Source: Candidatus Saccharimonadota bacterium | Lineage (GTDB): Bacteria > Patescibacteriota > Gracilibacteria > UBA1369 > 2-02-FULL-48-14 | Assembly (NCBI GenBank): GCA_016699145.1 | Contig: CP064962.1 | Coordinates: 510,001 to 542,000, forward strand | Length of the DNA stretch: 32,000 nucleotides | Direction: 5' to 3' | Part shown: positions 1 to 32,000 of the stretch, in pieces | How the letters are laid out: every line of letters starts with the position of its first letter | How positions within the stretch are numbered: the first letter of the stretch is position 1 | Program-made: the position numbers and the translations under genes | Notes under the pieces: generated by a model | Told to the model about the DNA's origin: nothing | The model's database searches: none | The model's input: only the letters and a program-made list of their open reading frames with translations

Positions 1-330
1 CCCAATAAAAAGCATGAGCAAAAGCATCCACATCAAAGCAGAGAGCAAAATGCGAAAGCCCGTCATGTGACTTTTTTGATCTTGGGCATAATAAAGCGGA
101 AAGCCGAACAAAATCAGCGCTTGAGTCGCACACAGAAAAACAAAGACAAAAGCCATAAAAAAGAGGTCGAGTTGCACCACTCCATGAACATTCATCCACA
201 AAGCAAAGAGCGGGAAAACCAACATGCAAAGCCCTAAAGAGAGCATGGAAAGCACCGCGAGCACAAAACCTATCGCGAGGATTTGTCGGTTCGTGAACGT
301 TTTACTTTTGAAGAGTTTGAAGAAAGACAT
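1..330 (-). CDS. Hypothetical multi-pass membrane protein (partial; 3' end lies outside the window)
   Basis: The reverse-strand ATG (CAT at 328-330) opens a frame that stays open to position 1. It translates as MSFFKLFKSKTFTNRQILAIGFVLAVLSMLSLGLCMLVFPLFALWMNVH..., with several hydrophobic helices. No family was recognised. Confidence 0.45.
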   Translation of the reverse strand, partial: MSFFKLFKSKTFTNRQILAIGFVLAVLSMLSLGLCMLVFPLFALWMNVHGVVQLDLFFMAFVFVFLCATQALILFGFPLYYAQDQKSHMTGFRILLSALMWMLLLMLFIG

Positions 331-425
331 GCGTGGAGGAGGTCAAGGATATAAGGATATCCAATAAGGAGCAGCACCAATAAAAGAAAATAGCTCATGA
401 TTGGACTTTACTGTATCCTACGCTC

Positions 426-1010
426 ATGCCACTCACCATTTCAACCCTCGGATGGATTTTGGCCATCCTCATCCTCATTCCCACCCTGTACGCCATGATG
501 AAGGGAGCCCCTTTTGTGCCCACCCCCATGGAACAGGTAAGGCGCATGCTCAAAGCCGCCGACCTCAAACCGGGTGAGCGCCTCTACGACCTGGGCAGCG
601 GAGACGGACGCCTTGTGCACACCGCCGCACGCAAATACAAAGCCAAGGCCATCGGTTACGAACTTTCACCCTTGGTTTGGGCTTGGTCCATTGTTTTAAG
701 TCTTTTTTGGAGGAGCACGGCGAAACTGCGCTTCGCTAATTTTTGGACCAAAGACCTTTCGGATGCCGATGTGGTGGTTTGCTACTTGCTGCCCCCCGCA
801 ATGAAAAACTTAAAAAAGACAATCATCCCTCAGCTCAAACCTGGCACTCGCTTGGTTTCTCATGCCTTTGAAGTAGAGGGATGGATTCCTTATGCAAAAG
901 TGGAGAGGGATCGCGAAAAAAAGCTCGGACCAGTGTGGGTTTATAAAATCGGAGCAGAAAAAAGCATTCCAAAACATAGAGCCAAAAAAGTCCACTCAAA
1001 GAAAGCGTAA
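426..1010 (+). CDS. Class I SAM-dependent methyltransferase with an N-terminal transmembrane helix
   Basis: 194-aa ORF. It has an N-terminal hydrophobic helix followed by GAPFVPTP, and a glycine-rich SAM-binding motif I (LYDLGSGDGRLV). Confidence 0.7.
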   Translation: MPLTISTLGWILAILILIPTLYAMMKGAPFVPTPMEQVRRMLKAADLKPGERLYDLGSGDGRLVHTAARKYKAKAIGYELSPLVWAWSIVLSLFWRSTAKLRFANFWTKDLSDADVVVCYLLPPAMKNLKKTIIPQLKPGTRLVSHAFEVEGWIPYAKVERDREKKLGPVWVYKIGAEKSIPKHRAKKVHSKKA

Positions 1011-2304
1011 AACTCAAAGAAGCCGCTGGCAACTCCGCACCCCAAAGCGCCAATTTTTCAATGGCAGCTAAAAAGGCCCAAGCGGGTGCCATAAAAAAAG
1101 GAAACAAAAGCCCCAAAAAAGCCGTGAGCATGGCCAGCGGCAACAAAGGAGCCACCAGCACATTCACAAAAGGTGTAACCCACGATGTTTGGCCAAAACA
1201 ATAAAGCATGAGAGGTAAAGTGGTGATCTGCGCCGCAATCGTCAAGAAAAGTGCCTCTTTTAACGAAGCGGTCCAAGCGGGCAAACGCTGCATAAAAGTC
1301 AAACGGCCCTCCAAAACCGGCACAAAAACCAAAAGCCCCAAAGTGGACAAAACAGAAAGTTGAAAACCCACGTCAAAAAGCAGCAAATAAGGGTTCCAAA
1401 ACACGAGCAAAACCACGCTCCAAAGCAGTCCGAATAAAGCCGTGCTGCGTCGCCCAAAATAAAGGCCCCACAAGGTGAGCACACCCATCACCGCAGCACG
1501 AATCACCGTGGAAGTGGCTCCGACCAAAAGCACAAAAATAGCGAGCACCGCAACGCTGGCAACGATGCGCCAACGGAGCATCAAAAAAGATAATAAGGTG
1601 AAAACCGTGGCAATGACCAAACTGATATTGGCCCCAGAAATGGCTACAATGTGCAAAAGTCCAACCGTACGAAAGGCCGTGGTGAGTTCCGGTGACATAC
1701 CCTTGCGACTGCCCAAAAGCAAACCCGCCGCAAAACTGGATTCCGGCTCGGGCAATAAAAGCTGCAAACGGCGTTCCAAAATGGATTTAAAACGGTAAAG
1801 TTGACGACGAAAACTGTTCTCGCCCTCTTTTTTAATTTTCACCGTCGCATCGGACATCAAAGCCACCACCCCCTGACGAGCCAAATAATTTTTGTAAGAA
1901 CCGACTTCTTCTTCCATGGCACTGCGCAACTCCAGCTCGCCTTGCAATTCCAACTCATCGCCAAATTCAAGGTCTTCATAAATAGAAACTTGCGCCAGCA
2001 CTTCGCCCTCTTCGGTGTACAAAGAAATATTTTGAAAAGCACTGCGCCGATCCACTTCCTCACCAATGACACCATGAACACTTTGAAAACCCCCCTTAAA
2101 TGAAGTCTGCAAACTCGCTTCATAATGCTGAACTCGCCCAATGCCCAACACAAAAAACAAGAGACAAAAAAGCGGTTTTTTTCGAAGCAAGAAGAGCACT
2201 GGACAAAGCCATAAAAAAGTCCCGTAATGCATGGGGACATCAATGAAACTTTCCAAGCTCACACCTAGAAGAAAAGCGCTAGCAAAAGCCAAATTCAAAA
2301 GCAT
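835..2304 (-). CDS. comEC: ComEC/Rec2-family DNA internalisation channel protein (short form)
   Basis: 489-aa polytopic membrane ORF with the competence-domain signature region ...GLLHIVAISGANISLV.... It has an N-terminal membrane anchor plus an OB-like soluble insert. No C-terminal metallo-beta-lactamase motif is visible. Confidence 0.75.
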   Translation of the reverse strand: MLLNLAFASAFLLGVSLESFIDVPMHYGTFLWLCPVLFLLRKKPLFCLLFFVLGIGRVQHYEASLQTSFKGGFQSVHGVIGEEVDRRSAFQNISLYTEEGEVLAQVSIYEDLEFGDELELQGELELRSAMEEEVGSYKNYLARQGVVALMSDATVKIKKEGENSFRRQLYRFKSILERRLQLLLPEPESSFAAGLLLGSRKGMSPELTTAFRTVGLLHIVAISGANISLVIATVFTLLSFLMLRWRIVASVAVLAIFVLLVGATSTVIRAAVMGVLTLWGLYFGRRSTALFGLLWSVVLLVFWNPYLLLFDVGFQLSVLSTLGLLVFVPVLEGRLTFMQRLPAWTASLKEALFLTIAAQITTLPLMLYCFGQTSWVTPFVNVLVAPLLPLAMLTAFLGLLFPFFMAPAWAFLAAIEKLALWGAELPAASLSFTLSLSGLFWLYVLECFFLLRFYKPTLVRAFFRDPSPLLHKESIPLLQRHEKPSECQV

Positions 2305-2445
2305 AAAGAAAGCCTAACAAAAAAGTCCTGACAAATCCCTGAAATCACGAAGTGAATTCCTCCGACAGAAGGACGGAGTTTTTGTGAAGCAAAAAAAGGG
2401 TTTGAAAGCATATACAAATCCCTGAAATCATTTAAAATACATGGG

Positions 2446-3882
2446 ATGAATCCGTTCCACACCCATCCCATTCAAAAGCTCCAAAAAAAGGAGCAGTTCA
2501 ATAAAAAAGCCGTCCAAGCCGAGCGCTGGATCCACAGCCACTGGATTTTAAGCCTCATCGCTCTTGTTTTGGGCTTGCTCACCCTCAAAGGAGTCTATGG
2601 AACCTGGCATGCCGGTCACTCCATTTCGGTGAAGCAAATTTTTATGGAAGCCGTGGGCAGCGGCTTGAAAACAGATGGACAGGGCCACACCAACATCCTG
2701 CTCCTCGGAGTGGGCGGTGAAGGCCACGACGGGGAAAACCTCACCGACACCATGATTGTCGCCTCTCTCAATCAAAGTGAAAACACTGTGTCCATGGTGT
2801 CCATTCCTCGCGATCTTTATGTGGAAACCGAGGCAGTGGGTTGGGGCACGCGCGTCAACAGCATTTACGAACTGGTTTACGATGAAAGCGAAGATCGGGC
2901 CATTGCTGAAGCCGCACTCGAAGAAGAGCTTGAAAGCATGATGAATATAGACATTCAATACTATGCAAAAATCGATTTCAACAGTTTCAAAGAAATCATC
3001 GATGCAGTGGATGGCATCACAGTAAACGTGACCGAAGATATCGCCGACCTAGCCTACCCGGCCGACCCGGGCTCTTCGAGTGTATACGATCCCTTTTACC
3101 TTTCGGTGGGCACCCACACTTTGGATGGAGAAACGGCCCTCAAATACGTGCGCAGTCGCCACAACACTTCCGACTTCAGCCGAGCGCAACGTCAACAAGA
3201 AGTCTTGCAAGCACTCAAAGACAAAGCCACCAGCTTGGGCGTACTGACCAGTCCCAGTAAAATAAAAGATTTATACTCGGCCATCGCCAACAATTTTGAA
3301 AGCAATATGTCCCTCACCGAACTGCTCGCCTTAGCGGAATTCGGCTCCGATTTAGAAGAAGGCGCCATACAAAATGCGGTTTTCAACGACTTGGCTTACA
3401 CCAAAGGCGGCTTTCTTTACACTCCAGAACGAGAGGAAGGCGACCCCTATTATTTGTTTCCCTACGCCGGGGACTTCAGCGAACTGGCTCTCTTTGCTCG
3501 CGTCTTTTTATACCATCCTGAAATCGCACGTGACCAAGTGACCATTCGAGTGCTCAACGGAACCAAAACATCCAGTTTGGCCGGCCTCACAAAAATGATG
3601 TTGGTGCGCTACGGTTTCAATGCCCTGCCTCCACAAAACGCCGAAACCAAGGATGTGATAAAAACGCAAATCTACCTTTTGCCCACTTCCACCGAAGAGG
3701 AGCAAGAAATTGTGGAACGAACGGCTCAACTCATCCCTCTGCTTGTGGATGGGGAAATCAGTGAAGACGTGCCCCCCGCTTACCAAAGCGATACAGAAGC
3801 CCAAATTGTGATCGTATTGGGCGCTGATTTTGCAAGCTTTTACGCAGAGCACGAGGAGCTCTTTTACATCGGCTTCTACTAA
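2446..3882 (+). CDS. LytR-CpsA-Psr (LCP) family cell-envelope phosphotransferase with a LytR_C-like C-terminal domain
   Basis: 478 aa. It has an N-terminal TM helix and the LCP core NILLLGVGGEGHDGENLTDTMIVASL...VSIPRDLYV...ALKYVRSRH...DFSRAQRQQ. The C-terminal VTIRVLNGTKTSSLAG is LytR_C-like. Confidence 0.85.
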   Translation: MNPFHTHPIQKLQKKEQFNKKAVQAERWIHSHWILSLIALVLGLLTLKGVYGTWHAGHSISVKQIFMEAVGSGLKTDGQGHTNILLLGVGGEGHDGENLTDTMIVASLNQSENTVSMVSIPRDLYVETEAVGWGTRVNSIYELVYDESEDRAIAEAALEEELESMMNIDIQYYAKIDFNSFKEIIDAVDGITVNVTEDIADLAYPADPGSSSVYDPFYLSVGTHTLDGETALKYVRSRHNTSDFSRAQRQQEVLQALKDKATSLGVLTSPSKIKDLYSAIANNFESNMSLTELLALAEFGSDLEEGAIQNAVFNDLAYTKGGFLYTPEREEGDPYYLFPYAGDFSELALFARVFLYHPEIARDQVTIRVLNGTKTSSLAGLTKMMLVRYGFNALPPQNAETKDVIKTQIYLLPTSTEEEQEIVERTAQLIPLLVDGEISEDVPPAYQSDTEAQIVIVLGADFASFYAEHEELFYIGFY

Positions 3883-3897
3883 AGCTAAAATAAAACC

Positions 3898-4371
3898 ATG
3901 TTTCAAAATCTGCTCTCTTTGTTCTTGGCCAGTACCTTAAGTTTTTCTTCCATTTCAATGGAAGAGGAAAACAGCTTCGACGCCAAAAGCCTGTTGAGTG
4001 TTTCCCCCCTACCCATACAAAAAGAAGACATGGAATCCCCCGGCACCCTTTATGCCGACAGCGCCTTGGCCATTGATCTGGAAACTCAAAGCATTTTGTA
4101 CGAAAAGAACAGCTTCAAGAGACGGCCCGTGGCCAGCCTGACCAAACTGATGACGGCTTACATCGTGCTCAAAGAAAACGACCCCAGCAGCATTGTGACC
4201 GTGAGCGCCCACGCTGCTGAAACTCAAGGTTCACGCATGGGCCTCAAAACGGGGGAACAAATCAGCGTGCGCAATTTGCTCTACGGCCTGCTCATTGAAT
4301 CCGGGAACGATGCAGCCGTAGCCTTGGCTGAATTCAATGCCGGGGACGAAAGCAGCTTCATTAAAAAATGA
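3898..4371 (+). CDS. Serine-type D-Ala-D-Ala carboxypeptidase (peptidase S11/PBP5-like), N-terminal fragment
   Basis: Contains a signal-peptide-like N-terminus, the SxxK active-site motif (ASLTKLMT) and the SxN motif (ESGNDAA). It ends ...ESSFIKK at a TGA that overlaps the next ORF's ATG. Confidence 0.8.
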   Translation: MFQNLLSLFLASTLSFSSISMEEENSFDAKSLLSVSPLPIQKEDMESPGTLYADSALAIDLETQSILYEKNSFKRRPVASLTKLMTAYIVLKENDPSSIVTVSAHAAETQGSRMGLKTGEQISVRNLLYGLLIESGNDAAVALAEFNAGDESSFIKK

Positions 4372-4772
4372 ATGAAGAAGCTGAGAATTTGGGCCTCGAA
4401 AACACTCATTATGCCAACACCAGTGGCCTGGACAGCAGCAGCGCCTACTCCACAGCGCACGATCTTTTGGTACTCAGTTCACATTTATTGGAAGATGAAG
4501 GCATCCGTGAAATCGTAAAAAACACCACTTACGAAGTGAAAAGTGAAGACGGACAGCAAGTGCACAAACTCACCAACACCAATGTCTTGCTGGGCCAATT
4601 GGGCATTTCGGGTCTCAAAACCGGAACCACCGCCATGGCCGGAGAATGCCTAGTGGCTTTGGCTAAAAACGAAGACGGCCATGAAATTTTAACCATAGTG
4701 CTGGGCAGTTCAAATCGTTTCATTGACACCAAAATTTTAGTCGACTGGATCTACCAGGCCTACTCTTGGTGA
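4368..4772 (+). CDS. Serine-type D-Ala-D-Ala carboxypeptidase, C-terminal fragment (frame differs by one base from the N-terminal fragment)
   Basis: Begins MNEEAENLGLENTHYANTSGLD, the conserved segment that directly follows the SxN region in S11 enzymes. It also contains the KTG motif (GLKTGTT). It is collinear with the upstream ORF with no residues missing. Confidence 0.8.
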   Translation: MNEEAENLGLENTHYANTSGLDSSSAYSTAHDLLVLSSHLLEDEGIREIVKNTTYEVKSEDGQQVHKLTNTNVLLGQLGISGLKTGTTAMAGECLVALAKNEDGHEILTIVLGSSNRFIDTKILVDWIYQAYSW

Positions 4773-4791
4773 ACCCTGCTCTCAATTTTTT

Positions 4792-5850
4792 ATGTTTCCA
4801 ATCACAGAAACCGTCCGCCATCTCATTCTGATTGTCGGCTCCGCCACCCTCGCCTTCAGCTTCGCTTTTCTTGCAGCCGAACCCTTCATTGCATGGCTCA
4901 CCAAACACAAAATCGGTAAAAATATTCGCACCTTAGCCATCGACGGAAAAGAGGCAGATCTTTTTCACAAACTGCACAGCAAAAAAGCCGGCACCCCAAC
5001 CATGGGGGGCATCCTCATTTGGGCCAGCACTTTACTCGTCGTACTTTTCTCTCGCGTGCTCTCTTATTTTGGAATTTTTGAACACTCGCTACTCAACCGA
5101 CGCGAAACCTATCTCACCATAGCCACTTTGCTTTTTGTGGCTTTACTCGGAGTCATAGACGACCTCTACAACATTCGCGGCTGGGGTAAAAGTCACGGCC
5201 TCAACGCACAGCCTAAAATGATTTCGTTGCTGTTTTTTGCCTTCGTTGCCGCCTTATGGTTCTACTTTAAACTGGATTTCAACTCCATCCATGTGCCCGG
5301 CATCGGAGACTTTGCTTTAGGCTGGCTCTACATTCCCATCTTCATTTTTATTATAGTGGGCAGCTCTCACGCCATGAATTTCACGGATGGATTGGATGGA
5401 CTCGCCGGCGGTCTCAGCGTCATTGCTTTTGGCACCTACAGCGCCCTCTCTTACGCCCATGGCATGCTCATCCTCTCGGCATTTTGCGCCGTGATTGCAG
5501 GAGCTTCTTTGGCTTTTTTATGGTTCAATATCGCTCCAGCCCGCTTCTACATGGGGGACACCGGTTCCATTGCACTGGGGGCCACTCTAGGTGTCATTGC
5601 CATGCTCACCGACACCCTCTTCATTTTGCCCTTCATCGCCTTCATTCCAGTTTTAGAAACACTCAGTGTCATCATTCAATTGTTCTCTAAAAAATTCTTC
5701 GGACGAAAAGTCTTTCGCATCGCTCCCCTTCACCACCACTTTGAACAAATGGGCTGGCCCGAAACTCAAGTGGTCATGCGCTTTTGGATCGTGGGAGGAC
5801 TCATGGCCACGTTTGGCTTACTTCTGGGGCTCGTCGGAATGGGGGACTGA
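4792..5850 (+). CDS. mraY: Phospho-N-acetylmuramoyl-pentapeptide transferase
   Basis: 352-aa polytopic protein with the hallmark MraY motifs VIDDLYN, NFTDGLDGLAGG, MGDTGS and APLHHHFE. Confidence 0.95.
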   Translation: MFPITETVRHLILIVGSATLAFSFAFLAAEPFIAWLTKHKIGKNIRTLAIDGKEADLFHKLHSKKAGTPTMGGILIWASTLLVVLFSRVLSYFGIFEHSLLNRRETYLTIATLLFVALLGVIDDLYNIRGWGKSHGLNAQPKMISLLFFAFVAALWFYFKLDFNSIHVPGIGDFALGWLYIPIFIFIIVGSSHAMNFTDGLDGLAGGLSVIAFGTYSALSYAHGMLILSAFCAVIAGASLAFLWFNIAPARFYMGDTGSIALGATLGVIAMLTDTLFILPFIAFIPVLETLSVIIQLFSKKFFGRKVFRIAPLHHHFEQMGWPETQVVMRFWIVGGLMATFGLLLGLVGMGD

Positions 5851-7614
5851 GGAAGGCGATGAACTGAAACGAGGGTCTAAAATTTGCGGTTCCACCAGGG
5901 TCTCTTCCACGGCACGAATATCAATAACCACCGTATCCACAGGCGCTTCCATTTGCTCCTCAATTTCATTGAATTGTTCCTCCAGTTGAGAAGGAATAGA
6001 AGCATCATTTTTAATGTGCTCATACAAATCCTCTTGCACAGAAAGCTCATCCTTAGTCGCTTCAAAATAAGCGTCAAAAGAATCCATTTCTTTTTCCCTC
6101 AAACTCAAGGCCATCACACTGAGTTCCTTGAGTACACTGGCATTCATATCCACGCTTTCAGAAAGTTCAGGCATGGTTGCAATGACTTTTAAAAGCTGCA
6201 CGTCCGCAAGTTTTTGATCCAAGAGTTGAGAAACCGCAGCCTCGCGATCCTCCATGTTCAAATCTTGCAAATCCGCCACCAAAGACAAGGAAGATTGATT
6301 GTAAGCTTCGAGCACCGCCACCGCCTCATCGAACTGCCCTTCCGCAATCAAATCTGGAACAAGTTGCAAGGAAGCGTTGGCATCCAAATGAGCTTGCAAC
6401 ATGGTATTGGTCTTCATGTCCACATGATCGGTCAGCGCTTCTTTTTGAACCTCATCTTCTAAAACCAATAACGCTTCCGAAGGCGAAGTGGCCTCCACCG
6501 CTTCCACGGTTTCTTCATACACTTTCATCACCGCCGCCGCCGATTCCGTCTCCCCTTGCGCCAAAAGAGCCTGGGCCTCATTCAAACGCGTCTCGGCTTG
6601 TTGGAGCAAAACATCTTGCTTGGCGCCTTCAGTAAAGGCAAAAGAAACCTGCAAGCTTTCGCGGAAAGTCTTTAAAAAGTAGAAGGGATTGCCCGGCAAA
6701 ATACTGGCATGACTGATGTTTTCCCGCTTGTAATTCTCATCCAAAGTACGCGCATAAGCTTTTCCATAAGCCAAATTGAAAGTCCACCAAACGTCCTTTT
6801 GGTCTTCCTCAGAAATTTCCTGAGTTTCGATACTGCTCGAAACCGAAAGTTCAGCCCCTTGACCCAAAAAACCCGAATAAACCCCATCTGCGGCCTTCAC
6901 CTCCAGCTCCACCAAATTGCGAGCCACTTCCACAGTAGCAGCCTCCTCAGAAACTTGAAGATCAAAACTGGCCCTTTGATTCACCCAAACTTTGCCTTGA
7001 GGAAAATGCACCGCAAACGAAGCTTCGTCTGTCAGATTCAAAACCTGAGACCAAGAACGTCCCTCCTCCTGCAGAAGTTCCACATGGCTCTTGCTGCGAT
7101 CCGCAGGATCAATCCACGCGTCCACAATGTCCACTTTGGAGGAAGGCCCCAAAGTCAAACGGCTGTCGTCCACAAAGGTCAAATGGGCCAAAGACCCCTC
7201 CCCGGTTTCCACCGAATCCCCAACTTGCAAAAGAGTGGTGCCTTTGACTTGTACTCCATTGACATAGACCTGTCCCTCTACAAGCTCCAAAACATTTTGC
7301 GAAGAGGCCGCCACACTGGGCATCAGATCCATAAGAGGCACAAACAAAACGCCGAGCATGAGGCTCAGCGTACCCAAAGAAAGCAATCGAGAAGGGAAAA
7401 AAGCCTTGGCGGGAGTCAACTCTCGCTCAGGTAAAAGATCCAGAAGATGTTCTTTAGCCTGCACTTTTTTGAGTTGAGAAAGGGGCAAATCTTGGACTCC
7501 AAAACGAAGTGCAGAAAACACCGGTGCGAAGTGTACATTTTCACGATCCGGCAGCTTGGCTTCCAGGCGCTTCCAAATGCGTCTTTTCGCGAGTTCAATA
7601 TTGGGTTCTTTCAT
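5818..7614 (-). CDS. Putative membrane-anchored anti-sigma factor (FecR-like domain plus DUF5667-like helical domain)
   Basis: 598 aa, starting 34 bp downstream of the ECF sigma gene on the same strand. It has a short cytoplasmic N-terminus and a single TM helix (LLSLGTLSLMLGVLFVPLM). A FecR-like beta region (GDSVETGEGSLAHLTFVDDSRLTLGPSSKVDI) follows, then ILPGNPFYFLKTFRE and a long acidic helical tail. Confidence 0.55.
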   Translation of the reverse strand: MKEPNIELAKRRIWKRLEAKLPDRENVHFAPVFSALRFGVQDLPLSQLKKVQAKEHLLDLLPERELTPAKAFFPSRLLSLGTLSLMLGVLFVPLMDLMPSVAASSQNVLELVEGQVYVNGVQVKGTTLLQVGDSVETGEGSLAHLTFVDDSRLTLGPSSKVDIVDAWIDPADRSKSHVELLQEEGRSWSQVLNLTDEASFAVHFPQGKVWVNQRASFDLQVSEEAATVEVARNLVELEVKAADGVYSGFLGQGAELSVSSSIETQEISEEDQKDVWWTFNLAYGKAYARTLDENYKRENISHASILPGNPFYFLKTFRESLQVSFAFTEGAKQDVLLQQAETRLNEAQALLAQGETESAAAVMKVYEETVEAVEATSPSEALLVLEDEVQKEALTDHVDMKTNTMLQAHLDANASLQLVPDLIAEGQFDEAVAVLEAYNQSSLSLVADLQDLNMEDREAAVSQLLDQKLADVQLLKVIATMPELSESVDMNASVLKELSVMALSLREKEMDSFDAYFEATKDELSVQEDLYEHIKNDASIPSQLEEQFNEIEEQMEAPVDTVVIDIRAVEETLVEPQILDPRFSSSPSSVPHSDEPQK

Positions 7615-7647
7615 ATCAATACATAAAACGAAAAACTCGAGCTTTTA

Positions 7648-8220
7648 TTACAAAAATTCTTTTTCAATGCCTTTCTCTGCCAAAAGAGATTTGAGTTCTT
7701 TAAGAGCTCGGAACTGAAGCACACGAATATTGCCTTCTCGTTCCCCTAAAATTTCGGCGATTTCGGGGTTGGACAAACCAATCAAAAATTTCAAAGTGAT
7801 GACTTGCTTGTAAGGCTCTTTAAGCTGATCAACCGCCTCGCGAATTTCTTTGCTCAGTAGATTTTTTTCAGCCATCGCCTTGGGCGCACTGTGCTCGGAC
7901 TTATCTTCGAGGCGTTCATCAATCGAAGCAAGGCTACGATGCTGACGCCTGAAATCGATGATGGCATTATGCGCGATCCTAAAAAGCCAAGCCGAAAATT
8001 GCACATCGCGTTTTTCATATTTTTCCAAATTCATCCACGCCTTAATGAAAACGAGCTCACACAAATCATCAGCCTCAGAAGCAGGCACGCGAAAAAAGAT
8101 GTACTTATAAATGGATTCAAAAAACAAATCGTAGAGTTTTCCGAAAGCTTCTTTGTCGCCTTCTTGAGCGGCAAAAACCAGAGCATCAACATCAAAAGGA
8201 TTGGGCGTAGAGTTGGGCAT
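7648..8220 (-). CDS. ECF-type RNA polymerase sigma-70 family factor
   Basis: Region 2 (GDKEAFGKLYDLFFESIYKYIFFRV...FSAWLFRIAHNAIIDFRRQ) and region 4 (YKQVITLKFLIGLSNPEIAEILGEREGNIRVLQFRALKELK) are both present. I prefer the ATG at 8220 (MPNSTPNPF...). The longer ORF to 8295 would overlap fbp. Confidence 0.85.
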   Translation of the reverse strand: MPNSTPNPFDVDALVFAAQEGDKEAFGKLYDLFFESIYKYIFFRVPASEADDLCELVFIKAWMNLEKYEKRDVQFSAWLFRIAHNAIIDFRRQHRSLASIDERLEDKSEHSAPKAMAEKNLLSKEIREAVDQLKEPYKQVITLKFLIGLSNPEIAEILGEREGNIRVLQFRALKELKSLLAEKGIEKEFL

Positions 8221-8248
8221 GGGCGCGTGGATTGGAACGCAAAAAAGA

Positions 8249-9145
8249 CTATAACATAGCCTTGCAAACTTTTTCCACTTCTTCTTGAGTCCCAAGATAA
8301 ACGGGCGTCTTTTGAGTCAGTGAAGCAATCTCAAGATCAAGGATAGAAATTTTTCCATTGCTGCTGGCCCCCCCCGCTTGCTCCATTAAAAAAGCCATGG
8401 GGCCACATTCGTACATCAACCTGAGCTTGCCCTCGGGTGCACTGGGCATACCCGGATACATAAAAACGCCGGAGCCTTTTTTGAAAATATGATTGAGATC
8501 CGGCACCATCCCCCCAGAGTAACGCAGGGTGTATTGCTCCGTGATGAAGCAGTTCACCAGCTTCAAATAATCCTCTCGCTCCGCCGTGGCACGCAAATTT
8601 CCGGGCGCAAAATATTTTTTGCCCGCCGCCACTTTTACATCCTCACTCACTTGCACCCATCCCTCTGCAGTCAGTAAAAATTCTTGCACTCCCTTGCCAA
8701 TCGAAAGCATCACCGTCGTGCGAGGACCATACACAGCATAAAGCGCCGCGACCTGCTCACGTGGGGTGTGGCCCAGCACTTTCTTCAACGGATAAATCCC
8801 CACGATGGTGCCCACTGAAAAATTGACATCAAAGAGGCTGGAACCATCCAGCGGGTCGTGAAAAACACTGAAGATTCCCTCTGGATTCGCCTCTTGCATT
8901 CCATCCTGTTCTTCACTGCAATACGCTGCCACATAAGGATTCGTTTTGAGTGTGCGATTCAAAATTTCATCCGCCATCACATCCATGGCGATTTGCTCTT
9001 CCCCGTACGCATTTTGGCTGCCCGCTTTTTTGGTGCTGGCTTGAAGGATGGATTTAGAAATGTCTTCAATAGCACGGCCCAATTCGACCAGCAATTCCGC
9101 CAGTTCAGAAGTGGCGCCGCGATGAATGAGAAAGTCATAGTTCAT
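8249..9145 (-). CDS. fbp: Fructose-1,6-bisphosphatase, class I
   Basis: Motifs present: GEEQIAMDVMAD, FHDPLDGSS, YTLRYSGGMVPD and GKLRLMYECGPMAFLMEQAGG. I prefer the ATG at 9145 (MNYDFLIHRG...). A GTG at 9175 is an alternative start. Confidence 0.9.
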   Translation of the reverse strand: MNYDFLIHRGATSELAELLVELGRAIEDISKSILQASTKKAGSQNAYGEEQIAMDVMADEILNRTLKTNPYVAAYCSEEQDGMQEANPEGIFSVFHDPLDGSSLFDVNFSVGTIVGIYPLKKVLGHTPREQVAALYAVYGPRTTVMLSIGKGVQEFLLTAEGWVQVSEDVKVAAGKKYFAPGNLRATAEREDYLKLVNCFITEQYTLRYSGGMVPDLNHIFKKGSGVFMYPGMPSAPEGKLRLMYECGPMAFLMEQAGGASSNGKISILDLEIASLTQKTPVYLGTQEEVEKVCKAML

Positions 9146-9184
9146 ACATTTGTCAGAATAACGTCCAAACTTCACAAAGGCAAA

Positions 9185-10054
9185 CTAGCTAGGCCGATAC
9201 AAAGCCACATATTGATCCACAAAACGTTTATTAGATTCAAAGTCCGGCTGAGTCCGCAGTCTCCAATGCGAAGATGGTGCTTCTTCATTGTCGATGAGAC
9301 CCAAATGGGCTAAGCGTTCGTGGGCCGTACAAAGGGCATGCAAGCGCGCAGGATCATGAACTTTTTCAAGTGCCCAACGTTGAGTATGATGCAAAGAAGT
9401 CGCTCGTCGTGAACAGCCAGGATACGCACAAAGACCTCCGCTCCGCTCTCGAACCTGCCTCTGAATTCGTAAAGGGATATGCCGCGAAGAAGCCTTCGTT
9501 TTGACATCGAGAGGCACAATTTCTGAAACAACAGTCTCTTTTTCACCATCAAGGAACCTGTCCATCAGTTCTTGCCACGTAGAGTCTCCCTTCATTCGCT
9601 TCAATTTTTCAAGCGTCTCGGGGGAAAGTTCCATGCTAAGTTTTACAGTTTTGGTTTCCTCCCCGGGGAGACATTCTCTCCTGAAGTTTTGGACGTAAGT
9701 TTCCAAACTGTGTTTACTCATGGTTCTGGCTTTCTCCGCCCAAAAATCAGCCGTGTCTAAAGTGGCGATGGACACCACAGGCCGCACGCGCTGCAAACCT
9801 TTCTCAGCCACTACAGCCTGTAGAGCAGCTTTATTTTCTATCTTTTTTAAGACACGCAAAGCTTCCTCAACAGTAGCCCGACTCATCCCTGCCAACTTTG
9901 CTGCATACTCAAAAATACTGCCAAAACCCTTCTTGCGCCAAACTTGCCGACGTTCAATTTGAGGCAAAAGAAGCACACACTTGCGAGTCCACTCACGCGC
10001 ATTTCGCCCATATTCACTGAATTGCTGATGAAGAACTTGATCTTTTTTATCCAT
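9185..10054 (-). CDS. Free-standing HNH endonuclease (DUF222-like N-terminal region)
   Basis: C-terminal HNH/zinc-finger core: CAYPGCSRRATSLHHTQRWALEKVHDPARLHALCTAHERLAHLG. It lies between fba and fbp. I prefer the ATG at 10054 (MDKKDQV...). The ORF-track start at 10072 is a TTG. Confidence 0.8.
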   Translation of the reverse strand: MDKKDQVLHQQFSEYGRNAREWTRKCVLLLPQIERRQVWRKKGFGSIFEYAAKLAGMSRATVEEALRVLKKIENKAALQAVVAEKGLQRVRPVVSIATLDTADFWAEKARTMSKHSLETYVQNFRRECLPGEETKTVKLSMELSPETLEKLKRMKGDSTWQELMDRFLDGEKETVVSEIVPLDVKTKASSRHIPLRIQRQVRERSGGLCAYPGCSRRATSLHHTQRWALEKVHDPARLHALCTAHERLAHLGLIDNEEAPSSHWRLRTQPDFESNKRFVDQYVALYRPS

Positions 10055-10117
10055 GTTCAGAATATAGCACAAAGGGTGAGTATGCGCTCACCTTTCGGCT
10101 GGACTCCATTGAAAAAA

Positions 10118-10160
10118 GTTGCACAGTGCCCTGTGGGTACAAGGTGCCCTGTGGGTGCAA
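10118..10160. repeat. Intergenic tandem copies (2 full units plus a partial) of an 18-bp unit, core GTGCCCTGTGGGTRCA
   Basis: The sequence reads ...gttgcac AGTGCCCTGTGGGTACAA GGTGCCCTGTGGGTGCAA aataa. It is the same unit and orientation as the copies inside fba. Confidence 0.9.
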
Positions 10161-10247
10161 AATAAATCGCCCTGACCTAAGGCCGATGCTTTCGGCGTTC
10201 GCCGCGTAAAAAGCTTTCTAAAGATCATGTCGAACGAACAGCTTAAA

Positions 10248-10267
10248 CTGTCTCCCCGGGGAGACAG
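10248..10267 (-). terminator. Perfect 20-bp palindrome, candidate intrinsic terminator of fba
   Basis: CTGTCTCCCCGGGGAGACAG lies 32 nt downstream of the fba stop. On the minus strand it is followed by TTTAAGC, which is only weakly U-rich. Confidence 0.5.
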
Positions 10268-10299
10268 TCACAAATCAGGTGTTACAAAAAATTCCAGTT

Positions 10300-11412
10300 T
10301 CACGTAAAAAGCGCCTCAGCTTCCTCACTCCACTTCCCCTCCGCAGCAAGTCCATTCATGTGGGCACGGTGCACCAAAACTTTCTGTGCCTCCACAAAAG
10401 AAGCGCGATCTTTGGCCCACACCTCCAAAGCAGGCTGTTGTATGCCACGTCCATACGAAAAACTGAGCGGCCAAGGCAGGGTGCCCTGCGGGTGCAAGGT
10501 GCCCAGCTGGTGCATCAAGTTCAAATGCACTGTGGACTTCGCATCACTCTGCCCACCAGACAAAAACACCACTCCGGCAATGTTATCCGGCACATTTTCT
10601 TTCAAACATTTTACCGTCATTTCAGCCACTGTCTTTTCATCCGATTGCACGGCGGCATTCTTCCCCGCAAGCACCATGCTGACTTTCAAAATCGTGCCTT
10701 CCAGCGCCACGCCTTGTTCGGCGAGTTCGACAAAGAGAGTCTTTAAAACCTGAGCCGTCACTTCGTAACAACGTTCAATGCTGTGTGTTCCCTCCATCAT
10801 CATTTCCGGCTCCACCATCGGTACGATGTCCGCTTCTTGGCAAAGGGCTGCATAGCGAGCCAGGGCGTGAACATTGGCCTTCACACAAGCCGCGCTGGGT
10901 AAGAGGCCCTGTGGGTACAGCGTGCCCTGTGGGTGCAGAGTGCCCTGTGGGTGCAGAGTGCCCTGTGGGTACAAGGCATCAGAAATGTTAATGACGGCGC
11001 GCCACTTGGCAAAAGTCGCTCCGAGTCCACGGTATTCCACCAGACGTTCACGCAGTCCATCCAGCCCTTCTGTCACCTGCTCCCCGGGATGCAAGGCCAG
11101 ATCCTTCGCCCCTGTGTCCACTTTAATCCCAGGTTGAATGCCTTTTTCTTTTAAAACATCGACAAACTTGCGTCCGTCGCGCGTGCTTTGTCTCAAGGTT
11201 TCATCAAACAAAATCATCCCGCCCAAATATTGCTCAATGCCAGGGGCTGTGACCAAAAGTTCGCGATATTCACGACGCGTGTCTTCGTTGCAGTCGACCC
11301 CTAAAGCTTCAAAACGCTTTTTACAAGTGGAGTGACTTTCATCGATGGCTAAAACTCCTTTACCAGGAGCTACCATGGCTTTGGCCGTGGATTGAAGAAC
11401 AGAAAGATTCAT
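10300..11412 (-). CDS. fba: Fructose-bisphosphate aldolase, class I (Schiff-base type), carrying in-frame hexapeptide-repeat insertions
   Basis: Motifs present: GKGVLAIDES, FAKWRAV, LARYA, IVPMVEPE, the Schiff-base lysine context EGTILKVSMV, FLSGGQS and LSFSYGRG. I prefer the ATG at 11412 (MNLSVLQSTAKAMVAPGKG). The ORF extends to 11484. Confidence 0.9.
   Translation of the reverse strand: MNLSVLQSTAKAMVAPGKGVLAIDESHSTCKKRFEALGVDCNEDTRREYRELLVTAPGIEQYLGGMILFDETLRQSTRDGRKFVDVLKEKGIQPGIKVDTGAKDLALHPGEQVTEGLDGLRERLVEYRGLGATFAKWRAVINISDALYPQGTLHPQGTLHPQGTLYPQGLLPSAACVKANVHALARYAALCQEADIVPMVEPEMMMEGTHSIERCYEVTAQVLKTLFVELAEQGVALEGTILKVSMVLAGKNAAVQSDEKTVAEMTVKCLKENVPDNIAGVVFLSGGQSDAKSTVHLNLMHQLGTLHPQGTLPWPLSFSYGRGIQQPALEVWAKDRASFVEAQKVLVHRAHMNGLAAEGKWSEEAEALFT
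10480..10515. repeat. Two degenerate 18-bp units inside fba
   Basis: GGTGCCCTGCGGGTGCAA GGTGCCCAGCTGGTGCAT. On the minus strand this encodes ...MHQLGTLHPQGTLPW.... Confidence 0.75.
10903..10974. repeat. Four tandem 18-bp units inside fba (72 bp, in frame)
   Basis: GAGGCCCTGTGGGTACAG CGTGCCCTGTGGGTGCAG AGTGCCCTGTGGGTGCAG AGTGCCCTGTGGGTACAA. The minus-strand translation is LYPQGT LHPQGT LHPQGT LYPQGL. Confidence 0.95.
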
Positions 11413-11494
11413 AAGAAAATTTAGATTTGACGGCGCCACTATAGCATTCTTTTTAAAATAGGATAAACTGCTCATCACGCTCATTCCTTTTCAC

Positions 11495-12808
11495 GTGAAG
11501 AAAATCTTCCACCACCTTTTGATCAACAACCTCGTCGCGGGCATCAGCAACGCCTTCGTTTGGTTCGCCCTGACCTTTTGGATCTTCCTTGAAACGCGCT
11601 CCATTTTGGCGACCTCTCTGCTCGGTGGAACCTTTGCCATTGCCAACGCCCTCACGGCCTTTCCGTTTGGACACATCGTGGATCATCACAAAAAGAAAAG
11701 CGCCTTCGTGCTATCCAGTTTACTTTCGGTCAGTTGCTACCTCCTGGGCATCTTGCTCTACCACCTGACCCTCTCAGACGGAGTCGTCCAAACTCGCGAC
11801 CCCTTCTTATGGATTTTCGTGGTCGTGCTCATGGTGGGGGCCGTTTCTGGAAACCTGCGCAACATCAGCTTAAATCCGGTCGTCACCATGCTCTTCAAAG
11901 AGGAGGAACGCGGTCAAGCCAACGGACTCGTGGGCATGGTCAACGGTGTGACTTTCATGTTCACATCGGTACTCAGCGGGCTGGCCATCGGTTTTCTGGG
12001 CATGGAGATCAGTCTTTATTTTGCCCTCGCGGGAACGGTACTCACTCTGCTGGACCTCTTTCTAGTGCAAATCCCCGAAAAAGATCCTCAGACGCACGAG
12101 GATCACCCAGACCACCCTCATGAAAAGAAAGAAAAAAAGAACACTCTCGACCTCATCCGTAGCACACCTGGCTTCTACAGCCTCGTCTTTTTTGCCATCT
12201 TCAACAACGTACTCGGCGGCGTCTTCATGGCCCTCATGGATGCCTACGGACTTTCGCTCGTCTCAGTTCAAGCCTGGGGTTTCATTTGGGGAGGCCTCAG
12301 CATTGGTGTGATGATTGGAGGTGCCATCGTGACCAAATACGGCACTGGAAAAGATCCGCTCAAAAGACTCATCCTCATCAACCTATTCACCTGGATCACT
12401 TGCATTTTCTTCCCATTGAAGGCTTCGATCCTTTGGCTGATCGTAGGCGCAGCCACCTGGATGATCGCCTTCCCCATCATTGAAGCTTCCGAGCAAACCA
12501 TCATTCAAAAAGTCATCCCTTTAAAACATCAAGGACGCGTGACCGGCTTCATTCAAAGCATCGAATCCTCAACTTCGCCCCTCACCACGCTGATGATCGG
12601 ACCTCTCACTCAAATTTGGATCGTGCCCTTCATGACCACAGGCTTCGGTGCTCAAAGCATCGGCTCTTGGTTCGGAACCGGTCAAGACCGGGCCATGGCC
12701 CTGGTCTTTGTGATGGCCGGCATCATCGGCGTCATTGTCAGTCTCTTCACGCTCTTCTCCGGCAGTAGACGTCGCCTAAGCAAGCTTTATAATGCAAGCA
12801 ACACTTAA
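11495..12808 (+). CDS. MFS-type transporter
   Basis: 437 aa with about 12 predicted hydrophobic helices in a 6+6 arrangement. They are separated by a charged, His-rich central loop (PQTHEDHPDHPHEKKEKK). GTG start. Confidence 0.75.
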   Translation: MKKIFHHLLINNLVAGISNAFVWFALTFWIFLETRSILATSLLGGTFAIANALTAFPFGHIVDHHKKKSAFVLSSLLSVSCYLLGILLYHLTLSDGVVQTRDPFLWIFVVVLMVGAVSGNLRNISLNPVVTMLFKEEERGQANGLVGMVNGVTFMFTSVLSGLAIGFLGMEISLYFALAGTVLTLLDLFLVQIPEKDPQTHEDHPDHPHEKKEKKNTLDLIRSTPGFYSLVFFAIFNNVLGGVFMALMDAYGLSLVSVQAWGFIWGGLSIGVMIGGAIVTKYGTGKDPLKRLILINLFTWITCIFFPLKASILWLIVGAATWMIAFPIIEASEQTIIQKVIPLKHQGRVTGFIQSIESSTSPLTTLMIGPLTQIWIVPFMTTGFGAQSIGSWFGTGQDRAMALVFVMAGIIGVIVSLFTLFSGSRRRLSKLYNASNT

Positions 12809-12819
12809 CCCTCACATCA

Positions 12820-13221
12820 ATGCAAACTCAAGTCTTCATCAACCTCTGCGTCAGCGACCTTCCTAAATCCATGGAATTCTTCAAAGCCCTCGGCTTCAGC
12901 TTCAATCCAAAGTTCACTAATGAAGAAGCCGCTTGCATGCAGATCACAGACAGTATTTTCTCGATGCTCATCACCCCCGCTCGCTTCAAAGACTTCACTA
13001 AAAAAGACGTAGTGGACGCCAAAAAAGCCACGGAAGTGCTCATTGCCCTTTCCTACGAAAGCAAAGAAAAGGTGAACGAAATCGCCGACAAAGCCCTCGC
13101 TGCCGGAGCCACCCCCGCCCGCGACCCCGAAGACATCGGCTTTATGTTCACTCGCGCCATTCAAGACCTCGATGGCCACATTTGGGAATTCTTTTGGATG
13201 GACTCTAAAACCGTGCAATAG
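12820..13221 (+). CDS. VOC (glyoxalase/bleomycin-resistance fold) family protein
   Basis: 133 aa. The N-terminus VFINLCVSDLPKSMEFFKALGF and the C-terminus QDLDGHIWEFFWMD are typical of small VOC/glyoxalase-like proteins. The mirror ORF on the minus strand was rejected. Confidence 0.7.
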   Translation: MQTQVFINLCVSDLPKSMEFFKALGFSFNPKFTNEEAACMQITDSIFSMLITPARFKDFTKKDVVDAKKATEVLIALSYESKEKVNEIADKALAAGATPARDPEDIGFMFTRAIQDLDGHIWEFFWMDSKTVQ

Positions 13222-13228
13222 TTTGCAC

Positions 13229-13257
13229 TTGCAATCGAAGTTTTAGCACTCTATAAT
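13229..13257 (+). promoter_or_regulatory. Sigma-70-type promoter of clpB (TTGCAA-17 nt-TATAAT)
   Basis: TTGCAA is at 13229-13234, followed by a 17-nt spacer and TATAAT at 13252-13257. The -10 hexamer lies inside the CIRCE spacer. Confidence 0.6.
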
Positions 13258-13269
13258 GATGAGTGCTAA
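13243..13269 (+). promoter_or_regulatory. CIRCE operator (HrcA binding site), a perfect match to the consensus
   Basis: TTAGCACTC-tataatgat-GAGTGCTAA equals the consensus TTAGCACTC-N9-GAGTGCTAA. It ends 10 nt upstream of the clpB ATG at 13280. Confidence 0.85.
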
Positions 13270-13279
13270 CCCTGCTTTT

Positions 13280-15805
13280 ATGGATCTAGAACGTTTCACC
13301 ACCAAAGCCGCTGAGGCCCTGGATCAAACAGGCAAACTCGTACAAAAACGCGGGCATGCCTCCCTCACTCCTCTGCACCTTCTTTACACTCTGCTCATTC
13401 AGGAGAGCGGCATCGTACCTGGACTTTTCAAGAGCATGGACCTCGATGTGAATGCTCACTTAAAACGTCTCGAAGAAACCTTCAAAGCCTATCCAAAAAT
13501 CAGTGGCAATTATCGCTCACAAGTCTCCCCAGAGCTCGCAGAGGTTCTGGAACGAGCTGAAAAAGAAGCGCGCGACCTTCAAGATGAATACATCAGCACC
13601 GAACATCTTTTGCTCAGTCTGCTCAAAGACCGTAGCGTGACTCCCATTTTGCCCCTCAAACGAGAAATGGTTCTCGAAAAATTGAAAGCCTATCGAGGCA
13701 GCCAACACGTCACCGACCAAGACCCAGAAAACAAATATCAAGCCCTCGCAAAATACACCATCGATTTCACAAAGCTCGCTCGCGATGGCAAGATCGATCC
13801 CGTGATTGGACGCAACGAAGAGATTCGCCGCGTGATGCAAATTTTATCTCGACGCACCAAGAACAACCCCGTGCTCGTGGGCGAACCTGGAACGGGTAAA
13901 ACGGCCATCGTCGAAGGCCTGGCCAAAAAGATCATCGATGGAGATGTGCCCGAAAGTTTGAAGCGAAAACAATTATTAGGCCTAGACTTAGGTGCCTTGC
14001 TCGCAGGCACCAAATTCCGGGGTGAATTTGAAGAACGTCTCAAGGCCATCATTAAAGAAATTGAAAACTCTGACGGGCAAATCATCCTTTTCATCGACGA
14101 ACTTCACACCATCGTGGGTGCCGGCGCCGGTGAAGGTTCCACCGATGCGGGCAACTTACTGAAGCCAGCCCTCGCTCGTGGACAACTTCGCACCATCGGT
14201 GCAACGACTTTAAAAGAATATCGAAAGTACATTGAAAAAGACGCCGCGCTCGAGCGTCGCTTCCAGCCCGTGATGGTGGAAGAGCCATCACAAAAAGACG
14301 CGCTATCCATTCTGCGCGGCATCAAAGAAAAATACGAAGTACACCACGGCGTGAAGATCCGCGACAACGCCCTCGTTGCCGCAGTAACGCTGTCGAGTCG
14401 CTACATCACCGACCGCTTTTTGCCCGACAAAGCCATCGATCTCATGGATGAAGCCTGCTCTGTGATTCGCATTGAAAACGACAGCATGCCCACAGAAATC
14501 GATCAGCTGCAAAGACAAATTCGCCAACTTGAAATCGAACGTGAAGCACTTAAAAAAGAAGCCGATCCCGAATCAAAAAACCCAGATACCTCTGCGCAAA
14601 AACGCCTCAAAACTTTGGAAAAAGACCTCAGCGAATCTAAAGAGAACCTCAGTGTTTTAGAAACAAAATGGCGCAGCGAAAAAGAATTGATCGACCAACT
14701 CAAAGGCATCGATAAACAAATCGACGAGCTCAAAATGGAGGCCCAAACACTGGAGCGTCAAAGCGACCTCGCACGTGTCGCTGAAATCAAATACGGAAAG
14801 ATACCTGAACTCCAAAAACAAGCCGAAGAATCCAAGGAAAAACTTCGTGCTCGCCAAGGCGAAGGTCACCTGCTCCGCGACGAAGTGACGGAAGAAGACA
14901 TCGCTGCCGTAGTGTCGCGTTGGACCGGAATTCCAGTGAGCAAAATGCTCAGCACAGAAGCTGAAAAATTAACTCACATGGAAGAGGAACTCGCACATCG
15001 TGTGATCGGACAAAAAGAAGCGATCGGCGCCGTATCAAACGCTGTGCGCCGCAGCCGCGCCGGCATCCAAGACGAGAATCGCCCCATTGGTTCTTTCATT
15101 TTCCTCGGCCCTACCGGCGTGGGTAAAACCGAGCTCGCCAAAGCTTTGGCTGAAAGCCTTTTCGACGACGACAAACGCATCCTCAGACTCGACATGTCCG
15201 AATACATGGAGAAGCATTCCGTCGCTCGGCTGGTCGGCTCACCTCCAGGTTATGTAGGCTACGAAGAAGGCGGACAACTCACCGAAGCATTGCGTCGTCA
15301 CCCCTACTCCGTGCTGCTCTTCGATGAAATCGAAAAAGCACACCCAGATGTCTTCAACATCCTTTTACAAATGCTCGACGACGGCCGCCTCACCGACAGC
15401 AAAGGCCGCACCGTGGACTGTCGCAACACCGTCATCATTCTCACGTCAAACTTGAAACAGGACCAACTCAAGACAGCCTTCCGTCCAGAATTCTTAAACC
15501 GTATCGACAGTGTCATCGTCTTCCACAAACTCGACCCCGAGCACATCGGTGAGATTGTCAAACTTCAACTTAAAAAAGTGGCGGACCGTCTCGCTCGCCG
15601 TGGAATCACACTCAAACTTTCTAAGACAGCCCTCGCCCATTTTGCCGAAGCCGGCTATGACGAAGACTTCGGGGCTCGCCCGCTCAAACGCCTCATTCAA
15701 AACGAACTGCTCGACGAACTTTCCCTCCGCATTTTGGAAGGCAAAATCAAAGAAGGATCAAACGTGGAAGTGGAGTACAAAGATGGAAGCATCCAGCTCA
15801 GCTAG
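13280..15805 (+). CDS. clpB: ATP-dependent chaperone/disaggregase ClpB
   Basis: Clp N-domain, two AAA+ modules (Walker A GEPGTGKT and GPTGVGKT) and a long coiled-coil middle domain. I chose the start [14 protein letters not shown] at 13280. The track's start at 13256 lies inside CIRCE. Confidence 0.95.
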
Positions 15806-18800
15806 AGGTTACTCACACCAGGGCCTCCGTTATTGCGAGGAGCACCTTCTCCTCCAATGTTGGGGTTTTCAGCCTGTAATCTGCGAGCACTGTCAGTCAA
15901 ACTAACCGATTGAGCCTTGAGCTGAGCAGCCATTTCTTTAGCCGTGAGTTCTTTAGGTTTCATCTCGACTTTTCCAAGGATTTGGTCTCTCAAAATCACG
16001 CTCTTTTGAACACCACTGCCTATCACTTCACCGTTCGCAGCACTTTTAGCGCCGTGAGCAGGAGTTTTATATTCCACGGAAATCGCTCCATTGGGGGTAG
16101 TGGGATTGTAGGTTTCAGTCACTCGAGCTTTCACCCAAGTTCCTAGCTTCATGTAAGGCAGACGAATGCGGATTGTATCCCCTCGACTGAGTTCCGAGAC
16201 TTGAACTTCACGCACCGTCTCTTCCATCGTGGGACGAGAAGCAGGTCCGGCAGGAGGGGTTGGCTTTGAGTTAGGTGCCGTTGGAGGCACTGATGCCGGT
16301 GCAGCAGGTTCAGAAGCAGGCGCTGAAGATTCGGTGGGGTTTTGAGCTTTAGGTGCTTGAGTGTTGAGCTTGGGCCCAGAAGCAGATGTGGAAATTTTAG
16401 TGGATGACTGGTCTGGAAGTACTGGAGTATTGAGCTTGGGCCCAGAAGCAGATGTGGAAATTTTAGTGGACGACTGGTCTGGAAGTACTGGAGTATTGAG
16501 CTTGGGCCCAGAAGCAGATGTGGAAATTTTAGTGGACGACTGGTCTGGAAGTACTGGAGTATTGAGCTTGGGCCCAGAAGCAGGGTTGAACGTATTTGGA
16601 GCTACACCAGTTGAAACTTTATTGAAGGCTTGGGCTCCAGCTGGTTTAGGGCTGAATTTTGGTATAGATGTAGGAGCAACCGGAGGCATACCGCCTGGAG
16701 CTTGCGGAATGGCAGGAACCGCTTGCACATGAGCAATCGCGCGAAGTCCCAGTACCACTCCTGTGGTGTGCATGAGGTCACGCCAGAAGTTGGGATCACG
16801 CATGGCTTCCGCTTCATTAGCAGAAAGCAATCCTGCTGCGTCACCCAAAGAAAGTTGTCCAGCACTGAGAGCGTGCATGGCAAGTAGCTCCGAGCCCACT
16901 TCTCCAGCAAGCACTCCGGCATAAGCTGCGCCTCCAGCATTTCTTCCAGCGACATTTAGACGTCCCAAGAAACGACTGGCAGGTGCCGTGGCTCGTTGAA
17001 GCAGAGAAAACCGAGTGAGTGTTTGCCCATTATTAAGGGCTTGAGCTCCAGCGGTTTGTCCCCGAGTGAATTGTTGAACCTTCCCAAGCAAATACAAAGT
17101 GCTTGCCATGGTTCCCACTTGATAAAGAGCATCCCGTGCCCCCTCGGCAGTCGTGGGATTGAGGGTCGTTCCATGCAACAAATGCTGGGCTTCTACAAAA
17201 AAGGCAGCATGACCAATGTTACGTCCAGCAAGTGCCAAGCGTCCACCCGTATAAGCATTCGCAGCAGACAACTGTGTCATCAGACCTGTAGCTCCCGCTC
17301 TTCCTACCGCTCCTGTCAGGTGAGCTCCGGCGGCGGTGCTATTCAAGGCAGCACCAGCCTGTCCTCCCAGTTGAGCAAAAGGGAGCCCCGTGCCAAAAGC
17401 ACGCGTTCCAAGTCCAGCGATGCGAGCGCCACCCGCAGCTGCAGCCGCTCCGGAAGCAAGCCCCGCAGTAGCGGCTTGTATGACAGCAATTTCAGCCAGA
17501 GTTTTAGCGACAGAAGCAGCCGTATCGGTGTTTTCTTCTTTCAAGTCAAATGCTCCCCACCCTTCAGTTTGAGCCAACGCACCCATGGCCGCAATTTGAC
17601 GAGTGCTGAAGCCATCTTTCACCATTTGCTCAATGTCCATGGATCCAGCAGTCGTCTCTCCATAAGCCCCAAAAGGCAAGATCAAAGACGAAAGAGGGCT
17701 ACTGAAATACTTATCATAAATCGGCTTGGCCCGTTCCGCTTGAAGCTGAATTCTCGCACGGTTCTCGAGCACTAGACGAACAGTGGTATCTACATAATCC
17801 ACTTTATCTTTGTAGAAGCCAGTATTATCCGGTTTTTGCATTCTTTGGAAATCGGCATCCTCGAGGCCTTTTCCCTTTAAAGCTACATAAAGTCCCGCAC
17901 GAATTTGTCCTCCTTCTTCTTCATCCAACTCACCAAAACGCGCCTTTATTTGTTCCTTCGTGGCCTCTGAACCCGAAAGTTTACCATCAAGGGCGCTCGT
18001 GCACAGCTCACGAAGTTCATCGTAATGCTTGGTGTTTTTGGCAGCCATGATTTTAGCCAAGAACAATTGCTCAGCCCCACCCAATTTGTGATCTTTTTCA
18101 AAAGGAGGACTCAAAAGAATGTCGTCAGAAGACTCGATGAGCCCCTTTCTATTTCCATAAGCTCGCGCTCCAACTCCCTGCATTTTTTCAGAAATAAAAG
18201 AGGAGCCGCCCAGAAAGGCCGCTTGATCCCCCCTAAAAGCATTCCAAATGTTGTTGGCGCCCAAATTTTCGTCTCCATTTTGATACTCTTCAAACAGACG
18301 GAACTCCTCTTCATGGGCAATAAAATACTTTTTGAAATCCAATTTTTGACCCGGTTTCAACTCAAAAACAGAACCCAAAGGATCGGAGACCTGATCGGAC
18401 CCAGCAAGATTCTCAGGGAGCCGAATTTCAGTCAAAGCTCCATTTTTCAGCTGCTCATAATAATGCTTGATGGGATTTTCCACAGTCTTCCCATCTAAAA
18501 TATCTTGGGGGTACTGATAAGCAATGGCCAAGCGAAGCGCCTCGAGCACATGCCAAGAAGCCACATACACTTCTTCATCGGTGTCGTTCCAATTGCTGAA
18601 CATCTCTTGCCATTCTTTACGACTGGTACCCTCTTGAATGTGTTGATCCAAATCTTCTTGATCATCATCATCAAAATTTGCGGTCATCACCGAAAAGGCC
18701 GTACCCACCATGTCAGAAGCCAAAGACCGTCGAGTGAAAAATTCCAAAGAACGTTTGTTGGATTCAAACCAAGGCTGAAGTTCAGAGGCAAGTTCCTGAG

Positions 18801-20205
18801 GATCAATGGCACTCAACTGTTCAAATAAATAAGGCAAAACCTTAGAGTCACCGGTTTCATGCTGCCCCTGAAGGAGAGCACTCTGCAGGCGCCAAAAAGC
18901 TTGAGTGGAGGCGTTCGCCAAAGGATCTTTTTCCATCTCTTTCATCTGTCGAAGCACTCCATTCTTGGTTTTTGTGGACAATTCTTGAAGCATTTGCATG
19001 GCCTTAGCAGGATCTCGTTGTCCAAGTTTTTCAAGAATAGCTCCCAACACCAGTTCTTGATCCTCAGCATTGAGTTGAGACAGTCCTTCAAAAAAAGGAT
19101 CAATACCAAAGGTTTCGTAATCCTTCAAGAGTTCCTGAGTGACAACGCCGAATTCAACACCTTCATCAAACTGACGTGAACTAGGAATCAAATTGCCATT
19201 TTCTGTACGAGAGTAAACATAGGACTCTTTAGTACCCCTCAATGGCAGGGGTTGAACGCCTGGCTCGGGATTCGATTCTGACTCATTACCTGGCTGAGAA
19301 TCAGGTTGAGTTCCGGAATCAGGATTCGCACCATCAGGGTTTTCACCTGGAGCAACAGGAGGCACAGGAGCTACTGGAGGCGCTTCCTTTTCAAAATCAA
19401 TAATCACCAAATTTCCCTGACATCCATTTTTCATTTGAGCATAAATACGCCCCTCTTCCCAACGGAAAGCTACATTTTTAAGTTCAAGCTTGCTGCGCAT
19501 TTCTTCGGGAATGGAGAGTAAATCTCCTCCCACCGTCACACGGAAGTTTTTGACCGCACGGCCCTTGAGTTCACGAGCAAGTCCCTCACCGGCATTCAAA
19601 TCATCCACAGTGGAAGCTTCCATTTCAGCCGCAATTTTTTGACGAACCTCCTTGCTTTTTAGAGTTTCTCCATCCAAATGCATAGACCCCATCAGCGCCT
19701 CAGCAGGGGAATCTTCCCCAGAATTTACCAGCTGAGAAGCCATCATGAGCTCAACCATTTCAGATTTTTGAACGGGCATTTTACTGGGATCTTTGCCAAG
19801 CAAATCAATCAAAGTGGCAGTCACTTCCGTTCGCCAAATCTGACGGGCATAAACCAAGGCACGTTCCTTTTTTTTGTTTCCTTTGTTTTCAATCAAAACA
19901 CTGGCCAAAGCTCGACGCTGGTCGGCATTTGGGAACAGTTTCTGACTGAGTTCTGAGTTTCCTCCCCACGCTTGCCACGCATTCGAAAGATCAGCCCACT
20001 CTTTAGGGGTCAACTTTCCCAGAAAAGCAGGGTCTTTCAATTGCTCTTTCACGGACTTCAAAGCCTTGTCCACAATGCCAAAAGTACGCTCCATTTCTTT
20101 TTTCTCAATCAACCCTTTTTGAGCCCGCTTTTCATAACGATCCAGCATTTTCCCAACAGGTTCACTACTGGTCTCTTTTAAGGATTTTAAGACTTCAGAA
20201 GCCAT
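15802..20205 (-). CDS. Orphan giant protein (1467 aa), no recognisable family
   Basis: This long uninterrupted ORF is the only plausible frame here. There is no N-terminal signal peptide. Protein order is: helical/acidic N-terminal part; Pro/acidic linker ([18 protein letters not shown]...); Gly/Ala-rich hydrophobic region, roughly residues 905-1190 (DNA about 16640-17500); P/S/T-rich 22-aa repeats; a small C-terminal beta-like domain. Confidence 0.8.
16364..16584. repeat. 66-bp tandem repeat, 3 full units plus a 23-bp partial, inside the giant ORF
   Basis: The unit is TTGAGCTTGGGCCCAGAAGCAGATGTGGAAATTTTAGTGGAYGACTGGTCTGGAAGTACTGGAGTA. Copies differ at a single synonymous T/C position. The unit encodes [22 protein letters not shown] x3. 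Confidence 0.95.
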
Positions 20206-20278
20206 ACGTTTTTTCGTTTTAATCTCGTAATTTTAGCACAATTTTGCCTTTTTTACAAGGAGCTACTAAAATAACGAC

Positions 20279-20677
20279 ATGAATAAAAAATCCATCCGCT
20301 GGCAACAACGTTACGAAAATTATATTCGAGCCCTGAAACAATTGGAAGAAGCGGCAGAAATCATCCAGCCCAGCCCTGTAGAACAAGCAGGACTCATCCA
20401 GTTTTTTGAAATGACTTTTGAATTGGCCTGGAAAACCTTAAAAGATCACCTGGAGAGCAAAGGGCAGCTTCTCGTAAGCCCCAGAGATGTGCTGAAACAG
20501 GCTTTTCAAAACGGCCTCATTCAAGATGGAGAGCAATGGCTAAAAGCTCTGCAAAGTCGAAACCTAACGGCCCATCTCTACGACGAAAAAAAAGCTCTAG
20601 AATTGTTTTCTGAAATCAAAACCAACTACCTTCCTATTTTGATCGATTTAAGAAATCATCTTAAAAATGAACTCTAA
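20279..20677 (+). CDS. HEPN-domain protein, HI0074-type nucleotidyltransferase substrate-binding family (putative HepT-like toxin)
   Basis: 132 aa, helical, with the Rx4H HEPN motif (SRNLTAHLYD). It resembles the HI0074-like family in the region IQFFEMTFELAWKTLKD. Confidence 0.8.
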   Translation: MNKKSIRWQQRYENYIRALKQLEEAAEIIQPSPVEQAGLIQFFEMTFELAWKTLKDHLESKGQLLVSPRDVLKQAFQNGLIQDGEQWLKALQSRNLTAHLYDEKKALELFSEIKTNYLPILIDLRNHLKNEL

Positions 20678-20987
20678 AAAAAACCCCCCGCCCGGATTGA
20701 CAGAAAAAGAGTTGAACGAACTTAAAAGCTGTTTCGAAAAACACAAAGACCTAGATGAAGTGGTCTTGTTTGGATCGCGTGCCATGGGCAATCACAAACC
20801 CGGCTCCGATGTAGACTTACTGCTACGCGGCGTCCTCGAAGAAAACACTCGATTTCAAGTCCACGACTATTTAGAAGAAGAATCCTTACTCCCCTACTTT
20901 TTTGACATTCTTACAGAAAAGGACCTGAGTAACCCTGCCCTTAAAAAACACATACAAGAATTTGGGGTTGTCATTTATTCGAGATGA
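20667..20987 (+). CDS. Minimal nucleotidyltransferase (MNT, HI0073-like; putative MntA-like antitoxin)
   Basis: 106 aa with the NTase motif LFGSRAMGNHKPGSDVDLLL (GSx10-SDxD pattern). It overlaps the upstream HEPN ORF by 11 bp. Confidence 0.8.
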   Translation: MNSKKNPPPGLTEKELNELKSCFEKHKDLDEVVLFGSRAMGNHKPGSDVDLLLRGVLEENTRFQVHDYLEEESLLPYFFDILTEKDLSNPALKKHIQEFGVVIYSR

Positions 20988-21055
20988 TTCGCTATCTCTA
21001 ACAAAAAACCCCAGGTCGACTTAGGTCTTCCCAGGGCTTTTTGTGATTTCCCCTT

Positions 21056-21072
21056 AACCCCATAAAATGGGT
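21056..21072. terminator. Small AT-rich hairpin between two convergent genes (weak bidirectional terminator candidate)
   Basis: AACCCAT-aaa-ATGGGTT is a 7-bp stem. It lies 12 nt beyond the FtsL-like stop and about 70 nt beyond the MNT stop. Confidence 0.3.
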
Positions 21073-21084
21073 TTCATTTGTACT

Positions 21085-21444
21085 TCAATACGCAAATTCC
21101 GTATCGTTCTTAGCCACCACGGTGATCGGCAAAACATAGGTCACTTCATTTTGAGTGGGCTTCACCATGTCTAAAGTAGCGGCTTCAATCATTTCCATGG
21201 AACGAGCACGAAGCGAAAGCATATCCGTCACTTCTCCATCCTCCACCAAAGCCTGACGATCCTGTTCCAAATCATTGAGCGTGTAACCGTTCATCGCATT
21301 GCCGTTGAGCATGGTCAAAGAAACCGTTCCCATTCCCACCATGGCCAAGACCAAGAGCGTTCCAACAGAAGCCAAACTCAGCTTTTGATGACGCAGAAAC
21401 AAGTTCTGAAGGGAAGCGGGCAGATAAGAAAGCAGAGCAGGCAT
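21085..21444 (-). CDS. Small bitopic membrane protein, FtsL-like by position (immediately downstream of rsmH)
   Basis: 119 aa with a single TM helix (LASVGTLLVLAMVGMGTVSL) followed by a short coiled region. The call rests on position in the dcw-type order rsmH-ftsL, with no diagnostic motif. Confidence 0.45.
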   Translation of the reverse strand: MPALLSYLPASLQNLFLRHQKLSLASVGTLLVLAMVGMGTVSLTMLNGNAMNGYTLNDLEQDRQALVEDGEVTDMLSLRARSMEMIEAATLDMVKPTQNEVTYVLPITVVAKNDTEFAY

Positions 21445-21469
21445 GGCGTGGATCGTTTGTTAGCGTGGT

Positions 21470-22456
21470 TCAATGGGACAATTTTTCAGCGGCGCGTAAG
21501 ACGGCGCTGCGAGCTCGCGAATTGCGAGCCACTTCTTCCTTTGAAGGAAAGATCGGCTTTTTAGTCAAGAGGGAAAGGCTCTTCAATCTAAGGACTCTGG
21601 CTCCAAATAGGTCAGTCGGATCGCGGAGGTCTGTGGCAAGTTGCTTGAAGGTCTGCTTAACAAAGCGATCTTCAAGAGAGTGGTAACTCAGCACAACCAC
21701 GCGTCCGTGAGGAGCTAAAAGCTCAATCGCTTGATTGAGACCAAGCTCCAGGGCCATAAGTTCCTCATTCACCTCCATACGGAGGGCCTGAAACAATTGG
21801 GTTGCCCGGTGTCGACCGGGTTTTCCTCTCCCAAGTACACGAGTGACAAAGTCTGCGAACTGCAAGGTCGTCGTAAACGGCGTCTTCTTGCGGTCGGAGA
21901 CAATGGCGGCAGCCAATTTGCGAGAAGCACGCTCTTCACCAAGGTGAAAGAACACATCTGCAAGCTCACCTTCACTGTACGTGTTGAGCACATCGGCGGC
22001 CGTTTTGGTCTGGCGTGGATCAAAACGCATGTCCAGCGGGCCTTCTCTTAAAAAGGAGAAGCCACGGCCGGCGTCGTCGACGTGTGGGGAGGAGAGTCCT
22101 AGATCAAAGAGAATAGCATCCACCCGGGATGCCCCTTCCCTCTTGAGCCGATCTGTCAAAGAGCTGAATGAGTCGTGGAAAATCGTGAATTTTCCTCCGA
22201 CTTCCTTTGCCACTTCTTCGAGTCGCTTTTTGGCGACTTTGAGATTCCGTTCATCCTTCTCAAAAGCGTAGAGTTGCCCATTCGGTGCGATGCGCTTCAG
22301 GATCTCAGAGGAGTGTCCCCCGAGCCCCAAGGTGCAATCGACAACCGTCATCCCGGGTCTTAAGTTCAGAAGTTCCAGGGACTCCGTGAGAAGCACTGAA
22401 TCGTGCTGAGGAGCGCCTTTCCCTTCCGCCTTAGACTCTGGATAAATTTGTTGCAC
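21470..22456 (-). CDS. rsmH: 16S rRNA (cytosine1402-N4)-methyltransferase
   Basis: Motifs present: HDSVLLTESLELL, VVDCTLGLGGHS, AILFDLGLSSPHVD, GPLDMRFD, VLSYHSLEDR and ARSAVLRAAEK. GTG start. Confidence 0.92.
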   Translation of the reverse strand: MQQIYPESKAEGKGAPQHDSVLLTESLELLNLRPGMTVVDCTLGLGGHSSEILKRIAPNGQLYAFEKDERNLKVAKKRLEEVAKEVGGKFTIFHDSFSSLTDRLKREGASRVDAILFDLGLSSPHVDDAGRGFSFLREGPLDMRFDPRQTKTAADVLNTYSEGELADVFFHLGEERASRKLAAAIVSDRKKTPFTTTLQFADFVTRVLGRGKPGRHRATQLFQALRMEVNEELMALELGLNQAIELLAPHGRVVVLSYHSLEDRFVKQTFKQLATDLRDPTDLFGARVLRLKSLSLLTKKPIFPSKEEVARNSRARSAVLRAAEKLSH

Positions 22457-22797
22457 AGGCTTGTATAAGTTTTTTGAACGTGCGTGGAAAGTAAGACCAC
22501 CCTAAGACGGCGCTGAATTGCCGTCAATATTTATTTAAATTTCCACATCATTTTTGTACACAATTTTTATGCACGCGTACCGGGAAAGGCCGCCATTTAA
22601 ACCTGTTACGGCAGCTTTAAAACGCGCAATTAAAAATACTTGCCTTAAGGGCGTACCTGTTGTGCAACTATTTTGAACAAGCGAATGCATTTGTGCTTGT
22701 ATTTTAAGCAGAGCCACTAGCCCTAGTGGTGCGGCCTCACTCACCTATTCAAGTTTTATATTTCCATGCTAAGCTCCGCTCATTCCATCCGAACGCC

Positions 22798-24420
22798 ATG
22801 AAAGACCTTCTCGTTTTTTTCCTCTCCATGGTGCCCGTCACTGAGCTACAGGGGGGCATCGCTTATGGACTCACCATACTGGACCTCCCCCCTTGGCGCG
22901 CCTGTCTTGCAGGAGTTTTGGGGAGCACCACCGTGGCCTTCATGCTCATTCTAGGCCTAGACCCCGTCACTCGCTTCGCACGCAAACACATCGCATGGAT
23001 CGATCGATTCTGTCACTGGCTTTTTGAACGCACTCGGGCCAAATACTCCCCAAGCATGAGCGAACTCGGCCACTTGGCCCTCTTCACTTACGTCGCCATT
23101 CCCACACCCGGCAGCGGCGCCTGGACAGGAGCCCTCATCGCCTACCTCTTTGCCGTTCCTCTCAAAAAAGCGGTCCCTATTTTAGGCTTCGGCCTGGTCG
23201 TCACCGGCCTCATTGTGACCTTTGGGGTGGAAGGATTGCTGCTTTTGTTCCGCCCCACGGTAGAAGAAGCTCCCACTCCAGAACCTCAAGTTTTTATAAT
23301 GACTGAAGAAGATTTGGAATCGCGCAAGGATCAAAAAGAGCACTTGCTTAAAGAAGGAGTGGTGCTGACGCTCGATGGCGAAGATTGGAACATTCCCGCT
23401 CAAGAAAAAGATTTGATTTTCAGCAAAACCGAAGCGGGCGTGCATCTGCAACTCGACGAGCCCTTTATGAAATACGTACTGCAAACCGCTCAAACAGAAA
23501 TCAATCGCAAGGCAGGGAACCTCACCCTGCTCCAAATTTCAGAAGGCCAAGTGCAAAGCGAAAACAAACCCTACAAAGTGGATATAGAAGGACAGGTTCT
23601 GGAAGGGCGAAAGGTACATCCTATATTACTCCGCGTGGCCCTCATGAAAATGCTGCAAGAAGGCCAAACCGCTCAGGAAGTACCGGTGACTCGCACCGCC
23701 GGAAAAATCCTCAATCAAACAAGTCTGGATTTAGGCCCCTTGGAAGAAATCGGTGTGGGAAAATCCTCCTACTGGGGTTCTTCGCCCGAACGCGAATTCA
23801 ACATAGAAAAGGCTTTGACCGAGCGCTTCAATGGCATTGTGATCCCTCCAGGAGCTGAGTTTTCTTATGTAGAATTTTTAGGCCCCATTGAAGGCTCAGG
23901 ATGGAAACAAGCCTACACCATTTTTCAAGGCACAAAACTCGAAAAAGCCCCTGCCGGAGGCGTCTGCCAAGTTTCCACCACTGTGTATCGTGCTGCCCTA
24001 GATGCGGGTTTAGAGATCACCGAGCACCGCAACCACAGCCTCTACGTCATTTATTACCAACACTTTGGCGATGGTTTGGATGCCACGGTTTTCCCCGGGG
24101 AACAAGATTTCAAATTTGTGAACAATACCTCCAATCATATGCTTATGGTGGCCCAGGAAGAAGGCTACAAAGAAGCCGTGCTGCGTTTTTACGGTGAAAA
24201 CGACGGACGCAGCACCGAGCTCTATGGTCCTTACACCGCCAGCACCCAAACGGAAGAAGTGATAACAGGTGTAGGAGCATCTCTGGGCATTGGGCAAATC
24301 GCTTGGAAATACATCCTCACCCACCCCGATGGCACTATAGAAAACCAGTGGCTCCTTTCCGATTACATGAGCCCCGCGCAACAACATCGCGGGGAAACTC
24401 CCGGGCTTTTGGATTACTAG
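22798..24420 (+). CDS. Fusion of a small-multidrug-export-like membrane domain (COG2426-type) with a VanW domain
   Basis: The N-terminus MKDLLVFFLSMVPVTELQGGIAYGL... with about 4 TM helices resembles the Sm_multidrug_ex family. The C-terminus carries the VanW core GGVCQVSTTVYRAALDAGLEITEHRNHS...GLDATVF. I prefer the ATG at 22798 over the track's 22726. Confidence 0.7.
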   Translation: MKDLLVFFLSMVPVTELQGGIAYGLTILDLPPWRACLAGVLGSTTVAFMLILGLDPVTRFARKHIAWIDRFCHWLFERTRAKYSPSMSELGHLALFTYVAIPTPGSGAWTGALIAYLFAVPLKKAVPILGFGLVVTGLIVTFGVEGLLLLFRPTVEEAPTPEPQVFIMTEEDLESRKDQKEHLLKEGVVLTLDGEDWNIPAQEKDLIFSKTEAGVHLQLDEPFMKYVLQTAQTEINRKAGNLTLLQISEGQVQSENKPYKVDIEGQVLEGRKVHPILLRVALMKMLQEGQTAQEVPVTRTAGKILNQTSLDLGPLEEIGVGKSSYWGSSPEREFNIEKALTERFNGIVIPPGAEFSYVEFLGPIEGSGWKQAYTIFQGTKLEKAPAGGVCQVSTTVYRAALDAGLEITEHRNHSLYVIYYQHFGDGLDATVFPGEQDFKFVNNTSNHMLMVAQEEGYKEAVLRFYGENDGRSTELYGPYTASTQTEEVITGVGASLGIGQIAWKYILTHPDGTIENQWLLSDYMSPAQQHRGETPGLLDY

Positions 24421-24433
24421 ACTGCAAAGCCCG

Positions 24434-24461
24434 TTGAAACCGGAAAAAAAATCGCTATACT
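24434..24461 (+). promoter_or_regulatory. Candidate sigma-70-type promoter of gap (TTGAAA-16 nt-TATACT)
   Basis: TTGAAA is at 24434-24439 and TATACT at 24456-24461. The -10 hexamer ends 25 nt upstream of the gap ATG. Confidence 0.5.
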
Positions 24462-24486
24462 GAAGCGCGATTAACCCCTTCCTCTA

Positions 24487-25524
24487 ATGCGTGTTGCCAT
24501 CAATGGTTTTGGCCGAATCGGACGAATGATTTTTCGAGCCAATTTGATGAATCCTAAAATAGACATCGTGGCGGTGAACGACCTTGGCGATCCCACTCAA
24601 ACCGCGCACTTGCTCAAGTACGACTCCAGCTATGGCATCCTTCCCATGGACGTTAAAGGTGAACTGGGAAAACTCACCGTGACTCGACCCGACGGAGGCA
24701 AAACGGAAGTCGTGCTGGTACAAAATCGGGACCCATTGCTTTTGCCTTGGAAAGATTTAAACATCGACCTTGTCATTGAATGCACCGGGGCTTTCACCAG
24801 CCGCGAAGGAGCCAGCAAACACATCCAAGCCGGTGCCAAACGCGTTATGATCTCCGCTCCTGCCAAAGACGAAATCGATCATACTCTCGTGATGGGAGTG
24901 AACCACTTGGACTACAACCCCACCAAAGATTTCATCGTGTCCAACGCCAGTTGCACCACCAACTGTCTCGCACCGGTCGCCAAAGTGCTCAGCCAAAGTT
25001 TCGGCATCCAGCGAGGGCTCATGACCACTATCCATTCCTACACCAACGACCAAAATCTTTTGGACAACGATCACAAAGATCTGCGCCGCGCGCGGGCTGC
25101 AAACCTCAGCATGATTCCCACTTCCACAGGAGCCGCCAAAGCCATTGGACTTGTGCTGCCCGAGCTCGATAAGAAATTCCATGGCATCGCCATCCGCGTG
25201 CCCACCCCCGTGGTTTCTTTAGTGGATTTGACTGCAGAACTCAATCGAGAAGTCACCGCCGAAGAAGTGAATGCTGCCATGAAAGCTGCCTCCGAAACTC
25301 CCTTGGAACAAGGCGGTCTCAAAGGGATATTGGGCTACTGTGAGGCCCCTTTGGTTTCTGTCGATTTCAAAATGGATCCGCGTTCCAGCATCTTCGACGC
25401 GCTCGAAACCCAAGTGCTCGGCAAAACCGGCAACTTTATAAAAGTGCTTTCTTGGTACGACAACGAATGGGGCTACTCCATGCGCTGCATAGATTTGGCG
25501 GCCTATATGGAAAGTCGAGAGTGA
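24487..25524 (+). CDS. gap: Type I glyceraldehyde-3-phosphate dehydrogenase
   Basis: NAD-binding motif INGFGRIGR, active-site signature SNASCTTNCLAP, and the WYDNEWGYS C-terminal motif. Confidence 0.95.
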   Translation: MRVAINGFGRIGRMIFRANLMNPKIDIVAVNDLGDPTQTAHLLKYDSSYGILPMDVKGELGKLTVTRPDGGKTEVVLVQNRDPLLLPWKDLNIDLVIECTGAFTSREGASKHIQAGAKRVMISAPAKDEIDHTLVMGVNHLDYNPTKDFIVSNASCTTNCLAPVAKVLSQSFGIQRGLMTTIHSYTNDQNLLDNDHKDLRRARAANLSMIPTSTGAAKAIGLVLPELDKKFHGIAIRVPTPVVSLVDLTAELNREVTAEEVNAAMKAASETPLEQGGLKGILGYCEAPLVSVDFKMDPRSSIFDALETQVLGKTGNFIKVLSWYDNEWGYSMRCIDLAAYMESRE

Positions 25525-25536
25525 AAATTGATCTGT

Positions 25537-25560
25537 AAATTCCTCCCCGGGGAGGAATTT
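25537..25560 (+). terminator. Intrinsic terminator candidate after gap (24-bp perfect palindrome)
   Basis: AAATTCCTCCCCGGGGAGGAATTT starts 12 nt after the gap stop. It has a GC-rich stem core and its 3' arm ends in a T-run (GAGGAATTTTAA). Confidence 0.6.
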
Positions 25561-25585
25561 TAACCTGCAAGAAATTTTGGGTCAT

Positions 25586-25796
25586 TAGAGGCTATCTCAA
25601 AAAAAGGGAAGAGCAAGAACGCAGAGTGTTTTAAGCTGAAAGAGCTGAAGACGAAGGAGGCTTAGCTGGGCTAAGTCGACTGAGGATGAAGCTTTTGTAA
25701 GCAAAATAATCCAGTTCTTACCTTTAAGAGTAGAAAGGACGGGCACGAAATCAGTGCCGTCCTAAATACTCTGGTCTTTTTTTGAGATAGCCTCTA
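25586..25796. repeat. 211-bp element bounded by perfect 20-bp inverted repeats (candidate MITE-like insertion or structured ncRNA)
   Basis: Left arm TAGAGGCTATCTCAAAAAAA (25586-25605) is the exact reverse complement of right arm TTTTTTTGAGATAGCCTCTA (25777-25796). Internal hairpins are GGACGGGCAC-gaaatca-GTGCCGTCC (25737-25762) and CTTAGC-tgg-GCTAAG (25661-25675). There is no ORF. Confidence 0.6.
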
Positions 25797-25811
25797 TTCA
25801 CATAAGCACCC

Positions 25812-25840
25812 TTGCCCCTACCCTGGAAAGTCGCTATAAA
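25812..25840 (+). promoter_or_regulatory. Candidate hrcA promoter (TTGCCC-17 nt-TATAAA), geometry consistent with a leaderless mRNA
   Basis: TTGCCC is at 25812-25817 and TATAAA at 25835-25840. The hrcA ATG begins at 25847, only 6 nt after the -10 hexamer. Confidence 0.45.
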
Positions 25841-25846
25841 GGAAGC

Positions 25847-26572
25847 ATGAGCGAAGCACGTAAAAATCAAATCCTAAGTGCCATCATTGAGCATTTTGTT
25901 CAAACGGCAGAACCGGTGGGCTCAAAGACCATCATTTTGACTTACAATTTTAAAGTCAGTCCCGCAACCGTACGAAACGACATGGCTGATCTGGAAGAAC
26001 AAGGCCTCATCATGCAGCCTCACACCTCCGCCGGACGCATCCCCACCGACAAGGGGTATCGCCTTTATGTGGATGAACTCGCGGATTACGAACAAGCTCA
26101 AACATTGGCAGAACAAACTTTGGGCAAACTGTTGCACGCGCACCGCACCGAAAACGCCAAACAAAAAGTGCATGCAGCGGTGAGCCTGCTTTCTCAAGCG
26201 AGCCCCAACATGGCTTTCGCCACCATTCCCGACAACACCCGAACATTTTTCATGGGCTTTTCAAAAATGCTGCGCCAACCCGAATTCATGGAGGCACCTC
26301 TCAAAGCCAGCCAAGTCATGGAAGTGATTGAAGACCAAAATCACTTTTTAAAATCCTTGCAAAAAATCGATTTGGACCGGGAGCCGCGCATCCTCATTGG
26401 TGAAGAAAACTTGCTGCCCGGCATAGAAAGTTGCTCCATCATTTTTAGCCATTACAATTACGACGGCTACCAAGGCCTCATCGGCCTTTTGGGCCCCAAA
26501 CGCATGCCTTATGCCTACAACAGTTCTGTGCTCGGCAAAGTGCGCGATCTTTTAGAAAATAACCTTTTGTAA
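25847..26572 (+). CDS. hrcA: Heat-inducible transcription repressor HrcA (short, 241 aa)
   Basis: N-terminal winged-helix region ILSAIIEHFVQTAEPVGSKTI...SPATVRNDMADLEEQGLIMQPHTSAGRIPTDKGYRLYVD. The C-terminal GLIGLLGPKRMPY motif is also present. Confidence 0.9.
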   Translation: MSEARKNQILSAIIEHFVQTAEPVGSKTIILTYNFKVSPATVRNDMADLEEQGLIMQPHTSAGRIPTDKGYRLYVDELADYEQAQTLAEQTLGKLLHAHRTENAKQKVHAAVSLLSQASPNMAFATIPDNTRTFFMGFSKMLRQPEFMEAPLKASQVMEVIEDQNHFLKSLQKIDLDREPRILIGEENLLPGIESCSIIFSHYNYDGYQGLIGLLGPKRMPYAYNSSVLGKVRDLLENNLL

Positions 26573-26573
26573 A

Positions 26574-27047
26574 ATGACAGACAATTCCAATATTTCCGAG
26601 CAGAGCATGAACCAATTACAAGCAGATTTAGCCGCAATGACCGAAACGGCCAAGCGCGCTCTCGCCGATTTACAAAATTATAAACGCCGCACCGAAGAAG
26701 AGCGCGCCGAGCTTCAAATCTATGCCAACATGAAGTTGCTACAAGCCCTCTTCCCTGCTTTGGACAACTTTGCGCGTGCCTTCGCAAATGTCCCAGAAGA
26801 TCTGAAAAACAACGAGTGGGTGAAAGGAATTGAGGCCATTGAAACTTCGCTAATGAATGCCCTAAAAGGCCTGGGTCTAGAAAGTATTGAACAGACTCAA
26901 ACTCCCTTCGATGCCAACCTGCATGAAATCCTTTTAGAAGAAGATGGAAACGAAGGACAAGTGATTCAAGTGTTTGAAAAAGGGTATCGTTTCAACGGAA
27001 AAACACTGAGGCCCGCAAAAGTCAGCATCGGCAAAACAGAAAAATAA
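26574..27047 (+). CDS. grpE: Nucleotide exchange factor GrpE
   Basis: Contains ADLQNYKRRTEEER and the C-terminal beta domain ...VFEKGYRFNGKTLRPAKVSIGK. It starts 1 nt after the hrcA stop. Confidence 0.9.
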   Translation: MTDNSNISEQSMNQLQADLAAMTETAKRALADLQNYKRRTEEERAELQIYANMKLLQALFPALDNFARAFANVPEDLKNNEWVKGIEAIETSLMNALKGLGLESIEQTQTPFDANLHEILLEEDGNEGQVIQVFEKGYRFNGKTLRPAKVSIGKTEK

Positions 27048-27122
27048 CCCTAGAAAAGGTAAAGAAAAAACACTAGAAATATAATCCAGAAAAGATAGTA
27101 TAAAGGAAAGAATACTCCTGCC

Positions 27123-30100
27123 ATGTCACGCCTCCCCTTCTTTAATAAAGTCCTCAAAGCCCTGTTCCTGCTGAGTATAGCGGTCTTTTTTCAATGGCAA
27201 ATGACGCAGAACGCTTCTGCGGCCACTCGAACCTGGGATGGCGGAGGAAGCACCAACAACTGGAGCGACTGTGTGAACTGGTCCAATGACACGTGTCCCA
27301 CCACAGCGGATGTGGCCACTTTCGACGCGACCTCTGTAAAAAATGCCACCCTCGACAATGGTTTCACGACCGGCGTCACCACCTTCAACATGAATACGGG
27401 TTACACCGGAATCATCACTCAAGGGCGCTCTTTCGTAGTGAGTGGAAACACCACCCTCGCTTCTGGAACTTTCAATGGAAACTCTGACGCCCTCACTTTC
27501 ACAGGAAGTTTTGGCCAGAGCGGAGGGGCCTTCAACGGCGGCGCTCAAAACGTGCTACACACGGGTGCTTTCACCATAAGTGGAGGTGCGTACACAGCCA
27601 GTTCTAGCACAACCACTTTTGCAGCTGCTTTCACCCACACCATAGGAGGAACCTTTAGTCACAATAACGGTACCGTCGTCTTCACAGGAGCCGCGGCAAC
27701 TATCAATGTCGCCACTACAGAAACCTTTCAAAACCTACAAGTCAATAAGAACAATGCTGTAAACTTAACGATCTCTTCCGGGGATACCTTAGTAGTTAAC
27801 GACACGACCACTCTCACCAATGGAGGTTTGGGTGGAACCGGAACCTTGAATGTGGCCAAATCCATTTCTGTGAATTCAGGATGGGATGGTTCCACAACTG
27901 GAACCATCAGCATCACTGGAACAGATGTTCAATCTTTATCCTTAAACGGAGACCAAGCTCGCCTTGCCGGAACCATCACTCTCAACAACCCGAACTTCAC
28001 CATCAATGGAACAGGATCAGGGACTTTGAACTTCAATATTCTCAATCTTCAAGCAGGTATCCTGGATGCCACAGGTTTCAGCCTAAGTGTGGCTAGCACC
28101 TTCTCTCAAAGCGGCGGAACTTTCACCGGAGGCTCAGGCACTGTGACACATACCGATGACTTCACCCTCAGCGCCGGCACCTACACCGCCACTTCTGGCA
28201 CCACCGATTTCGCAGCCGGCTTCACTCATACCGCCGGAGGAACGTTCAGCCACAATGAAGGCACCGTGGTTTTCTCGGGAGGAGCAGCAACCGTCAATGT
28301 GGCCACGAGTGAAACTTTTAAGAACTTGCAAATCAATAAAAACAACGCCACCAACTTAACCATTTCAGCCGGAGACACTTTGATTGTGGGTGCCACGACC
28401 ACTCTCACCAATGGAGGTTTGGGTGGAACCGGAACCTTGAACGTGGCCAAATCCATCTCTGTCGATTCAGGGTGGGATGGCTCAACCAATGGAACCATCA
28501 ACATCACTGGAACAGACGTTCAATCTTTATCCCTGAATGGAGACCAAGCTCGTCTCGCGGGAACCATCACCCTCAACAACCCGAACTTCACCATCAATGG
28601 AACAGGATCGGGTACTTTAAACTTCAATATTCTCAATCTCCAAGCAGGTACCGTGAATGCCACGGGTTTCAACCTCACTGTGGCCAGCACCTTCTCTCAA
28701 TCCGGGGGAGTCTTTACTGGAGGAAGCGGCACCATCACTCATACCAATAACTTCACTCTTTCCGGTGGGACTTACACTGCCAGCTCCGGAACCACCAACT
28801 TCGCAGGGGATTTTACTCGTACTGCAGGAGGAACTTTCACTCATAATAATGGAAGCATCGTCACAAATGGCGGCGCAAGCGCTTGGGATGTGACGGGTAC
28901 AGAAACCCTTCACAATCTTACGATCAATACCACAGGAACCAGTATCCTCACAGTGGTCAGCGGAGACACTTTAGTAATCGAGGGCACTTTGCTCCTACAA
29001 AATGGTCAATTCAGCGCGGGAACTTTAAGCGTGCAAGGAGACATGGTTGAAGAAGGCACTTGGGATGGAGGCACTTTAGGAGGCGAAATAAAAGTGGAAG
29101 GTACAGGTACACAAACGGTAACTTTGAATGCAGGAAGTATAGAACCCGCAAACACCTTCACCATCAACAACAGTGACGCCACGGTCAACGCACCGGGCAG
29201 TGGCAGCGCCTACTTCTGGCTCTTCAACCTTTCCGCAGGGACCTTCAATGGAAACGGCGCAACAATCACTATAGACAACACCTTCACTCAAAGCGGCGGG
29301 ACTTTCAATTCGAGCACAGCGAGCCTCAGTTTTTCAGTCAGTATGACTCAAAGTGGAGGAGCCTTTAATGGCAGCTCAGGAACCGTCACCTATGCCGCAG
29401 GTTTCACTCTCTCGGCAGGCACCTATACGGCCAGTTCCGGAACCACCTACTTTCAAGGAAATTTCACTCACACCGCAGGAGGAACCTTCAGCCACAATAA
29501 CGGCACCGTAGAATTCAACACCGCGGGCGACAGCACTTACAACGTAGCTAGCTCAGAGACCTTCAACCACGTGACTCTCAATAAAGCAGGTTCCAATGCG
29601 ACCATCTCTTCAGGAGACACCTTCATCGTATTGGGAAACCTAACTTTAAGCGATGGACGTTTCAATACTGGAACTTTGGAGATCTATGGCGACGTAAGCG
29701 TCGGAGCTGCTTACGATGCAGCCAGTTCTCCCATGATTTTTAGAGGATCCGCAACGCAAATCTTCACCCTGGGAATAGCAAACAGCATCAATGGGGACCT
29801 CACCATCAACAAAAATGGCGGGTCTGTGCAACAAAGTGGCGCTTTGATTTTAGATGCAAATTCTCAAGACCTCCTCATCACATTAGGCACTTACAACATC
29901 AATGGATCCGACTTAAGCGTGAATGGCACGTCGGGAACAATGGTCGTACAAAACGGTGGAATTTTCCAACTCCAAGGAGGGGAATCCATCACATTGAACG
30001 GAGGAAATCCAAGTTTACAAACAGGCAGCCTTGTGAAATACAACGGCGCGGCTGGCCCTTACACTCTTAAGGATTTCACCTACAAATCCTTAGAAATTGC

Positions 30101-32000
30101 GGGCGGAGCCAGTTCCATCTTTGCCTTGCCAGCCACCCTAAGCATCGGTGAAAACTTAAGCATCACTTCAGGAATTTTGCGCTTGGCAGGCAATGCACTC
30201 ACCGTGACGGGAACTTTTTCCAACACAGGCACCTTGCAATTGCAAGGGGGCGAAAGCGTAACTTTGACCAACGACAGCAATTCCGGAACAGTGGAATATG
30301 TGGGTGATGGAGACAGTGGAGCCGATGACTACACTTTAAAAAATTGGACTTATTACCATCTCAGCATCGCCACCACCGATGCCAACGATTCCATCACGGC
30401 TTCCACTTCCCCTGTCGACATCAATGGAAATCTTTCAATTTCGAATGGAACCTTCGTGGCCCCCACGGTCTTGAATCTCAGCGGAAATTTTGCACGCAGC
30501 GGAGGCACATTCAACCCCAATAGTGGAACCGTGGTTTTGAATGGCGGCAACCAAAGCATCAGCGGAACCCTCACTTTCAACAACCTCAGCAAAATCACCA
30601 GCTCAAGCGTCACTCTCACCTTACCCGCCAGTACCACTCTCACCATTACCGGCACCTTGACGCTCAAAGGAGTTTCCGGCCAGCTCCTCGCCCTTCGCAG
30701 CAGTTCCAATGACATGCAAGCCGTAATCGACGCACAAGGTTCACGCATCGTGGAATACCTCGACATAAAAGACAACAGCAACATCAATGCCACCGCGATT
30801 TCTTGTGGAAATTGTGTCAACAGTCTCAACAACAACGGCTGGAATTTCAACATCGCCAACATCAGCGTCAGTGCCATTTCAGGGAACACCACCGAAGCAG
30901 GCGGCACAGCCACTTTCACCGTAGTGCTCGACACCGAACCCAGCGCCGACGTTAGTTTCAATATCAGCAGCAGCGATACTAGCGAAGGCACCGTGTCCCC
31001 CTCCTCTCTCACTTTCACATCCGAAAATTGGGATACGCCTCAAACCGTCACCGTAACGGGAGTGAACGATGCTTTTGTGGACGGAGACATCAGCTTCAAC
31101 ATTGTGAATGGCAGCATCACTTCAGCAGATGGCGAGTACAACGGCTTGAATCCCAGCGACGTGAGTGTAACGAACACAGACAACGACATCATAGGCCTCA
31201 CCATCGTTGAATCCGGCGGTAACAGCGCTGTGACCGAAGGGGGAGCCACCGATTCTTACACCGTGGTTTTAAACACCGAACCCACCGACGACGTGACCGT
31301 GAGTTTCACCGTAGGTTCCCAAATTTCTTTGAGCAGTCCGAGCTTCATTTTCACCCCAGAAAATTGGGACGATCCGCAAACCCTCACTATCACCGCCGTC
31401 AATGACGCCATTGCCGAAGGAGCTCACTCCACCAACATTTCTCAAACAGTGTCCAGCAGCGACCCTCAATACGATGGCCTGGGTCTGAGCAGTATCAGCG
31501 TGGCCATCACCGATAACGACACCGCGGGCCTCACTGTCAGCGCCATTTCGGGCAACGTTTCTGAAGCCGGAACCACCGCCACTTTCACCGTAGTGCTCAC
31601 CTCTCAACCCATCGCAAACGTCAGCTTCAGCGTGATGAGCAGCGACACCACCGAAGGCACCGTATCCCCCAGCTCTCTAACCTTCACTTCCGAAAATTGG
31701 AGCACCCCCCAAACGGTCACCGTAACAGGGGCCAATGATTTTGTGGTGGATGGAAGCATTGCCTTCAGCATCGTGAATGGAAGCACCACTTCCGACGACT
31801 TGAATTACAGTGGCATAAATGTCAACGACGTGAGCCTCAACTGCAGCGACAACGACGTAGCCGGCTTCAGCGTCAGCGCCATTTCGGGCAACGTTTCTGA
31901 AAGCGGTAACACCGCGACCTACACTGTGGTCTTGATTTCAGAACCCACTGACGACGTGAGCTTCGACGTAGAAAGCAGCGACCTCAGCGAAGGCACTGTC
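27123..32000 (+). CDS. Secreted giant surface protein (partial; open to the window end): beta-helix-like repeats followed by Calx-beta-like modules
   Basis: The ATG at 27123 opens a frame that runs uninterrupted for 1626 codons to position 32000. It is absent from the ORF track because it has no stop in the window. Signal peptide: MSRLPFFNKVLKALFLLSIAVFFQWQMTQNASA. Gly/Thr/Asn-rich repeats (GGTFxGGSGTVTHT..FTLSAGTYTA.SGTT.F...FTHTAGGTFSHNNGTVVF) are followed, from about 30850, by roughly 110-aa modules (VSAISGN..EAGGTATFTVVL...PQTVTVTG.ND..VDG...DND). Confidence 0.85.
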   Translation, partial: MSRLPFFNKVLKALFLLSIAVFFQWQMTQNASAATRTWDGGGSTNNWSDCVNWSNDTCPTTADVATFDATSVKNATLDNGFTTGVTTFNMNTGYTGIITQGRSFVVSGNTTLASGTFNGNSDALTFTGSFGQSGGAFNGGAQNVLHTGAFTISGGAYTASSSTTTFAAAFTHTIGGTFSHNNGTVVFTGAAATINVATTETFQNLQVNKNNAVNLTISSGDTLVVNDTTTLTNGGLGGTGTLNVAKSISVNSGWDGSTTGTISITGTDVQSLSLNGDQARLAGTITLNNPNFTINGTGSGTLNFNILNLQAGILDATGFSLSVASTFSQSGGTFTGGSGTVTHTDDFTLSAGTYTATSGTTDFAAGFTHTAGGTFSHNEGTVVFSGGAATVNVATSETFKNLQINKNNATNLTISAGDTLIVGATTTLTNGGLGGTGTLNVAKSISVDSGWDGSTNGTINITGTDVQSLSLNGDQARLAGTITLNNPNFTINGTGSGTLNFNILNLQAGTVNATGFNLTVASTFSQSGGVFTGGSGTITHTNNFTLSGGTYTASSGTTNFAGDFTRTAGGTFTHNNGSIVTNGGASAWDVTGTETLHNLTINTTGTSILTVVSGDTLVIEGTLLLQNGQFSAGTLSVQGDMVEEGTWDGGTLGGEIKVEGTGTQTVTLNAGSIEPANTFTINNSDATVNAPGSGSAYFWLFNLSAGTFNGNGATITIDNTFTQSGGTFNSSTASLSFSVSMTQSGGAFNGSSGTVTYAAGFTLSAGTYTASSGTTYFQGNFTHTAGGTFSHNNGTVEFNTAGDSTYNVASSETFNHVTLNKAGSNATISSGDTFIVLGNLTLSDGRFNTGTLEIYGDVSVGAAYDAASSPMIFRGSATQIFTLGIANSINGDLTINKNGGSVQQSGALILDANSQDLLITLGTYNINGSDLSVNGTSGTMVVQNGGIFQLQGGESITLNGGNPSLQTGSLVKYNGAAGPYTLKDFTYKSLEIAGGASSIFALPATLSIGENLSITSGILRLAGNALTVTGTFSNTGTLQLQGGESVTLTNDSNSGTVEYVGDGDSGADDYTLKNWTYYHLSIATTDANDSITASTSPVDINGNLSISNGTFVAPTVLNLSGNFARSGGTFNPNSGTVVLNGGNQSISGTLTFNNLSKITSSSVTLTLPASTTLTITGTLTLKGVSGQLLALRSSSNDMQAVIDAQGSRIVEYLDIKDNSNINATAISCGNCVNSLNNNGWNFNIANISVSAISGNTTEAGGTATFTVVLDTEPSADVSFNISSSDTSEGTVSPSSLTFTSENWDTPQTVTVTGVNDAFVDGDISFNIVNGSITSADGEYNGLNPSDVSVTNTDNDIIGLTIVESGGNSAVTEGGATDSYTVVLNTEPTDDVTVSFTVGSQISLSSPSFIFTPENWDDPQTLTITAVNDAIAEGAHSTNISQTVSSSDPQYDGLGLSSISVAITDNDTAGLTVSAISGNVSEAGTTATFTVVLTSQPIANVSFSVMSSDTTEGTVSPSSLTFTSENWSTPQTVTVTGANDFVVDGSIAFSIVNGSTTSDDLNYSGINVNDVSLNCSDNDVAGFSVSAISGNVSESGNTATYTVVLISEPTDDVSFDVESSDLSEGTV
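27522..28703 (+). repeat. Two tandem copies of a 591-bp (197-codon) unit inside the surface-protein gene, followed by more diverged copies
   Basis: Copy A (27522-28112) starts GGAFNGG and copy B (28113-28703) starts GGTFTGG. Long near-identical stretches occur, e.g. ACCACTCTCACCAATGGAGGTTTGGGTGGAACCGGAACCTTGAA at 27803 and 28394. Antisense shadow ORFs sit at the same offset (27916 vs 28507). Confidence 0.9.

Follow-up and report, generated by a model that had tools for sequence, protein, structure and literature searches.

An 18-bp unit recurs at three loci lying within 860 bp in a Peregrinibacteria genome, two of them inside the coding sequence of a class I fructose-bisphosphate aldolase and the third in the spacer that separates this gene from its neighbour. 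The identity of the units establishes, at the level of sequence, that copying took place between the loci; the mechanism given below is our proposal. The reading that we favour, with somewhat better than even confidence, is that of a lineage-private minisatellite that was born locally from codons native to the aldolase and did not arrive as an incoming element. The unit probably descends from the native HQLGT codons of the aldolase, and the repeat is most likely a neutral oddity private to its lineage.

Eight matches to one unit at three loci

A pattern search of the window, the whole 32-kb stretch of DNA analysed here, gave exactly eight matches to GTGCCCTGTGGGTRCA, all of them on the + strand, in agreement with the eight equally oriented copies within about 860 bp that the first-pass annotation had listed. 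Five matches carry no mismatch (10126, 10144, 10922, 10940 and 10958) and three are imperfect (10481, with one mismatch; 10499, with three; 10904, with two). Shuffled sequence is expected to yield 0.46 matches, against the eight observed, and none of 100 shuffles reached that number; likewise, the 9-mer CCCTGTGGG occurs six times against 0.22 expected. Tandem Repeats Finder delimited period-18 arrays at 10126-10160, 10476-10514 and 10896-10973, the copy numbers across the three loci being 4.4, 2.2 and 1.9.

Six of the eight matches fall inside the aldolase coding sequence and two are intergenic. All three loci are described here on the minus strand, on which the aldolase is encoded. Site 1 (10903..10974) consists of four tandem units, 72 bp in all, which encode residues 147-170, LYPQGTLHPQGTLHPQGTLYPQGL. 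Site 2 (10480..10497) is one inserted unit, TTG CAC CCG CAG GGC ACC. The intergenic array (10120..10160), placed between the aldolase stop codon and the start of the gene annotated as an HNH endonuclease, contains two full units, as previously counted, to which a 5-nt partial third unit at 10120-10124 has to be added. The two degenerate copies formerly assigned to 10480-10515 are of different nature: the inserted unit at 10480-10497 stands as a copy, and 10499-10514 corresponds to the native, conserved HQLGT codons.

The translations given earlier, LYPQGT-LHPQGT-LHPQGT-LYPQGL and HQLGTLHPQGTL, are correct, so that in the aldolase frame the peptide repeat LYPQGT/LHPQGT is found four times and HPQGTL once. 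Since the unit measures 18 bp, any number of copies preserves the reading frame. The 46-aa minus-strand open reading frame that covers the intergenic copies reads CTHRAP/CTHRAL, as had been claimed, and both intergenic copies are identical to the core at 16 of 16 positions; hence the similarity resides in the DNA and is not a product of peptide selection.

The aldolase and its two inserts

The gene hosting two of the three loci (10300..11412, minus strand) encodes 370 amino acids from an ATG at 11412. Its assignment to the class I fructose-bisphosphate aldolases is based on profile matches well above cut-off to PF00274 (E 5.3e-118, 394 bits against a cut-off of 22.2, matched in two stretches) and to the NCBIfam model FrucBisAld_I (NF033379; E 1.9e-139, 464 bits against a cut-off of 250), on a TIM-barrel fold and on the presence of the invariant residues. 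The AF2 model has a mean pLDDT of 90.9 and superimposes on 3mmt with a TM of 0.94 in Foldseek. Comparison was made with 52 orthologues, 65-89% identical to the Peregrinibacteria enzyme and 339-346 aa in length; the search for orthologues brought up no relative above 89% identity.

Both sites inside the gene are true in-frame insertions with respect to these orthologues, as the first-pass annotation had supposed by comparison with class I aldolases such as vertebrate ALDOA. The insertion at site 1, estimated before at 22-24 residues, comprises exactly 24, which is the length of four units, and no equivalent block is present in any of the 52 aligned orthologues. In 40 of 53 sequences the corresponding segment has 14 residues, against 38 in this aldolase, and the phmmer alignment to 3mmt is interrupted at aldolase residues 145-169. 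The insert occupies the loop between the strand formed by residues 144-147 and the helix formed by residues 174-193; with pLDDT values under 50 at residues 152-167, it is predicted to be disordered. At site 2, where five or six additional residues had been suspected, the single unit adds exactly six, which can be placed as TLHPQG or as LHPQGT because GTL is present on both flanks. This second insert is located in the loop that follows helix 290-306 and leads to strand 316-319. The six-residue gap is seen against 3mmt and against two further sequences (P0001 and P0004), and in the codon alignment made with L024, L002, L004, L005 and L025 the closest orthologues are devoid of the block.

Length variation at these positions is not exclusive to the present enzyme, as insertions of 1-9 aa, unrelated to these, are found at both of them in other orthologues; both inserts thus fall in length-variable loops. 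All the invariant residues of the family are kept, and the remainder of the enzyme is conserved and modelled with confidence. The aldolase with its inserts would probably still work, in line with the earlier opinion that its motifs are intact.

Descent from native codons and local spread

Adjacent to the inserted unit of site 2, and in register with it, are the native codons ATG CAC CAG CTG GGC ACC (M-H-Q-L-G-T; 10498..10515, minus strand), of which the stretch HQLG is conserved in most orthologues. When the inserts are removed, no other stretch on the coding strand of a 4.7-kb region matches the unit as well as these codons do (14 of 18 positions ungapped, 17 of 21 with flanks), which places them within the top 0.2% of windows. 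The units can be ordered in a graded series that leads from the native codons to the site-2 unit (three differences), from there to the intergenic unit i1 (one difference) and then to i2, which is the same as the first site-1 unit u1, and to u2-u4. Unit i2 (TTGTACCCACAGGGCACT) and u1 are identical at 18 of 18 positions, i1 differs from the site-2 unit by a single nucleotide, and the CCG of site 2 forms a halfway step from the native codon CAG to the consensus CCA. Each locus has in addition variants of its own, CCG being found at site 2 only and TTG...ACC in i1 only.

These private variants could not have been copied from the other loci, a fact that makes it very hard to believe that the arrays arose as an artefact in the assembly or polishing of a long-read MAG. 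Residual long-read errors are indeed suggested by a carboxypeptidase gene of the window that is interrupted at an A6 run, probably by a homopolymer frameshift; however, errors of that type are 1-nt indels and not insertions of 18-72 bp, and the arrays are all in frame and positioned precisely in length-tolerant loops.

We propose the following model for the origin of the repeat. The native 18 bp CAC CAG CTG GGC ACC CTG (H-Q-L-G-T-L), in the loop preceding the PW motif, would have undergone a tandem duplication, and the new copy, free of constraint, would have drifted to CAC CCG CAG GGC ACC (HPQGT). A short patch of it would then have been copied ectopically, in the same orientation, into the spacer some 320 bp downstream and into the second aldolase loop some 390 bp upstream, most likely through a short-range template switch during replication or repair (copy-choice). 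Replication slippage would have subsequently expanded the copies to 2.3 and 4 units. The insertions would have survived because they were sited in non-coding DNA or in loops tolerant to changes in length, where the added peptide merely forms a disordered loop. The graded series is consistent with the proposed order, and none of the relatives examined shows intermediate states; that site 2 came first is suggested by parsimony and by one intermediate base.

The junctions of site 1 and of the spacer (site 3) are unremarkable in their resemblance to the unit, ranking at 14.6% of windows, and their microhomology amounts to only about 6 nt (TACCCA) at site 1 and to only 4 nt in the spacer. Insertion guided by homology at all three sites was considered and discarded, resemblance to the unit being found at site 2 only. 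Since insertion at site 1 and in the spacer took place without need of homology, descent is the better explanation for the likeness seen at site 2. The assembly of the spacer as a patchwork of nearby pieces was also discarded, as the coverage of the spacer by shared k-mers was not above that of control tiles, 7-12% of which were as high.

The spacer directs attention to the neighbouring gene (9185..10054, minus strand), named HNH endonuclease by NCBI (QQR55462.1, 289 aa, by exact look-up). Inserted between the aldolase and the fructose-1,6-bisphosphatase genes, it shows a presence/absence pattern: L002, L003, L004 and L024 lack it, L005-L007 have it at 66% identity, and in L025 it is reduced to a 3′ remnant of about 45 bp. 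If the product of this selfish gene nicked or cut the DNA near the site of its own insertion, repeated repair could have pasted short nearby templates into the breaks, leaving as a by-product a cluster of one patch within 1 kb of the gene. None of the three loci is more than about 900 bp from the start of the gene, and one is 70-105 bp upstream of it; the gene is of the mobile type, and the fate of the junction between the aldolase and bisphosphatase genes, where it is absent, present or left as a 45-bp remnant, amounts to repeated insertion and deletion; and insertion at sites 1 and 3 with no need of homology fits templated insertion of the end-joining type rather than recombination. Nevertheless, we regard this explanation as unlikely. 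The genomes L005-L007 carry the gene and have no unit in spacer or aldolase, the corresponding spacer of L005 (73 bp) included; the nuclease is putative, its identity coming from the NCBI name and from a CxxC...HH...H motif as read here, and the protein has no significant match in Pfam or NCBIfam that would support an HNH domain; and its association with the repeat is one of proximity. A link between gene and repeat is thus speculative. It would be more far-fetched to see in the unit an actively propagating micro-element, pasted by a dedicated activity for which the adjacent gene would be the candidate through nick- or break-primed templated synthesis, and we give little credit to that idea. 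If propagation were driven by the HNH gene, a homing-type nuclease gene would be remodelling loops in neighbouring housekeeping proteins of a reduced CPR genome, in a manner not described before.

Local descent from the aldolase codons has to be weighed also against a dispersed mobile or selfish repeat family, of the REP or Rickettsia palindromic element kind, inserted three times, once beside a chance look-alike of itself. The unit is present in coding and in non-coding DNA, in one orientation and with a weak inverted-repeat core. On the other hand, the other 31 kb of the window contain no further copy of GTGCCCTGTGGGTRCA, even with three mismatches allowed, and a survey of the window's genes brought up neither a transposase nor a RAYT or reverse transcriptase. 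Three tandem or site-2 junction patterns, run against the species genomes of GTDB, the JGI metagenomes and IMG/VR, gave two matches only (L001 and L027), both native sequence of unrelated genes. The tandem-pair pattern had a single match in 185,579 GTDB species genomes, in L001, and none in JGI metagenomes or IMG/VR. In this unrelated MAG the identical 16-nt core is arranged as an 18-bp tandem pair within an Anaerolineae gene, a finding that by itself would favour a wider family; yet a relative 93% identical (L026) has one copy in place of two, which shows that the pair is a duplication of the gene's own native codons. It was excluded as a family member and constitutes an independent parallel of the duplication of loop codons. 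The L027 match, to the site-2 junction, was rejected as well, being a single, non-repeated native sequence in an unrelated ORF. Rough chance estimates for these exact matches over 16-24 nt, allowing for G+C, are about 0.001-0.01 and 0.03-0.3 for L001 and L027; each is somewhat unlikely by chance, yet native to an unrelated gene.

Other searches agreed with the earlier remark that the repeat was unrecognised. A single unit has 16 isolated matches in viral contigs of IMG/VR, which look like chance, and BLAST of the arrays against plasmids and phages gave nothing relevant. Peptide repeats read in all six frames, when compared with 5.8 billion protein clusters, had two weak low-complexity matches only, Rfam 15 had no covariance-model match at E ≤ 1 across 9000-11600, and a full-text search of the literature for unit and peptide retrieved no related repeat. 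Moreover, a dispersed family would require the in-register likeness to the native site-2 codons to be a coincidence. We consider such a family improbable, slightly more so than break repair by the HNH product. From the former proposal of a DNA- or RNA-level element that had spread locally, the DNA-level similarity and the local spread are retained; the incoming element is not, as derivation from the aldolase's own site-2 codons is the simplest account of the unit.

A selected function in cis, with the units acting as binding sites for protein or RNA or as a structured motif that regulates the aldolase-HNH-FBPase string, appears to us a poor candidate. The core is 16/16 in five copies, third codon positions included, but recent copying predicts high identity equally well. 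The + strand arrays can form nested helices containing G-U pairs (z about -2), and the last intergenic unit has a small hairpin followed by a T-run; still, the strand that folds better is the one antisense to the three genes, Rfam gave no match, and the orthologous loci manage without units. The quasi-palindrome pointed out before gives RNA folding only marginally better than that of shuffles (z-scores of -0.4 to -2.1) and DNA folding not different from them; hairpins of single units reach -2 to -2.7 kcal/mol, no different from shuffles. The GGG tracts, one every 18 nt, would leave loops of 15 nt, which would be too long for a stable quadruplex, and with such weak folding z-scores an RNA or DNA structure or a G-quadruplex was dismissed. 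The spacer does contain a perfect 20-bp palindrome, CTGTCTCCCCGGGGAGACAG (10249..10268, minus strand), 31 nt past the aldolase stop codon, which looks like a terminator hairpin and lies outside the 18-bp family. Its core TCCCCGGGGA recurs at 9660, 24092 and 25544.

Comparison with known repeat systems

The arrays share several features with intragenic tandem repeats (minisatellites or VNTRs with a period multiple of three): copies are head to tail, the frame is kept, the peptide is of low complexity and disordered, and slippage plausibly generates and resizes the array. Ordinary intragenic repeats occupy one locus, whereas here three loci a few hundred bp apart are involved, one of them non-coding. 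Surface proteins are their more common hosts, and the protein concerned here is a glycolytic enzyme with a housekeeping role. The window has another tandem repeat that keeps the frame (66 bp, 3.4 copies), within a large ORF.

Rickettsia palindromic elements are reportedly selfish repeats inserted in frame in protein-coding genes. They measure about 100-150 bp, are clearly palindromic and have many copies genome-wide. In common with them, the present repeat is one of DNA, is both intergenic and in frame in a conserved gene, and contributes peptides to surface loops sparing the fold; it differs in its 18-bp unit, which folds as shuffled sequence does and not into a stable palindrome of 100-150 bp, in the location, within the 32-kb window, of all its copies in 860 bp and in its apparent derivation from the host gene. 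Like the present unit, REP/BIME elements are short, G+C-rich, imperfect inverted repeats clustered in tandem in one orientation. They are extragenic, are associated with a RAYT (Y1 transposase) and reach hundreds of copies; here only two of eight matches are intergenic and six are coding, the hairpin is weak, no RAYT is nearby among the ORFs of the window and the 32 kb hold no other copies. A diversity-generating retroelement consists of a reverse transcriptase close to a template/variable pair of about 100 bp differing at adenines; this type was discarded, as the window has no reverse transcriptase, the repeats are of 18 bp and their differences are not specific to adenine.

The spread between loci can be compared with templated insertion. 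RecA-independent copy-choice between nearby sequences occurs in E. coli, and synthesis-dependent microhomology-mediated end joining in eukaryotes; we know of no documented bacterial case in which a patch of 18-36 bp was pasted at two places some hundreds of bp from its source. The practical consequences would be modest: the enzyme seems unimpaired, the repeat belongs to one lineage, and nothing points to a regulatory or structural role. If our reading is right, the locus captures several of the stages by which a loop may grow, namely duplication of six codons, divergence, short-range pasting and expansion by slippage, and short templated copy-and-paste, known from eukaryotic break repair, could shape genes in a small CPR genome. 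As in templated insertion or template switching, a short patch appears to have been taken from a template no more than about 1 kb away, with its orientation kept and with little or no homology at the junctions, and the presence of the copied patch beside the original corresponds to a dispersed micro-duplication, seen here through its sequence footprint.

Repeat units and insertions in the aldolase

A search of the 32-kb window for GTGCCCTGTGGGTRCA with up to 3 mismatches gave 8 matches, every one on the + strand and within 10126-10973, as described in the first-pass annotation (eight copies in one orientation within about 860 bp). Shuffling of the window predicted 0.46 matches, and 8 or more were reached in 0/100 shuffles; the inner 9-mer CCCTGTGGG occurs 6 times in the window versus 0.22 expected. 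With Tandem Repeats Finder, the copies fall into three arrays of period 18 (10126-10160, 10476-10514 and 10896-10973). An artefact is extremely improbable. The first array is located between the genes of a class I fructose-bisphosphate aldolase (10300-11412, − strand; PF00274, E 5.3e-118, with the match split into two stretches) and of a protein named HNH endonuclease by NCBI (289 aa; 9185-10054, − strand), beyond which lies the fructose-1,6-bisphosphatase gene (8249-9145, − strand); exact protein look-ups for the window genes gave QQR55461-QQR55465, encoded on a Candidatus Peregrinibacteria MAG contig of 1.34 Mb. The other two arrays are inside the aldolase gene, at site 2 (10480-10515) and site 1 (10903-10974). 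Identity of the unit at the DNA level spans coding and non-coding sites. The earlier translations, including the 46-aa ORF across the intergenic copies, were correct. A genome-wide dispersed element is quite unlikely, the same search having found zero additional copies in the remaining 31 kb.

The aldolase has 370 aa, whereas the nearest ones in a search of 5.8 billion protein clusters, 89% identical over aligned columns, have 339-346. In a 53-sequence alignment, the AVINI-to-LPSAAC segment contains 38 residues versus 14 in 40 sequences. The surplus is exactly LYPQGTLHPQGTLHPQGTLYPQGL, four units or 72 bp, where an insertion of about 22-24 aa between AVINISD and LPSAAC had been proposed. The segment preceding PWP contains 23 residues versus 17 or 18 in 46 sequences, a surplus of one unit that matches the 5-6 aa suggested before the PW motif. 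Alignment by phmmer to the Bartonella aldolase structure 3mmt breaks at residues 145-169 and leaves a six-residue gap at site 2. The AlphaFold2 model (mean pLDDT 90.9; TM 0.94 when superposed on 3mmt) positions both inserts in loops, as anticipated: insert 1 between strand 144-147 and helix 174-193, with pLDDT below 50 for residues 152-167, and insert 2 between helix 290-306 and strand 316-319. At these two positions, other orthologues in the alignment have unrelated insertions that are 1-9 residues long. Both loci within the gene are genuine insertions, and the loops that received them tolerate changes in length. Since every column that is invariant in the family is kept and the model is confident except for the low-pLDDT insert, the aldolase looks intact, with two floppy loops added.

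Origin of the unit

Codon alignment with five orthologous genes showed that site 2 reads ATG CAC CAG CTG GGC ACC / TTG CAC CCG CAG GGC ACC / CTG CCT TGG, in which conserved M-H-Q-L-G comes from the first block and the extra unit makes up the second. Therefore, one of the eight copies, a degenerate one at site 2, is native conserved sequence. The 4.7-kb neighbourhood was rebuilt without the three inserts and compared with the unit. The best coding-strand match is provided by the native site-2 codons (14/18 ungapped and 17/21 with flanks), which rank in the top 0.2% of windows; the site-1 and spacer junctions are ordinary in this respect (14.6%). Because homology was not required for insertion at two of the sites, descent is the better explanation for the in-register similarity at site 2, and the native sequence is probably the progenitor of the unit. 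The locally spread DNA-level element first proposed is thus retained as to DNA-level identity and revised as to origin, the site-2 match favouring native aldolase codons.

We propose that the native HQLGTL codons were duplicated in tandem at site 2 and that the unconstrained copy then drifted. At the codon where the native sequence has CAG and all other copies have CCA, the site-2 unit has the intermediate CCG. A graded series leads from the native sequence through the site-2 unit, with 3 differences, to intergenic unit 1, with 1 difference, then to intergenic unit 2 and the first site-1 unit, which agree at 18/18 positions, and finally to the remaining site-1 units. We infer its polarity, native codons first, from sequence comparison. 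Copying would be accomplished by short-range template switching and expansion by slippage, and the repeat would be neutral. The whole account, local birth at site 2, short-range copying, slippage and neutrality, is favoured with modest confidence.

A functional cis-element is very unlikely, since folding as RNA or single-stranded DNA gave no support for a structured element. Folded as RNA, the + strand arrays gave z about −2 and their coding strand z between −0.7 and −1.8, whereas the hairpin of a unit in single-stranded DNA reaches only −2 to −2.7 kcal/mol, not above shuffles; the quasi-palindromic character attributed to the unit therefore has little expression in folding. Of the two strands, the one that folds better is antisense to all local genes. 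GGG tracts 15 nt apart are poor quadruplex candidates, and the last intergenic unit has a small hairpin plus a T-run, a consensus match only.

The aldolase-phosphatase junction

The aldolase and phosphatase genes are separated by 9-10 bp, with no HNH gene, in four relatives (L002, L003, L004 and L024), and by a 66%-identical HNH gene in three others (L005-L007), where the spacer upstream of it has 73 bp and lacks the 18-bp unit. In L025 the aldolase stop codon is followed directly by a remnant of the HNH 3′ end, about 45 bp long, indicating a past deletion. The window's spacer has 227 bp, and the surplus of about 155 bp contains a terminator-like palindrome and two units. Presence, absence and 3′ remnant among relatives show the HNH gene to be a selfish presence/absence insertion at a repeatedly remodelled junction. 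That the HNH product caused the local copying of the unit is speculation, and a break-repair variant linked to it is unlikely, as relatives have the HNH gene without the repeat.

A conserved hairpin followed by CTTTGTGCTAT precedes the HNH start by about 20 nt, its sequence being GGTGAGCGCATACTCACC in the window (10075-10092, − strand) and GGTGAGCATGCACTCACC in L005 (1832-1849); it probably travels with the gene. The palindromic core TCCCCGGGGA occurs 4 times (9660, 10253, 24092 and 25544) versus 0.74 expected; at 10249-10268 and 25536-25561 it forms terminator-like hairpins directly past gene ends, and one occurrence within the HNH coding sequence has 17/18 nt in common with the intergenic one.

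Wider searches and other features of the window

The tandem-pair pattern was found at one locus among 185,579 GTDB species genomes, and at none in JGI metagenomes or IMG/VR. At this locus (L001), a membrane protein gene of GT39 type from Anaerolineae reads PTGHDVPTGHDV. It has two copies where a 93%-identical relative (L026) has one, ATA CCC AAG GGG CAC GAT GTC, so that its own loop codons were duplicated independently. The duplicated 18-bp native loop segment (4409-4444) has the period of the window's unit in a different reading frame. The 16-nt cores are identical, with a rough chance estimate of 0.001-0.01 allowing for G+C richness, which we regard as a coincidence not fully explained. The site-2-junction scan gave one match (L027), native and non-repeated in an unrelated ORF, and viral contigs gave isolated matches to the single unit. 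Unit-derived peptide repeats in six reading frames had no real match among 5.8 billion protein clusters, and no related repeat appeared in plasmids, phages, Rfam or the literature. A related family is absent from the collections searched, and the repeat is, as far as can be seen, private to this locus.

Elsewhere in the window, a 66-bp tandem repeat (16359-16583, − strand; 3.4 copies, 98% identity) encodes, in frame, a 22-aa repeat of a 1467-aa ORF (15802-20205) without Pfam match. Another ORF without Pfam match (27099-32000, + strand) has at least 1633 aa, runs past the window end, contains internal repeats of 591 and 669 bp about 70% identical, and probably encodes a giant surface protein. 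The D-Ala-D-Ala carboxypeptidase gene (3898-4772, + strand) is broken at an A6 run (4362-4371; ATTAAAAAATGAATG) into two ORFs of 157 and 134 aa, where relatives have 290 aa. One extra A would restore the frame, and the break reflects either a pseudogene or a long-read homopolymer error. A 33-nt inverted repeat (25581-25613/25769-25801), 85% complementary and with arms 155 nt apart, is located in the spacer that precedes the hrcA-grpE genes.

The repeat is of moderate-to-low interest unless active spread is revealed. Intragenic minisatellites are a known kind, from which the window's repeat, on this account, differs in having also seeded two nearby loci.

Follow-up and report, generated by a model that had tools for sequence, protein, structure and literature searches.

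A giant signal-less CPR protein of a rare module-shuffling family, a possible effector or surface protein

The window, which is the whole stretch of 32,000 nucleotides analysed here from a Candidatus Saccharimonadota bacterium, carries on its minus strand a gene at 15802..20205 encoding a protein of 1467 aa (P0001); all parts of the gene described below lie on this strand. The ORF list and the translation uphold the reading frame given in the original prediction, with an ATG start and zero internal stops, and the GC content of the gene (0.45-0.53) is at the local genome level. A consensus scan places a promoter-like site, TTGTAA-17-(TG)TAAAAT, at 20230..20258 on the minus strand. It is a consensus match only, with 9 of 12 consensus positions and an extended -10 TG, and ends 24 bases 5' of the ATG. 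At the other end the gene converges on clpB on the plus strand, and the CTAG at 15802-15805 is the stop codon for both genes, at the coordinates first proposed. The ClpB sequence says little about taxonomy, being about 55-58% identical to counterparts in many phyla. Upstream, a HEPN/MNT toxin-antitoxin pair (20279..20987, plus strand) separates P0001 from an FtsL-like gene. Pfam and NCBIfam searches bear out the proposed identity of these divergent neighbours (HEPN gene, NTase_sub_bind, E 5e-39; MNT gene, Polbeta / NTP_transf_2). Their adjacency carries no functional meaning, because the pair is an insertion missing from the orthologous loci L091-L093; L090 has DUF3800 and PIN genes instead. 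The local GC of the HEPN/MNT stretch is 0.41.

P0001 itself matches no described family. NCBIfam, PADLOC and PHROGs searches, run with P0001 and relatives, gave zero matches, and Pfam gave nothing for P0001 beyond one 10-bit noise match. PDB sequence searches with profiles of the whole family, of the N-terminal domain (ND) and of 22 distant members gave only coiled-coil or low-complexity noise, in agreement with the earlier statement that no domain is recognised. The protein is not a true orphan, as it had been labelled, because searching 1.84 billion representative proteins with a profile gives 99 relatives, whose named records are from Peregrinibacteria/Peribacteria and Gracilibacteria (CPR). 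The distribution of these homologues is accessory and patchy: the family occurs in 23 of 205 genomes of its own order and, among five further species of its genus, in three, usually as one copy per genome. The own genome yields a self-match at 100% and no paralogue, and the other giant ORF of the window (the second, 27123->) is not a paralogue either (BLASTP E > 1). In a tally of 101 proteins, 61 have only the ND, 20 only the mid domain with the Gly/Ala-rich region, and 9 all three modules. An alternative second N-domain heads 12 proteins with mid and Gly/Ala modules. Identity between P0001 and six relatives is 53-65% in the ND, 30-55% in the mid and Gly/Ala modules, and 7-21% in the tail. As judged from these profiles, P0001 is one member of a rare, undescribed, module-shuffling family restricted to CPR bacteria of the Peregrinibacteria and Gracilibacteria type. 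What was one 'hypothetical protein' can now be described as a family whose three modules are reused.

The ND (residues 1-275; 19381..20205) combines a helical bundle with a five-stranded beta subdomain, according to an AF2 model (pLDDT 95, pTM 0.92) and alignment A5. This alignment was deepened with related genomic loci; looking for homologues through a word index, with A3 and A4 as the query alignments, gave almost nothing, probably because low-complexity words crowded the candidates. The ND is recognised by the motifs YARQIWRTE and IYAQMxNGCxGNLVIID. Within the second motif, Cys262 (codon 19420..19422) sits in a beta-hairpin turn, N-G-C-x-G-N, and is nearly invariant in alignment A5; N-x-C-x-x-N is present in 63/63 ND copies with the C-terminal end present. 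Of the 71 representative proteins that carry the domain, 63 begin with it, judging by their implied N-terminus. In the 50 residues that follow it, the mean Pro content is 17%. Foldseek with the ND model found no similar fold (best E 0.32 in PDB and 0.44 in BFVD). The model indicates that the ND is a real, well-folded domain without a structural match in either collection, and its cysteine offers a target for mutation.

Behind the ND lies a Pro/acidic low-complexity linker (residues 276-320, starting at about 273; 19246..19380), with 27% Pro, AF2 pLDDT of 25-31 and 13-29% identity to relatives. The linker had been proposed before, and the translation locates it at about residues 273-320 (DNA about 19246-19389). 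The mid domain (residues 321-880; 17566..19245), delimited by family conservation and AF2, is mostly helical with a net charge of -32. It is kept in about 37 representatives, either with the ND, with the second N-domain or alone, and AF2 builds its helices at pLDDT 45-84. Always attached to the mid domain is the Gly/Ala-rich region (residues 881-1160; 16726..17565), defined by composition and family alignment. Its Gly/Ala-rich character, noted earlier, is evident from the composition over residues 881-1165 (A 22%, G 14%, L 13%), and the family alignment conserves H999, E1005, H1011, LGKxQQFxRG and AGVVLGLR. AF2 gives this region pLDDT 20-39, i.e. no usable model. An AF2 model of the 1158-residue core from a 5-sequence alignment has a mean pLDDT of 50 and is informative only for secondary structure and ND folding; Foldseek with this model gave zero matches.

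The original prediction described some 290 residues as a hydrophobic, glycine-zipper-like region with an internal duplication. The supposed duplication comes down to a 15-residue match in biased sequence, and in the family alignment its second copy shows no conservation. Only about 903-926 is hydrophobic enough for a membrane helix, and the region outside it is amphipathic and contains Arg. What stands of the proposed membrane module is one conserved, small-xxx-small, glycine-zipper-like helix (residues 903-926; 17428..17499), delimited by hydropathy and family alignment. Its family pattern is VAEIxxIExxTAGxGxxxAGAxGA, of which the TAGxGxxxAGAxGA part is conserved in 28 sequences. By hydropathy only, the peak Kyte-Doolittle (KD) value of the helix is 1.54 in P0001, against a usual threshold of 1.6, and 1.6-2.37 in relatives. 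The helix carries two conserved Glu and, in P0001, a Gln, and charges over 26 sequences give it an acidic N-terminal and a basic C-terminal flank. P0001 has no signal peptide, and ahead of residue 895 all 19-residue Kyte-Doolittle windows stay at or below 1.0, in line with the absence of a secretion signal reported at first. Its N-terminal 880 residues are acidic, with a net charge of about -37.

The remainder of the protein is variable. A fast-evolving P/S/T-rich linker (residues 1161-1325; 16231..16725), identified by TRF and composition, contains 21% P, 16% S and 10% T. The 22-aa repeat described in it corresponds to an in-frame tandem repeat of 66 bp in 3.4 copies with 98% matches (16359-16583, TRF). 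The C-terminal domain (residues 1326-1467; 15805..16230) has a core, from about residue 1341, that P0001 shares only with P0002, P0003 and P0005 in alignment A1. The earlier reading guessed at a small SH3/KOW/Tudor-like beta barrel here, which would be a five-stranded fold. A phmmer search against PDB sequences gave zero matches, and the 205 genomes of the order held no other credible match, the borderline one in G100 (E 0.009) having an in-frame stop. The tail of P0001 contains no recognisable toxin or enzyme. Other relatives end in a GT2-like domain (weak), a Metallophos domain, a coiled coil or a small beta-rich domain. The GT2 tail of the relatives P0004 and L002 stays below the Pfam cut-offs (Glycos_transf_2, 17.0 vs 23.3 bits; Glyco_tranf_2_3, 16.2 bits vs 27).

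Some relatives carry the ND in front of wall-active domains. P0037 and P0038 consist of ND, SLT, Amidase_2 and LysM, and P0102 of ND, LRR, Amidase_2 and LysM. P0073 joins the ND to a sub-threshold YkuD (22.9 bits vs a cut-off of 23.4 bits), and two further ND proteins contain PG_binding_1. These ND-hydrolase proteins have neither a signal peptide nor a TM helix (top KD 0.7-1.4), and there is no signal peptide anywhere in the P0001 family. We infer that the ND is a delivery or docking module, because it heads soluble, signal-less proteins whose SLT, Amidase_2, LysM, YkuD and PG_binding_1 domains act only on peptidoglycan outside the cytoplasmic membrane. These natural fusions would imply export without a signal peptide, and the ND may take whatever is attached to it across the cell boundary along a path that is neither Sec nor Tat. 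The mid and Gly/Ala module might then insert into, or oligomerise in, a membrane through helix 903-926, for which the two conserved Glu and the acidic N and basic C flanks would suit conditional insertion. The variable tail could give binding or enzymatic specificity, and, as the bacterium is presumably episymbiotic, the likely target would be the envelope of its host or of a neighbouring cell.

Taken together, the members of the family look like effectors or surface proteins whose parts can be exchanged. Our preferred reading, to which we give a probability of roughly 40%, is that P0001 is a polymorphic, non-Sec-delivered, membrane-targeting host-interaction protein. The modularity, the swappable tails, the ND-wall-hydrolase fusions, the conserved helix and the patchy distribution speak for the earlier proposal of a novel effector, envelope or host-interaction protein, but neither a secretion system nor an immunity gene was found, and delivery as an effector is something we infer. 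At none of the loci examined does the family have secretion machinery, a chaperone or an immunity gene linked to it, and no recurring small gene follows family members in about 20 loci. T3SS or flagellar export was rejected, as the genome has no FHIPEP. A T7SS was rejected as well: P0001 has no LXG or WXG100 domain, the genome has no WXG100 protein, and its one FtsK is an ordinary single-domain protein of 630 aa rather than a multi-FtsK, EssC-type ATPase. The own genome contains a borderline VirB4-like match; such near-threshold matches occur in 8/23 family-positive genomes vs 53/205 overall. A bolder extension, in which the ND would be the recognition or docking domain of an undescribed Sec-independent export or cell-to-cell delivery route specific to the Peregrinibacteria/Gracilibacteria branch, sending wall-degrading enzymes and membrane-inserting giants to hosts, strikes us as doubtful. 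Little is known of how CPR/Patescibacteria epibionts breach and exploit their hosts, and annotation is lacking for most of the large proteins they encode. With its ND, modelled at very high confidence, the family offers a tangible way into what may be a delivery signal particular to this lineage, and yields a small number of candidates for host-directed wall hydrolases and for membrane-active proteins.

The same wall-active fusions could serve the envelope of the cell itself. P0001 might be a bitopic protein, anchored by helix 903-926, that organises wall synthesis or remodelling near the divisome, with the ND and mid domain on one side and the Gly/Ala remainder, the P/S/T linker and the C-terminal domain on the opposite side. 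In that case the ND would serve for docking and bring various wall-active modules to one site, and the protein would be a lineage-specific envelope organiser instead. P/S/T linkers, as found in P0001, are common in wall-spanning segments. The neighbourhood points in the same direction. Upstream of the toxin-antitoxin pair, the minus strand encodes (21085..22456; Pfam and synteny) a 119-aa single-TM FtsL-like protein (21085-21444; FtsL_Actino E 0.0099, 1e-5 for the G008 orthologue) and rsmH (21470-22456; Methyltransf_5 E 6e-100, Pfam). These are conserved upstream neighbours within the genus; the P0001 gene follows them at every locus of the genus and directly adjoins the ftsL-like gene in G008. 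A DUF1290 gene, from the family to which B. subtilis Sbp of the division cluster belongs, lies about 4 kb away in another family, and MraY, a PBP5-type carboxypeptidase and LytR are in the wider neighbourhood. However, the link to rsmH-ftsL is only positional, because the slot is variable and the neighbours in other families are unrelated housekeeping genes. G002 and G005 belong to the same genus, lack the P0001 gene and retain rsmH-ftsL-like; their slot is occupied by genes of other kinds, for a thioredoxin-domain protein, a transglutaminase-like protein and two unidentified products. A dcw cluster gene is recognised by a conserved position in mraZ-rsmH-ftsL-ftsI... across lineages and by near-universal presence; here the rsmH-ftsL-like adjacency is confined to the own genus and family, and transpeptidase genes are located elsewhere in the genome. 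Presence in 23/205 genomes would be odd for a core division factor, and the ND-hydrolase proteins lack any TM. In addition, the positive-inside rule would make the basic C flank of the helix cytoplasmic and so place some 900 residues of the N-terminal part outside although no signal peptide precedes them, which Sec/YidC insertion is not known to achieve. We regard this role as possible, though on the unlikely side.

Two properties of the family argue against effector delivery and for a life in the cytoplasm. Helix 903-926, which in P0001 has a KD of 1.54, below the TM threshold, and carries two Glu and a Gln, could be a buried core helix, and the GT2-like and Metallophos tails of some relatives are typical cytoplasmic enzymes. 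P0001 could accordingly be a large cytoplasmic scaffold or enzyme with the helix buried in a soluble Gly/Ala-rich helical domain and H999, E1005, H1011, K1042, Q1044/45 and R1048 as an active or binding site. The lack of signal peptides throughout the family, the acidic N-terminal 880 residues and the housekeeping context of the loci (clpB, trxB-like, fumarase, PAP2, RuBisCO, HflX) all fit. The ND-hydrolase relatives would then be stored lysins that are freed only at cell lysis. Against this, LysM, SLT, Amidase_2 and YkuD on the same ND have no cytoplasmic substrate. The KD of 2.0-2.4 and the small-xxx-small pattern of the helix in distant members also argue against burial; tail swapping, VNTR linkers and patchiness are unusual for a housekeeping enzyme, and Pfam, NCBIfam and PDB show no enzyme family. 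We consider a cytoplasmic role improbable.

Long, helical proteins with Gly/Ala-rich hydrophobic segments, sometimes with lysin domains, are also typical of phage tape measures and conjugation. By its length, helicity and Gly/Ala hydrophobic segment, P0001 might be a domesticated or decaying structural remnant of a mobile element or phage, for example one that resembles a tape measure, or a wall hydrolase or channel protein from monoderm conjugation. The toxin-antitoxin pair next door and the SLT and amidase ND relatives, which resemble two-domain VirB1-like hydrolases of monoderm T4SS (PMC12102498), would agree with this. Against it, three family members have no PHROGs match at E <= 0.1, the ND has no BFVD fold match, and tail, capsid, relaxase and T4SS genes are absent at about 20 family loci. 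Unlike tape measure proteins, family members have housekeeping neighbours and no tail module. The ORF is intact across many lineages with the ND 53-65% conserved, and the GC content shows no departure from local values. This origin is very improbable.

In our preferred reading of a delivered host-interaction protein, the family can be compared with polymorphic toxins. Polymorphic toxin and effector proteins are defined by N-terminal trafficking domains of the LXG, MafB, TANFOR and Rhs/CdiA classes (PMC5555719, PMC7073777). Like these, the P0001 family has a conserved N-terminal domain, a linker or central region and exchangeable C-terminal modules including peptidoglycan-degrading enzymes, is accessory and patchy, and its conservation drops steeply from head to tail. 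Unlike them, the ND has no sequence or fold relation to the N-terminal domains of those classes, no secretion system is linked to the usually single gene, and P0001 has no downstream immunity gene, clpB converging on its stop, and no recognisable toxin in its tail. Of the three marks of polymorphic toxins in the sense of Zhang et al. 2012, namely exchangeable C-termini, a downstream immunity gene and a known secretion route, the family displays the first and lacks the other two.

T4SS genes are reported to be common in Patescibacteria, a lineage of monoderm type, for which the two-domain peptidoglycan hydrolases of monoderm conjugative T4SS (PrgK, TraG of pIP501, TcpG/CwlT type) have been reviewed (PMC12102498). 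Like these, P0037 and P0038 join an SLT-type transglycosylase, a second wall hydrolase and wall-binding repeats. The T4SS hydrolases have an N-terminal TM or signal and are encoded inside T4SS operons, whereas the ND proteins lack such an N-terminus and lie outside T4SS operons, and P0001 itself has no hydrolase domain. In AB-type toxins and pore-forming colicins, the part used for translocation buries a hydrophobic helical segment within a set of amphipathic helices, and acidic residues control its insertion. The Gly/Ala-rich helical region of P0001, with one strongly conserved hydrophobic small-xxx-small helix and conserved Glu residues, recalls this arrangement, and as in these toxins it is preceded by an N-terminal part and followed by a C-terminal, binding-like tail. 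At E <= 1, however, Pfam matches P0001 to no family of toxin translocation or pore domains.

The giant gene occupies 15802..20205 on the minus strand as a stop-free ORF with an ATG start, encoding a protein of 1467 residues, P0001. A promoter-like TTGTAA-17-(TG)TAAAAT, recognized by its match to the consensus, ends 24 bases 5' of the ATG. At the other end, CTAG at 15802-15805 serves as stop codon for both the giant gene and clpB, as originally predicted. The anatomy read from the translation is broadly confirmed: an N-terminal part that is helical and charged (ND, residues 1-275), a Pro/acidic linker (residues about 273-320), a mixed-helical middle (mid, 321-880), a Gly/Ala-rich region (GA, 881-1160; ~285 residues, Ala 22% and Gly 14% by composition), a P/S/T-rich linker partly encoded by a 66-bp tandem repeat (3.4 copies, 98% identity, 16359-16583), and a tail of about 140 residues. 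The internal duplication proposed for GA does not survive, being a 15-residue match in biased sequence whose second copy is not kept in relatives. Because no 19-residue Kyte-Doolittle (KD) window exceeds 1.0 before residue 895, P0001 has no signal peptide, in line with the original prediction. Pfam, NCBIfam, PADLOC, PHROGs and a PDB sequence profile were all blank, so the statement that no domain is recognized in P0001 stands. The protein has no paralogue in its own genome (complete, 1.34 Mb). However, 'orphan' is a misnomer, since a conserved-core profile retrieved 99 relatives among 1.84 billion representative proteins, 50 of them at E <= 1e-30. The named relatives are Candidatus Peribacteria or Peregrinibacteria MAGs, and complete Peribacteria genomes contain many large proteins without explanation (PMC4736985). 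In the genome collection, the protein family occurs in three of the five other species of the genus. Across the order, 23 of 205 genomes have it, and the share differs between families of the order (8/11 in one, 2/56 in another).

HMMs built from the three core parts and run over 101 fetched proteins show that the architecture is modular. ND occurs alone in 61, mid and GA without ND in 20, and all three together, as in P0001, in nine, the rest including some fragments. Mid and GA travel as a unit, whereas ND is independent of them. Among the proteins that lack ND, twelve (P0011-P0016, P0019-P0021, P0024, P0031 and P0060) have in common a second, unrelated N-terminal domain, which makes up their first 240-370 residues, contains the motif '...LRKLRHEIEQGKI...', carries no signal peptide and stands in the place of ND before mid and GA. 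Against six relatives, the identity of P0001 drops along the chain: ND has 53-65%, mid and GA have 30-55%, and the tail has 7-21%; the Pro linker has 13-29%. Tails beyond GA vary in length between 0 and about 1800 residues. P0001 shares its small C-terminal domain with P0002, P0003 and P0005 only; elsewhere in the 205 genomes of the order, the sole further match, G100, is borderline (E 0.009) and contains an in-frame stop. Other tails consist of Ala/Glu/Arg coiled coils or, in one case, a Metallophos domain, and one region resembles GT2 weakly, under the Pfam cut-off. In a locus of another family (L095, contig G031:C16, 2703-6739, minus strand), the homologue is present as two ORFs, one of 390 aa (ND and PPQT repeats) and one of 870 aa (mid, GA and tail). 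The break sits directly after the Pro-rich linker and may reflect a natural division of the gene, a frameshift or faulty assembly. Our preferred reading, to which we give a probability of about 0.4, is that P0001 belongs to a polymorphic family that shuffles its modules and whose proteins are directed at a host or neighbour. ND would be the delivery or docking head, mid and GA together would form a membrane-targeting body, and the tail might provide specificity.

For ND, AlphaFold2 was run on a 30-sequence alignment that combined the window with loci retrieved by a pattern search. In the model (mean pLDDT 95, pTM 0.92), ~200 residues form a helical bundle, and a five-stranded beta subdomain comes after it. 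Foldseek with this model returned no similar fold from the PDB (best E 0.32, TM < 0.25) or BFVD (best E 0.44). By this test, ND has no counterpart in solved structures or in predicted proteins of viruses. That P0001 is a structural protein derived from a mobile element or phage seems very improbable, as PHROGs, BFVD and the genomic context give no support. R125, R188, M195, G226, A256, M258, N260, G261, C262, G264, N265, V267 and I269 are near-invariant, and N-x-C-x-x-N is found in each of the 63 ND copies that extend to the end of the domain. A Cys-His protease dyad is unlikely because His176, within a local 'MHLD' motif, is not kept in distant members. Of 71 proteins with ND, 63 start with this domain, judged by their implied N-terminus; what follows it is usually a Pro-rich or short-repeat linker.

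The cargo behind this linker can be wall-active. A Pfam scan of 26 ND-only proteins found LysM, Amidase_2, SLT and PG_binding_1 twice each and YkuD once. P0037 and P0038 read ND, linker, SLT, Amidase_2 and LysM; P0073 joins ND to a sub-threshold YkuD (22.9 bits vs the Pfam cut-off of 23.4 bits, E 1.4e-4); and P0102 combines ND with LRR, Amidase_2 and LysM according to precomputed Pfam assignments. The sequences of these types of fusion contain neither a hydrophobic segment nor a signal peptide. Since peptidoglycan, on which SLT, Amidase_2, LysM and YkuD act, lies outside the cytoplasmic membrane, the ND-hydrolase proteins would either exit the cell without an N-terminal Sec or Tat signal or be stored lysins. 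Judging from sequence, this signal-less cargo is our main argument that ND-headed proteins may act outside their producer. The wall-active cargo is at odds with a cytoplasmic scaffold or enzyme that buries its hydrophobic helix, a role for P0001 that would agree with the absent signals and the acidic body but that we consider quite unlikely. ND and its fusions to signal-less lysins may be a lead toward a delivery route specific to CPR, the ultra-small bacteria that include Peregrinibacteria and Gracilibacteria.

GA begins with a conserved helix, V-A-E-I-x-x-I-E-x-x-T-A-G-x-G-x-x-x-A-G-A-x-G-A in 28 sequences, at residues 903-926 of P0001. Its small-xxx-small spacing is what had been described as glycine-zipper-like. 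GA had been called hydrophobic throughout; this is true of one stretch, the helix, which by KD could be a membrane helix (1.6-2.37 in relatives but only 1.54 in P0001), but the rest is amphipathic and carries conserved polar positions (H999, E1005, H1011, LGKxQQFxRG, EAMxxPxx...). AlphaFold2 gave no usable model of GA (pLDDT 20-39). The 15 residues before the helix are acidic (mean 3.0 D/E, 1.4 K/R; n = 26), and the 15 residues after it are basic (2.5 K/R, 0.5 D/E; n = 26). Were the helix a normal anchor in the membrane of the producer, ~900 N-terminal residues would, by the positive-inside rule, end up outside although the protein has no signal peptide, which Sec/YidC substrates are not known to do. 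The charge asymmetry is more in keeping with a helix that enters a target membrane from outside, or with one that is no membrane helix at all. The same topology problem weakens the alternative that P0001 organizes the producer's own envelope or division site, as does the patchy distribution of the family. We consider this role somewhat unlikely.

The gene neighbourhood at first sight recalls division. The order in the genus is rsmH, a single-TM protein of 104-119 aa, the giant gene and a converging clpB. In the window, the small gene (21085-21444, minus strand, 119 aa, one TM helix) directly follows rsmH, and its FtsL match is weak (NCBIfam FtsL_Actino, E 0.0099; 1e-5 in the orthologue of G008, where the giant gene is inverted). 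No ftsI lies behind it, transpeptidase genes are 120-170 kb off in the genome, and a terminator-like hairpin follows at about 21020-21060. In two same-genus genomes without the giant gene (G005, L183 2721-9235; G002, L184 2590-9010), rsmH and the ftsL-like gene are kept, and the slot is taken by four genes on one strand; their products are one protein with a thioredoxin domain, one that weakly resembles transglutaminases and two unknowns of about 650-740 aa. The slot is therefore a variable region within the genus, which further weakens the own-envelope role, and the link of the giant gene to division genes does not hold up. The predicted divergent neighbours are indeed an HEPN-type (NTase_sub_bind) and an MNT-type nucleotidyltransferase gene (20279-20987, plus strand), in the spacer between the ftsL-like and giant genes. 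This pair, with a GC of 0.41 vs about 0.49 around it, was inserted: the spacer is empty at three orthologous loci and holds DUF3800, an 87-aa ORF and PIN at a fourth. Small toxin-antitoxin or defence modules seem to use this spacer as a landing site. In other families, the giant gene is flanked by trxB-like, fumarase, PAP2, HAD, SDR, deaminase, trigger factor and MoxR-like/transglutaminase genes, and the ND-LRR-amidase gene lies between RuBisCO and hflX.

At the loci examined, no secretion, chaperone or immunity gene recurs. FHIPEP and WXG100 were not found in the P0001 genome, which has one ordinary FtsK and a VirB4-like match just at threshold. VirB4-like matches occur in 53/205 genomes of the order vs 8/23 of those with the family, no association at this sensitivity. 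According to a recent survey, Patescibacteria widely carry monoderm-type T4SS without relaxases, perhaps repurposed (PMC12102498), and such a system is a candidate export route for the P0001 family. In content, the ND-hydrolase relatives are reminiscent of the two-domain wall hydrolases that belong to monoderm T4SS, but they differ in targeting signals and context. In mode of working, the family is most like polymorphic toxins and effectors with an N-terminal trafficking domain. However, two of the features that define these are missing, namely an immunity gene linked to the toxin and a secretion route that can be assigned, so we do not file the family among polymorphic toxins. Its polymorphic, effector-like architecture is built on domains without recognized relatives. 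We observe the modularity, the predicted ND fold, the types of cargo and the conserved helix, and infer export, membrane insertion and a host or neighbour target.

A second giant ORF (27123-32000, plus strand) runs past the window end (>1626 aa); it has no Pfam match, a repetitive 'GG.F / T.S.G' composition and, by BLASTP, no relation to P0001. In two loci of another family, a DUF1290 gene (L130 3393-3770; L173 3276-3656, minus strand) lies ~4 kb upstream of a family member, which may be coincidental; DUF1290 is the family to which B. subtilis Sbp, of the division cluster, belongs. At the locus of one relative, L172 (818-7961, plus strand), genes for a 1295-aa AAA_5 (MoxR-like) ATPase and a 1082-aa transglutaminase-core/VWA protein directly precede the giant gene on the same strand, and a DUF5671 gene follows it; the set may form an operon.

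Follow-up and report, generated by a model that had tools for sequence, protein, structure and literature searches.

We conclude with high confidence that the 211-bp element between the genes for GAPDH (gap, 24487-25524) and HrcA (25847-26572, followed by GrpE) is a non-autonomous DNA transposon (MITE) with IS5-family termini, and that it is a young and probably neutral copy. Coordinates are those of the window, the whole stretch of 32,000 nucleotides that was analyzed, unless they are marked as genome positions; the genome is a single contig of 1.339 Mb with 46.8% GC and belongs to Peribacteria. Five features of a MITE were found: inverted repeats, a small size without a transposase ORF, dispersed copies, a TA duplication with empty sites at sister copies, and termini of the IS type. 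The initial annotation had proposed a MITE-like insertion as one reading of the element, and this reading was borne out, because the element is multi-copy, flanked by TA, absent from congeners, and has a terminus in common with IS5-family insertion sequences. A candidate novel RNA is thereby removed and the element is filed as a mobile element. In addition, the control region of hrcA is corrected to a leaderless promoter without CIRCE, and the decayed ends of the MITE family were found to be linked, statistically strongly, to the leaderless promoter grammar of the genome. To our knowledge, MITE-type elements are scarcely described in this phylum, and CPR bacteria are very poorly characterized with respect to their mobile DNA and promoter architecture.

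Structure of the element in the window

The element (25586-25796) is bounded by a perfect inverted repeat. The sequence TAGAGGCTATCTCAAAAAAA at 25586-25605 has its exact reverse complement at 25777-25796, as had been described, and the one further inward G-C pair that had been noticed is the pair 25606/25776, which extends the arms from 20 to 21 bp. The left arm (25586-25606, plus strand) consists of TA followed by GAGGCTATCTCAAAAAAAG, and the right arm (25776-25796, minus strand) is its exact reverse complement. In dinucleotide-preserving shuffles 0.01 inverted-repeat matches were expected while two were observed, in agreement with the earlier judgment that the repeat is improbable by chance. 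The core between the arms is non-coding and folds strongly. It had been described as free of ORFs, and nothing of note was found inside, the sole ORF being a 49-aa GTG frame on the minus strand. The minimum-energy fold of a 223-nt stretch on the plus strand had an energy of -95 kcal/mol (z = -8.4), with a similar z on the minus strand, and all inner helices of the initial annotation (25737-25762, 25661-25675, and 25615-25620 with 25714-25719) were present in it.

Read on the plus strand, the interior starts with a left subterminal region, GGGAAGAGCAAGAAC... (25607-25632), which is retained in the left type of solo ends described below. It is followed by a 56-nt central hairpin module (25633-25688) with the direct repeat AAGCT at its borders. 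A bulged GC-rich hairpin lies in the right subterminal part (25737-25762). The right subterminal motif CTCTGGTC (GACCAGAG on the other strand) lies at 25768-25775, is retained in the right type of solo ends, and would cover roughly -38 to -31 in a promoter directed outward. The junction hexamers of this copy are TAATGA and TATTCA; thus neither end forms TAnnnT with its flank.

The whole element is best described as a 207-bp MITE plus one extra TA, the target duplication. The MITE itself would be 207 bp of non-coding DNA with terminal inverted repeats of 18-19 bp (GAGGCTATCTCAAAAAAA(G)) and a duplicated TA at its flanks. The putative 2-bp duplication consists of the TA at 25795-25796 and its partner at 25586-25587, assigned here by analogy with the sister copies, at which it was shown.

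Repeat family in the genome

Five copies of about 211 bp were found, at genome positions 535586 (the window copy), 386734, 1146268, 177173, and 875721. Identity to the window copy was 100% (1 mismatch) for 386734, 93% for 1146268 and for 177173, and 89% for 875721. The copy at 386734 differs from the window copy at only 1 of 211 nucleotides, a private G-to-A substitution at 25720 on the plus strand (alignment column 146), and its flanks are unrelated. This single difference indicates recent movement or gene conversion. Two further variants of 155 bp, at genome 901437 and 1018839, lack the AAGCT-bounded module of 56 nt in the alignment. The long copies are dispersed in unrelated contexts, in both orientations relative to the neighbor genes, and in every one of them the outer TA is the exact limit of homology in the alignment, with unrelated flanks beyond it.

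Shorter derivatives are more numerous. Together with mini forms of 60-95 nt and solo ends, the genome holds 53 ends of the family (7 long copies, 9 mini-form ends, and about 30 solo ends), which, being related copies, are not fully independent events. The check for multiple copies proposed earlier to separate a MITE from a single conserved locus was thus answered in favor of a MITE. Solo ends retain only 22-35 nt, mostly 26-28 nt in the right type, and carry either the left motif (GGGAAGAGCAAGAAC) or the right motif (GACCAGAG). The terminus itself occurs in two variants, ATCTC and AAGTC; both arms of the 875721 copy have AAGTC, which is also found in a set of solo ends.

Several side observations concern the ends. 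The two youngest copies, which are 1 nt apart, have an identical TTCAC outside the right TA (25797-25801 in the window, 386945-386949 in the genome), and their flanks otherwise differ beyond it. Coincidence (about 1 in 1000) might explain the common TTCAC, as might a preferred target or a remnant of gene conversion. At several ends (genome 386734, 704853, 102761, 824285, 1260707, and 1333349) a gene that reads inward terminates at the TAG of the terminus, the stop being regenerated when an insertion hits the TA of a stop codon. Another frame of the terminus encodes ..LEAISKK.. and adds short C-terminal tails, for example to a 122-aa ORF that ends at genome 177363.

Absence from relatives and empty sites

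Five congeners (G001 to G005) were searched for the MITE family. No match was obtained in G001, G002, G004, and G005, and G003 had one solo end. When the terminus was searched with one mismatch allowed in a 200-genome sample of the class, 32 matches were in the genome under study and 0-1 in each of the others.

The junction of gap and hrcA is variable within the genus. The spacer is 17 nt in G002 and G004, where the -10 of hrcA (TATACT / TAAACT) directly follows the gap stop codon, and an extra reverse-strand gene of 0.7-1.2 kb is present at the junction in G001, G003, and G005. Since the congeners have either the 17-nt spacer or the extra gene, the MITE and the hairpin repeat that precedes it are additions in the lineage of the present genome. 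No exact empty site could be reconstructed for the window copy, which has TA at its flanks, because the spacer is not alignable with that of the relatives. An exact-protein look-up of HrcA for strain variants with or without the insertion found none on record.

Empty sites were available for two sister copies. Opposite the full copy at genome 875721-875929, G003 has CATgcgcgcagtcTAgatcaaagATG; this site reads CATgcgcgcagtc-TA-gatcaaagATG between two divergent genes, and the full element stands between the same genes in the genome under study. For the copy at 1018839-1018992, the sequence ..ctTA[TAGAGG..CCTCTA]gtcaaaagcc corresponds to ..gtTAtat/a-caaaagcc in G004 and G003, and deletion of GAGG..CCTC together with one TA recovers the exact 13-nt spacing of the empty site. 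This exact spacing indicates that the outer TA is a 2-bp target duplication. The initial annotation had not been able to identify a target-site duplication; by the sister-copy empty sites it is the outermost TA of each arm.

The lone solo end of G003 (C17:4269) and the solo end at genome 3959 have an identical outer flank, gatgtgcatggat.. (L034/L038). The end in G003 is of the left type with ATCTC, and the other is of the right type with AAGTC. Either an ancestral interior was inverted or one TA was hit twice.

Termini and IS parentage

The exact 20-mer terminus also bounds 144-nt MITEs with a wholly different interior in a Desulfobacterales MAG. Near-identical termini (up to 2 mismatches) were found in 20-40 copies each in four unrelated MAGs (two of Desulfobacterales/Desulfobacteraceae, one groundwater deltaproteobacterium, and one Bacteroidetes), against 0 for a reversed control. 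In some of the copies in other phyla, an ORF starting with MELTDEQWNRIEP.. follows the terminus. A scan with the left end led to a complete insertion sequence of 842 bp (L082:2847-3688, Deltaproteobacteria MAG, CP070652.1) with the termini TAGAAGCTATCTCAAAAAA and TAGAAGCCATCTCAAAAAT, which differ from the window terminus by 1-3 changes. It has two overlapping ORFs, one of 148 and one of 133 aa, with matches to PF13340 (DUF4096), PF01609 (DDE_Tnp_1), and the NCBIfam model NF033580 (IS5 family). By the ISfinder subgroup criteria (800-1000 bp, two frameshifted ORFs, a 2-4-bp duplication), this element would belong to the IS427 subgroup. Autonomous elements with the window-type terminus were found in L082, L084, and L087, that is, in other phyla only. 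The 20-nt terminus is identical to the one borne by IS5-family elements of Desulfobacterota and Bacteroidota, an indication of transfer between phyla. Compared with the YTAR-type targets of the IS427 group, the flanks are CTAG or CTAA-like at several sites, TTAT at the window copy, and TA-R-Y in the copies of other phyla.

As side observations, the terminus TAGA(A/G)GC(T/C)ATCTCAAAAA was found around five or more unrelated, strongly self-pairing interiors (125-210 nt) in MAGs of Desulfobacterota and Bacteroidota (L050-L079), and a related terminus, TAGAAGCGGTTTCAAAAC, bounds another MITE beside an IS630 gene in L080.

A cognate transposase with the window-type terminus was not found in the genome under study, which counts against the MITE reading. 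This genome is unusually IS-rich for 1.34 Mb, with families of about 855 bp (about 11 copies), 560 bp (about 12), 956 bp (about 9), 1075-1150 bp (about 15), and 1281 bp (about 4); all were rejected as parent of the MITE because their terminus differs. The 855-bp IS, with 11 copies, is the sole resident IS5/IS427-like element and matches the same NCBIfam model as the 842-bp IS; its terminus TAGGAGCTGTTAACATAA has about 8 of 16 positions in common, and its transposase is 27% identical to OrfA of the 842-bp IS. The 560-bp family is IS200-like, with a Y1 transposase and hairpin ends, and it interrupts two of the 855-bp copies (genome 378579-379909 and 426001-427402).

Parentage by IS630 / Tc1-mariner, suggested by the TA flanks, was also rejected. 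PF13358 (DDE_3) is absent from the genome under study and from three of the four other terminus-rich genomes; the lone IS630 gene, in the remaining MAG, lies beside the repeats and not inside them, and the repeats that flank it are separate MITEs. An apparent terminus match beside a DDE gene at genome 44184 proved to be a fragment of just 14 nt, located where a gene for a membrane protein has its stop codon. Two metagenome scans with the subterminal left and right motifs gave 0 hits each, and a literature search with the terminus string returned unrelated matches only.

From these comparisons, the autonomous form would be an element of about 840 bp, found elsewhere, with overlapping DUF4096 and DDE_Tnp_1 ORFs in the layout of the IS427 group. 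A DDE transposase supplied in trans would bind both termini and integrate the element at TA. The cognate IS may have been lost, or the resident 855-bp IS may cross-mobilize the element.

Function of the window copy

On the best-supported reading, the insertion in the window is selfish and at present neutral, and it occupies a dispensable spacer. It would be a young insertion, separated by 1 substitution from its nearest sister and probably neutral, in a lineage-specific spacer that has the terminator-like hairpin of gap on one side and the intact leaderless hrcA promoter on the other.

The alternative that survives best accepts the MITE and adds an acquired local role in cis. Read-through from gap would produce a 21-bp dsRNA stem that could serve as an RNase III site, a 3' stabilizer, or an insulator. 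The fold is very stable on both strands, the element lies between the terminator-like hairpin and the hrcA promoter, and the inverted repeats of Correia elements, when transcribed, are known RNase III substrates (PMC10969869). That the read-through stem might be processed like Correia repeats is speculation by analogy (PMC10969869). However, this copy is young and absent from congeners, two congeners do with a spacer of 17 nt, a separate terminator-like hairpin is already present upstream of the element, and neither of its ends forms TAnnnT with the flank. We consider a cis role improbable.

A structured small RNA gene, 6S-like or another regulatory RNA with paired 5' and 3' ends, was the other reading of the initial annotation. 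The element is like 6S RNA (RF00013) in its length of about 200 nt and in the long helix that closes its 5' and 3' ends over a branched interior, with the z of -8.4 given above. The RF00013 model also found no bona fide 6S elsewhere in the genome, a search of limited reach, as the model found 6S in only 5 of 14 control genomes. Unlike 6S RNA, the element has no match to the model, is multi-copy, is absent from congeners, and lacks a defined promoter and terminator; no promoter-like driving site was seen on either strand. A check against Rfam had been proposed, and it gave no match over the element: none in the whole window at gathering thresholds, and only chance-level hits outside the element when 25450-25900 was searched at E up to 10. 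A scan for tRNA and tmRNA with ARAGORN found none. Covariation, also proposed as a check, was seen at the two termini alone: of the 78 predicted pairs no more than 2 covary in the family, both of them as ATCTC/AAGTC, and the RNAalifold covariation term was unfavorable. Furthermore, the five to seven copies are dispersed in unrelated contexts and in both orientations relative to neighbors, neither the class sample nor four of the five congeners contain the element, and an internal deletion of 56 nt was tolerated. As both strands of the element are much more stably folded than shuffled sequence, an RNA role, if it is transcribed, keeps some small likelihood, and this is a point against the MITE reading; we regard an RNA gene as very unlikely. 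A fortuitous or decaying palindrome that was never mobile, which only the lack of a resident cognate transposase would favor, is practically refuted by the copy number (53 family ends) and the sister-copy empty sites with TA duplication, and also by the 0.01 matches expected in shuffles and a terminus common to IS in other phyla.

The hrcA control region and leaderless promoters

The initial annotation placed the element where the CIRCE-regulated promoter region of hrcA would be expected. No CIRCE was found at hrcA or at the position of the element, and a conserved sigma-70-type leaderless promoter of hrcA lies between the element and the ATG. Promoter and start (25812-25849, plus strand) comprise a -35 TTGCCC (25812-25817), a 17-nt spacer, a -10 TATAAA (25835-25840), six nucleotides, and the ATG at 25847. 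The arrangement TTGnnC-N17-TATAAA-N6/7-ATG is conserved upstream of hrcA in G001, G003, and G005, and the hrcA promoter agrees with the leaderless profile of the whole genome given below. The end of the element is 15 bp from the -35, so that the predicted promoter is undisturbed.

A perfect CIRCE, TTAGCACTC-TATAATGAT-GAGTGCTAA, was found instead at 13243-13269, over the start of clpB. Its spacer contains TATAAT and it overlaps the ATG (13256) of an 849-aa ClpB-like gene, which makes it an HrcA operator on a promoter of the leaderless type. Further CIRCE-like sites are at genome 543989, 887111, and 81283.

Genome-wide, 102 of 1013 long ORFs, with gene starts called by a simple ORF rule, have TAnnnT at -12 from the first ATG, compared with about 20 at neighboring offsets. 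In these genes TTG occupies -35 to -33, the spacer is 17 nt long, TAnnnT spans -12 to -7, and position -1 is a pyrimidine. Judged from this pattern in the sequence, TTG-N17-TAnnnT-N6-ATG is the predicted leaderless promoter grammar of about 100-128 genes. TAnnnT has another, broader peak at -33 to -26, which marks genes with short leaders.

Solo ends at promoters

At the junction of solo ends, the terminal TA and the four adjacent flank bases form TAnnnT in 26 of 30 cases, against a background of 0.262 (binomial P = 6e-12). Of the four exceptions, three are without a recognizable subterminal motif, and in three an inward gene has its stop codon at the TAG of the terminus. TAnnnT was present at only 4 of 14 ends of long copies (Fisher P = 2.5e-4 versus solo ends) and at 12 of 45 ends with the same terminus in other phyla (P = 3e-7 versus solo ends), where the flank is TA-R-Y. 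As both of these fractions are at background, an intrinsic target preference was not supported as the cause of TAnnnT at solo ends.

The solo ends also point at genes. Outward of 21 of the 30 solo ends, at a distance of 9-45 nt, an ORF of 80 aa or more starts with ATG, compared with a background of 14.5% (P about 1e-10), and at 9-10 of them the distance is exactly 10 nt, the leaderless register, with TA at -12/-11. The orthologous promoters of congeners have a native TAGAAT, TAAACT, or TAGTCT at the same place with unrelated upstream sequence; since they lack the terminus, the possibility that the terminus is a native operator or promoter motif of the genus was rejected. The two long copies for which empty sites exist are likewise located at the TA in position -12 of a leaderless gene.

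In this register, the element would contribute the upstream half, namely a spacer of 17-18 nt together with a -35-like hexamer (CTGGTC or CTTCCC) that is weak. Scored with a PWM built from 118 native promoters, the element-derived halves had a mean of 0.14, intermediate between 1.27 for native promoters and -2.16 for random sequence. The TAnnnT junctions and the register of the solo ends suggest that decayed ends may have been kept as promoter halves.

Decay would proceed by internal deletion of long copies, from 211 to 155, then to 60-95, and finally to 22-35 nt. The single ends that survive appear, almost without exception, to be those in which the terminal TA starts the -10 hexamer of the adjacent gene. 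Because surviving ends mostly start -10 hexamers, promoter replacement is a likely consequence of insertion, as far as can be judged from position. Insertions would land on TA; where this is the TA of a -10, the gene would then depend on the end of the element, and deletion would strip away all but that end. We give this sequence of insertion on TA, dependence of the gene, and trimming to the end roughly even odds as a reading of the solo-end pattern.

A broader proposal, that the MITE family rewired promoters wholesale, is tentative and in our view falls slightly short of an even chance. According to it, insertion at a -10 TA displaced the native -35 and spacer, the last 26-35 nt of the element may now serve about 20-26 genes, many of them leaderless, and the copies have since been trimmed to that piece. 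If this is true, the solo ends amount to a series of natural deletions that maps a promoter carried by a transposon, with the window copy as the intact source form. If the ends drive transcription, they would exemplify with unusual clarity how transposons can drive promoter turnover in a minimal genome.

Comparison with known elements

The family in the window is a new family of a known kind, the MITE. Its closest counterparts are the IS5-family elements of Desulfobacterota and Bacteroidota, namely the 842-bp IS and MITEs of about 145 bp, with which the terminal 19-20 nt, TAGA(A/G)GC(T/C)ATCTCAAAAAA, are the same. Those MITEs are likewise small, non-coding, strongly self-pairing, and multi-copy, with TA at the outer ends. 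They differ in that the interior and subterminal sequence beyond position 20 is unrelated, and in that the host of the window family is a CPR bacterium (Peribacteria) without a cognate transposase. Unlike the solo ends of the window family, the copies in other phyla show the TA-R-Y flank preference and TAnnnT at background level (the 12 of 45 noted above).

The idea that the ends of mobile elements form promoters has a precedent in hybrid promoters, in which the end of an IS carries an outward -35 and the flank contributes the -10; classically, these are single selected events with a full-length IS. The solo ends are similar in that they are proposed as the upstream half, with the rest of the -10 coming from the flank. 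In contrast to the classical cases, about 26 decayed ends occur in one 1.3-Mb genome in the same exact register and with weak -35-like hexamers.

MITEs that duplicate TA and carry promoters in their ends are a familiar class, including Correia, MITEAba12, BrickBuilt, and QMITE1 (PMC10969869). Correia elements of Neisseria are MITEs of 100-200 bp with TA duplication and long perfect inverted repeats, often located just upstream of genes; their ends carry sigma-70-like promoter parts able to drive neighbors, and their interior can invert (PMC10969869). The window family has no sequence similarity to Correia elements, and its promoter activity is only inferred. It also differs in its leaderless arrangement, with the duplication TA at -12/-11 from the ATG, and in that its promoter-associated members are mostly solo ends of 22-35 nt and not whole elements.

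Neighboring repeats and genes

A perfect 24-nt palindrome, AAATTCCTCCCCGGGGAGGAATTT (25537-25560), follows the stop codon of gap. It is separate from the MITE and is a member of another repeat family, which has about 10 copies. The unit of this family is about 60 nt around AAAYYCCTCCCCGGGGAGGRRTTT, occurs in both orientations, and has the conserved flanks ..GATCTGT and TAACCTGTAAAAA. Besides 25524-25574 in the window, it was found at genome 443910, 483666, 499140, 561402, 724209, 779178, 803196, 859079, and 867465. The stem shows compensatory variants (AAATTCC/GGAATTT versus AAACCCC/GGGGTTT), and the family looks like a REP-like or bidirectional terminator element.

On the other side of hrcA, just past grpE, an ORF of more than 1626 aa (27123-32000) runs off the end of the window and would encode a giant protein.
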